From Squalus acanthias (lineage: Eukaryota): a stretch of 64,000 nt of DNA. Position 1 is the first letter of the stretch. Every line of letters starts with the position of its first letter. Under the pieces are notes generated by a model. That model ran no database searches. It was not told the origin of the DNA and saw nothing but the letters and a program-made list of their open reading frames with translations. The translations under genes and the position numbers were made by a program. Positions 1-64,000 of this stretch are shown piece by piece. The stretch is taken from positions 54,872,001 to 54,936,000 of the forward strand of contig CM059432.1 of the NCBI GenBank assembly GCA_030390025.1. The letters are read 5' to 3'.

Positions 1-154
1 CGCTTGGGACGTCTGGTGGTCGTGAAAGATGTTATATAAATTCAAGTCTGTCTTTCTCTCTGGTAATTTCCAGAAACAGCCGGCGGGCTGGATAGAATCA
101 TTCCACAGGCTGAATCCAGCCCACAGGCCATATCTTGCCCACCTCTGATCTACA

Positions 155-486
155 GGATACACTGCAGCAACTCGCCAAGGCTTCTTCAACAGTACCTCCC
201 AAACCCGTGACCTCTACCACCTAGAAGGACAAGGGCTACAGACGCATGGGAACACCATCACCTCCAAGTTCCCCTCCAAGTCACACACCATCCTGACTTG
301 GAAATATATCGCCATTCCTTCATTGTCACTGGGTCAAAATCCTGAAACTATGGGAATACCTTCACCACATGGACTGCAGTGGTTCAAGAAGGCAGCTCAC
401 CACCACCTTCTCGAGGGCAATTAGGGATGAACAGTAAATGTTGACCTTGCCAGCGATGCCGACATCCCATGAACAAATAAAAAAAA
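155..486 (+). mobile_element. 3' fragment of the second CR1/L2-group LINE family
   Basis: Closely similar to 36360-36700; ends ...catcccatgaacaaataaaaaaaa. Confidence 0.8.
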
Positions 487-509
487 CCTCTGTTCTCTTT
501 CCTACTCTA

Positions 510-960
510 TTCCTTTAATGACCTCCTCCTCCACTTCTCACCAGCCCTATCCACTCTTTGCTGATGATTCCACTGTACATTCAGTAACATTCTTAAAATT
601 GTACATCCTTATTGCTCACAACCTCCATTTCTCTCTGTAGTGGTTGAATATCAGTTTCTTGGTCTCTCCCATCCCCTTCTCTGAAGCAATGAAATCTAAT
701 TTCTTTCAATTCTGCAGCCACAGTTTCTTCACGTCTTGCAAGTTTAACCAATAGACACCATCTCTAACTGATGGCTTCACCCATAATCCTCCTTAATCTA
801 TCAGCATTCTTCGCTTCATTATCTACATTGAAATCCCACATCCCTATTTCTGAAGCTGTTTCCTTTGTCATACCAAACATTTTCTCCTCATACCTCTTAA
901 CTATCTATGAAGCCCAAGTCTGTCCAAGACTTGAATATTACTCCTATATCTAGGAGGCTG
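510..960 (+). mobile_element. Old degraded CR1-group LINE RT fragment
   Basis: ORF 771-953 ends LLTIYEAQVCPRLEYYSYI, resembling the CR1-group motif LTIYKAQVRPxLEY. Confidence 0.5.
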
Positions 961-1129
961 TTCTAAAGCCTCTTGTCACACTTCCTTCAGTTGAATGTTA
1001 GTAAGATCGAAGCCATTCTCTGTAGCTCCTGTCAGCACTCCATGCCTATGATCGCAATTTCACCAACCTCCCTGGCTGCTATCTTGCGCTGAGCCAGAAA
1101 TGCCGTAACCCTGCTACTACTCGGCCCTG

Positions 1130-1715
1130 CACTCTGCTTCCTCCCCTCTTCCATTCTTTACTAAACGGTCTGCTTCAACCTCAAAGTTTGACCGCCTCTG
1201 CCCAATCTCTCCCTTTCTGCTGCCGAAACCCTACTCTGCCTTCATCACCCCAAGCTTGATTTCTTCAAAGTCAACCTAAGTGGCCATTCCACATCAACCC
1301 TACACAAGCATAAGTTCCATACTGCTGTCACCCCTATACTTTCCAAGCTCCCTGTGCCCCAGCAAATTGATTTGAAAATTCTCATCTTTGTTTCAAATCA
1401 CTCCAAGGCTTTGTCTCACCCTACCTTAATGATCTTCTACCTTACAGCCTTGCATGGACCCATCAATCCTCTAACACTGGATTTCTCATCCCTTCTTCCA
1501 CATCACCATTGGCAGTCTCTTGTTCAAATTGAACTTTGAATTCTCTACCCACTTTCCTCCACTTTGCCATCTCCCTCCCTAATTTAAAACTCTCCTGGAA
1601 ACCCTCCTCCTCATCCTAGCCTCTCCATTTATGTGCCCTTTCTCCACATTCAGCCACGGTATCCCAATCATCCTTATTGTAACTCTGAGATGTCCTCTGC
1701 ATGTGAGAAGTGCAT
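1130..1715 (+). mobile_element. Old L2 LINE 3' fragment
   Basis: Degenerate similarity to the L2 copies at 40.7-41.6 kb and 56.4-57.1 kb (ttgatttgaaaattctcatctttgtttcaaatc). Confidence 0.55.
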
Positions 1716-2596
1716 CATTGCGCACACAGCATTCCTCTTCCCAAAAACCTCACTTTTGAAATAGAGATCATTGCACAGTCTTCTACTGTAACTCATTCCT
1801 TCCCCAAACCAGAACTCCTTACTACTTATTTCTCATTGTAGTACAGTCTTAAAGTTTTTTAAACTCTGGCTTCGTGTCATCTAGTCACGACTTTCTAACT
1901 TTTACTTTTTTCAACTGTAGTCCTTGTTCTATTGGCTTTGGTTCCTTCAAATTACTTCTCAGTATAAACATTTTTAAAACTACTGTATTTGTTTCAACAT
2001 GCAACAGTTAGGCAATCTGAAGTTTGTTAATCACATATATCCATACTATTTCACTCGTATGTAATCATAGTGTAAGTGAAGTTGCTTAAATTGAAAATTA
2101 TATCTATACTGCATAACTTAGGGCCTTTAGCTTCATATTCCCGCCAAAACTAATTTTCACATTTAGCTGCTGTTAGTGAGGTGCTCTGTTTGTTTAGAAT
2201 GAGGAGGGTGATGAGATCAATCTAGCCCCATAGATGTGTGCCTTCCGAAAGCTGATCCCAATGTTCTTATCATTGGCTGTTGCCATTTTTGTGACACAGA
2301 CTGCCCTGTGTGTGCAACTGAAGCAGGAAAGCATACTGGCAGTAGTTGATTATCTAAAAGAACAAGGAGGAAAATCCATTGTATAAATCTCCTCTTCATG
2401 CAGGTTTTTATAACTTGCCAGCCTAGATGTTTAGCCTGTGTACCAGTATGAGCTATTAATTGCTAACCACCATAAAAGTTGCAGTAATTTTTAGAGTTTG
2501 TGGTTTTAGTTTAAATTATCAGTGTTAAAGGGGTTAATTTTTGAAAACTTCAAATTTTAAAAAGGTACTAACTGCAGTCTATTCATCTTATTGAAG

Positions 2597-2696
2597 GTGG
2601 AGTAACTATTTTTGTGGCCTTATACGATTACGAAGCAAGAACAACAGAAGATCTGTCTTTCAAAAAGGGTGAGAGATTCCAGATCATAAACAATAC
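2597..2696 (+). CDS. YES1: YES1 tyrosine kinase, SH3 exon (human exon 3 equivalent)
   Basis: aag|GT...AC|gtaagt; 100 bp; encodes [33 protein letters not shown], matching Yes rather than Src or Fyn. Confidence 0.96.
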
Positions 2697-2945
2697 GTAA
2701 GTATTTTGGACTTTTGGAGATGGCTGATATTTTATAAGCTTTCTGTAGTTTATTATTACATCTGAAATGGTTTTTTTCCTGCGCAGGTTTAATAAAATGT
2801 TTTTTAGAAGCTTAGGATAATCAACTCAAAAAGATTAAGCACTATGCTACACTAAAGCTATGTCACTTATAACATCCCCATCATTGGTTTCCATTGTGTG
2901 AATTGAAAAACGTTGATGAAATCGCCACACTGAAAGACCCTAATC

Positions 2946-3718
2946 CAGGAGCACTCAAACTTTTCGTAGTCACACTACCAAAAGAAGTTCCATAGCATCT
3001 CAAGTCCCACTAGTTATGCATCTTGATATTGGTAAATTAATTAATTTCTTTAGGTACTGATAGCAATTACAGTATATGAGTGGAGGGAAACTAAAAACAA
3101 AAAATGAAAATCTTACTTATTGAAATATTGTAGGATTCATAAGATTTTATAATTAGAATTTTATCTGATTGACAGATTGCCTTCATTTTCATTCATGTAT
3201 ATCTCACCCAGAGCACCAGTCTAACCATTTGCAACTACACACATTTCCACACATAATCTGAAACGGCATCATTTTGATTGAAATTTGCATTATGCAAATA
3301 TACATGGAACTTTTACGGTCTGAATATATTTAACTGAATTTCTTTCAAATGCAGTGAGCTTCCTAAGAAAGCTATTCTACAGATCTGGTTTAAATGTTAA
3401 CAATTTGGGCTATTCATTAATGGTCATTCTAGAAAAGGCATTACGCTTTTAAGAGGTGATGTGCTGTTGGGATTGCACTGCTTTGCTAGCGTGCATCATA
3501 TTTTGAATAGGGCTTAGTGGAAGAGTATGACTACTACACACTATACTTAAATTGTTTAGAAACTGACCAATATTCATCTATGCACTATGGCAAGTAGAAT
3601 CTCATGGATTTTTTTTTACCGCTTCTTCGTTTATTTTTTCCTGCCCACTTGCTGTGCTCCACCTGGACACTCCTAGCAACTCAACAGTGAGCTATGCCTT
3701 AAAGTTTGAGAACTACTG
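2946..3718. mobile_element. Old non-autonomous hAT (Charlie-like) element
   Basis: Imperfect TIRs caggagcactcaaacttt / aaagtttgagaactactg; 8-bp flanks ccctaatc / acctaaac match at 6 of 8 positions. Confidence 0.5.
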
Positions 3719-4019
3719 ACCTAAACTATACTGCAACTACCATGATTTGAATAGTTCTGTCAAACAATTGCAGCATCTGTGAGGCATAGCAACTTCATCT
3801 TTTTTATATGATCCATGAATTTGAGTGAATATATACAGTAGACATATCAATAAAAGTGATCACTTTTCACCAGTATTTCAGGCTTCACACTTTTTCTTTT
3901 TATTGAATCTGTTCCAATTTCCTGAAGTACCTCTTTGCTCAGAAGCATTTTAAAGCTTCTTGTATTTTAACACTTTGTAGAATTCGGAGAAAACAATGCT
4001 GCTGGCAAAATGCTGTGTG

Positions 4020-4336
4020 TGCTGCATTGTTGGAGGTGCCATTTTTAGATCAGGTGTTAAATCAAGGCCCGGTCTGCCTGTTTAGCTGGACACCATAGCA
4101 CTATTTTGAGGAAGAACAGAAAATTCTCTAGTGCCCGAGCCAGCATTCACCCCTCAATTAACACCGCCAAAAAACAGATTGTGATCATTCATCTTATTGC
4201 TGTGTCCAAATTGGCTGCTGCGATTTCTATAAAAACAACAGTGATTACATGTCGTAAAGTAATTTGTTGGGTGCAGAATATTTTGAGACAACCCTAGGAC
4301 ATGAAAGGTGCTATATAAATGCATGTTCTCTTCTTT
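4020..4336 (+). mobile_element. DeuSINE-like SINE, 5'-truncated
   Basis: Reverse complement resembles the SINEs at 31.4 kb and 56.0 kb; L2-like tail aaaggtgctatataaatgca...ttctttct. Confidence 0.6.
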
Positions 4337-4493
4337 CTTAAAACATTTTTTGACATGATTTCAAAATCCAGTTTAATACTTCAGTTCTTTTCTGAATAGT
4401 GTTTAATGTGAAATGTATTGCAATATCCCTGAATGACCAACTGTATGGCCAGTTAGAGAGTTTGGTATATTTATTGCTCTTGTGATGTTGCAG

Positions 4494-4592
4494 GGAAGGC
4501 GACTGGTGGGAAGCCCGATCTATCACTACAGGAAAGAAAGGTTACATTCCCAGCAACTATGTGGCTCCTGCTGACTCCATCCAAGCAGAAGA
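4494..4592 (+). CDS. YES1: YES1 SH3 second exon (exon 4 equivalent)
   Basis: cag|G...GA|gtaag; 99 bp; [33 protein letters not shown]. Confidence 0.96.
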
Positions 4593-5344
4593 GTAAGACC
4601 TTGTTCTGTGTTTCAAGTTTTTCAGGAAGTTTGATGCAGGTGTCTGAAATTTCACCATTTGATGTCTGCTGCTAGCTGTTTAATTTTTTTTTAAATGCGT
4701 ATCTTAACATGTTTATTAGGAATGAGGTTGGCAGATGACTCCAGATTTTTCATTAGTTACCCAGTATGATGGGTCCTTGCAGCTGTTGCTTCCTAGCATG
4801 TCTCATGCTATTGATTTGTGATCAGTTTTCATTTTTCCACTTCTAAAATGCTTTTAATTATAGGAGCCTAAAGTAACCCAATGGTTTTATAAATAAACAT
4901 AGTACATATTCCTCCTTATCCTATAGTTGCAGTGAGATCTGGTGCTGCATTCAGGGTTTAATATGGCAAGTTCACGTGGGTAGATTATAGTAGATCTCGT
5001 GGAAGGGCTCTACTTGAAAGCAATGATCAATCAGAAGGGCATGGAAGGAGTTGGTTATGTGTGTGTGTACATGTACATTTTTATTCTAAAGTGATGCTTG
5101 GGAACACTACCTTAAATGGAACTGTGAGACCTTGATTACAGTTCCAGGGAGAGCGTTTGCTGTGTGTATTGGGAGATTGTGTTTGAGCCACTATGCAACT
5201 ATGCTGGCATGTATGTCCAAAGGAGTGCCTCCAGTTTACACAGGCACTTCTTTGGTGTAGTTCAAACTCTTAAATACTTGATTCAGTGTTTGTTATTTAT
5301 TGTCCAAAGTTTGCTGAACTTGCCTGAAGTGAATTAAGTTGTCA

Positions 5345-5740
5345 GCTGGCAGCAATCTCTCTTCTGGTTCAGAAGGTTCCGGGTTCAAATTCCATTCTAG
5401 GATTTTCACATAATTTAAGATGGCACTTCAGTCTAATACTGAGTGACTGCTGCATTGTCACTGCTGTTCAAATGAGACATGAGGGAAATTAGATTGTCTG
5501 CCTGTTCAGGTGGTCATGATGCGGAGATGCCGGTGTTGGACTGGGGTGGACAAAAATGAGAAGTCGCACAACACCAGGTTATAGTCCAACAGTTTTATTT
5601 GAAATCAGGTGGGCATTGTAGATTCCATGGCACTATCCAAAGAGCAGGGAGTTTGTCCAATGGTTTAGCTAACACTCATCCTTCAGTCATCACCAAAAAC
5701 ATATCTGGTCATTCATCTCATTGCTGTTTGTGGAAATTTG
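5345..5740 (+). mobile_element. tRNA-derived DeuSINE-like SINE interrupted by a Penelope tail
   Basis: B-box-like ggttcaaat; body similar to the other SINE copies; insertion at 5518-5604. Confidence 0.55.
5518..5604 (-). mobile_element. 87-bp Penelope 3'-end insertion (family A)
   Basis: Near-identical to 60457-60543; flanked by a 12-bp TSD tcaggtggtcat / tcaggtgggcat. Confidence 0.85.
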
Positions 5741-5744
5741 TTTG

Positions 5745-6375
5745 GTTCGGCCTCATTTAGAATACTTTGTCCAGTTTTGGTTCCTTCACATGGGTGATAT
5801 AGAGGTTCAAAAGAGGGCCACTAGATTGATCAAAGTAGTTTAACCCCTCTAAATTATCACCATAGGCTAAGCGAGCTGGCTGTTTTTACTATAGAAAAAC
5901 ATAGACTTTGGGGAGATTTTATTGAGGTATTGAAAATAATGAAGAGACTAGACAGTGTCCATGTGAATGGACTATTTGAATTAGATAGATTAGGGAGAGC
6001 GAGAGGGTATGTGTATAAGTTACATAAACATGGAATGAGGTTACATGTCAGGAGGTTGTTTTCTGCAGAGGGTCATTGACCTTTGGAACATGTAGGCTTG
6101 TGAAGTGAGTGCTGATTCAAGGGAAATGGACCAGTTTCTGGCTAAGACTAGTATCACTACGTACAAAAAATAGGTGGGATATTGGCTGTCTCATGGTCAC
6201 CGTGGTCTCATGGTACTCCTTTTGATTGCCTTCGGGGGTCGGAGAGGAATTTCCCAGAACACTCTTGTGCTGGTGGGTGGGAAGCATTGGGAGTTATGAT
6301 GCATAGCTGCAGCATGACTGTGAGACAGGTTCTGTGGACCAGCCAGCTGGTCTTTTCCATCACTTTTGCATTTAA
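5745..6375 (+). mobile_element. Old CR1 LINE 3' fragment
   Basis: Decayed LVRPHLEYxVQFW...QKRATRLI coding motifs followed by a 3' UTR. Confidence 0.7.
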
Positions 6376-6391
6376 ATTGACTGCTGTGTTT

Positions 6392-8365
6392 GAAACATAG
6401 AAACATAGAAAATAGGTACAGGAGTAGACCATTCGGTCCTTCGAGCCTGCACCGCCATTCAATGCGTTCATGGCTGAACATGCTACCTCAGTACCCCATT
6501 CCTGCTTTCTCGCCATACCCCTTGATCCCTTTAGTTGTGAGTGTTATATCTAACTCCCTTTTGAATATATTTAGCGAACTGGCCTCAACAACCTTCTGTG
6601 GAAGAGAATTCCATAGATTCACCACTCTCTGGGTGAAGAAGTTCCTCCTCAGCTCAGTCCTAAATGGCTTCCCTTAATCCTTAGACTGTGACCCTGGTTC
6701 TAGTTTTCCCTACCATTGGGAACATTCTGCCCGCATCTAATTTGTCTAAACCAGTCAGGATTTTAAATGTCTCTATAAGATCCCCCCTCATTCTTCTGAA
6801 CTCCAGAGGATACAAGTTCAGTTGACCCAATCTTTCTTGATATGTCAGTCCGGCCATCCCAGGAATCAATCTAGTGAACCTTCGCTGCACTCCCTCAATA
6901 GCAAGAATGTCCTTCCTTAAGTTAGGAGACCAAAACTGCGCACAATACTCCAGGTGTGGCCTCACCAAGGCTGTACAACTGTAGCATCACCTCCCTACTC
7001 CTGTACTCAAATCCCCTTGCTATGAAGGCCATCATTCCGTTTGCTTTCTTGACTGCCTGCTGCACTTGCATTCCCACTTCAGTGACTGATGTACCATGAC
7101 GCCCAGGTCTCGTTGCACGTCCCTTTCCCTAATCTGCCACCATTCAGGTAATAGTCCGCCTCTCTATTTTTACCACCAAAGTGGATAACCTACATTTATC
7201 CACATTGTACTTCATCTGCCATACATTTGCCCATTCACCCAACTGTCCAAGTCACTCTGTAGCCACCTAGCATCCTCCTCATTGTTCACACTGCCTCCCA
7301 TTTAGTGTCATCCGCAAATTTGGAGATATTACATTTAATCCCTTCGTCCAAATCATTAATATATAATGTAAACAGCTGGGGTCCCAGCACCGAACCCTGC
7401 GGTACCCGCTGGTCACTGCCTGCCATTCTGAAAAGTACCCATTTACTCCTACTCTTTGTTTCCTGTGTGCCAACCAGTTCTCAATCACGTCAACACATTA
7501 CCCCCAATCCCATGTGCTTTAACTTTGCTCACCAATCTCTTGTGTGGACCTTGTCGAAGGCTTCTGAAAGTCCAAATACACCACATCTACTGGTTCCCCC
7601 CTGTCCACCCTATTGGAAACATCCTCAAAAAATTCCAGAAGATTTGTCAAGCATGATTTCCCTTTCACAAATCCATGCTGACTTGGACCTATCATGTCGC
7701 CACTTTCCAAATGGTCTGTTATGACATCTTTAATAATTGCTTCCATCATTTTACCCACGACCGATGTCAGGCTGACCGGTCTATAATTCCCTGCTTTCTC
7801 CCTCCTCCTTTTTTAAAAAGAGGGGTTACATTGGCCACCCTCCACTCCATCGGAACAATCCAGAGTCTAGGGAATGTTGGAAAATGATCGTCAATGCATC
7901 CACTATTTCCAAGGCCACCTCCTTAAGTACTCTGGGATGCAGACCATCAGGCCCCGGGGATTTTTCAGCCTTCAGTCCCATCAATTTCCCCAATACCTTT
8001 TCCCGACTAATAAGGATTTCCCTCAGCTCCTCCCTCTTACCAGATCCTCTGACCCTTTTATTTCCGGCAGGTTGTGTGTGTCCTCCACAGTAAACACCGA
8101 ACCAAAGTACTTGTTCAATTGATCTGCCATTTCCTTGTTCCCCATTACGACTTCCCCTGTTTCCGACTGCAGGGGACTACGTTTGTTTTTACTAACCTCT
8201 TTCTTTTTACATATTTATAGAAGCTTTTGCAGTCCATTTTAATGTTCTCTGCAAGCTTCTTTCATATTTTATTTTCCCTGCCCTAATCAAACCCTTCGTC
8301 CTCCTCTGCTGAGTTTTGAAGTTCTCCCAGTCCCCGGGTTTGCTGCTACTTCTGGCCAATTTGTA
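6392..8365 (-). mobile_element. CR1 (HER1-like) LINE, 5'-truncated, frameshifted ORF2
   Basis: RT ORFs 7519-7758 and 6681-6968 ([30 protein letters not shown]); gaaacata tail repeats. Confidence 0.93.
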
Positions 8366-8369
8366 CTTA

Positions 8370-8700
8370 CCTTTCTTTAAAGTATTTTAAAATGATAAAT
8401 CAGTGGGGAAAAATTTTTTTTTTACTTTATTAAACTATTAGCCTGCTAAAAGCAGGCCTTGCGCCTGCTTTTCTAGGCGCAGCTGTTCCCGACTTACCTG
8501 GACTCAAGCCAGTGTGGGAAAAAAACAGAAGTTTTTAACGTAAGGGCTGCCTATCCGGCGCAGGCATTCGTCCAGTCAAGCCCTTTCTGCAGAGAACGGA
8601 AGTGCCGATTTGCAGTGCATGCGTAAAACCGGCACTTCCGTTGGCCCTACGGGTGAGTACACAGCGCGTACCCACCCGTAGGGAACGGAATTTCTAGGCC
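8370..8700 (-). mobile_element. Partial PIF/Harbinger-type non-autonomous element
   Basis: Reverse complement resembles the 5' halves of 14469-15168 and 23072-23813; terminus gaatttctaggcc. Confidence 0.6.
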
Positions 8701-9229
8701 GTAATATAAAATACAATTTATTTTTCTTAGTAGATAAGTTATTATATCAGATTGGTTAGTATTTTAATTGGCACTATCTGGTCACCAGTTCTTTCTATAC
8801 CCATACGTAAATATCAAATGGTTCTGTCTTCACTCTAATATCTCAGTCATAATTGGGCTACTTCAAACAGACACGCAAGGCAGCAACAAAAAAACTTTTT
8901 ATTATTGGATAAGCTTTTCTACTAGTCTCTACCTCGACACTTCCAGGTAAAACTAGTACTTTCTCCCCACATTAGAAACTATTATTTTCTGGCCTCCAGA
9001 CTGCATTAACTCCTACCCCATTTTACACACATAGCATTACACTCTAAGTCCACTAATATTGTCATTAAGCCCTCATTCAGTTTTTGTTTCTGTAGTCTGT
9101 GCTTAACAGAAACAAAACCGGAAGATACTGAATTCTTCTTCCTGAAAGGGGGAGGAGCCGACTGTCAGTCCTTCCAAGGGCTAGTGACTAATTGCTTTGG
9201 GTAGATTCATATCTAGGCATTAATTACAC

Positions 9230-10420
9230 TAATGAATCTAGTTGGGGTGACTCCCTGGACAAAAGGTTCCTTCCCTCCAGTTTTTCACTCGCACTTGTTG
9301 ATGTAGCACACATTAAATAGCACTTGACTTATGCTACGCAGAGCCTTCTGCCATGCTTGTTTTGCTTCAACCACACTGGCCACGTCGGGCTTCAACAAGC
9401 TGAAAAGGTTTTTGGCTGGCACTTTTGGGGGGGGGGGGGGGGGGGGGTGGAAATAATTCAGTGGGAGAATGGCCCATTAGAGTTCAGGATGTCTCTGTGC
9501 ATCAGTAGAAAGCTTACCAACTGCTGCATTAACAATTTAATATTCCTCTCATCAGAATGTAGTATTTGTTTAAAGAGTGTTTGTTTAAATGTTTGCAAAT
9601 CCTTCCAAAACCCCATTTGGGGTATGGGAAGACAAAATTATCTTGGAATTCCATTTAGTTTCATAAAGTTACCAAATTCTGCAGCAGTGAAGTGTGGTTC
9701 ATTGTCCAAGGTTACTTCCTCAGGTCTGTTGTATAAGAAGTAAATACATTCCAAACTATTTAGTTGCCTGGGATGTGGGAAAAACCTCCAGCCATTTTGA
9801 ATGGCTATCCACCAAACTGGAAGGGCTACTAATCCTGCTGTGCAAAATCTGTTAATCCCCTTCTTTCCTTCCCTCTTTTTTCCGCTCCCCCCGCCCCGTT
9901 AAAAACTGGCCATATGCATAGTGCAGACTGCCAGGAACTCTTCACCTGCTACATACTGAATTAGTTGTGGGGTCTTTGTGTGTTTGCACATTTGTGCTAC
10001 AGGTCCAGTTTTTGATCATATATGGCATTTTATGTCCTAAATTTAAAATTCTGGGAAGCACTTCCCATGACAGTAACAGCTTTATTCAATTTATTTCACA
10101 TCCAAAGATACTGTGGTACCCATTTCTCTCATTGAGTTATAGCTCCTGCTGCAGCAGGTGTGTCCAATTTTGCAACCTTAGCTGGTTGGTTGTGAGCTCA
10201 GCCTTGCAGAACTTGGCTTTATAATTGCAGTGTTGGTGCAAATGAAACCGCTTTGCACAGACATCATGGTGTAAATGCACCTTTAGACTCTCCGACATTT
10301 CTGAAGTCTTGAGTTCTTTTTCAATAGTTCTCACTTCAGTTTTGCAATTCTAATCCCTCATTCCTTTGATTTTGCACTCACCCGAGACTGGTTTCTTGAT
10401 TTTATCACCAGTTCTCGTCC
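9230..10420 (-). mobile_element. Highly decayed Ty3/Gypsy internal region (gag and integrase remnants)
   Basis: Minus strand 9745-9570 reads RPEEVTLDNEPHFTAAEFGNFMKLNGI...LQTFKQTL (integrase core, cf. PEEIVSDNGPQF); ORF 10137-10334 LKVHL...AKRFHLH resembles Gypsy gag. Confidence 0.6.
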
Positions 10421-10645
10421 TCTTGTGACTGGTTCATTTGGTCAAGCTACTTTGTAAAATTGTTAATAAAAATTGCAACAAAAAAAAAATCAAATTTCAA
10501 TTTTCTTTCTGTCCTCACTTTCAGGCTTGTATCATGATTTTCCTGTTTTTTAGATCCATGTTTGGTTAGAAAGTGTAAGTAAGTGTATGTCAACATTGTT
10601 AAGTCAGCGTTGCTCAATGAAAGTGCTCTTTGATTCCTTCTATGA

Positions 10646-10792
<147 letters not shown>

Positions 10793-10849
10793 TAAATAAT
10801 CCAGAAGCCTTACAATTATACAGGAGCTTTTGTAAAGAAAATGGTGAAT

Positions 10850-13293
10850 ATATCAGGAAATTAGTGGAGCATATAACTAGGATAATGCAATAATACTGGG
10901 GGACTTTAATCTTCATATAGACTGGTCAAATCAAATTGGCAAAAGTAGCTTGGAGGACGAGTTCATGGAATGTATTCGAGATAGTTTTCTAGAACAATAT
11001 GTCGACGAACCAACTAGGAGACAGGCTATTTTAGATCTTGTATTGTGTAATGAGACAGGGTTACTTAGTAATCTTATAGTAAAGGATTCTCAGGGGAAGA
11101 GTAGTCGTAATATGATAGAATTTCATATTAAGTTTGAGAGTGATATGGTTAAGCCCGAAACTAGGGTCTTAAATTTAAACAAAACCAATTACGGAGATAT
11201 GAGGGGCGAGTTGGCTGAGGTAGATTGGGAAATTAGATTAAAAGATATGACTGTAGATAAGCAATGGCAAACATTTAAAGAAATAATTCATAATTCTCAA
11301 TGAATATACATTCCCTTGAGGAATAAAAACTCCACTGGAAAAGTGGTATAACCATAGCTAACTAGAGAAGTTAAGGATAGTATTAGATTAAAAGAAGAAG
11401 CGTACAATGTTGCCAAAAAGAGTAGTAAGCCTGAGGATTTGGGAGGGTTTTAAAAATCAGCAAAGAATGACCAAGGTATTAGAGGGAGAAAATAGAATAC
11501 GAAAGTAAACTAGCAAGAAATATAAAAACAGATTGTAAGAGCTACTACAAGTATGTAAAAAGAAAGAGATTGACAAAATTAAATGTGGGTCCCTTAGGGG
11601 CAGAGGAAATTATAATGGTGAATAAGGAAATGGCAGAGACGTTAAACAGATATTTTGTGTCTGTCTTCACAGTAGAGACACAAAGAACATACTGGAAATT
11701 GTGGGGAACCAAGCATCTAATAAGAGTGAGGAACTTAAAGTAATTAATATTAGTAAAGAAAAGGTACTGGAGAAATTAATGGGACTAAAAGCCAACAAAT
11801 CCCCTGGACCAGATGGCCTACACCCTAGGGTTTTAAAAGAGGTGGCTGCAGAGATAGTGGATGCAATGGTTTTGATCTTCCAAAATTCCCTAGATTCTAG
11901 AACAGTCCTCATGAATTGGAAGGTAGCAAATGTAAATGTTCAAGAAAGGATGGAGAGAGAAAACGGGGAACTATAGGTCAGTTATCCTGACATCAGTAGT
12001 AGGAAAAATGCTGGAATCTATTATTAAGGACATGGAAAATCACAATATGGTTAGGCAGAGTCAACATGTTTTTATGAAAGGGAAAGCATGTTTGACAAAT
12101 CAATTAAGAGTTTTTTGGGGTGTAACTAACAGGGTAGATAAAGGTGAACCAGTTGATGTAATATATTTGGATTTTCAGAAGATATTCGATAACGTGCCGC
12201 ACAAGATTAGGGCTCATGGAATTGGGGGTAATATATTAGCATGGATTGAGGATTGATTAATGGAGAGAAAAAAGAGTGGAAATAAACAGGTCATTTTCGG
12301 GATGGCAGGGTGTAACTAGTGGAGTGCCGCAAGGATCCATGCTTGAGCCTCAGCTATTTACAATCTATATCAATGATTTAGATGAGGGGGCCAAGTGTAA
12401 TATATCCAGGTTTGCTGACAATACAAAGCTAGGTGAGAAAGAGGACGCAAAAAGGCTGCAAAGGGATATAGACAGGTTAAGTGATTGGTCAAGAAGTTGG
12501 CAGATGGAATATAATGTGGGGAAGTGTGAAATTATCCACTTTGGTAGGAAGAATGGAAAAGCAGAATATTTTTTCAAAGGTGAGAGACTAGTAAATTTTG
12601 GTATGCAGAGGGTCTGGGGTCCTTGTACACAAATCACAAAGTTAACATGCAGGTACAGCAAGCAATTAGGAAGGCAAATGGTATGTTAGCCTTTATTGCA
12701 AGGGGGTTGGAGTATAAGAGTAAGGAAGTCTTGCTGCAATTATATAGGGCACCTGGAGTACTGTGTACAGTTTTGTTCTCCTTACCGAAGGAAGGGGGTG
12801 CAGCACAGGTTCACTAGATTGATTCCTGGGATGAAAGAGCTGTCCTATGAGGAGAGATTGAGTAGAATGGGCCTATAATCTCTGGAGTTTAGAAGAATGA
12901 GAGGTGATCTCATTGAAACATATGAAATTATTAGAGGGCTCGACAGGGTAGATGCTGAGAGGCTCTTTCCTTTGGCTGGAGAGTAGAACTAGGGGTCATA
13001 GTCTCAGGATAAGGGGTCGGCCATTTAGGACTGAGATGAGGAGAAATTTCTTCACTCAGAGGATTGTGAATCTTTGGAATTCTCTACCCCAGAGGGCTGT
13101 GGATGCTCAGTCGATGAATATATACAAGACTGAGATCAATAGATTGTTAGGCACTAAGGGAATCAAGGGATATGGGGATAGGGTGGGAAAGTGGAGTAGA
13201 TGTAAAAGTTCAGCCATGGTCTTGTTGAATGGCAGAGCAGGCTTGATGGGCTGTATGGCCTACTCCTGCTCCTATTTCTTCTGTTCTTGTATG
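10850..13293 (+). mobile_element. CR1 (HER1-like) LINE covering the APE C-terminus, RT and 3' UTR; disrupted
   Basis: ILGDFNLHIDW endonuclease motif, SPGPDGLHPRVLKE, GVPQGSMLEP and FADNTKL ORF pieces; CR1 tail. Confidence 0.93.
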
Positions 13294-13295
13294 TA

Positions 13296-13731
13296 CAGGA
13301 AACTCTTTATTAACCGGCACCCAAATATCTGGAAATCTCTCTTAACTGGCAAAATTCTTGAGTAGGTAACCGGGGTTTTCCTTCATCTCTCGTTTAAGAT
13401 TAACTTTAAAAAAAAAACCCGAGGCATTTGCCTTGTATCGGAGCGTGTAGATTGGGAGGGGAATGTGCAGCCCGGGTAGGCAGCGGGGGAAGGGGAATAA
13501 AGGGCTTGAACCGCTGCCATGTCCCAGTTTGTCGGTCTGTGCTGGTAGAATCTGCGCACCCGACAGATGGTCAGCTGGCGGTCCCCGGGGAGACGGAGCT
13601 CCGAATGCAGGCACATGTCAATGTGTGCGGGGCTCTCGTACGTTGGTAGATATAACTCTCCGTTATCCGGACTTTTTGATAAACTGGCACCACGCCGGTC
13701 CCGTCGGTGCCGGTTAATAAAGAGTTTCCTG
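13296..13731. mobile_element. Tc1/mariner (Tigger/pogo-like) MITE, 436 bp
   Basis: Perfect 25-bp TIR caggaaactctttattaaccggcac; TA TSD on both sides. Confidence 0.9.
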
Positions 13732-14468
13732 TACTGAGAAATGGTCAAATAAATATAACTTGTGTGGAAATCGTGAACTGAGGCAGAGGGTGGGAAAGCG
13801 AAGTAAAATGTATTTTTTAAACATTTGGGGAGTGAATGCCATGATCTTAGTTTGATGAATTTAAAAATAATTGGCAACTATAAATTAGAGCAACTTGAAT
13901 TCTGGTTTTCCCCTTAAATCTGCTTCTGTTGAAATGAAATTAAAATATCTTTTTTAATGATTTTACACACCTGTTGTTACATTTGTTAGCATTGTGTTAC
14001 TTAAGCATGATTGATTCTTCAGTTGAGGCATCGCTGCAGTCCCACATTTGAATCTGCCTCTGTTCACTTTCACTACATTTGAGATGATTCTGATGCGAAT
14101 AGAGACAATTTTTGTTCCTATTTGCGCATTTCGGATTGTAGAGATCATACTGATGAAATTGTTTACAAAGATGGCAGACACCATTTCATATTGGCTTCAC
14201 AAATACATTGTTATAACATTCTTTTCATACTATTTAAGTATGTAATCTGGCAGGCTAGCCAATACCCTGCGCAAATACATGGGGGTTGGGGGAGAAGAGA
14301 AAAACTGAGGGGTATAATTAAAAATTCAAACTAATACTAGAGGATTCCAGCTTGTATTTGTAATAGATTTTATATATCTACCTGTACATTAGTCATTTTT
14401 ATTAAATTGAGAAATGATACTACACATTTAAATGTGTAGTGCATAAACACTCCTTGTTTAAGAACAAA

Positions 14469-15168
14469 GGGCCGTAATTTGCGGCCCCTACGGGTGCGCA
14501 TGTACCCGTAAGGGCCACGCAAGTTCCGGGTTTAGGCTTGCGCTGCGCATGCGCTAAAACCCAGAACTTGCGATCTGTCAATCTTGACAGATCATCCACA
14601 TTCCCGGGAAAAGGGCATCCGCGGGCAGAGAGTTCGGCTATTTGCCCAGTGAATGCCCGTGAAATTCTTACGCCTGGTAAAAGCAGGCACACGGCCTGTT
14701 TTTACCAGCGTAAGAGTTTTTTTTTTAAATTTATCAATAATTTATACATTTAAAAACCTGTTAAATAAGCTAAGTTTATTTTTAGCCCCTTTAAAACATG
14801 TAAAAAAAAAAAATTACATTAATTTTTGTTTTAAATACTTAATTAAATGCCATATTAATTAATTTTAAATATTGATTTAAAAAAAAAATATTTGATGTCT
14901 GGGTGTATTTTTTGGGGTGTTTCCATACATACGGAATCCCAATAAGAATGAATGGGGATTCCCTTCTTTCATTCGTTGGGCCAGCCCACGTGATCCTGGG
15001 GCGCTCGCGAACTGCCTGCGCCCTGAGATACGTGGGCCTCTTCCCGCGGATACTCGCGGCCCGGGACCGCGAGTCTCCGTACCTCCTGGACCACCAGGTA
15101 GGCACGGATTTTATTTGTAGATTGGAGGCATTTTCCCGCGGGAAGCCTCTGACTGCAAATGCAGGGCC
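14469..15168 (+). mobile_element. PIF/Harbinger-type non-autonomous element
   Basis: Ends gggccgtaatttgc / gcaaatgcagggcc; colinear with 23072-23813. Confidence 0.75.
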
Positions 15169-15612
15169 AATGAGTAAGTATATCTTATCGAATTGATTGC
15201 TGTTTACAGAGGGACGACTCTGGAGTGAGCAATCAACTGACGAGAACAAAGGCTCACAGCGAGCAAAGGCTCGGGGTGCAAGCAACAGCATGCCTGGGGC
15301 ACAAGTGGCCAGTTGTTTAAGGCAGTGCTGGCAGTGACATGGTTAGGTAGATGAATTGCAAAGGAAAGCAATTGTAGTTTAGCTGTCACAGTAAGTTAGG
15401 ACCAACCTCTGTTTTTCTGTACTTCTGGGCTGTGTATTGATATTGAAGCGGAAGTGTAATGTTGATCGAAGGGGAGCTAAAAATATTATTTATCCTATCT
15501 AGTTGGTTGTCACAGTAGAAAACCTGAGCTAATCAGAAAACTGGACATAAGCCTGCACTAAACCTATTAAAATGGAAACAAGATTTTAAAAATTGCCTAA
15601 ATTATCTTTCAG

Positions 15613-15762
15613 GTGCGTACTCCCTTTCAATAAGAGATTGGGATGAAGTAAAAGGTGATAATGTCAAACACTACAAAATCAGAAAACTTGACAGCGGTGG
15701 TTATTACATTACAACAAGAGCACAGTTCGAGTCACTACAGAAGCTGGTGAAACACTACACAG
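15613..15762 (+). CDS. YES1: YES1 SH2 second exon (exon 6 equivalent)
   Basis: cag|GT...G|gtacc; 150 bp; [49 protein letters not shown]. Confidence 0.96.
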
Positions 15763-16423
15763 GTACCTCCCTCTCTAAAAGGTTCAGATAATTGAGGATT
15801 TTGAAAACATACTGTTTGAAAAGTGGTGAAAGAATGAAATGCATGCAGAGTTGAAAATCCTGAGAATCGCTTACTTCACTCGCACATGCAAGCGCATACT
15901 TGCACAAGCAAAGTGAAGTTTGTTGTGTTGCATGTAAAAAAATAAATAAACTACATTACCTGAGTTAATGTATAGAGAAATCTCTTTCTATTGCTTGATG
16001 AATGTGCCACAGTTCAGAAATGTGTTGTATAGAATATTTAATTCCTTCCGTAGTTGCCTCCAACTGATTCAAGCGCAACATTCCAATATATCAAAGCATG
16101 GTCTGGTTTATAATGACTGTTCCATTGTAATTGGAATAGGTGACTCAGGTGATTGTTAAAACTTAGAATATTTTTTTAATTCTAATTTTATCTAGGACGG
16201 GATTTAAAATTAGTTTAATCTATCTGCTCATTATAGCCAGGTGGTATTGCATCATAAAAAAATAATATGTACCTTAGGTGTTTAAAAAATTTCACCAAAT
16301 TTCGAATCCTAAAGGATGAAATATTTAATTGCTGAATTGTAGTATTATGAAATGTTTCTTTGTATGTTCCCAGCATTCCATCTTTTTTACTGTGTCTTTC
16401 ACGTTTCAAAATGTTTTTAGTGA

Positions 16424-16633
<210 letters not shown>

Positions 16634-16655
16634 TAGTCCCATTTTTTTTAAAATA

Positions 16656-17978
16656 CAGTGAAACCTATAAATTACAGACACCTTAGGGACTGGCATAAGT
16701 TGTCCTTTTTTTTTGCAGGTGTCCTATTTTCAAAATGGTCATTGTATATACTGTTTAAAAAAAATAAAATTCCCAACAATCTTGAATAACCAGCTGAGAT
16801 TATGATCACCTAATCAGCTGCAACAATGCTAAGAATCCCCCTCCCGCACACCAGCGTTCAGCGCTGTTTACTTAACAGTTTTGCAGTCTACATTCCCATT
16901 TAATTTCAAAATGCTTTCACTTGGAGCAGTGTGTAACTTCAGTAATGAACTGTGTTTCTCAGTTCTACTTGGCAGCATTAGGGAAGTCACAGGACAAAAA
17001 AGGGGGAAATATGATGACAGGTTGTGCTTATTGAAGCTTCCAAAGACAAGCCTTAGAATGGATTGAGAACAATTGGGAAGGAAAACACAACAGGTCACAT
17101 TATGTGTAGGAGTGAAACTGCAGTTTTCTGGTTTAGCAGTGAGTGCAGGAAGACTGACTGATAGCTGGGACTCTCAGGCCTGTCCATCACTCTATAGAGC
17201 AGCAGACACACCCAGGACAGCCAGCCACCTTCACTCCAAAGCCAAAGCTCCTCAAAACAGATCCACCATTAGTAGCTGAGGGAAAGAAGACAATGGCAGG
17301 GTCAGAGGGAGAGGAACTGCCAACAGCCACTGAAATAGTGTATGGACGTAGTGCCGAGGCAGGAATGGACGGCCCCTCGCGCTGTCGCACATGCTTTCCT
17401 TGATTCGGGAGGCTGGTGAGGTCAGTACATGCAGGTCAGTGAGAGGCAGCAGCGGGTTTTGTGAAAGAAATGGCTTTTGTCAAAAGGGGAGTTCTTTATC
17501 CAGCATCCATAACGGCAGAGAAAGCGATCTATCCCTGCGATAGAGCCGTGCAACCATTCAATCCCAGAGATAGAGCAGTTTCTCTGCCGCTATGGATACT
17601 GGGTAAAGAGCTCCTCATTCCACAAAAGCTGTTTTTCACAAAACCTGCCGTCACTTCACGCTGACTTGCGTGCACTGACCTCATGGAAGTGATGGGCCCA
17701 AGAGAATTTGAGGGAAGAAAGGAAGCAAGCTGCAAGGGGCAGCACCAGTGATCACGACTCAGTGAAAGTTCCAGATACAGCAGCTTTGCTACAGGCTGTG
17801 CACCATGTTTTAAGTTGTAAAAGGGCTTGGTGCATTGAAGGCTGTCCGTAGTTCGTAATTTGCCAGTGTCCGTGGTTTCAGAGTGCCTCTTGTATATTTT
17901 ATTATGCAAGTTATTTGGGTCTCTCAATAAGTCTCTTTTTTGCAGGTGTCTGAGTTTCCGTTTATATAGGTTTCACTG
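16656..17978. mobile_element. Tigger-like non-autonomous DNA transposon, 1.3 kb
   Basis: 14-bp perfect TIR cagtgaaacctata; TA TSD; repeated subterminal motif ttttttgcaggtgtc. Confidence 0.8.
17417..17683. repeat. Imperfect long palindrome with ~125-bp arms
   Basis: tgaggtcagtacatgcaggtcag...tccataacggcagagaaa pairs with tttctctgccgctatgga...ctgacttgcgtgcactgacctca. Confidence 0.8.
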
Positions 17979-18272
17979 TACAATCTATGTTCAGGGAAAC
18001 ACCAAACAAACTTTACTGTTAAATCAATTCAAACGTGTTTCAGAAAATGTATTAAACTTGCTGCAATATTACTATTGCTTTTCAGTAGTGCATTTCTCAA
18101 TTACAGCACTCATTTTATGGTTAGTAATTGAAGATGATATGGTTGAAATGTTTGGTTACAGTTTTGTTCATGCAAAGAGAATTGTTTATTTAGCTAATTT
18201 CTTCTCCAGGTACAACACAAAATCCCTGTTTTAAGTTGGGAGAGGTAAAGAATTAGTACAACTGACTTCTGA

Positions 18273-18500
<228 letters not shown>

Positions 18501-18889
18501 TAGATTATTTGTAAATGACTGTCTTGTAAAACTGCTACAGTAAGTATGCATACACTATTGCACATGAAGCTTTGGTGTACTTGGGCACCAAGTGAATTCC
18601 AATTGAACACGAAGGACCCTAGTGCAATGCACATTTCTTCTTTTGTTCTTTGTATGTTCTTTATATATTTTAAAATATTTTTAGTTAAATTGATCTCTTC
18701 CTGTCACTGGTAAGGGGGGAAAAAGTTTTTAGATGAATAGAATCTGAAATAGACAGCAATAAAATATTTCTGCAGTTGACACCCAAAGTAAGGAACTGAA
18801 AAGATCCTGTAACAGAAATTAAGGGAAGAAAGAAAGAAGTTGCATTTATAAAAGACTTCATCACCAAGTTATCCGTTTTTGGTGATGTT

Positions 18890-21160
18890 ACATAAATAGG
18901 GGCAGGAGCAGGCCATTTGGCCCCTCGAGCCAGCTCCGCCAATCAATAAGATCATGGCTGATCTGGTCTTGGCCTCAACTCAATTTCCTGCCCGCTCCCC
19001 ATAACCCTTGACTCCCTTATCGTTCAAAAATCTATCTATCTCCACCTTTAATATATTCAATGACCCAGCCTCCACAGCTCTCTGGGGTAGAGAATTTCAA
19101 AGATTCACAACCCTCTGAGAGAAGAAATTCCTCCTCATCTCCATTTTAAATGGGCGACCCCTTATTCTGAAACTATACCCCCTAGTTCTCTGAATCTACC
19201 CTGTCAAGCCCCCTCAGAATCTTATATGTTTCAATAAGATCACCTCTCATTCTTCTAAACTCCAATGAGTATAGGCTCAACCTTTCCTCATAAGACAACC
19301 CCTTCAACTCAGGAATCAACCTAGTGAACCTTCTCTGAACTGCCTCCAATGCAAGTATATCCCACCTTAAATAAGGAGACCAAAACTGTACGCAGTACTC
19401 CAGGTGTGGTCTCACCTACACCCTGTACAGTTGCAGCAAGACTTCCCTACTTTTATACTCCATCCCCCTTGCAATAAAGGCCAATATTCCATTTGCCTTC
19501 CTAATTACTTGCTGTACCTGCATGCTAACTTTGTGTTTCATGTACAAGGACACCCAGATCCCTCTGTCCACAGCATTTTGTAGTCTCTCTCCATTTAAGT
19601 AATAATTTGCTTTTTTATTTTTCCTACCAAAGTGGATAACCTCACATTTTCCCACATTATACTCCATCTGCCAAATTTTTGCCCACTCACTTAACCTATC
19701 TATATCCCTTTGCAGATTCTTTGTGTCCTCTTCACAACTTGCTTTCCCACCTATCTTTGTATCATCAGCAAATTTGGCTACATTACACTCGGTCCCTTCA
19801 TCCAAGTCATTAATATAGATTGTAAACAGCTGAGACCCCAGCACTGATCCCTGTGGCACCCCACTAGTTACAGTTTGCCAACCTGAAAATGACCCATTTA
19901 TCCCGACTTTCTGTTAGTTAGCCAATCCTCTATCCATGCTAATATATTACCCCCAACCCCGTGAGCTCTTATGTTGTGCAGTAACCTTTTATATGGCACC
20001 TTATCGAATGCCTTCTGGAAATCCAAATACACTACATCTACTGGTTCCCCTTTATCCACCCTGCTCGTTACATCCTCAAAGAACTCTAGCCAATTTGTCA
20101 AACATGATTTCCCTTTCATAAAACCATGCTGACTCTGCTTGACTGTATTATGATTTTCTAAATGTCCTGCTACTACTACTTCCTTAATAATGGACTCCAG
20201 CATTTTTCCAATGACAGATGTTAGGCTAACTGGTCTATACTTTACTGCTTTCTGTCTCCCTCCTTTCTTGAGTAGGGGTGTTATATTTGCGGTTTTCTAA
20301 TCCACTGTGACCTCTCCAGAATCCAGGGAATTTTGGTAGATTAGAACCAATGCATCCACTATCTCTGCAGCCACTTCTTTTAAGACCCTAGGATGCAGGC
20401 CATCGGGTCCAGGGGACTTGTCCACCTTTAGTCCCATAAGTTTGCCTAGTACTTTTTCTCTAGTGATAGTGATTGCTTTAAGTTCCCCTCTCCCAATAGC
20501 CTCTTGATTATCTATTATTACTGGAATGCTTTTAGTGTCTTCTACCGTGAAGTCCGATACAAAATATTTGTTCAAAGTCTCTGCCATTTTGCTGTTTCCC
20601 ATTATTAATTCCCCAGTCTCATCCTCTAAGGGACCAACGCTTACTTTAGTTACTCTCTTCATTTTTATATACCTGTAGAAGCTCTTACTGTCTGTTTTTA
20701 TATTTCTTGCTAGTTTACTCTCATAATCTATCTTCTCTCTCTTTATTATTTTTTTAGTTGTCCTTTGCTGGTTTCTAAAAATTTTCCAATCCACTGGCCA
20801 ACCTCTAATCATCGCATCATTGTATGCCTTTGTTTTTAATTTGATACCATCCTTAACTTCCTTAGTAAGCCACAGATGGTTCATTCTTCTCTTGGAGTCT
20901 TTCTTTCTCACTGGAATATTTTTTTGCTGAGAGGTATGAAATATTTCCTTGAATGTCTGCCACAGCTTATCTACCATCTTACCCTTTAATCTGTTTTCCC
21001 AGTCCACTTTAGCCAACTCTGTCTTCATACTTTGTAATTGCCTTTATTTAAGTTCAGGACACTAGTTTGAGACCCAAGTTTCTCACCCTCAAACTGAATT
21101 AGAAATTCTAACATGCTATGATCACTGTTCCCTAGAGGATCCTTTACTATGAGATCATTA
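18890..21160 (-). mobile_element. CR1 (HER1-like) LINE, 5'-truncated, inserted into a SINE
   Basis: ORFs 20297-21028, 19898-20203, 19416-19859 (FADDTK) and 19182-19415; TSD atgtt; flanks rejoin into DeuSINE-like sequence. Confidence 0.94.
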
Positions 21161-23071
21161 ATGTTGGCTGAGGGAAGAATGTTAGCTGGGACAAAAGGAA
21201 AGCACGAAAGATGGCACCTCTGACAATGGAGCAGTCAATCAGTACTGCATTGAAGAGGCGGAAACTGCAGCTGTATGATGAAATAGAAGAGAGAAATTGC
21301 AGAAACTTACTTTTCATGAGACTGTTGCATAGGGTAAAGCTGTGTAAAAACTGTATTGGCATAAATGGTTTAACTTCCCACCCCCTAGCTAACCTTATCG
21401 TCTGTGTGAAATTGGTAATTTGGTACCATTTGTGCTTGGCCTTGACTCGCTGTGAACTGGGTTCAAATCATTCAAACTCATTTCATGAAAGACTCAATAC
21501 CAGCAAAAAAAGCTTTCATCCCATCAACATGGGTTGGACTCAAACCCACTTCGAAGAGAATGAAAAGCCAGTTTGCTAACTGCAATATCATCTGCTCCTC
21601 ATAAATGCAGATCTTAATGCTGCAGAGTGACTAATACCCGAGGTAATATCTTGAAAAATGAACTTTGTTTTTAGAGTTGGAGAGAAAACATTGCATTGTC
21701 AATTATGTCATTTTTTCACTCCTGAGATTTTGGTTTAGAAGCACTATATTTGCATTTGTGTGCATATGTTCCAGTGTAATGTATGATCACTTTCACTTTT
21801 TGTTTCAAACATTAACTGAATGTGATTCCTGCACCTCCGGCTATATAACAGAAGGAAGGATTCCTCCAATCAATTTGTGTGCCAGTTGCTATTAAATAAT
21901 TTGCCTCTCATATGTTTTGACTTGATTGCTAAACAGACATTATTCTACTGACTTTATGCATCACCATGCAAGATTGGCAGTGGAGAATGTGTGTTTGTTG
22001 TGTGGACCAGAATTACACTTGCTTTTAGAAAATTATTTATAAGTGCAATTCTGGCCCTCAGTAGATACATATGCTCTTTTTATATGATTTGGGAGACATC
22101 ACATTTGACATTTGTGATAAACCCTTTTGATGTGTACATTTGATTTAAAAATATTTTTTGCAGTCTCAACGCTTGTGGCAGTACACTGCAGTACTGCATC
22201 AAAAGGTGTTTGAGGCATGGGAGAGTGTTATACTCTGCCCATCATTCCCCAAATTCTAGCTCTACATATGGCTGTAATGTAGTTTAGGTTAACATTTTTG
22301 CCCTTTCAGGTCCTTCTTTCCAGAGTGGAGGAGGAAGGAATATTAAATCAGCTTAATCTCCTTGGAAAATGTTATATTTAATTTTATTTTTATTGCTGGA
22401 AGCATAAAAATGAAAGTTTATGTCTACGAATGCCAACTTGTCACCTCAGTAACAGTTCATTAGTTTAAAATGTATTTGATCTATATTGTGTAATCTATTT
22501 GATACATTTTCAGTGGAGGAAAGGGTATCTATTTTCATGGTGCTTTTGGAAATGCTTTAACTGATGTGGCTACACAAGGAAGATTGTATCTTTGTAAAAT
22601 AAAAATCTTCTCAAAACACTCACCATTACTTTGAGAAAAAGTAAACTTGCCAGATTGTTCAACACCCCCTTGCCACCAATTTTATTAATTTCTACACTCT
22701 TTAGGTCCTCTTTGTACCATTCACATGGTGGTTGGCGAAAGGACTGTCAGGCTATTAATGTCGCCTTTGAGCCACTACTATATGTGCAACAGGAGCCTTT
22801 AGAGATTCATTGTCCAGTCCCCTATGGAGAAACAGTAGGCCCCCTTTTTCCTGCATTCCACCTATCTCCAAGCATGACAAAGATCGTTATCTTACTTCGG
22901 AAAATCTGTAGCACAGCACATTCATTCTTCAGTCCACTGTACAGGTTTTTTCCGTTGAATACTTGTTAGTATACTAACTTTATTAAATCATCTATAAATG
23001 ACCATGTGATATGCAGCTCACTCTGCTGTGTTAGTGGTTGGATGTGGGTTCCAGTAAAAGTAAAATATATT

Positions 23072-23813
23072 GGGCCGTATTTTGTGACCGCTACGGTGCG
23101 TACAAGTTGCGCACGCGCCCGTAGAGGCCACACAAGTGCCGGGTTTAGGCATGCGAAGCGCATGAGCTGAAACCCGGCACTTGCGATCTGTCAAGAATCT
23201 TCTTGACAGATCCTCCGCATCCCCAGGAAAAGGGCCTCTGCGGGTGGAGAGTTGCGCTATTTGCCCAACTTCCGCCCGCTGAAAGGCCATGGAATTTTTA
23301 CATCTGGTAAAAACAGACGTAAGACCTGCTTTTACCAGCATGAGTTTTGAAAAAGAAAATGTTATCACTCACTTATACATTAAAAACCCTGTCCAATAAG
23401 GCAAGTTTATATTTAGCCCCGTTAAAACATTTTTTTTAAATTACATTTTTGTTTAAAATATTTAAATGCCATTTTAATTAATTTTATATATGTAATTTTA
23501 AAAAAAACTTTTTCATGTGTTCATGTATTTTTTAAATGATCCCCATTCATACTTATGACAGTTCCGTGCGTACGGAACTCGCATAAGTATGAATGGAGAT
23601 TCCCTTCTTTTATTGGTTGGGCTGGCCCACGTGATTCCCAGGGGCGCTTACAAACTGCATGCGCCCCTGGGATACGTGGGCCTCTATGTATTTCTACTAG
23701 GAGAGGCCCAGGATCGCAAGCCTCTATCTCCCGGACCACCAGGTAAATGAGTAGATGTTTTGATGATCAGAGGCATCCGCCCACGGGAAGCCTCCGATTG
23801 CAAATTCGGGCCC
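23072..23813 (+). mobile_element. PIF/Harbinger-type non-autonomous element
   Basis: TIRs gggccgtattttg / caaattcgggccc; 3-bp TSD ATT. Confidence 0.82.
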
Positions 23814-24253
23814 ATTGTTCTCTGGTCCAGTGATGTGCAACTCTGCAGCAAGTAGGTTGCCTGCTAGTAAACTGAAGTAATGGATACCAAACAAATACTT
23901 TTGTTTAGTCAGCCATATGCAGAGTGCAGCTTGCTAAAATGTGGCTGGTTATGTATGTTTTGAGTGATGTTCCAGCAAAGCTCTCGACAATACTCGACCA
24001 GCACTATTTTACTGACTGCTAACCTATTTCACTGTCTCAATATACTGCTTTTGTTTCATCCAGTTATATCCAGCACTCCTTGTAAAAAGAAATTGTGTGG
24101 CCATTGGTGTTGCACTGTCTCACAAAAGTGCTGTCAAATAGGAGCTGGAAACAGCTCCAGGAGACTAAAGGTGTACTCCTTCCCTAATTGTTCAAAAGCA
24201 AATAATGAAAGTGGTACAAATAAACTGAAGATTAACTTTATTTACTGTTGCAG

Positions 24254-24330
24254 GAAGTTTATTGGATTTTGTAAAGGAAGGTGATGGGAAATTTCTGAAA
24301 CTTCCTCAGCTTGTTGATATGGCTGCACAG
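24254..24330 (+). CDS. YES1: YES1 kinase exon (exon 9 equivalent)
   Basis: cag|GA...CAG|gtgag; 77 bp; [25 protein letters not shown]. Confidence 0.95.
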
Positions 24331-25138
24331 GTGAGCAAGTTGTCTATTATAAAAGTGCTATATTTATTGCAAAACATTTTAAAATTGTTTAGTTATAGAA
24401 GCATGGTCAAAATTGAGACTAATACATTTGTTAAGCTATTTTATTATTTTAGCACTAATATATTATAAATACTGCTGAAAGTAATTTCAATCTGTAAGTT
24501 AGAGTCCATGATTGGGGCAAATTGTACATACTTTTTGACAAAATAAGATGTTGATTTTAATGTACTTCATGTTATTACATTCATATCAATTGGGATCTCC
24601 TGAATTCACATTCCTTAAGCTTACTCATTGCCCTGCCCCATTCAGTCTGTCCAATTTTAGATTTGGCGAAAGTTGGCAATCCTATCACCCAGTGAAGCCC
24701 TTGTTTGAATATCAGCAGAAGTTGGAATTCTAACATGGATATCCCTTTGGCTTAATGTACCAGACTGTCCAACCTTATTTTGTCATTGATTTATGAGTTT
24801 TGCTAATTAACAAAATCTGTGATAGATGCCCATTATTTGTGCTTCAGTTTGTGTCATGCTTATTCTACGTATTGTAAAATTCACAGGGTGAATTCTAAGC
24901 ATTATAGTTCTTTTGCTAATTGCCACGTGATTAATTTTTGTGTCCCAAATACTGAGTGGTAGTAAAAGGGGTAATGCACTCCTGAATATGTACAAGTAGT
25001 AAATGTTCAATCTTGCCACTTTGCTTTTTACTGATGTACATGGCAGTTTTCTTCTAACTACAAGTGCTGATTTTTGTGTCATACCGCTTGGTGTAGTTGA
25101 TTAAAATTATGTAAAATACCTGCTTTTAAATGTGTTGA

Positions 25139-25321
<183 letters not shown>

Positions 25322-25385
25322 TGAGAATTCTATCTATGTTAGAAACATACATAACTCTGTATAGGTATACTGGTCCAGTCAATAA

Positions 25386-25616
<231 letters not shown>

Positions 25617-26104
25617 TAATGAAGGAAAGTTGTTTTTTCAGAGATGTAATTTGAGGACATATGTGATGGTCCTGTACACAGAGAGCAGTTGTGCTACCGA
25701 CGCAGGTAGCACTGAATTGGGAGAGTAGACTCCACAACAGTTTCTTTCTGGGCTCCAATTCAACGTTCTTCTATATTTAATGAGCTGAAGTGCTTGTCCA
25801 CTTCATGCCTTAGGATAATTAAGGCCCCAGAGTTGATGCAAAAATATTTAAATTAACAGCTAGCATAATTCTGCAGGATTTGTCCCAAAATGCATCGGTC
25901 CCAGACCATATCTGCAGACCTTGGCACAATGACTGCTCATGAAGGACAACTGCTTCAGCTTGCTCTGGGTCTGGAGAGCAGAACTTTGCAATCTGTAGTA
26001 AGGACACCTGCAGCCAATTTGCAAGATTGCCACTGCTCTCAACTGTTGTGCCTATAGCTCATTCCTGGTTAGTATTGCAAAAGAAATGATGCTGCCCACA
26101 CTTA

Positions 26105-27662
26105 GGCCGGAATTTTCTGGGGGGTTAGCGGGCGGGTTGGGTGGGAAAGTGTTTTTTTTTTCGCAGCGGGTCAGGATCCCGCTGTGAACCCGCCACCACG
26201 CGTCTTTCCCAATGTCAGGTCTGTCAACGCTGAGCAGACTCGACCGGCAGTGGCGGGGGACCTAATTAAAATGATTAGCATCTAGTTGCCAGGTGCTTAA
26301 CAGCCTTTTTTCACTTACCTCTTGTCTTTTAACTTCATGACCATGGGATCCCCGCTATGCGCAGACCACGACTGTCAAGCTGGGCGGGAGTTCAGTGGCC
26401 ATTGCTCCAGCTGATTACTTGACAGCTTCAAATGTACAGTAAAAGCTCCCACCTGACTGATAATTTACTTTCCTCAGGCAGAAGCTTTTTCTCACTCCAT
26501 TTCCAGCACACATTCTGCAGGCTTTCCACTTTCCATTCTCCAACCACTCTCATCTCATTGGAAGAACTATCTCACAATTGACTGCTTCTGTCATCTCTAC
26601 TTCACCTGCCATCTATTCCATCAACATGGGTGCCCTTTATACTCTCTCTCCTTGTTCCTCTGAATCCCACCACGATCAGCCCCAACACCAATAACACCGA
26701 CCTTCTCCGCAATCAACTGATGCTGCACAGGACAGAGGGCATCAGCACACGACCACATTGCTGCCAGGGATGGCCTCACCATGGCCACATTTACTTCACT
26801 TGACGCTGTACACCCTGGCTGCCACATGATGTGCCAGTTGGCACCACCCCACACCAACACCGTAAAGGATCCCTACAATGCCCAAGCCATTCCTTTCACA
26901 CTCATGACCATTGCGGTCATTATGTCTCACCATTCACTGCAACTTATTAAGCCACTTCTAAAGGTGCACACAAATCTGTCCAAGAACGCAAAGTGTTGAA
27001 AATAAATGTTTCAATATTTGACACCACATTAACAGAAACTTTACATAAACATTGCATAAAACACCTTGTGTGTTGTTAGTTGGTATGATTGCACTAGGAT
27101 GAGTGTGAGGGGTGGTTAGTGAGATGGGGATGTGATAATGTAGATAGAGAGGGATGGGTGGAGGTGCAAGGTAAGTTGGTGTGAGTAAGGACATGCAGGT
27201 GTAGGATAGGGAAGGCAGAGTGATGGGGATGTGATGAGAGGCACAGCAGGATGAGGTTGAGTGTGGCTTTGTACTAACGTTTCGTGACCTACTGAGATCA
27301 TTGAAATGTTTGCACCACTGCACCCAGGTCCTCCTGACCTCATCCCTGCTTGTGCCCTCCTGCATATGGAGGGAGTTATGGGAAAGCCCGAGTGCAGCCC
27401 TGTGCCTTTGTGCAGTCATTGTCAGTGTTTGCAGCACCTCGGTGCTGTAGAACACTGACCGCACAAATGTCAAGACAAATGTGCAATGAAATGACGTCAC
27501 CAGACCCGCTTCCTCTAATTGGCTGGGAAACACGCTGGGCAGGCTTAACAAGCCCAATCAATGGTAAGTCATTTTACCAGCGGGATGGAGCCAGCAGCAG
27601 GGTTGGGACCCGCCACCGACGTCGCCCGTCCTGGACCCGCCGAGCTAAGTAAAATTGCAGCC
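26105..27662. mobile_element. Internally deleted Harbinger element with Myb/SANT remnant
   Basis: TIRs ggccggaatttt / aaaattgcagcc; minus strand RRTWVQWCKHFNDLSRS matches the Myb/SANT motif RTWxQCxKxFNDL. Confidence 0.72.
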
Positions 27663-28031
27663 ATAGTGTATAATGTGTCAGTCAGCATGGCCAACGCTTA
27701 CATCTCCTTTCCCTCTCGTGTCTGCCCAATGTCACCACACTGGTGCATTTCCCAAAGTGCAAGGGGTCACTTATAATTGCCATGTGCCCAACTTGAGCTC
27801 ATCCAGGGTTGTCGGTAAGTGACCAGGTTTGGATTTCAGTGCTTTGATGTGTGAAGCCAACAAAAAATATGCATGTGGTAAGGCTTTCAATTGTATGTTG
27901 CATCTTGACTGTATGCCCTACTGGAAATGCAAAGACACAGATGTAAAGTTGTGTAATGGATTATCATGGCAAACTGTAAATACGGAACAGGTTGATGAGC
28001 AACACTTTGTGGCATTAAATCTTGAGGCATT

Positions 28032-29564
28032 TAGGAACATAGGAACAGGAGTAGGCCATTCAGTCCCTCGAGCCTACTCCACCATTCAATGAGATCATGG
28101 CTGATCTACGACCTAACTCCATATACCCGCCTTTGGCCCATATCCCTTAATATCTTTGGTTAACAGAAAGCTATCAATCTCCAATTTAAAATTGACAATT
28201 GATCTGGCATCAATTGCTGTTTGCAGAAGAGAGTTCCAAACTTCTATCGCCCTTTGTGTGTAGAAGTGTTTCCTAATTTCACTCCTGAAAGGTCTGGCTC
28301 TAATTTTTAGACTATGCCCCCAAGTCCTAGAATCCCCAACCAGTGGAAATAGTTTCTCTCTACCCTATCTCTTCCCCTTAATATCTTGAAAACTTATATC
28401 CGATCACCCCTTAACCTTCTAAATTCCAGGGAATACAACCCTAATTTGTGCAATCTCTCCTCTTAACTTAACCCTTGAAGTCCGGGTATCATTCTTGTAA
28501 ACCTACGCTGCACTCCCTCCAACGCCAATATATCCTTCCTGAGGTCTGGTGCCCAGAACTGCTCGCAGTACTCCAGGTGTGGTCTAACCAGGGTTTTGTA
28601 TATCTGCAGCATAACTTCTACCCCCCTTGTATTCTAGTCCTCTAGATATAAAGGCCAGCATCCTATTAACCTTTTTGAATATTTTCTGTACCTGTTCATG
28701 ATATTTTAATGATCTATGTACCTGGACCCATTTCGAAAGTACCCTGTTCTATCCTTTTTAGGTCCAAAATGGATGACCTCACATTTGCCTACATTGAAAT
28801 CCATTTGCCACAGTTTTGCCCATTCACTTAATCTGTCGATATCCCTTTGTAATTTTATGCTTTCATCTACAATGCCACCTATCTTTGTGTCATCGTCAAA
28901 TTTGGATATATGACTTTCTATGCCATCATCTAAGTCATTAATAAATACTGTAAATAGTTGATGCCCCAACACAGATCCCTGCGGGACACCACTAGTCACC
29001 TCCTGCCAATTTGAGTACCTACCCATTATCCCTACTGCCTGTCTCCTGCCACTCAGCCAATTTCCTAACCAGGTCAATAACTTGCCCTCAATTCCGTGGG
29101 CTTCTACCTTAGTTAACAGTCTCTTATCTGGGACTTTATCAAATGCCTTCTGGAAGTCCATATAAATAACATCCATAGACATTCCCCTGTCCACTACTTT
29201 AGTCACCTCCTCAAAAAATTCAATCAGGTTTGTCAGGCATGACCTGCCTTTCACAAATCCATGCTGGCTCTCTCTGATCAACTGAAAATTTTCGAGGTGT
29301 TCAGTCACCCTATCCTTAATTATAGACTCTAGCAATTTCCTGACAACAGATGTTAGGCTAACTGGTTTCCCTCTCTCACATTTTTAAATAGCAGAGTGAC
29401 ATGTGCAATTTTCAAATCTAACGGAACGGTTCTTGAATCGAGAGAACTTTGGAAGATTATAGTTAGGACATCTGCAATGTCCTCACCTACTTCCTTTAAA
29501 ACCCTGGGATGGAAACCATCTGGTCCTGGGGATTTGTCACTCTTTAGTGCCATTATTTTCTTCA
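28032..29564 (-). mobile_element. CR1 LINE, 5'-truncated
   Basis: ORF 28706-29335 (209 aa [11 protein letters not shown]) and SPGPDGFHPRVLKE; taggaaca tail. Confidence 0.92.
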
Positions 29565-31361
29565 TACATGGTACTGTTGAATAGTCTTGCCAGATTGCTT
29601 AAAGTGTGCCATCTTCAGCCTATTCCATGTTCTGCAGATACAGTAGGCATTAGTGAGCATGCCTCCCCGTTCCTGGCAGGTGTGGTGAACAACTGTCGTC
29701 TGGGGATGTTGCCCTGGAGTTCTAAACAGGGCAGCCCTCTTCACATCCACCTCCTACAGCAGTATGTCCACTTTGCCAGCCATCAAGCAAGGGGGTCAGT
29801 GGTCGTGCCGCTGCACCATTTTCCCATCAACTTGTTTCATCCCTCCCCGTTAGAGTTTCTGTCCTATCACTCGGCTGTTGCTTCTCCCTCCCACCATAAA
29901 GCCTTTGCAAAGGCTGAAGTGTGCCCAAAACAATTTTCAGTCTTTTAAAAGCCTTTGACATTTTTTAGCTGCATCTATTCACTTATTTAGCGTTAGAGAC
30001 TGCATTTCCTTAATTTTATGCAGGTTTTTAGGGCTATATGCTTGAAATATACTGTGGAGTTCCCTGCCCAAGTGATGACATGCACAGGGTGCATATTTAA
30101 ATGATATTTGAGCTGGCCTCACCATCTGGCAAGCCAACTCCTCATTCTACTAGCATGTGATTTGGAACTCATGCAACAGTTCCAGCAGCTTTTTAGCCAG
30201 GTTCTTGGTAGTCTTGCCATTGTCAGTACTGCTGTCATTCACTCCTGGCTTATTATAATTAAGGCTGTGCTTTTTTCATGGATGCCACAGCTCCATGATT
30301 TTAATGCTTAATCAAAAATCAACGGTCAGAGGTGGTGACTTTCATACTTTAGCAATATGTTTGTCTTTTCAGTCAGCCTGCTTGACCCTCTACCCTACTC
30401 CATGCTGCTCTCCAGTGTACTCCTACCAAGCCCAGTGCCAACTCTCCATCCCACCGCCGCCACAGATGAGAGTGAATGAATATTAAAAATATTCATTTCC
30501 AAAATAAAACTACCACCGCTTTCAGTTGGAGTGTGTGTGTCCTCCAGTCAGGACCCACAATACTGACTCTAGCATCAGCAGCAACTGGCTCAAGTGAAAG
30601 AGCCATTAAAGGCTCGGTTATAGCTTGAGCATGCCAACACCTCCAGTCCCTTTCTTTTTCTCTCTCTTCTCCCCATCCCATCACCCAACAGATTGGATTG
30701 CAGCCCCTATGGAATGCCACCAACCAGGAATAGCCACATTCTTTGCCACTTTAACAGTGGTGGGCAGAAAAGGGAGCAAATTATGCAAAAACAAAATAGT
30801 AAATATAGTTGCGCCAGTGCAGAGGCAGACAGGCTATGTGCTCCATTGGATGCTCCCTCCTAGTTGTTTGATCACTTGATTCTCTTTGTATCACTTTCAG
30901 GTATAATTAAAGTTATTCATGACTGTTCGGAATTTTTACTGGCTTCCATGACTTAACATTTTTTAACTAAATAATCCATTTTCCCAAAAAATTTACCATG
31001 AACGGCTCTACCATTTGCGAGCTATAAGGGTCCGCAGGCCCACAATTGTAACTCACTCAAACCACAAGGACGGATGGTGTAGGAAATGTGAAAATTCACA
31101 TTGCTGCATTGTGAGGAGCTATTCTGAGAGTAGCAGGACACGTTTTTGGGTCAGAATAGATGAGCTTTGTTGTACATCTGGCCCAAGTTATAGGAGTACT
31201 AGATGCTGACTTCGAAAGCCAAAAATGAAAAACTGTTCCATTCTATAGGGGAGGATGATCTCACTGCCAGATGAGGTTGTGGTGTGATTATGACAGATGT
31301 GCCACAATTTCCATGGCAGTACCACTGCAGACTGGATGTGTGAATAAAATCTAAATGGAAC

Positions 31362-31718
31362 AAAAGAACTTGCATTTATATAGCACCTTTCCAAACCTGG
31401 GACACCCCAAAGTGCTTCACAGCTAATGAAATACTTTTGAAGTGTAGTCACTGTTATAACTTAGGGAAATGTGGCAGCCAGTATGTACACAGCAAGGTCC
31501 CACAAACGGCAATGTGATAATAACCATGTAATCTGTTTGTGATGTTGGTTGAGAAATAAATGCTAGCTAGGACACTGGGAGAACTTCCTTGCTCCTCTTC
31601 GAATAGTGCAAGGGCGGGGCCTTGAGTTAACGTCTCCTCTGAAGGATGGCGCCTCCGACAGTGTAGCACTCTTTCAGAACTACACTGGAGCATCAGCTTA
31701 CATTATGGGCTCAAGTCT
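31362..31718 (-). mobile_element. DeuSINE-like SINE
   Basis: Tail aaagaacttgcatttatatagc; body shared with 56045-56363 plus 57070-57161. Confidence 0.7.
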
Positions 31719-32254
31719 GTTAGAAAATTCATATCGCATAGCAGAAGTGTGTAGTGGAATGTAAATGAAGGCCACAAGCTAAGAGCTGAGTCTCTGGGGC
31801 TCACTGATGTTGAAATAGTCCATTGAATGATTTCAGAAGCTAATTGGACCAATTTGCCAGCGTCTACCCTTTGAGTCATAACCCCAAAATGTAGTCTGTG
31901 CAGACAATGTGAAAAAAATATTCAAGTCGCAATGTTTGAGTTGGGTAGTTAAAATGATGGTTGTTACAATTGTCTTGCATAAAAATAATTCCTAACCAAA
32001 AATAGTTTTCAGGAGTTAAATCCAATCCAGACTCTCAAAAGCTATCAGAGAATTCCATTTTAAGGGTTCTACATAAAATCTACACAGCCTGAATTTAGTT
32101 TCTATTTAACAGATTCACAGTACAGGTTTGTCATCACTACAGTAGGTACTTAAAAAAATCACTCATCTGTTTTTATTCTGGATAAAGGATGGGAAAAGTT
32201 TTTAATTTAATAGAGATACAAGTCATTTGCTAATTGTTCAAACATTCTCCACAG

Positions 32255-32463
32255 GTATGGTGAACAGGGAAGTTCTGGAGCAAGTGGAAAGGGGCTACAG
32301 AATGCCTTGCCCTCAGGGATGCCCAGAGTCTCTCCATGAGCTCATGAAACAGTGTTGGAAGAAGGATCCAGATGAAAGACCAACATTCGAATATATACAG
32401 TCCTTCCTAGAAGACTACTTTACTGCTACAGAGCCCCAGTACCAACCTGGAGATAATCTATAA
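32255..32463 (+). CDS. YES1: YES1 last coding exon with the C-terminal inhibitory Tyr
   Basis: cag|GT ATG GTG...TAA; 209 bp; [68 protein letters not shown]. Confidence 0.97.
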
Positions 32464-33845
32464 GCCAAGTCAACTGCAGTAGGCTGTTGGTCTGTCAAGA
32501 CTGAAGGATCCCAAATGGTGGCGTCTCTTCTCGATACTGAACCAACATTGATATACAGTCTGGAATGCCACTGCGCGGTTGCACAGAACCACTTTTTTTT
32601 CTTGAACTGAACACGTGTCGTCATTTGCCATTTCACTTCAGGGTACTAAAGGAATTTTTGTGAACACTAATCATTTTTAGGTTAAATATGGTGTAGGAAC
32701 AACAGGGCCCATATTTCTAAATGTGAAGACCTATACGATCTTATAAAACTCTAACCTAGGTATTAACTAAAGTCCTGTATTTTTGAAGAGGAATAAGTCT
32801 TTAACTTTTTAGACTATTGATATAGCAATCTGACTTAAACTTCTTAGACTAAATTTGCCTGGGTCTGTTAAATGTAGAGTGAGTGCAAGAGTTAATCTTG
32901 ATTTATTGGGAGACCTCAATAATCAGATGACTGTATGTGTGAGTATTGCACTGTGTTCAATACTTCTACTGATGTAACTGGAAATGCAGCATGAGATTTT
33001 AAATTTTATACATAGTTTGCTTGGGTTTAATTGAAAAACACAGGAAAATAATGAACTAATGTTTTGTAACATTGTTTATAAACTAAACTACAATTCTTTT
33101 TAAACTTGAAATCATGTACAATTAGCTTCATGGAAGTAGGTATGGGGTGCTTTTTGATTTTTGTTGGGAAAAGTTGATTTCAGAATGAACAAATGTCCAT
33201 TAGTGACTGTAAAAGGTTTGGTATTTAAAGATGTAGCTTATTTCTACAAAAGAAACATGCTGAAAATCAGAAATCATGAACAAAGTAATCATAACTTGCA
33301 GATCCAGACATATCGAGCAATAATTGATGGGGTGGTACTGCTGCAATTGTGATAGTGACCGAGCTAGAAGTGTCAATCATGTGTGAACTGCAACTGTAAG
33401 TTTATTATATACTGTGGGAAGGAATGCTGAAACTTAGTCATGGTCTTATCAGTGCTGAAGCACAATTCCCTGAAAGTGAGCAACAGCATTTCTGGATAAC
33501 GAATTCTAACTTCCAAATGTTTACAGGACTTGCTCTAGCTGTGGAAGGTGTTCTACAGAGCACATCTTCCTAATCAGTGCCATCACTTGTACATTTTTCA
33601 CTCCAATTTATTTTGTGATAGCAGTTTTAAAGGTCTCTGTATGAAATCACGGAATCTATGATTTTTGTTTTTGTAACATTTTTGAAAATAAGCAAGCTTG
33701 ATTGTCTGTTTTCTGTACTAATATCAGAACTCCAGCACTGCCAGAAATGCTTTCTGGTGATGTCATTTTGTTTCATTACTGAACTGAATCATTCCTGTAA
33801 TAGCATTTGTACAGTAAATAAACACTAATTTGTGTCACCTTCTTA
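32464..33845 (+). other. YES1: YES1 3' UTR (approximate)
   Basis: AT-rich stretch with no recognisable repeats after the stop codon, ending near the AATAAA at 33817. Confidence 0.6.
33817..33822 (+). terminator. Candidate YES1 polyadenylation signal
   Basis: AATAAA with TGTA motifs just upstream and GT/T-rich sequence downstream (tttgtgtc...). Confidence 0.6.
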
Positions 33846-34489
33846 ATTATTGCTTTACCCAGAGAAAAATTGCTTTGTTTTTCGGTATTTCACAATCTCA
33901 TCCCATTTCTTTCTCATCACTTCCTCCCCAAGACAAATTTCCTACTGCAGTGCACAATTTTCTGTTTTGTTCCATTTATAGTGTTCACTTGCAATATCTA
34001 CTGTATTGCGATCCCATCTCTAAGGCAATTCCATTAATTTCCAAGATATGTGGAAAAACCATGCAGAAAGGATTTCTCTTTAGCTGCCATATCTATAAAG
34101 TTTTCTGTGCCAGTGAAATTCAGTATGCTTTGCAGTCTTGCCCATTGATTCAACAACTTCCACATACAAATAACCTGGCAACCATCAATACTTTGTGAGA
34201 TGTGAGGGGGAATAGGAGGACAAGGAACCACAGACATCATTCCTTTAGCAGTCTGGTATAATGTAAAAATGTTGTTTACATGGTTTCTCTTGCTATTTTT
34301 GATATATTACAGGAATTTATGCAATTGCACCTCTTCACAATATTTAGGGCACCAGAAAAAAGTTACTCTACTGTTTAAATTTGTCTGTTAATCGGTACTG
34401 CTTACACTGTTTTCAACCTTGCTGAATGGAGAAATTAGAATTGTTTGAAGCTTTTGTTGAAGTTTGGACTGCCATTAATATGCTGACTT

Positions 34490-34770
34490 CTGGGGGATTG
34501 GGTGATAGTGTGGGATGGACACTATCCTTTTGACCTCTGGGACTTGGATTCAAACCCAGCCCACACAAATGCTAATGAGATGAAAGATCCCTCAGTAAGC
34601 ATGGGTTTACAACACAAAATTATCTCCAATTCAGCACTAATTGTTAATCTGGGTTGTGAAATAGAAAAATGTCACAGCTGTTTTTCTGAGGTTGGGGGTG
34701 AGGCACATTATAAAGGGAACCTTGCATCTGCCTGTGATACCTGGCTTGATGCTGCCGTTTCCATTACCTA
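34490..34770 (+). mobile_element. Old tRNA-derived SINE resembling LF-SINE
   Basis: ccttttgacctctgggacttggattcaaacccagccc head and ggtgaggcacatt internal motif, compared from memory with the LF-SINE consensus. Confidence 0.4.
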
Positions 34771-35321
34771 GCAGTAATGTCCCTCAGCTTAATAAGCATA
34801 CAAAGTGCTGACTTCCAGAATCGCAATAACCAGCTTTCCAACCAAATCATGCTCTATTTTGCTCATTCCCAGCATCCAATTCCAAGATCTGAACGCTTCC
34901 AATTGAGTGAATGGCACAGGAAGTTGTATGTGACTTTGCAGAACTTCTTAAACTGCACAACTATTCAAAGTTAATCAGCAATTTGGTGAAAGTTCTTGTA
35001 GAATAGGATTATTTCAGTCAATGCTACGGGTAAAGCTATACTTCAGACTCATCCAAGCACTCTTAGCTCCAGGTCTGTTCTGCAACATCTACAGAGTTAC
35101 CTTTCAGAAGACCAGGATGGAGGTGTCGAGGTTATTTGACACTCCGCTTCCTTCAGCTGAATCTTTAAGACTTTCAAGTTTCAACCAATCAGTTCTGTAA
35201 TTTCTCTGGTGCTATCCACAACAAATACCACAAAGATAGCAATACTAATGAAACCTACTTCCCCCAAAGAACAATCAACTATCACGTTAAATTACCCCCA
35301 CAGCTGTAGCAAAGCCACATA

Positions 35322-36705
35322 CCAATCTGGCCAATTACCGCCCCATCAGTCTATTCTCAATCATCAGCAAAGTGATGGATGGTGTTGTCGACTGTGCTTT
35401 CAAGCAGTACTTACCAATAACCTGCTCACTGACGCCTAGTTTGGGTTCTGCCAGGACCACTCTGCTCCAGACCTCATAACAGCCTTGGTCCAAACATGGA
35501 TAAAAAGGGCTGAATTCCAGAGGTGAGGGGGGAGTGACTGCCCTTGACATCAAGGCAGTATTTAACCGAGTGACATATCAAGGAGCCCGAGTAAAACTAA
35601 AGTCAATGGCAATCGGGGTGAGAAACTCTCCACTGGCTGGAGTCATACCTAGCACAAAGGAAGATGGTTGTGGTGGCTGGAGGTCAATCATCACAGCCCC
35701 AGGACATCACTGCAGGATTTCCTCAGGGCAGTGTCCTAGGCCCAACCATCTTCAACTGCTTCATCAATGACCTTACCTCCATCATAAGGTCAGAAGTGGG
35801 GATGTTCGCTGAAGACTGCACAGTGTTCAGTGCTTTTCGCAACTCCTCAGATAATGAAGCAGTCCATGACCGCATGCAGCAAGACCTGGATGACATTAAG
35901 GCTTAGGCTGATAAGTGGCAGGTAACATTTGTGCCACGCAAGTGCCATGTAATGACTATCTCCAACAAGTGAGCGTCTAAACACCACCCCTTGACATTCA
36001 ATGGCACTACCATCACTGAATCCCCCACCATCAATATCCTGGGGGTTACCATTGACCAGAAACTTAACTGGACCAGCCACATAAATACTGTGGCAACGAG
36101 CAGGTTAGAGGCTGGATATTCTGCGGCAAGTGTCTCACCTCTTGACTCCCCAAAGCCTTTCCACCATCTACAAGGCACAAGTCAGGAGTGTGATGGAATA
36201 CTCACCACTTGCCTGCATGAGTGCAGCTCCAACAACACTCAAGAAGCTCGACACCATCCAAGACAAAGCAGCCCGCTTGATTGGCACCACATCGGCCACC
36301 TTAAACATTCACTCCCTCCACCACCGGCGTACCATGGCTGCAGTGTGTACCATCTACACGATGCACTGCAGCAACTCGCCAAGGCTTCTTTGCCAGCACC
36401 TTCCAAACCCGCGACCTCTACCACCTAGAAGGACAGCGGTAGCAGGCGCATGGGAACACCACCACCTCCAAGTTCCCCTCCAAGTCACACACCATCCTGA
36501 CTTGAAAATATATTGCCGTTCCTTCATCGTCGCTGGGTCAAAATCCTAGAACTCTCTCCCTAACAGCACTGTGGGAGTACCTTCACCACACGGACTGCAG
36601 CGGTTCAAGAAGGCGGCTCACCACCGCCTTCTCAATGGCAACTAGGGATGGGCAATAAATGCTGGCCTTGCCAGCGACACCCACATCCCATGAACGAATA
36701 TTTTT
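35322..36705 (+). mobile_element. Second CR1/L2-group LINE family, 5'-truncated
   Basis: RT pieces [20 protein letters not shown]...MFAEDCT and STIYKAQVRSVMEYSPL; 3' end ...cacatcccatgaacgaata. Confidence 0.85.
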
Positions 36706-37299
36706 TAAAAATACCACCTGATACTGCAGCACATACTGGTATTTAAGCTCAAATTAGAATTTGTAGTGATCTCCCTGTATCTCCACAAGGATTGACAGGT
36801 CAACATTAAACCATTCTTATAAATGTATTAACTAGGAACACCACTGGTTCTTGGAGGGCACAATTCCATTCACTTACTGTGAGACATGGTTTTGCTATTA
36901 GCCCAAATTCTTCAAGTAGTCCATCAAACGGAAAGATATCTTCTCTGTATCTCAGGTGATAGTTTCTTATTACTTTTACATTATACACCCTGAGACCCAG
37001 CCACAAGCCAGGATATTCTCCTGAATAACTGGATTTGCTGATTTCTACCATGTCCGAATTTATGCTCCCACCCCTCATACTGAGATCCACTTCTGGGAGA
37101 ACTTAGGACAGATTTTCCTTGATTTACAGCCAGGGTTGATAAATTGTATATAGTTCTTGTAGCCTAAGAATTTTTAATTTCAGCTGTTACGGATTTCCTT
37201 TGAAAAACTCCACAGATACCAAATCGCTCATCAACGATAATACACTGATATCTCTGGAATGTACAAGGGGATGAGTTTGCCTTTTTTGCACTGTTGCCT

Positions 37300-38650
37300 A
37301 TTTTATAAGCCAGAGCATCTCCAGCAGTGGTTTCTCTTCCCACCCCTCTACTCACATCTGGAGTCCCCCAAGAACCATTCTTGGCCCCTTCCTCCTTGCC
37401 TTGGCAATATCATCTGCAGACATAGGACTGGATTTTACACTGTCATGTAACGAGATGATTCCATGGCCATTCAACTCCTACCCTGCTTACCTGACGTGAT
37501 CCCCGAGCAGCATGGACCCCATGGGCGACCTGGTAAATTCTGAAGGTGAAGCTGAGCTGAAAATAGTTCTTAATGCTGTGTTAACAAGGTTGTAATGACC
37601 TTAATTGCCTCCCCTGCCACTGCGTGTTGGGTCAGCTCAGTGCTGACAGACCCGACATTTAGGAAAGGCACGTGGCGGCGGGTTGTCAGCGGGGTCCTGA
37701 CCCGCTGTCAAAAACAAAAATTTTCCCACCCAACCCGCCACAAATCGTGTCCACTGATCCCCCAGAAAATTCCCCCCCCCATAGGGTCAGCTTCCACGTA
37801 TACACAGATACCTAGCTCTCCACTACTCTCAACCTCTTCACAGTGCTGTCCGACTGCATGTCCAACATCTCCTCTTGGATGAGTCTTAATTTCCTGCAGT
37901 CAAACGCTGGGAAGTCCCCCTACCCAGCTCCTCCCTTAGGCTGAACCAGACTGTTTGCAGCCTCGCGTTCTGTTCAACCCTGAGCAGTGTTTCTAACCCC
38001 ATATCCTCACCATCACAAAGAACATCTACTTTCACCTCCATAACACCACCCGCCTCAGCCCATTTGCTGCTGAATCCCTCATACTTCTGGCACTTCCAGA
38101 CTCTTACTCCAATGCTCTCCTTGCCGACCTTCCATTCTCCACTTCCATAAATGTCAATTCATTCAAAAGTCTGCTTTTTGTATCTTATCCTGCACTCAGT
38201 CCTGGTGGCCAATCGCCCCCATCCTCACTGGCCTACATTGACGCCTTACCCCCTTGCAACTCAAATTTAAAATTATAATATTTGTCTTTAAATCCCTGCA
38301 TGGCCTCATTCCTCCTTATTTCTGTAACTTCCCCCAACCCCATAATACCCCCTAACCCGAATTTCCTCTGACAACGGTACTCTTGCACATTCTTGCCTCC
38401 CTTCACTCAGCATTGGTCCACTGGCTGTGCTTTCAACTGCCCAAGTCCAATTGTCTGAAATTCCCTTCCTAAATCATCCTGCCACTTCATTTCCCTCTCC
38501 TCCTTTAATAGCCACCATTTTGACCTTTTGCTCACCCCCGCTCACCCCTTCCCCCATTTCTACTCCTCTGGCTCAGTGAGCATTTTCCTCATGGGACACA
38601 CCATGGGACTTTTTTTCTACATTAAAGCTGCTATAGAAATGTAAGTTGTT
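37300..38650 (+). mobile_element. Old L2 LINE fragment interrupted by a Harbinger MITE
   Basis: Decayed GVPQ...LGP RT motif; L2 tail taaagctgctatagaaatgtaagttgtt. Confidence 0.65.
37425..37780 (-). mobile_element. Harbinger-type MITE related to the terminus of 26105-27662
   Basis: Right ~190 bp is the reverse complement of 26105-26290; 3-bp TSD ATA; removing it restores L2 sequence. Confidence 0.75.
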
Positions 38651-39612
38651 TCATCTATCAATATCCAAATGATTGCATTAAGGTCTTTATCGAGATACTA
38701 CAAGACCTCAATCCATCACATCATGATGTTTGAGGAAGTCCTGCTAAATGCGCGTATGGTAGTGTAGTGGTTATGATAGTAGAGTATGTAACCCAAAGGT
38801 AGTAAGTTCATACTCCTATCCACGGCAAGTTGTGAAATTCAACAATTAAGGTGCTTTGTGAGTTAACAGCATGAAGGCTGCCAGTTTTTCATAAAAACTG
38901 AATGCTGCAGGTATGGATTTGCTCATTTGAATCTAGCACAAACTCTCATGCAAAAATCCCTTCCTATTTATCCCTCTGACAATGCATTGGGACCACATTT
39001 TCATGTGTCTTTGTAATTTTTTTGCATCACCTTCGTTTTAGCTGCTGTCTCCTCTTAGGAGCTGATATTTGATCCCACAGTGAGACCCCATATAATGCAG
39101 CAATGGAAAGAGCCGCATGAACACTGCAGCTCTTGCATGGAGCCAGATGACTAAAAGAACAGTGCCACTGTTGAGGCTGCCGCAAAACACGAATGGAGGC
39201 TGAATCCATATGTGGAAAACAAGAAACTTTTATTCACTGCATGGCACACAAAATGGCTGAGAAAACTGCTCCCAGAATTCTCTGGAAAAACTCCCAGAAT
39301 TCTCTGGGTAAAACCTGAGGCCCCGCCCCCTTCTGACTTAAAGGTAAGGTGCCTTAAAGGGGAAGGTGCTGGAAATTTGTCCACAGACGGAAGAGTGGAT
39401 TATGCCCGTTTTAGGTGGTGATCCGCCACACCACGCTAGTTTATCTCCTGTTTGATAATGGCCTATTCATTTGTATGTCGAAGCTGTGTTCAAAGAATGA
39501 GGAAAACATATCTAATCATAGGTAATCAAGCATTATATCACCTCAAGAATGTTTAAGAACTGGTATTACTTGTTGAACGTTTTACCCTAAAGCTGCCCAC
39601 AGGAGAATTTTA

Positions 39613-40058
39613 GCTATGAGGCAACATTAGATAGGCTGGGGTTGTTTTCTTTGGAACAGAGGAGGCTGAGAGGAAATGTAATTGAAGTGTATAAAATTAT
39701 GAGGGGCCTAGATAGAGTGGATAGGAAGGACCTATTTCCCTTAGCAGAGAGGTCAATAACCAGGGGGCATAGATTTAAAGTAATTGGTAGAATGATTAGA
39801 GGGGAGTTGAGGAGAACTTTTTTCACCCAGAGGGTGGTGGAGGTCTGGAACTCACTGCCTGAAAGGGTGATAGAGGCAGAAACCCTCATCACATTTAAAA
39901 AGTACTTGGATATGCACTTGAAGTGCTGTAAACTTCAGGGCTACGGACCAAGAGCTGGAAAGTGGGATTAGGCTGGATAGCTCCTTTTTGGCCGGCACAG
40001 ACACGATGGGCTGAATGGCTTCCTTCTGTGCTGTAAGCTTCTATGATTCTATGATTAT
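39613..40058 (+). mobile_element. CR1 3' fragment
   Basis: ORF 39642-39971 FSLEQRRLRGNVIEVYKIMRG...FFTQRVVEVWNSLP; ttctatga tail repeats. Confidence 0.88.
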
Positions 40059-40131
40059 GAGGCTTTTATGTTCACAGCAAATCACTGGAAGAGTGATGCT
40101 CAAGCAAAAGCCTTTAACCTACAAGCAAGTA

Positions 40132-40531
40132 CAGGAAACTCTTTATTAACCGGCACTGATGGGACCGACGTGGTGCCGGTTTATCGAAAGTACCGGATAA
40201 CGGAGAGTTATATCTACCGAGGCTATTTTTAACAAAGAAAAATAAATAAATCAAGAAATGTGCAGTATACTTCCGACAGCGCCAGGAGGCCGAGTAGTGG
40301 CACTTTTGAAAACTACCCCTACTGACTAAATCGGCGTTCACGGACTCGGACTCGGGATCGGCAACATTGCCGGTTATTTGAGAGGAGTTTTTGGAGTACT
40401 CGGCATTCGCGGAGACTCGACTGCGACTCGGCAACATTGCCGGTTATTTGAGAGGAGTTTTCGGAGGATGATTTTTGCCGGTTAAGCGAGAATTCCGGAT
40501 ATTTGGGTGCCGGATAAACAAAAGTTTCCTG
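40132..40531. mobile_element. Tigger/pogo-like MITE with the same TIR family as 13296-13731, opposite orientation
   Basis: caggaaactctttattaaccggcac ... gtgccggataaacaaaagtttcctg; TA TSD; internal ~35-bp duplication. Confidence 0.87.
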
Positions 40532-40737
40532 TACTTACTATGGGGCTGAAAATCCACATTGTCATTTGTGCTGCAGTGACACCAGCAGGGCAGGACTTCC
40601 AATGGCCAGTGAATTACTCAATCACTACCAAATTTGTGCTGTCAGCTCATTACCATAACAAATAGCAGACCAGGAAAGCAACTCCCGTGTATCATGGGTG
40701 TAAATTTCCGGCAGTGGGAGGAAACTTGTTGTTGCAT

Positions 40738-41633
40738 CATCACCTCTCTCAACACCTCCACTGCCTTTGATTTGTCACGCTGCTTGTCTGAAATCCAGTA
40801 TTGGATGAGCAGAAATTTCCTTCAATTAAATATTGGGAAGACAGAATCCATTGTCTTCAGATGCCACCACAAACTCTGTTCTCTGGCCACTGTCTGAGGC
40901 TGAACCAGACCGTTCACAACCTTGGCGTCCTATTTGACCTGAGATGAGCTTCCAACCCCATATCCTGTCCATCACCAAGACCGCCTACTTCCACCTCCGT
41001 AACATTGCCCATCTCCACCCCTGCCTCAGCTCATCTGCTGCTGAAAACCTCACCATGTCTTTGTTTCCTCTAGACTCAACTATTCCAATGCTCTCCTGGC
41101 TGACCTCCCATCTTCCACCCTCCGTAAACTTGACCTCATCCAAAATTCAGCTACCCTTATCCTAACTCGCACCAAGTCCCGTTCACCCATCACCCCTGTG
41201 CTCGCTGATCTACATCTACGTCTGCCCGCCTCAATTTTAAAATTCACATCTTTGTTTTCAAATCCCTCCATGGCCTCGCCCCTCCCTATCTCTGTAGCCT
41301 CTTCCAGCCCTACAGCCCTCCAAGATCTCTGCGCTCCTCCAATTATGGCCTCTTGAGCATCCCTGATTTTCTTCGCTCCACCATTGTCGGCCGTGCCTTC
41401 ATCTGCCTAGGCCCTAAGCTCTGGAATTCCCTCCCTAAACCTCTCTGCCTCTCTATCTTTCCTCCTTTAAGACCCTCCTTAAAACCTACCTCTTTGACCA
41501 AGCTTTTGGTCACCTGTCCTAATATCTCTTTATGTGGCTCGGTGTGAAATATTTTCTGATTACGCTCCTGTGAATCGCCTTGGGATGTTTTACTACGTTA
41601 AAGGCGTTATATAAATGCAAGTTGTTGTTGTTG
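40738..41633 (+). mobile_element. L2 LINE 3' portion
   Basis: ITKTAYFHLRNIAHLHPCLS motif; tail taaaggcgttatataaatgcaa(gtt)n. Confidence 0.87.
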
Positions 41634-42262
41634 CAGGATTTAAAAGTCTGCAGCAAGTTAAGATGCCAGCAGATTCCTGGAGGCACAGCAGGTAATTGGT
41701 ATATTTTGTCCTCCAGCATTTGACAAGAATGCTTAATTGCAGTGATTTCTTACCAAAAGGATTCCACCTGTTTTCTCAACACTGCATTATGGCTTCCACA
41801 TCAGGTACTGGGGGATCACAAGGAAGGCCCCAAACAAGCGGTAACAGAACAAGAAGGTGAGCCCAAAAAAACTCTGGCCGTTCGAGGCCCCACCCCAGAA
41901 TAGCTACCTTCCCCTGACCATACATATTGAACGGCTCAGCATAGAAGCCAGCTAATTTCCCGCCCTCCCACAATCAGCGAGTTGCAGTCTCAGCCCCTCC
42001 TGATCTAGCAAGGCAGCAAAAGCAGCCATTTAAGACTCCTAAAGTTCTCTCAATGGCAACTCCAGTAGAGGCATGTGCATCTTCTGTATCTCCTTAGCTG
42101 TGTGATCCGTTATATTATGTGGTACTGTGTATGCACATTTGTGCACTAGATTTGAAGTGTCTGTATTTATCTCGTGTAGAAATTGCTTTGCATTCTTAAG
42201 GACAGTGAGCAAAAACTGAACAACAACTTGCTGTTATTGTGTAGGAGATAACTGAGTTGCTG

Positions 42263-43722
42263 GAAACATAGAAAACATAGAAACATAGAAGATAGGAGCA
42301 GGAGTAGGCCATTCGGCCCCTCGAGCCTGCTCCGCCATTCGATGAGATCATGGCTGATCATCCAAACTCAGTACCCTGTCGCTGCCTTCTCCCCATATCC
42401 CTTGATCCCTTTAGCCTTAATGAATATATCTAACTCCTTCTTGAATATATTTACTGACTTGGCCTCAACTGCCTTCTGTGGTAGAGAATTCCACAGGTTC
42501 ACCACTCTCTGGGTGAAGAAATTCCTCCTCATCTCTGTCCTAAATGGCTTACCCCTTATTTTTAGACAGTGACCTCTTGTTCTGGACTCACCCGCCATCG
42601 GGAACATCCTTCCTGCATCCAGTCTGTCTAGCCCTGTTAGAATTTTATAAGTTTCAATGAGATCTCCTCTCATTCTTCTAAACTCCAGCGAGTATAAGCC
42701 CAATCGACCCAATCTCTCCTCGTACGTCATTCCTGCCATCCCAGGTATCAGTCTGATGAATCTTCGCTGCACTCCCTCCATGGCAAGAACATCCTTCCTC
42801 AGATAAGGTGACCAAAACTGCACACAATACTCAAGGTGTGGGCTCACCAAGGTCCTGTACAGCTGCAGCAAGACATCCCTGTTCCTGTACTCGAACCCTC
42901 TTGCTACGAAGGCCAACATACCATTTGCCTTCTTAACTGCCTGCTGTACCTGCATGCTTACCTTCAGCCACTGGTGCACAAGGACACCCAGAACTCGTTG
43001 CACTTCCCCTTCTCCCAATCTATTGCCGTTCAGATAATAATCTGCCTTTCTGTTTTTGCCACCAAAGTGGATAACCTCGCATTTATCCACATTATACTGC
43101 ATCTGCCATGCTTTTGCCCAATCACCCAACCTGTCCAAATCATACTGGAGTTTCTCGGCATCCTCCTCACAGCACACACGCCCACCCAGCTTTGTGTCAT
43201 CTGCAAACTTGGAGATATTACATCTAGTTCCCTCGTCTAGATCATTAATATATATTGTGAATAGCTGGGGTCCTAGGACCGATCCCTGCGGAACCCCACT
43301 AGTCACTGCCTGCCACTCGGAAAAAGACCCGTTTATTCCAACTCTTTGCTTCCTGTCTGCCAACCAGTTCTCTATCCAAGTCAGTACCTTGCCCCCCAAT
43401 CCCATGTGCCTTAACTTTACACGCTAATCTCTTATGCGGGACCTTATCGAAAGCCTTCTGAAAGTCCAAATACACCACATCCACTGGTTCTCCCTTATCT
43501 GTTCTATCAGTTACATCCTCAAAAAATTCCAGTAGATTAGTCAAGCACGATTTGCCTTTTGTAAATCCATGTTGACTTTGTCCGATCCTGTCACTGTTTT
43601 CCAAGTGCTCTGCTATTACATCTTTTATAATGGACTCTAGCATTTTCCCCACAACCAATGTCAGGCTTACTGGTCTATAATTCCCCGTTTTTTCTTTACC
43701 ACCTTTTTTGAACAGTGGAGTG
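42263..43722 (-). mobile_element. Young CR1 (HER1-like) LINE, 5'-truncated
   Basis: Open 345-aa RT C-terminal ORF 42368-43405 plus upstream RT in another frame; gaaacata tail repeats. Confidence 0.95.
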
Positions 43723-44291
43723 TTCTTATCTATTGCGGAGCCTGTTTTACTGGACAACAGGTATGTAATCTTGTCTTCCTCTCCCTTTTCCAGGGCATCC
43801 ATGATAAAATAGGGCAACATCCTGGCTCCACAAAAATGAAGCATTGAAAAAGTTTTAATGGAAGGCCTCAAAAGGACTTAAAAGTCCTTAAAAGGGCCGC
43901 TGCTAAGGCGGTTGAAGACCCGGAACAACTGCACGGTGCATGCATTGCCCACTTTCTCACCAATTTCGCATTGTGGTCCTAAAGCCAATGTTAGGACGCT
44001 GATTTGCATATTCAAGGTGCCTAACACCAATTTCAGGTGGGTGCCTTGCACACCTGTAAGTCACCAGCTTCCAATTTGGCAGTCATCACACTTCCAGAGG
44101 AGATCGGGTGCGAGAGATTACAACCCAAAATTAGTCCCTACAACCTTAACTTTTCACCCAAAAACTGGTGAAACGAGGTTGAATTTCTCTCCCATTGAAT
44201 CAAGTTAGGCTGGGATATGAGTGAGGCTGGTTCTTAACTTTTTGTGTACTTTAACAAAAAGGAGTCAATGCCAAGATAAAACTTAGACATT

Positions 44292-46603
44292 GGCCTAGAA
44301 ATTCGAGTAGGCCGGAAACCAGCCAGTGCCATCATGGGCCGATATTAACGGCCGCCCGCAATAATAGCGCAGGCAGCACTGATATTTTGTTGCTGCTTGC
44401 TGATTAACGTTAGCGCAGCACAGAACCTGTAGTGCAACACTTTTTTTCCGGCAGTAGTCTCAGCAGGAGGTCCAATGTAGCGTGGCCGTAGCGACCCTGG
44501 AGCAAGGCCACGTTCTCTTAAAGCTAGCCTGTCATTGAAGAAAGCACTGTCGATCCCTTAAAGGGGAACTGCCGTCTAAAATGAAAACAATAAAAATCAT
44601 TTAAAAATAGGCAGTCTTTAGCTGTTAGAGCTCACCTGCCTTCTGAAAAAAAAATTAAAATAATTCCGAAATGGCAGTCTTCAGCTCTTAAAGCTGAACT
44701 GCCTTCCACACATAAAAAAATGGTTAAAGTGTTTCAGCACTAACACAAATGGCTCAACAAGCCAAGGAAAGGGCACCCAGGGTCTCGCACGCAGCACTCC
44801 AGCTTTATGCAAGGGGTCAACCCTGCAAGAGAGGTCCTCTACCCACAGGGCCCAGGAGGCCCTCCAGAAAGAAGGATGTGGGACCAGATCACCGAGGCCA
44901 TCACAGCCAGCAGTGTCGCCTCCACAACCTGGCTCCAGTGCCCAAAGAAGCTTCATGACCTCAGACCAGTGGTCAAGGTCAGTGAATGTATCTTCAAAAG
45001 CCGTCTCCTACCAACTGCTCCACTAGCCTCACACACTGCTCAATGCACAACCCCCCCCACCCCCATCACTCACCTACCAACAATCTGTGCCAAACACGAG
45101 GCACACCTCACATTCCTAGCTTCACCTCACCCCCTTGGAGGAGACGGTGCAGGCCATTCTTGGCAGGGGCATGGCTGAGCCCTTGGCCAGTGGTGGGGCT
45201 GAAAAGGATACAAGATGCTGGTATCCTCATACATTATCCTCCTTCTCACATCCCACTTCCCCCTCATCCCACAATCTCTTCTGATTTACAAGGTGCACAT
45301 GGTGTAAGCATGCACCTCTTGCTTTCCCGCCCTCCCCTCACAACTTTAACCTTGTGCCTTCCTCATTTCACACACACAAGACATTCAGCCTGCCCAGCCA
45401 GTGGTTGACCAAGAAGAGGGAGAGGAGAGTGAAGAAGAAGAGGAAACACCGTCACTCGATTTCACACTCCCAGCCACCAGCTCCTCAAGGCCGTCCTGCA
45501 AATCCATCTGCAGTGTCCCCCACTGAAAGTCAGCAGCCTTTCACCAGCCATGCTGCAGCCACTGGGGTAACACTGCATGAGATCACTAGGATAGGCAAAG
45601 GCAGATGTAAGTCAGTCACTAAGGGAATGCATGAGGGAGATTAGTTGATTTCTTAATGTCATATTGAATAAAGTTGGATTGGAAAGGTTGCTTTGTGGTG
45701 GCTTTTATTTCAGCATTGTGGCCAAGAGGACACTGTGATGGTCAGTAACAGAGGGAAGGTAAGGTGTGGGACTAATGTTGAAAGGGGAATTGGGGTTGTG
45801 GTCACTGCTATTGCAGGCAGATGATTCCATCCCAGATATCCTGGCCAGAAAAGGGGTGTCTGGGTTGCATCCTTCCTTCCGCTTCCTCCTCTTCTGCATC
45901 TTTCTCTTCTGCTTCTTCCTCTTCTTCTGCTTCCTCCTCTTCTCGTCTTCCTTTTCTGCCTTTTCTTCTTCCCTCTGCGAGCGGATACTGGAAATCTGAA
46001 ATAAAAGCAGAAAATGCTGGAAGTACTCAGCAGGTCAGGCAGCATCTTGACCTGAAACATTAACTCTGTTTCTCTCTCCACAGATGCTACCTGACCTGCT
46101 GAGTATTTCCAGCATTTTCTGTCTTCTCAGAGGCCTTCCTTTACCATCCAAAGCTTTGCAAGCATCCAGCAACACTCCCTGCACTACCTGCACACTTAAA
46201 AAAACTTTTAACATGTATTGCACAAAGCCACAACTTCAATAAAATATTTTTAAAAGTCCAAAATCTTAAATCCAAAATTACCTGAAAGATGCGTGTGTCC
46301 CTTTAAGAAGCACTGACAACATCTCTGCAGGGCTGCTTCACGAACGCTTTTCTGTGCATGCTTAGGACCCGGAGTTATGGAGTGCGAAAACGTCCAAATT
46401 GGCAGTTGTGGCGTCAAGTCAGGCGTTGCATGTCAATTGATGTCACGATCTGCTAATTTACATTTCAGGGACCAGCGCTGTCAACGGCAGTGCTATGGCC
46501 CTTACCAAAATGGCGGCTGCCATGTCCCCCACCGGAGGCAGCCGCTATTTTTTCCAGAGAACCAGCGTTAATGGCCGGCTCTCACGTAAGGAATTTTTAG
46601 GCC
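44292..46603. mobile_element. Internally deleted PIF/Harbinger element: Myb/SANT gene remnant (+) convergent with the transposase 3' end (-)
   Basis: TIRs ggcctagaaattc / gaatttttaggcc; ERAPRVSHAAL...REVLYP...MWDQITEAI...TTWLQCPKKLHDL; acidic poly-E tail on the minus strand at ~45800-45970. Confidence 0.78.
45981..46122. mobile_element. Miniature inverted Penelope 3'-end insertion (family B)
   Basis: Two oppositely oriented pieces of the 57338-57460 terminus forming a hairpin (cagaaaatgctggaa...agcatct / agatgcta...ttccagcattttctg). Confidence 0.8.
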
Positions 46604-48649
46604 AAAATGTTTAATTTTTGTCATACACCCTTCCATATCTAAATATATTTCATTGACATCTTACTAAATGTATTTGTTATCTCCGTTAGTCTCCTAACCT
46701 TGATAACTGTGGAGAACTATGTTTCTAAAATTGTCAATTTTCTTAGTGGTATTGAAATATTTGAGTCAGATCTCCATCACTTCAGTGACATCACTGACAA
46801 GCAGCATCCCCGTGTGTCCTGGAGCAACACCACAGTAAATAGTGGGGGCCGTGATTTCAAACTCACCCGGAAGGCTCTCAAGAGCCACCTGGGCTCAGGA
46901 AACCACTCCATCAGCTGTGAATTCAGATTTTCTAGCCAGTAGCATGTTTCTGAATGTAGATGATATGGGGCCCTCGCTAATACAGCAAGATCACACCCTG
47001 GTCTCCGGAATGAGCCTGTCTCTAAGTAATTGATGGGGCTGTCAACTTCATAGCCACAAGGAGAGGTTATTGAGGACACTATATTTGATATAGTTGAGTC
47101 AATTCAGCCTGAACCTCAGAAGGCACTGATCATCTGACACTTCTAGGTAATTGAAGCAAGACTGATATGTCCTTTCAAAGTTCTGTACTGGCCCATGCTC
47201 TTCGCTTTTGTTGTCACATTGCCTTTTCATCTTGGTCTTCCTCTAATAAAAACAATGCAAAGGCAATGAGGATATGATCTTGCAGTACTCTAGTCAAACT
47301 GACAGACTTTAGTCCTTTAGTGCTATTAAATGTGATTTGTAGTGTAGATGGTTCAATGGTAAATAATATTGCAAAATGGTACCTTAGTTAATTTAGTTGG
47401 ATCCATTCCCTAATAGTTGGTCTAGCTGATGGTTTTAATTCACTGATATAAGTGTTTGTTGCTGAGTTAAACTTTTATAGAAATCACATTTATGATTTGG
47501 TATTAACACAACTTGCCATTAACACCACCAATTGATGCTAAATCACATAATAATTGCCAGCACTCAGAAAGTAGGCCTCACATTCCTAAAGTAATGAATT
47601 CGAACCTATTTGAAACAAGCAGACAGACAATGCCTTTTGGATGAATCTATATTTGACTGAAAATAAAAGTAATCAAAAACCTCCTGAACTGTGCCACGTC
47701 CTTAATTGTTCACTGGTGAAATAAAGCTTCTCATATGAATAACTTCCTAATGGTCTCTGTTCCATATTTCAGGACTTAATAACATTTAATTTAATAGAAT
47801 TACTGTTTCCTTCACAATCATTTAACTAAAATGGCTCCTGAACAGTGGAAGCCAATCGATTATAATCACTAAGTAATACAAGCAAGACTGCTTTTCATTA
47901 AGAGAAATGTAATAAAATTATAAATCCTTTTACATTGATTTAATGCTTGTGTCAATCTGTATTACCTGATAAAATAAAAATTCACGAGACTAATTCTATA
48001 AGTGGTAAAGGTGGAGCACACAGTGATCATATTCAGTTTAATAAACTTACTAATACTATTACCTGCAATTTACTATAATGCCTCCTAAATTAAGGTCCTT
48101 TACAGTTGCAAGAGTGTAGAAGGAACTCTGAATGTTGTTATAAAACCTTTATAAATCACCCTAGATTTTGTTTTAAACCAGTTACGGTGCACATAGTACT
48201 TGATAGAAAGAAAGACTTGCATTTATATAGCGCCTTTCACGTCCTCAGGATGTCCCAAAGCGCTTTACAGCCAATTAAGTACTTTTGATGTGTAGTCACT
48301 GTTGTAATGATAGCTCAAAAAAGTTTAACATTTTATTCAGTGTTAGGATCAAAGGAATTTGCTGTGGAAACAGTATGCTCCCTCATCGAGAGAGGATGTG
48401 ACAGCCACTCCTACTGAAGCTGTAATCCTACGTCATGAATGGTACTTCTGTTTCACATAGTTAAACTTGTCCAGGCATGAATGACATTCAAATACATGTA
48501 TGAAGAGGATGTACAGGGCAGTCTTCACATAGACAGGCTAACACGTTCAACCCCAGATTTCAGTGTTCCTTTGAAAAGTAGCAATATTATGACAATAATC
48601 AAAAATGTAGCATGAAGAAGCCCATTGATAACTTCTGCCCGACCCTCAC

Positions 48650-49030
48650 TCCCAGTGACTGAGTGGTAAAGTCAATATGTAACCGAATCATGCAGACCAG
48701 AAGCTCTCAGGTTCAAATCAAGATCTATGTTTAATTAGATGATATCAGCTGGGACAGCTGTAGTGGTACTGTACTACCATTGGCCTCAGTGCTGTAGTTA
48801 GGGCCAGAAGATCAACCAGCGTTCCTGCTCCTGATTGCTGTTCCTGGATAAGGGCAGGATCTAGATCGGATGTCAATGCCCCTGCGGTCAATTAGCCTGC
48901 CAGCACTCGCATTTTAGGCTCACACTGGAAGAATTTCTACTTTAGCACGGTACCATCGGGCGACTGGCACTGTGAAAATGTATTCCAGCAAAAGTCAATG
49001 TCTTCAGGGGAGGAGAGGAGAGAAGATTGG
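48650..49030 (+). mobile_element. Old tRNA-derived SINE (related copy at ~51935-52080)
   Basis: ggttcaaatc B-box; shared body ...ttagatgatatcagc...ttggcctcag...cctgctcctgattgct. Confidence 0.45.
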
Positions 49031-49324
49031 CACAAAAAATGCCTATAAATATAACTGTAGTACTTTTATAATATGCACAATTATTGTTGTCCAGAAAAAC
49101 CTCTTCTGTGCATAAGAATCCATATTACTTTTTAGTAGCATGGGGCTTCATCCGCTGAGAGAACGTATTGGGATTTCAGGTACCTGCTCCCCATGATTTC
49201 CGTCCATTTATCGCTGAATTTTAATACTCCTGTGAAGTGCCTTGGGACGTTTTGCTACGTTAAAGGCGCTATATAAATACAAGTTATTGTTGTTGTAGAG
49301 CAAGTATTACAGAATTACAAATCA

Positions 49325-49520
49325 GGGGACGGCTGGTACACTGGGTTAGTACACTGAATTTTCACTTCTCAGACCAGGGGTTGAATTCAGCCCAGACTTA
49401 TGGGTGAAAATCCTCTCTCCAAATTAACTGTAATGATCCTACATAAAATGAGTTGGGACCGTATCAGCTCAATTATAATGAGCTTTGCCCTAAGCACAAA
49501 GCTGTCTACAACTTGCAACA
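49325..49520 (+). mobile_element. LF-SINE-like 5' fragment
   Basis: tRNA-like head plus ctacataaaatgagttggg, similar to the recalled LF-SINE motif ctatgtgaaatgagttgg. Confidence 0.4.
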
Positions 49521-49529
49521 AACAGGCAT

Positions 49530-51275
49530 ATTAAAGGAGGAGGAAGAGAAGGAGGAATGGAGGAGGCAGGCAGCAGATCCCCGTTCCAGACGGGCTGTCC
49601 GTGAGCGCCTCAGGATTTTCAGAAGACATTCGATAAGGTGCCACACAAGAGGTTATTAAACAAAATTAGGGCTCATGGGATTGGGGGTAATATACTAGCA
49701 TGGATTGAGGATTGGTTAACGGACAGAAAACAGAGAGTAGGAATAAATGGGTCATTTTCGGGTTGGCAGGCTGTAACTAGTAGGGTACCGCAAGGATCAG
49801 TGCTTGGGCCTCAGCTATTCACAATCTACATCAATGATTTGGATGAGGGGACCAAATGTAATATATCCAAGTTTGCTGATGATACAAAGCTGGGTGGGAA
49901 TGTAAGTTGTGAGGAGGATGCAAGGAGGCTTCAAGGGGTTATAGACAGGCTAAGTGAGTGGGCAAGAACATGGCAAATGGAATATAATGTGGAGAAATGT
50001 GAAGTTATCCACTTTGGTAAGAAAAATAGAAAAGCAGAGTATTTTTTAAATGGTGAGAGATTGGGAAATGTTGGTGTTCAGAGGGACCTGGGTGTCCTTG
50101 TACACGAATCACTGGTACAGCAAGCAATTAGGAAAGCAAATGGTATGTTGGCCTTTGTTACAAGAGGATTTGAGTATAAGAGTAAAGACATCTTACTGCA
50201 ATTATATAGGGCCCTGGTGAGACCACACCTGGAATATTGTGTATAGTTTTGGTCTCCTTACCTAAGGAAGGATATACTTGCCATAGAGGGAGTGCAACGA
50301 AGGTTTACCAGACTGGTTCTTGGGATGGGGGGATTGTCCTATGAGGACAGATTGAGTAGACTAGGCCTATATTCTCTAGAGTTTAAAAGAATGAGAGACA
50401 ATCTCATTGAAACATAGAAAATTCTTACAGGGTTGACAGGGTAGATGCAGGGAGGATGTTTTCCCTGGCTGGGAAGTCTAGAACCAGGGGCCACAGTCTC
50501 AGAATAAGGGGTCGGCCATTTAGGACTGAGATGAGGAGAAATTTCTTCACTCAGAGGGTGGTGAATCTTTGGAATTCTCTACCCCAGAGGGCTGTGGAGG
50601 CTCGGCCGTTGAGTATATTCATGACAGAGATCGATAGATTTTTGAATATTAAGGGAATCAAGGGATATGGGGAGAGTGCAGGAAAGTGGAGATGAGGAAG
50701 AAGATCAGCCATGATCTTATTGAATGGCGGAGCAGGCTCGAAGGGCCAAATGGCCTACTCCTGCTCCAATTTCTTATGTTCATCAGAATCCGGTTCCCCT
50801 AAATGAAACCCCAGATCCCTGTTGCTCACCACTTCCCAACCTTACCATCCCTCTGTCACGGAGCATCACAGCGTCCTCCTGGGCACAAAGCTGAAATGAG
50901 AGCCACCACAAAATAACCATTCCAAACATAATTTATAAATTAATCAATCCAAAACTACATAACAAAGTCAACTAATCACCCTTCTGCATTCCCTTAGTGT
51001 CTGTCTTTCGTGTTCCTTTGCCTATCCTAGTGCTCCTACACAGTGCTACCCCAGTGGCTGCAGCATGGCTGGTGGAAGGCTGCAGACTTTCTTGGGGAGA
51101 CTTCAGATGACCTTGCTGGATGACCTCAAGCAGCTCAGGGCCTAGAAGACCCGGCTGTAGACTGCACCACCTCGGCATGGGCATCAGCAGTCTGGGCTGG
51201 CTGGCTGACAGGCAGCAGCAAGGGGACTTGGCGGAGTGGCAGGGGTGGGAGTACGACAAAGCACCTCCCCTTTAA
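49530..51275. mobile_element. Harbinger remnant split by a CR1 insertion
   Basis: Removing the CR1 restores EEEEKEEWRRQAADPRSRRAVRERLIRIRFP* (transposase-like C-terminus); 50810-51100 is the reverse complement of a 45520-45780-like segment. Confidence 0.62.
49613..50781 (+). mobile_element. CR1 LINE, 5'-truncated
   Basis: ORF 49638-50246 (202 aa RT, FADDTKL) and 50456-50695; CR1 tail. Confidence 0.93.
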
Positions 51276-51410
51276 AAAGTGCAGAGAGCCTAGGTGAAGT
51301 TTTATTGGCCAGTAGACTCCACCCAATATTGAGTGCTGAGCCAAACTGCAGTGCATTTAACACTGAGCTCGGTACTTCAATCATTATAATGAGCAGGCAG
51401 CACGAATTTT

Positions 51411-51841
51411 ACATAGAAACATAGAAACATAGAATCTAGGAGCAGGAGTAGGCCATTCGGCCCGTCGAGCCTGCTCCACCATTCAATACGATCATGGCTG
51501 ATCATCCAAATCCAGTACCCTGTCCCTGCTTTAATCCCCACAGTACACATATCCCACCCTACCCCCGTAACCCCACGTATTTAATTCCCCCTAACATATC
51601 CCATCCTATCCCCATAACCCCACATATTTAATCCCCCCCTAACACTAAGGGTCAATTTATCATAGCCAAATCAACCTAACCCGCACATTTTTGGACTGTG
51701 GGAGGAAACCGGAGCACCCGGAGGAAACCCACGCAGACACGGGGAGAATGTGCAAACTCCACACAGACAGTCACCCGAGGTCAAGATTCGAACCCGGGTC
51801 CCTGGCGCTGTGAGGCACCAGTGCTAACCACTATGCCACCG
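51411..51841 (-). mobile_element. HE1-like V-SINE with a CR1-derived 3' tail
   Basis: Minus-strand A box TGGCATAGTGG and B box GGTTCGAATC; V-domain tgcgtgggtttcctccgggtgctccggtttcctcccacagtccaaa; tail matches the CR1 ends at 6392 and 42263. Confidence 0.87.
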
Positions 51842-52084
51842 TTTTGCGTGCTGCCTGCACCACTTTGAACAGTCGCATCTGTTTTTGGGCCCAATCCAAT
51901 TTCACCCCTAGTGTGTTTATCTAGTGAGCAACTGAGAGGTAAAAACCAGGCAGGTACCAGGTTCAATCCCCAGACTGTGCTGAGTTAGTTGATCTCAACT
52001 AGGGTGGTGACAGGACTGCTAGAATTGCCCTCAGCACCCTGGGCTCGGGCAAGTGAAACTCAGCCAGGACTCCTGCTGCTCATT

Positions 52085-52925
52085 CAGGCATAGGATATAA
52101 GAGGAAATGTAGCAGCACTGATAGGAAGTTAGTTGATGGACAGGAAACAAAGAGTAGAGTAAATTGGTGTTGCGCAGATTGAAGAAGGGTTGGAAATGGT
52201 ATACCCCAGGGGCCAGTGCCAGGTCCACTTTTGTTCTTGGTATATACTGATGATTTGGACTTGGAGACTGGAAGCTCAATCTAAAAATCTGCTGATTACA
52301 CAAAACTGGGACATAGAATATAAGAGTAAAGAAGTATGATAAATTTGTGCAAAACATTGGTTAAGCCACACTAGAGTACTGGGTTCAATTTTGGGCACCC
52401 CATTATAGAGAGCAATAGAGAACATACAACATAAATTCACCAGGATAATGGGAGGAATGGGAAAGTAATTCTGAGGAGAAATGTGAGATACGTGAGATGC
52501 TGGAGCAGAGACGGCTAAGAGGAGATTGAATAGTGGGTTTTAAAATGATGAAAGGTTTTGATAGAGGGAATGGGGAAAGACTATTTATTCTAGTTGGAGA
52601 GTCAGTGACTAAGGGTCATCAATTTTAAATTGTCCCTCAGAGACTGAGGAGAGAGATTAGGAGCAAGTTCTTTACACAGGAGCTGAAGCATGGAATGCTT
52701 TGGCACAGGGAATGGTTTAGGCTAAATGCTGGCCTTGCCAGCGACACTCACATCCCATGAATGAATAAATAAAAAATAAAAAAACACCATTTCATCTTTC
52801 AAGGGACATGCGGATAAACATTTGGAGAAAGATACAAGACTGTGGGAAGAGAGCGTGCCATTGGGATTAATTTTGGATTGCACAAACACAATGGACTGAA
52901 TGCTGTAAATTTCTGTGATACTATG
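52085..52925 (+). mobile_element. Old deleted CR1 fragment containing a short LINE-tail insertion (52722-52785)
   Basis: Decayed LVKPHLEYWVQFW and EQRRLRGD motifs. Confidence 0.7.
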
Positions 52926-53269
52926 GTAAATGTTTTGATTAAGATTTAACACTCCCTAATATATTATATGTTTATAGCACAGTTTCACTCAAGTTAATCT
53001 ATGTTAAATGAGTGTTGTACCTGTGTAAAATATAAGCCTGAGCATTACTGTGAGTGATATTATCATATGAAAGCTTAAAGCACTCATATCAAATTACCCC
53101 ATTTACTTTAAATGGATTAAGGCCTCCTTTAAATTAGCAGAGACAAATTTAATACGAGTGCACTCAATGGGGATACATTTCCATCAGGGTTCTCCATAAC
53201 TTCAGCAGAAGAGCCACAGAAACACTGGAAAAACGGTGTAATCTGCATTTTTTCAACTCTCTCTTGAAT

Positions 53270-53790
53270 TTGCTGATTCGAGCTCAGGTGCCTAATCCCA
53301 GCGATCAGTTTAGTTACCCTTTGCTGCACCCTCTCTATGCCTGGATGTTTCTCTCATTATACAGTGACCAGAATTGTACATGGTACTCCACTTGGGGCCA
53401 GACCAGTGCTCTGTGCAAATTCGGAATCAGTGCCTTCCAACCTAATGGACCAATCTCCTGTGTGACACTGTATCGGGAGCTTTGCTGAAATCTAAATAAA
53501 CAACATGTATTTAGTTCTCCCTGTCCACAAGTCTTATTGGCCTGGAATTTATTCAGAGCAGGTCCCACTGCTCTGCCATAGCTTTGCTGAAAGTGCAATG
53601 GAAACCTTGATCACAAGTGTCAATGGGGTTTCCACTGCATTTCTGCCGAAATTACGGTGAGTGGGAGCAGCCTCCGAGGAAATTCCAGGCCATTATCTCC
53701 TCAACGAGACTCACCAGGCATGATCTCCATCCCATGAATACGTACTGGCTCCCTTTCATAGTTCTGTATTTCTCCAGGTGGTTCATCATT
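53270..53790 (-). mobile_element. Old CR1 fragments
   Basis: ALVWPQVEYHVQFWSLY and QQRVTKLIAGI motifs on the minus strand. Confidence 0.6.
53539..53691. mobile_element. 153-bp Harbinger-type (Tourist-like) MITE
   Basis: Perfect 12-bp TIR ggcctggaattt / aaattccaggcc; TSD ATT. Confidence 0.85.
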
Positions 53791-56044
53791 CATTCGTTCA
53801 GGTTCTGCCACAGGCTGTTTCCACCCATTCATCGTGCTCTGTCACCAGTTGGGCAGTGTATCACACGGCCTCCCATGTCTCCCCCTAAAACAGATAAAGC
53901 ACATAAAGCTATTTCCTCCTGCAGCTGTGTGAAGCAGAACTACTTGTCGAACACCACATGTCATTCTGGGTGGCTGAAGACTGTACCCTTTTAAATTCAG
54001 TTTGTGTGGTGAACGGTGACCATTCTGTTTGCCTATCCCTCAACCCTCGGGCATAGTTGGCAGTTTACACCTCCTCTCGGCCCCCTTGGGAAGGTATTAT
54101 CCAGGCCTCCCTAGACTGTGAACTCCTAGCAACGTGCGGCACACCGATTGCCACCGCTCTGCCTGTCTTTGCGGTGCTCCATGTGACATCGACTCAGCCC
54201 ACTGAGAATCTTCAGGTATGGGGTCTCCACGGTGCAACTTGGTCAGCAATCTCTGCAGCTGCCTGCGCTGGACGATTGAGTCCAGTGCTGTGCTGATTGA
54301 CTCTCATCTCTTTTTCCCTGAACCATTTGTCTATAACCCCGCTGTATCTACGTTATTCCCCATCAAAACATTGTATTTAATCCCACTTCTATGGCACCTT
54401 CATAACCAAAGTAGTCCGGTAAAGCTCTGATCACAGGTACTTCTGTGATCATCTACAGCCTCCGAATGTGAGCACCTTGGCCCTTTACATAATGGTAGCC
54501 CTTCACCGGGCTGTTCTTGTCAGTGTCTTGCTTGTGTCCCAGTCGTGGTAACTGGATGAAGATAAGGGTTCAAATTCCAATTGGAAATTCCCAAAATATA
54601 TACAATAAAAAAATAAAATAGTTGGAAGTGGATTTGGGAGTTGGGGAACTGTGCAATCCACTCAAGCTTTACTCACTGTTTTATGGCATTAGTTGAGCCC
54701 CTCAATGGTATAACAACCTCATAATACGTTCTCATTAATGCTTTCTCATCTGTGAAAAAATGGGACAGGCTATAATTATGCTGCCATAACTGTAATGTGA
54801 CACTAATTGTATTTCAAAACAAACATTATCTGAACCCTCCCTTCTAACCATCAATTTCCCTGGCATTACTGGTAAAACTGAAATTACTGGTAATTACATT
54901 TTACCTGCTTTCTCAAAACTACTCTAGACTATTTTTCATTCATTTTGAGCAGTTTAGTTCCAATGCTAGGCAAGTCTTAGAAATTGTTCAGTCTCGTTCT
55001 AACTGTCCAGACCTGTTTTTTTTTAATTGTACAGTATAAAATCTGTGGCTGCTTTCATACGCCTTAACCAGTGCTAATCAGATTACAGTTTATATCCCTT
55101 TCAATTGTTTAGAATAACACCTCAGAGAGAATGATACAAACAGCAGGATTTCACAGCTTTGATTTACAGCCACTGGCTACCACTGCTTTGAAATGCAACT
55201 CTGCACTCTCTCCATTTGTTCACTGGTTCACACTAACTTAATTTCTTCACTTTTGCTCCATCTTTTCCTCAGCTCAATTCTCTCTTGCTCACATCTATCT
55301 TTCTTTTTGTCTATTTGCTGTCATGCTGACCACCATTTATCCTACTCTCCTTCCTAAATACTGCTTTCCTGCCTGGTTTTATTTTAAGGGTGCAATTATA
55401 TGATGGCCCCAAAATTCCTGGGCCCAGCGACACAAAAACAGTGTTCTGGGCGTAAATATCATGACAACATGTAAATGAAGGGAATAGGTCATACAACGTA
55501 CTTCTTGTGATTTGTGCCCTAATAAGGCTGGGCGCAAGTGCCTCTGGTGTCGAGTATTGCTAAGAGATCTGGGGTGGTGGGGGGGGAGGGGGGGTGTGGA
55601 AGCTAAAGTTGATATGACCAGTTTCGCTGAAGCAGAGTGACCGATTGCTTTCATGAAGCCAACACTTTAAAAATGTATTTTTGGGTTGGGTCCATGGTCC
55701 CACTTATGCCGCAACAAGGTGCTGCAGCTATTATCCTCCCCCCACTCCCGTTCCCCAAGGCAGGCATTCCAGTAGCACTCGAAACGACCCAGACATCCAC
55801 CCTAAGTATTTAAATGTCCTTTACCTTATGAAATGGGCCAGGGTCTGGATTGCAACTAAAGGACAGCTGCAAGTCCCATTCCCCACACCCCTCCTGCAGA
55901 ACTTCACACCAGCAGAGTGGGACCACATGAAATGCAGCCCTACAACTTCAGCACTGGTGCAAAGCAGTTTCCACTTCACATCAATGCTACAGTCATATGG
56001 CAGTCATTTCTACAGGGGTTCAAACTCCCAATCTCCCTCTTTAA

Positions 56045-57161
56045 GAAAGAAAGACTTGCATTTATATAGCGCTTTTCACTACCACGGGGCGTCCCAAAGC
56101 ACTTTACAGCCAATGTACTTTTTGAAGTGTAGTCACTATTGTAATGTAGGAAACATGGCAGCCAATTTGCACACAGCAGGCTCCCACAATGCGACAGCAA
56201 TGTTGATTGAGGGATAAATATTGGTCAGGACACCGGGAATAACTCCCCTGCTGTTCTTCAAGATAGTGCTGTGGGATCTTTTATGTCCACCTGAGAGAGC
56301 AGACGGTTTTACATCTCATCCGAAAGATGACACCTCTGACGGAGCATCGCGCCCTCAGTACTGTCATATTTGACCCTGAAATTAGCATCCGACCACATAT
56401 CCGTGGCATAACTAAGACCGCCTATTTCCACCTCCGTAACATTGCCTGTCTCCGCCCCTGCCTCAGCTCATCTGCTGCTGAAACCCTCATCCATGCCTTT
56501 GTTACCTCTAGACTTGACTATTCCAACTGGCCTCCCACATTCTACCCTACGTAAACTTGAGGTCATCCAAAACTTGGCTGCCGGTGTCCTAACGCGCACC
56601 AAGTCCCGTTCACCCATCTCCCCTGTGCTCGCTGACCTACATTGGCTCCCAGTTAAGCAACGCCTCGATTTCAAAATACTCATCCTTGTTTTCAAATTTC
56701 TCCATGGCCTCGCCCCTCCCTATCTCTGTAATCTCCTTCAGCCCCACAACCCCCCGAGATATCTGCACTCCTCAAGTTCTGCCCTCTTCAGCAGCCCTGA
56801 TTATAATCGCTGAACCATTGGTGGCCGTGCCTTCTGTTGCCTAGGGTCTAAGCTCTGGAATTTCCTGTCTAAACCTCTCCGCCTCTCTACCTCGCTTTCC
56901 ACCTTTAAGATGCTCCTTAAAACCTACCTCTTTGACCAAGCTTTTGGTCACCTGCCCTAATTTTTTATGTGGTTCGGTGTCAATTTTTTGTCTTATAACA
57001 TTCCTGTGAAGCGCCTTGGGACATTTTGCTATGTTACAGGCGCTATATAAATACAAGTTGTTGTTGTTATACTGCACTGGAGTGTCAGCCTAGATTTGGA
57101 GTGGGACTATGAACCCAGAACCTTCTGACCCATAGGCGAGGGTGCTACCAACTGAGCCACA
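56045..57161 (-). mobile_element. DeuSINE-like SINE split by an L2 insertion
   Basis: Tail aaagaaagacttgcatttatatagcg at left; tRNA-like head (tgtggctcagttggtagcac...gggttc) at right. Confidence 0.75.
56364..57069 (+). mobile_element. L2 LINE 3' portion
   Basis: ITKTAYFHLRNI...LIHAFVTSRLDYSN and LHWLPVKQRLDFKIL; (gtt)n tail; TSD tactg. Confidence 0.9.
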
Positions 57162-57337
57162 GCAGATTAACAGAAACGCCAGAGAAAGACCCAAATGGCT
57201 GTTTACCCCTTTTCACTGGGTTTTCACCAAACATCCGCTGAGGTTCTGGTGGGAGATCAGGAAATTCTACCCCATAGTGTAAATCCTGACCTGACTCCAG
57301 AGCACAATGGAGTGAGACTCCCGAGAAGACTCCCTAC

Positions 57338-59555
57338 AAAAGCAAAATACTGTGGATGCTGGAAATCTGAAATAAAAACAGAGAATACTGGAAATACTCA
57401 GCAGGTCAGGCAGCATCTGTGGCAAGAAAAACAGAGTTAATGTTTCAGGTTGATGACCCTTTGTCAGAACTGGAAAAAGTTAGAGATGTAACAGATTTTA
57501 AGCAAGTGCAGGGGCAGGGAAAGGGGGGAGGGGAGGAAAGAACAAAAGGGTAGGTCTGTGATAGGGTGGAAGGCAGGACAGATTAAAAGACAAAAGGGAT
57601 GATGGTGCAAGGCAAAAGGAGATGGTAATGGGACAAGTAAAGAAACAAAAGATGAGTCTAGAAGAGGTGTAAATGGAAATGGCAGAATCATCAACAGCTG
57701 CCATGTGAAAAAATAGGGGCAGAGGTTATGGTCTGAAATTGTTGAACTCGATGTTGAGTCCAGAAGGCTGTAAAGTGCCTAATCGAAAGATGAGATGCTG
57801 TTCCTCAAGCTTATGTTGAGCTTCGTTGGAACAGTGTAAGAGGCCGAGGATGGAGAGGTTAGAGTGGGAGTGGAGCAGAGAGTTAAAGTGACAGGCGACC
57901 GGAAGCTCGGAGTCACGCTTATGGACTGAACGGAGGTGTTCCGCAAAGCGGTCACCCAATCTGCATTTGGTCTCCCCAATGTAGAGGAGACCGCATCGTG
58001 AGCAATGAATACAGTATACGAAATTGCAAGAAGTACAAGTAAATCGCTGTTTCATCTGGAAGGAGTGTATGGGGCCCTGGACGGTGGGAAGGGAGGAGGT
58101 AAAAAGACAGGTGTTGCATCTCCTGCGCTTGCACGGGAAGGTGCCGTGGGAAGGGGTGTTGGGGGTGATAGAGGAGTGGACTAGGGTGTCGCGGAGGGAG
58201 CGGTCCCTACGGAATGCTGAAAGGGGAGGGGAGGGGAAGATGTGTTTGGTGGTGGGATCATGCTGGAGGTGGCGGAAATTGCGGAGGATGATCCATTGAA
58301 TATGGATGCTGGTGGGGTGAAAGGTGAGGACAAGGGGAACCCTATCGTGGTTCTGGGAGGGAGGGGAAGGGGTGAGAGCAGAAGTGCGGGAAATAGAATG
58401 GACACGGTCAAGGGCCGTGTCAACCAGGGTAGAGAGGAATCCTCGGTTGAGGTAAAAGGAAGACAAGTATGGAAGGTGGCATCGTCAGAGCAGATGCGAC
58501 GGAAACGGAGAAACTGGGAGAATGGAACAGAGTTCTTACAGGAAGCGGGGTGAGAGGAAGTGTAGTCCAGGAAGCTGTGGGAGTCAGTGGGCTTATAGTG
58601 GATGTTGGTCGGTAGCCTATCCCCAGAAATGGAGACAGAGAAGTTGAGGAAGAGAAGGGAAGAGTCAGAGATGGACCATGTGAAGGTGAGGGAAGGGTGG
58701 AAATTGGAAGCAAAGTGAATGAAATTTTCTAGTTCAGGGTGAGAGCAGGAAACGGTACCGATACAGTCATCAATGTACCGGAAAAAGAGGTGAGGGAAGG
58801 GACCTGAGTAGGACTGGAACAAAGAGTGTTCCACATATTCCATGAAAAGGCAGGCATAGCTAGGACCCATGCGGGTTCCAATAGAAACACCTTTAATTTG
58901 GAGGAAGTGAGTGGAGTCAAAGGAGAAGTTGTTCAATGTGAGAACAAGTTCAGCCAGGTAGCAGAGGGTGGTGGTGGATGGGGACTGGCTGGACCTCTGT
59001 TCAAGGAACAAGCGGAGTGCCATTAGGCCATCCTGGTGGGGGATGGAGGTGTAGAGGGATTGGATGTCCATAGTGAAAAGGAGACGGTTAGGGCAAGGAA
59101 ACTGGAAATTCTTGAAGTGGCGGAGGGCGTCGGAAGAGTCGCGGATGTAGGTGGGAAGAGACTGGACAAGGGGAGAAAAAATAGAGTCAAGAAAAGAAGA
59201 AATCAGTTCTGTGGGGCAGGAACAAGCTGAAACGATGGGTCTACCAGGGCAGTCCTGTTTGTGGATCTTGGGAAGGAGGTAGAAGCAGGCTGTGCGGGGT
59301 TGGGAGACTATGAGGTTGGCGGCCGTGGGGGGGAAGATCTCCAGAGAAGATGAGGTCAGTCACAGTCTTGGAAACGATGGCTTGATGTTCGGTAGTGGGG
59401 GCATGGTCCAGGGGGAGGTAGGAGGAGGTGTCAGAGAGTTGGCGTTCAGCCTCCGCAAGGTAGAGGTTGGTTCACCAAACAACAGCAGCGCCACCCTTGT
59501 CAGCGGGTTTAATGACAATGTTGGGGTTGGATCTGAGAGAACAGAGTGCTGCAAG
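57338..59555 (-). mobile_element. Penelope-like retroelement family B (RT plus GIY-YIG), 5'-truncated and frameshifted
   Basis: ORF 58181-59071 MDIQSLYTSIP...GTRMGP...FRYIDD; ORF 57726-58466 VYCIHCSRCGLLYIGET...RFAEH...GLN. Confidence 0.92.
57435..57471 (-). ncRNA. Degenerate minimal hammerhead ribozyme motif in the Penelope B 3' region
   Basis: Minus strand AGTT-CTGACAA-AGGGTCATCAACCT-GAAA-CATT-AACT; core G8 and the stem III palindrome are mutated. Confidence 0.6.
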
Positions 59556-60543
59556 TTCTGTTTGACTGCATCCCTTAGGCCTCCTGGACCTGGAGTTAAT
59601 TTAAATATTTAGACAGTGTGGATGATGGTGCTCCCAAGGTCTTAACATTTACACTTTAACTGCCAGGAGAGGAAATTCGTGTGCACAGAGCTCTCTCCTG
59701 GGGCAGCAGAACTTCACCCAGGCTGTGTAAATAGAGTAGTGGCTGGCTGAAACCTTAACTGCAGCTACCAGTCTCAGACCAGTCACAACTTAAATGAACC
59801 CTAACAAATTCCTTAAAGTGAACTGTGCATCCCACAATGCCTACTCCAGTGGATTGCAGAAAAGGCGCAACCACTGGAGGGGATGAGGTGAACACGTGTC
59901 TCCCCAAATCTTCTTCAAATGGGTTATAGCTCCCTCTCTCCATCCTCCAAAACCCAGAATTGTCCTTGATACCCCCCCTGTAAGACATGCGGAATTACCC
60001 CTCGCCCCGTCCAACAGGTTATAGAGTTCGGACTTGAGACTTATGAGAAATGACACCAGACACACGGGTTCTGTTTTTAACCTTTTATTGTTCCTAAGAC
60101 AGATTCAAAACCCCAACCACTATTCGAGCAGTCCACCAATAATATTACAGGAAATCATACATACAATCACCCGCCGATGATCCGTCCAGCGTTGATTGTA
60201 GGTCCTCGTAAGTGAAAAGACTGGCCAGGCCCCTCCTTCCGACTGCAGCCTGATCTCGTAGGTGAAATGATTGGCCCAGCCACCTTCTTCTGACTGCAGT
60301 GCCGATATTCTTTAGCCACTGTGTTTTATACAGCTTTCCTTGCCTTTTGCAGTAAATCAATCATTCAGAGATAGTGAAATGTTTCTTGAATGTTGGTCTG
60401 AGCTGTTTGAGCTGTCAAACGTTTACACTCACACATCCTGTGTGGTTTATCCTTATGATGCGGAGATGCCGGTGTTGGACTGGGGTGGACAAAAGTGAGA
60501 AGTCGCACAACACCAGGTTATAGTCCAACAGTTTTATTTGAAA

Positions 60544-60581
60544 TCACAAGCTTTCGGAGCGGCTGCTCCTTCGTCAGGTGA
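60544..60581 (-). ncRNA. Minimal type I hammerhead ribozyme motif (inverted copy)
   Basis: Exact reverse complement of 62097-62134. Confidence 0.8.
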
Positions 60582-62096
60582 AGTAAAGGAATACAAATCG
60601 ACAAAGCATATATAGATAGAGAACAATGCATGTGAAGCGTACAATGGCAGACGACTACATTTAATCCTCCTGACTGCCTTTCGTCACACCTCGGCAGATA
60701 AACAATCAGGTCAGCCAGGAAGGCACCACATCAAAGACATAGCAAGATACAACTGAGACAATGAGGTGGGGTTACAGGGGGTCTAATGTGTCAAAAGCTG
60801 CAGTCTGTATGGAAAACGATAAACTTTAACATTTTTACTTTTTTTTACTGGAAATCACATCTGTGAACAAGCCAACGACGACTTGAGTCTGGATGACTCT
60901 ACGTCATGTATCGTGACATGAACCCAAGATCCCGGTTGAGGCCGTTCTCATGAGTGCGGAACTTGGCTATCAGTTTCTGCCCGATGATTTTGCGTTGTCG
61001 TGTGTCTCTAAGGTCGCTGAAAAACGCCCTCGTAAGAACGGGATATGACGCTCGACTCATCGATCGACAGTTCCGACGGGCCACAGCGAAAAATCACATA
61101 GACCTCCTCAGAAGGCAAACACGGGACACAACCAACAGGGTACCCTACGTCGTCCAGTACTTCCCCGGAGCGGAGAAACTACGCCATGTTCTTCGCAGCC
61201 TTCAACATGTCATCGATGACGACGAACACCTCGCTAAGGCCATCCCCACGCCTCCACTATTTGCCTTCAAACAGCCGCCTAACCTCAGAAGTACCATCGT
61301 TCGCAGAAAATTACCCAGCTTTCAGGATAACAGCGACCACGACACCACACAACCCTGCCACGGCAACCTCTGCAAGACATGCCAGATCATCAACACAGAT
61401 ACCATCATCACACGTGAGGACACTACCCACCAGGTACATGGTACATATTCATGTGACTCGGCCAACGTTGTCTACCTGATACGTTGCAGGAAAGGTTGCC
61501 CCAGAGCATAGTACATCGGCGAGACCATGCAGACACTGAGAGAACGTATGAACGGACACTGCGCAACAATCGCCAGGCAGGAGTGTTCCCTCCCAGTCGG
61601 GGAACACTTCAGCAGTCAAGGACATTCAGCCTCGGATCTGCGGGTAAGCGTTCTCCGAGGCGGCCTTAAAGACACACGACAACGCAAAATCATCGAGCAG
61701 AAACTGATAGCCAAGTTCCGCACTCATGAGGACGGCCTCAACCGGGATCTTGGGTTCATGTCACGATACATGACGTAGAGTCATCCAGACTCGAGTCGTC
61801 GTTGGCTTGTTCACAGATGTGATTTCCAGTAAAAAAAAAGTAAACATTTTAAAGTTTAGCGTTTTCCATACAGACTGCAGCTTTTGACACATTAGACCCC
61901 CTGTAACCCCACCTCATTGTCTCAGTTGTATCTTGCTATGTCTTTGATGTGGTGCCTTCCTGGCTGACCTGATTGTTTATCTGCCGAGGTGTGATGAAAG
62001 GCAGTCAGGAGGATTAAATGTAGTCGTCTGCCATTGTACATTTCACATGCATTGTTCTCTATCTATATATGCTTTGTCGATTTGTATTCCTTTACT

Positions 62097-62134
62097 TCAC
62101 CTGACGAAGGAGCAGCCGCTCCGAAAGCTTGTGA
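62097..62134 (+). ncRNA. Minimal type I hammerhead ribozyme motif
   Basis: TCAC-CTGACGA-A-GGAGC agcc GCTCC-GAAA-GCTT-GTGA: stem I TCAC/GTGA, intact core, palindromic AGCT stem III. Confidence 0.8.
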
Positions 62135-63199
62135 TTTCAAATAAAACTGTTGGACTATAACCTGGTGTTGTGCGGCTTATCCTTATCACAGCCCAAAATT
62201 GTTCATTCACTCCTAAAGTTTACAAAGGTGGCAGAAAACCACTTGATTAGGTTCATGAGTTATGTCGTATTCTGCATTTCAAAACTTCAAAGGTTTGACT
62301 TCTCACCTCAGAAAAGTCATCAGAGACACGATGTCTACAATACTAAGGGAGTTTGTTTATCTCTGTTGTCTCTGACTACCCCCTGCAGTCACAACCATGT
62401 TTCCTGCCTTATCAGTGAAAGACTGCTTGTTACATTCACCAATTTTATTCCACTTTGTAAAACCTTTTTGCCTGGCAAAGCATTTCAAGAAATATTAAAA
62501 ATTAAGGGTCTGTATATACTTTCTACACCCCTGAACTCTAATATGATTGCATTGCTTCGATTGCGAGACCGAAGGTATGAACTCAGTCACCGTTTCACTT
62601 CCTTAGAAGATTGTTCACCAAAAAAATCTTAAAATAGAAATTAAAATATAACAAATTTTTAAGAGACACTTGTGGTATAAACAATATACAGATCAGGGTG
62701 ACGATGGTGAAAAATTCTCTGGATCTGTAGCAATTATAGGTTATGTGCCTGCAGTGCTTAGGTTTACTTTCTGTGAAACATCACTTTGAAATGGTCAGTG
62801 GTGAAGAATTGATATTTCAATTGTTTCATTGTTAATGTTTTTATTCTGTCAGTTTTTAATCATCTGAGCAGAATCACACAGGGCTGCTGAGAGACCTGTA
62901 AAATGCAGGGGCTGAATTGGTGCAGATTAAAAAGAGCAGGGTCTGTGGGAACAGTAAATACTATGGAAATTTGGGAAAATTGTCCAATAAAGGAGAGTTA
63001 AGACTCGTGACAAATATGTTCAAAAATGGTATTTAAGTTATACATTATTGCCAAACTCCTCAAAGTTTGTGCAGACTTAAATAATTTTCAAATCAATTTG
63101 TTGAATCGTACTGGAAAGTGCTTGTGTGGATCTCAGGTGAAGACTGGTTCAGGTTCAGCTGGAATGCCCTCTACAGTCTAAGACCCTGCCCACACCCAG

Positions 63200-63345
63200 A
63201 GGGTAAATGTAACTTTTAATGGCAGGTGAAAAACAAGTGATAGTTGCACGTCGCCGCAAAAAGAAAATTGAGCGGAGTGTAAAACGGGCAACCGTTTCAC
63301 TATTGCTTGTTTCTCACCCAGCGCTAAAAGTTAAAATGACCCCCT
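63200..63345. mobile_element. Short MITE, possibly Harbinger-type
   Basis: Imperfect TIRs gggtaaatgtaactttt / aaaagttaaaatgaccccc around a CpG-rich core. Confidence 0.5.
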
Positions 63346-64000
63346 CCCAGTCTCGACGCATGAAGAAAGGCCACTCAGAGGAACACCCAGCATCCATGCA
63401 GTCAAACCCCAGCAACAGTCAGCACCTTTAGAAGTGGAGAGAGGAAAGGGAATAAAATTGGAATAAAAAATGCGGTATTAAATCTGAATTCAAGTGACTT
63501 ACCATACATTGAAAAAAGAATTGTGACACATCCCAAATGGGGGAACAATATAATTCATTCAATCTAGTATAAGGTTCTGAACTAACTTCTGTCACACTCT
63601 CTTTGAGCATATAGCAGTGACTTTTTTCTGAAGTATGCTGTGGGAAAAAACTCTGACAATACGACAGGCCTATCAAATCCAGTGTCCAGCACAAAACGGC
63701 TACAGTACTTTATCAAACATCACATGACATTGCATTCAGATGAAACAATATCGAAAAATCTCCCCATCAAAGAAACGGATCCATGCAGTTGTAAGACATG
63801 CTGTTTTAAACAGAAATGTTCTCTCTGGTGTTTATACTGCTCCTGTGGGGGTACAGACCATTGAATCAATTTTTTTGTTATTTAATGGTCTCTCGTTTGC
63901 ATAATTTATTTAGGAGCAGGAACTGTGACTGATTTCCTACTGCACTCATTCCTTGGAACTGTTTCAATTAATGCTTTGAATATAATGTATTTTAATCATT

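What the first reader, a model, noticed from the sequence alone, without database searches (positions are those of the whole stretch)
62097..62134. Intact minimal hammerhead ribozyme on both strands of the Penelope arms
Seen: TCAC CTGACGA A GGAGC-agcc-GCTCC GAAA GCTT GTGA, with an identical mirror copy at 60544-60581. The catalytic core is complete, there is an extra A before stem II, and stem III is only the palindrome AGCT, so it can form only between two copies. The predicted cut is after CUU (62130), and AATAAA follows at 62140. Known: Penelope pseudo-LTRs carry minimal type I hammerheads thought to cleave as dimers. Inference: here each strand supplies only one sense copy, so cleavage would need trans-dimerisation and would compete with arm-to-arm pairing. 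This is the best candidate in the window for a functional non-coding system, though the general class is already described.
Basis: partly seen in the sequence, partly recalled or inferred. Interest (0 to 1): 0.7.

Follow-up and report, generated by a model that had tools for sequence, protein, structure and literature searches.

The report
Known hammerhead in dead Penelope copy
The motif is a real minimal hammerhead ribozyme sequence carried twice, back to back, in a broken copy of a shark Penelope-like jumping gene; this arrangement was described in 2014, and at this spot it is likely a passenger, though it sits right behind a predicted transcription start, which may be new.

Summary
Observation confirmed: a complete minimal type I hammerhead at 62097-62134 (+) and an identical mirror at 60544-60581 (-). 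Both lie in the arms of one 5'-truncated, head-to-head insertion of a shark Penelope-like element (Neptune-type linker, in-frame stop, 10-bp target duplication). The extra A, the G10.1-C11.1 pair, palindromic stem III and opposite-strand pairs are all in Cervera & De la Pena 2014; inverted arms and unequal tails are standard for these elements. Both arms run through the cut site, so their templates were uncut or re-ligated there. Cleavage is untested. One extra: a TATA box and initiator 30 nt apart put the predicted start (62094) three bases before the ribozyme; a second family in the window shows the same layout, and 4 of 12 displayed joints among family copies fall there, against 1 at the cut. 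The scan has already reported this family on other DNA of this genome, and 5'-end clustering at the ribozyme's upstream edge in another genome. Verdict: new member of a known kind, low interest.

The parts
62097..62134 (+). minimal type I hammerhead motif, right arm; predicted cut 62130/62131
60544..60581 (-). identical hammerhead motif, left (inverted) arm; predicted cut 60548/60547
60455..61017 (-). inverted 5'-truncated copy (563 bp): end of ORF, 3' UTR, promoter-like motifs, hammerhead, 93-nt tail ending at the likely start codon of the next ORF
   Evidence: family 3' ends cluster at 60453-60455
61015..62174 (+). sense 5'-truncated copy; 61660-62174 is the part repeated in the left arm (97.3%); ends 44 nt after the predicted cut
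61008..61778 (+). 3' part of the ORF: RT-EN linker with CX4CXXC, then GIY-YIG endonuclease with CCHH-type residues; in-frame stop at 61509-61511
   Evidence: 88-89% to residues 389-643 of P0001; GIY-YIG E 0.0011, below Pfam's cut-off
60447..60456 (+). target-site duplication, left copy (last 2 nt shared with the element end)
   Evidence: the 10-mer occurs twice in the window, at 60447 and 62177; 16 of 18 nt match when extended upstream
62177..62186 (+). target-site duplication, right copy
62064..62070 (+). TATA-like box 30 nt before the initiator A (mirror 60608-60614, -); predicted
62092..62098 (+). initiator-like YYANWYY, A+1 at 62094 (mirror 60584), 3 nt before stem I; predicted start site
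   Evidence: TATAWAW+Inr at -28..-32 occurs 8 times on both strands of the window, 2 of them at 62094 and 60584; joints at 60584-60586
62140..62172 (+). AATAAA (62140-62145) and a GU-rich stretch (62164-62172): possible poly(A) signal; predicted
   Evidence: sequence; function untested
5516..5607 (-). third family copy: 92-bp tail only, 1 difference from the left arm, starting 2-5 nt after the predicted cut; 8-bp duplication at 5506-5513 / 5605-5612

Best explanation
The two motifs are copies of the minimal hammerhead of a shark Penelope-like retroelement (Neptune-type), left in one broken head-to-head insertion, where they are likely passengers that rarely cut. Steps. (1) Shown: both flanks carry a 10-bp target duplication, both copies are 5'-truncated and point outward, and both run through the cut site, so the template RNA was uncut or re-ligated there. 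(2) Inferred from class knowledge: the element's endonuclease nicked both strands and its reverse transcriptase primed at two internal sites in the tail, giving arms that end 93 and 44 nt after the cut. (3) Inferred: in an intact source element the pLTR promoter starts RNA just before the ribozyme, and the RNA reaches the next pLTR, so two same-strand copies can pair in cis through stem I and AGCU. Cutting there is probably slow and protein-assisted, and would trim or circularise unit-length RNA. (4) Inferred: at this locus a read-through RNA would bury both motifs in arm-to-arm duplex, and outward RNAs carry one copy each and would need a partner from another locus.
For: Protein 89% identical to a shark RT-EN protein, 57-60% to metagenomic relatives. 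Inverted arms, duplication and junctions. Family is high-copy in 4 of 4 runs laid (2784-19333 contigs each); 3' ends cluster at 60453-60455 and 60486-60491, 31-38 nt apart, like the published 30-40-bp tail (PMC8557442 passage). Displayed variants inside the motif fall at position 17 (U to C), loop II and stem I pair 1.3; loose-end reads vary N7; 0 of 35 displayed variable positions hit the 13 invariant core bases. A second PLE family in the window has the same layout with different stems. All motif traits and opposite-strand pairs are in PMC4209133. An Anolis PLE primes on both strands at internal sites, uses uncut RNA, and its hammerhead needs protein (PMC11167929).
Against: No cleavage assay. 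Core conservation is not statistically shown: 0 of 35 has P=0.33 by chance, the motif as a whole has 3 variable positions against 3.05 expected, and 18 of 58 variant rows were hidden. In the nearest-neighbour model the active dimer (-21.7) is less stable than two monomers (-24.2) and than a mis-dimer through stem II (-30.7 kcal/mol); the model ignores core tertiary contacts. No full-length tandem copy of this family was seen here, so cis pairing rests on class knowledge. In a 2026 preprint 1 of 9 Xenopus dimers cleaved in vitro.
Confidence: 0.75

Rival explanations
1. One reading: this locus is itself an active switch in which trans-dimer cleavage competes with arm-to-arm pairing.
For: Both motifs are intact; a read-through RNA would bury them; outward RNAs would keep stems I and II; family RNA-like runs supply many possible partners ('RNA' is the tool's guess).
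Against: The copy is truncated and has a stop; intactness is expected by chance at this divergence (P=0.38); no transcript of the locus was shown; no listed piece spans the stretch; arm pairing does not arise in outward RNAs.
Confidence: 0.07
2. The motif cuts efficiently in vivo, and cut 3' products are themselves reverse-transcribed, so many family copies start at the cut site.
For: The tail-only copy at 5516-5607 starts 2-5 nt after the cut; one joint in run X1 starts exactly at 60547; summed depth over the tail is 8.5-41 times that upstream.
Against: 1 of 6 5' ends in the window (P 0.05-0.17); 1 of 12 displayed joints (P 0.22-0.54) against 4 at the initiator; no cut-site cluster among 24 displayed loose-end rows (656 hidden); no depth step between 60545 and 60548; summed contig depth is no copy number. 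The tail-only copy's duplication ends in the same 7 nt as the ribozyme's own 5' strand, so a skip across the folded motif explains it as well. No reads began at the cut in Anolis.
Confidence: 0.12
3. The motif is kept for something other than cutting: as part of the core promoter or 5' leader, or as a protein-binding or dimerising fold.
For: It starts 3 nt after a predicted initiator, where downstream promoter elements lie; Penelope of D. virilis has an internal promoter; Anolis catalytic mutants still insert in vitro; Naiad elements thrive without the motif; poor predicted dimer stability.
Against: Displayed variation follows catalytic rules (H at 17, free N7, free loop II); two families share the core with different stems; the Anolis motif cuts, with C3/G8 rescue.
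Confidence: 0.15

Closest known systems
Minimal hammerheads (min-HHR) of metazoan Penelope-like elements, Cervera & De la Pena 2014 (PMC4209133)
   Same: Type I, short helix I (4-5 bp), unpaired base between 9 and 10.1, G10.1-C11.1, palindromic 15.2-16.2, location in pLTRs, dual motifs on opposite strands, mostly in truncated copies; found in Xena, Poseidon and Neptune elements of fishes.
   Different: Stem II is 5 bp (7-8 bp in Schistosoma); the opposite-strand pair is 1.5 kb apart (100-700 bp there); no shark is named in the parts read; its supplementary alignments were not seen.
PAc (Poseidon of Anolis carolinensis), Frangieh et al. 2024 (PMC11167929)
   Same: Two internal priming sites that give a tail, both strands cut and extended, templates uncut at the hammerhead.
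   Different: There the ORF starts in stem II and priming is 111-118 nt or more into the ORF; here the likely start codon lies about 90 nt after the cut and ends cluster at it. The protein here has the Neptune-type CX4CXXC linker. PAc priming is reported as non-homologous; here the junctions show 2-6 nt of microhomology.
Penelope insertions with inverted pLTRs in Adineta vaga, Arkhipova et al. 2013 (PMC3846280)
   Same: Head-to-head inverted pLTR, 8-10-bp target duplication, optional tail, putative TATA box followed by an initiator-like TCACT.
   Different: The passages read do not relate the promoter to a hammerhead; the inner junction here has no palindrome, only about 3 nt of inferred microhomology.
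Animal non-LTR retrozymes (bioRxiv 10.64898/2026.07.22.740005)
   Same: Type I hammerheads related to PLE pLTRs; one chondrichthyan genome was positive.
   Different: Retrozymes are non-coding tandem repeats; this is a coding fragment in inverted, not tandem, form.

Membership tests
Minimal type I hammerhead of PLEs | Core CUGANGA ... GAAA ... UH in type I order with stems I and II | tested here: met
Minimal type I hammerhead of PLEs | Unpaired base between 9 and 10.1; G10.1-C11.1 pair; palindromic 15.2-16.2 | tested here: met
   A62108; G62109-C62122; AGCT 62126-62129 against the list
Minimal type I hammerhead of PLEs | Lies in the pLTR of a Penelope-like element | tested here: met
   318 nt after the stop of a GIY-YIG ORF
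Minimal type I hammerhead of PLEs | Core better conserved than flanks across copies | tested here: inconclusive
   0 of 35 displayed variable positions in the 13 core bases, P=0.33; changes at tolerant sites
Minimal type I hammerhead of PLEs | Self-cleavage as a dimer | not testable with these tools
   Only energies: active dimer -21.7, two monomers -24.2, mis-dimer -30.7 kcal/mol
Rfam hammerhead families | Match to a curated covariance model | tested here: not met
   No hammerhead hit at E<=10
EN+ Penelope-like element | RT followed by C-terminal GIY-YIG with two cysteines between GIY and YIG | tested here: met
   Fragment has the linker and endonuclease with CxxxC between the motifs (criterion); RT is absent from this copy but present in P0001, 89% identical
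EN+ Penelope-like element | 5' truncation, inverted pLTR, optional tail, short target duplication | tested here: met
   tail difference 49 nt here, 31-38 nt between family end clusters
Neptune clade | CX2-5CXXC motif in the RT-EN linker | tested here: met
   CX4CXXC in the translation; criterion from PMC8557442; Nematis shares it
Neptune clade | Placement in an RT tree with named Neptune references | not tested
   No named reference proteins were at hand
Penelope/Poseidon clade | No extra zinc-finger-like linker motif | tested here: not met
   The motif is present
Non-LTR retrozyme | Non-coding tandem units, each with a same-strand hammerhead | tested here: not met
   One copy per strand, coding fragment

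The most novel reading that the evidence does not exclude
In shark Neptune-type elements the hammerhead is the first thing transcribed: a TATA-initiator promoter starts capped RNA 3 nt before stem I, and a poly(A) signal follows the cut, so the pLTR works like a retroviral U3-R-U5 whose R region is the ribozyme. Each unit RNA would carry one copy at each end, pair them in cis, and lose cap and tail in one step to give a ligatable unit-length monomer. Genomic micro-copies would record both states: capped starts at the initiator (some with an extra G) and rarer starts at the cut.
Probability: 0.3. Interest if true: 0.5.

Novelty: new member of a known kind. Interest (0 to 1): 0.2.

Why it matters
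As found, it adds one more copy of a known and very abundant motif. The use lies in the family: what these hammerheads do in vivo is still open (PMC8557442 calls it unclear; in Anolis no RNA ends were seen at the cut). A young, high-copy shark family allows a purely computational test by mapping thousands of 5' junctions against the predicted start and cut sites. If the start-site layout holds, it explains how a dimer-only ribozyme finds its partner in cis.

Tried and rejected
No whole genome is held, so no genome-wide count was possible. Rfam: nothing relevant. A 21-nt tail pattern gave 0 hits in metagenome and viral contigs. A protein-alignment scan of metagenomes gave 2 loci at 47-48% identity from 62 candidates; by eye neither shows a hammerhead in the 112 nt (L001) and 524 nt (L002) held after the match, so they gave no conservation test. 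My first idea, that copies start at the cut site, was set aside as the main reading (see rival 2). Identity of the two arms as a sign of selection was rejected (P=0.38). My first label 'Poseidon' was dropped because of the linker motif. Summed contig depth was not used as copy number. Pieces ending at 60583-60584 in table 8 were not counted as 5' ends, because most family copies differ from the window at 60585, which can clip alignments; only joints were counted. Lunse et al. (dimer cleavage of PLE hammerheads) is not held; I saw only its title and a review's summary.

Full report
Observation. The motif is at 62097-62134 on the + strand as described, and 60544-60581 is its exact reverse complement. 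It has a 4-bp stem I, the core CUGACGA, one extra A, a 5-bp stem II opening with G10.1-C11.1, GAAA, the palindrome AGCU and U17, so the predicted cut is 62130/62131. A strict descriptor finds just these 2 sites in the window; 1 of 200 Markov-simulated windows gave any hit. Stems I and II form the minimum-energy fold. Rfam gives no hammerhead hit.

The element. The motif lies 318 nt after the stop of a reading frame that encodes the RT-EN linker and GIY-YIG endonuclease of a Penelope-like element, with one in-frame stop at 61509-61511. The fragment is 89% identical to an RT-EN protein annotated in a shark and 57-60% to metagenomic relatives (18 proteins from 940 candidates), so the window is likely from a cartilaginous fish. 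The linker holds CX4CXXC, the criterion for Neptune/Nematis rather than Penelope/Poseidon in PMC8557442; no tree was built. The insertion is head-to-head: an inverted 563-bp copy (60455-61017) joined to a sense copy (about 61015-62174); the shared 516 columns differ at 13. A 10-mer that occurs only twice in the window flanks it (60447, 62177), and 16 of 18 nt match when extended into the element end. The arms end 93 and 44 nt after the cut. Both run hundreds of bases upstream of the cut and on past it, so their templates were uncut or re-ligated there.

The family. Of 24 runs listed, 20 hold the stretch or part of it, 13 with half the words or more, across several organisms. I laid 4 of them on the left arm; 2784-19333 contigs fit per run. 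Loose 3' ends cluster at 60455 (129, 157 and 23 contigs in X1, X2, X10), 60453 (34), 60491 (41) and 60486 (22), that is two clusters 31-38 nt apart, as for the published 30-40-bp tail. Past 60455 the loose letters agree for only a few bases, which with the tail-only copy suggests that copies end just after an ATG; that this is the ORF start is inferred. Displayed variants in the motif are U17 to C (about 20% of summed depth in X1 and X2, 4-6% in X9 and X10), a change or deletion in loop II, and G1.3 to A, which would break one stem I pair unless compensated (not visible); loose-end reads show N7 as C, U or G. None of 35 displayed variable positions hits the 13 invariant bases, but this has P=0.33, and 18 of 58 rows were hidden.

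Dimer and arm pairing. In the nearest-neighbour model the active dimer scores -21.7 kcal/mol, two monomers -24.2 and a mis-dimer through stem II -30.7; core tertiary contacts are not modelled, but this fits the weak in vitro activity reported for the class. A read-through RNA of the whole insertion pairs all 38 motif bases with the mirror. RNAs begun just before the motif and reading outward keep stem II (0.85, 0.97) and partly stem I (0.3, 0.75). No transcript of this locus was shown. A Pfam scan of 113 of the 123 stop-to-stop frames of 85 aa or more (the 10 left out lie in the two PLEs) found host exons only for a Src-family kinase ending at 32463.

Where do copies start? A third copy (5516-5607, -) is tail only and starts 2-5 nt after the cut, which first suggested a fossil of cleavage. 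This did not hold up as the main reading: it is 1 of 6 5' ends in the window (P 0.05-0.17), its target duplication ends in the same 7 nt as the ribozyme's 5' strand so that a skip across the folded motif fits too, none of the 24 displayed loose-end rows (656 hidden) clusters at the cut, and depth shows no step there. An earlier scan note (e1-7858714, another genome) said that micro-copies start at the upstream edge instead. My data agree: of 12 distinct displayed joints, 4 have a side at 60584-60586 (P 1e-5 to 1e-3 against uniform placement) and 1 at 60547, the base after the cut (P 0.22-0.54) (one row hidden; the orientation of the two strand-switch joints is my inference from their side lengths). 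Position 60584 mirrors 62094, the A of a YYANWYY initiator 30 nt after TATATAT. That pairing occurs 8 times on both strands of the window, 2 of them here, so chance within 5 nt is about 5e-4. The second PLE family in the window has TTAAAA 30 nt before an initiator A that directly precedes its decayed hammerhead (motif chosen after the fact, chance about 1e-3). One joint has an extra G before 62094, as a cap would leave (my knowledge of LINE 5' ends; a single contig, and the cut-site joint has an extra G too). AATAAA and a GU-rich stretch follow the cut. These are consensus matches, not a mapped start or end.

Mechanism. Most likely (0.75) the motifs are passengers in a dead copy. The insertion arose by priming on both nicked strands at internal tail sites of uncut RNA (structure shown, steps inferred from PAc). 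The motif's work, if any, is done in source elements, where two same-strand copies pair in cis and cut slowly or with protein help (inferred). Rivals: the locus as an active trans-dimer switch (0.07), efficient cutting with copies starting at the cut (0.12), a non-catalytic role (0.15). These are not exclusive of the first in every part.

What is known. PMC11167929 (parts 1-2 of 4) shows two-site internal priming on both strands, a protein-assisted hammerhead, uncut RNA as main template and no RNA ends at the cut. PMC3846280 (passages) describes inverted pLTRs, tails, duplications and a TATA plus initiator in the pLTR. PMC8557442 (introduction and passages) gives the clade criterion and calls the motif's function unclear. 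PMC2377424 (passages) reports a TATA-less internal promoter in D. virilis. PMC6765202 and PMC8782182 were seen as passages. The 2026 preprint (parts 1 and 3 of 5 and passages) finds retrozymes in one chondrichthyan and cleavage in 1 of 9 dimers. Lunse et al. was seen only as a title and through a review. I found no paper on shark PLE hammerheads (4 listings, none on topic by title) or on a start site directly before the motif (0 papers; listings only), in a library limited to open-licence papers; supplementary alignments of the 2014 paper and the preprint, not seen, may hold shark motifs. Earlier scan notes on this genome (e1-7857333, e1-7790103) reached the same verdict for this kind of repeat; they are leads, not support.

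Verdict. Real, well formed, and a new member of a known kind; interest 0.2. The boldest reading left open is that the ribozyme forms the R region of an LTR-like repeat, first in the capped RNA and present at both ends of each unit transcript (probability 0.3, interest 0.5); a genome-wide map of 5' junctions and CAGE would settle it.

Noticed in passing
window 57326-59615 (-); motif 57436-57470: A second, unrelated Neptune-type PLE (RT + CX4CXXC + GIY-YIG, frameshifted) with a decayed minimal hammerhead (G8 and the stem III palindrome changed, both consistent with CpG decay); TTAAAA lies 30 nt before an initiator A at 57471, one base before stem I.
   Followed up: partly
window 45983-46125: 143-bp head-to-head micro-insertion of that second family: one arm starts inside stem II, 11 nt before the cut, the other 21 nt after it; no clear target duplication by eye.
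   Followed up: partly
window 5506-5612: The 8-bp target duplication of the tail-only copy ends in the same 7 nt as the ribozyme's own 5' strand (62098-62104); cleaved template, stall at stem I or skip across the folded motif all fit.
   Followed up: partly
window about 15600-15760 and 32250-32463 (+): Exons of a Src-family tyrosine kinase gene (SH2 exon; last kinase exon with stop; best PDB matches Fyn and Src; 'Yes-like' is my recall).
   Followed up: partly
P0007, P0011, P0012, P0014-P0018: Several annotated shark host proteins (septin 5a, XRCC5, PPP1R12A-like and others) contain pieces of this element's ORF, and P0011 also translated UTR near the hammerhead: likely annotation artefacts or exonisation.
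   Followed up: no
left-arm coordinates 60684-60731: A joint going back from 60731 to 60684 with 8 added letters is present in runs X1 (depth 203) and X10: a subfamily with a roughly 50-bp internal duplication in the UTR.
   Followed up: no
window 6393-13600, 18900-21000, 28000-29900, 42270-44200, 49600-51530: Many old RT-bearing LINE fragments in both orientations make up most repeats of the window.
   Followed up: no
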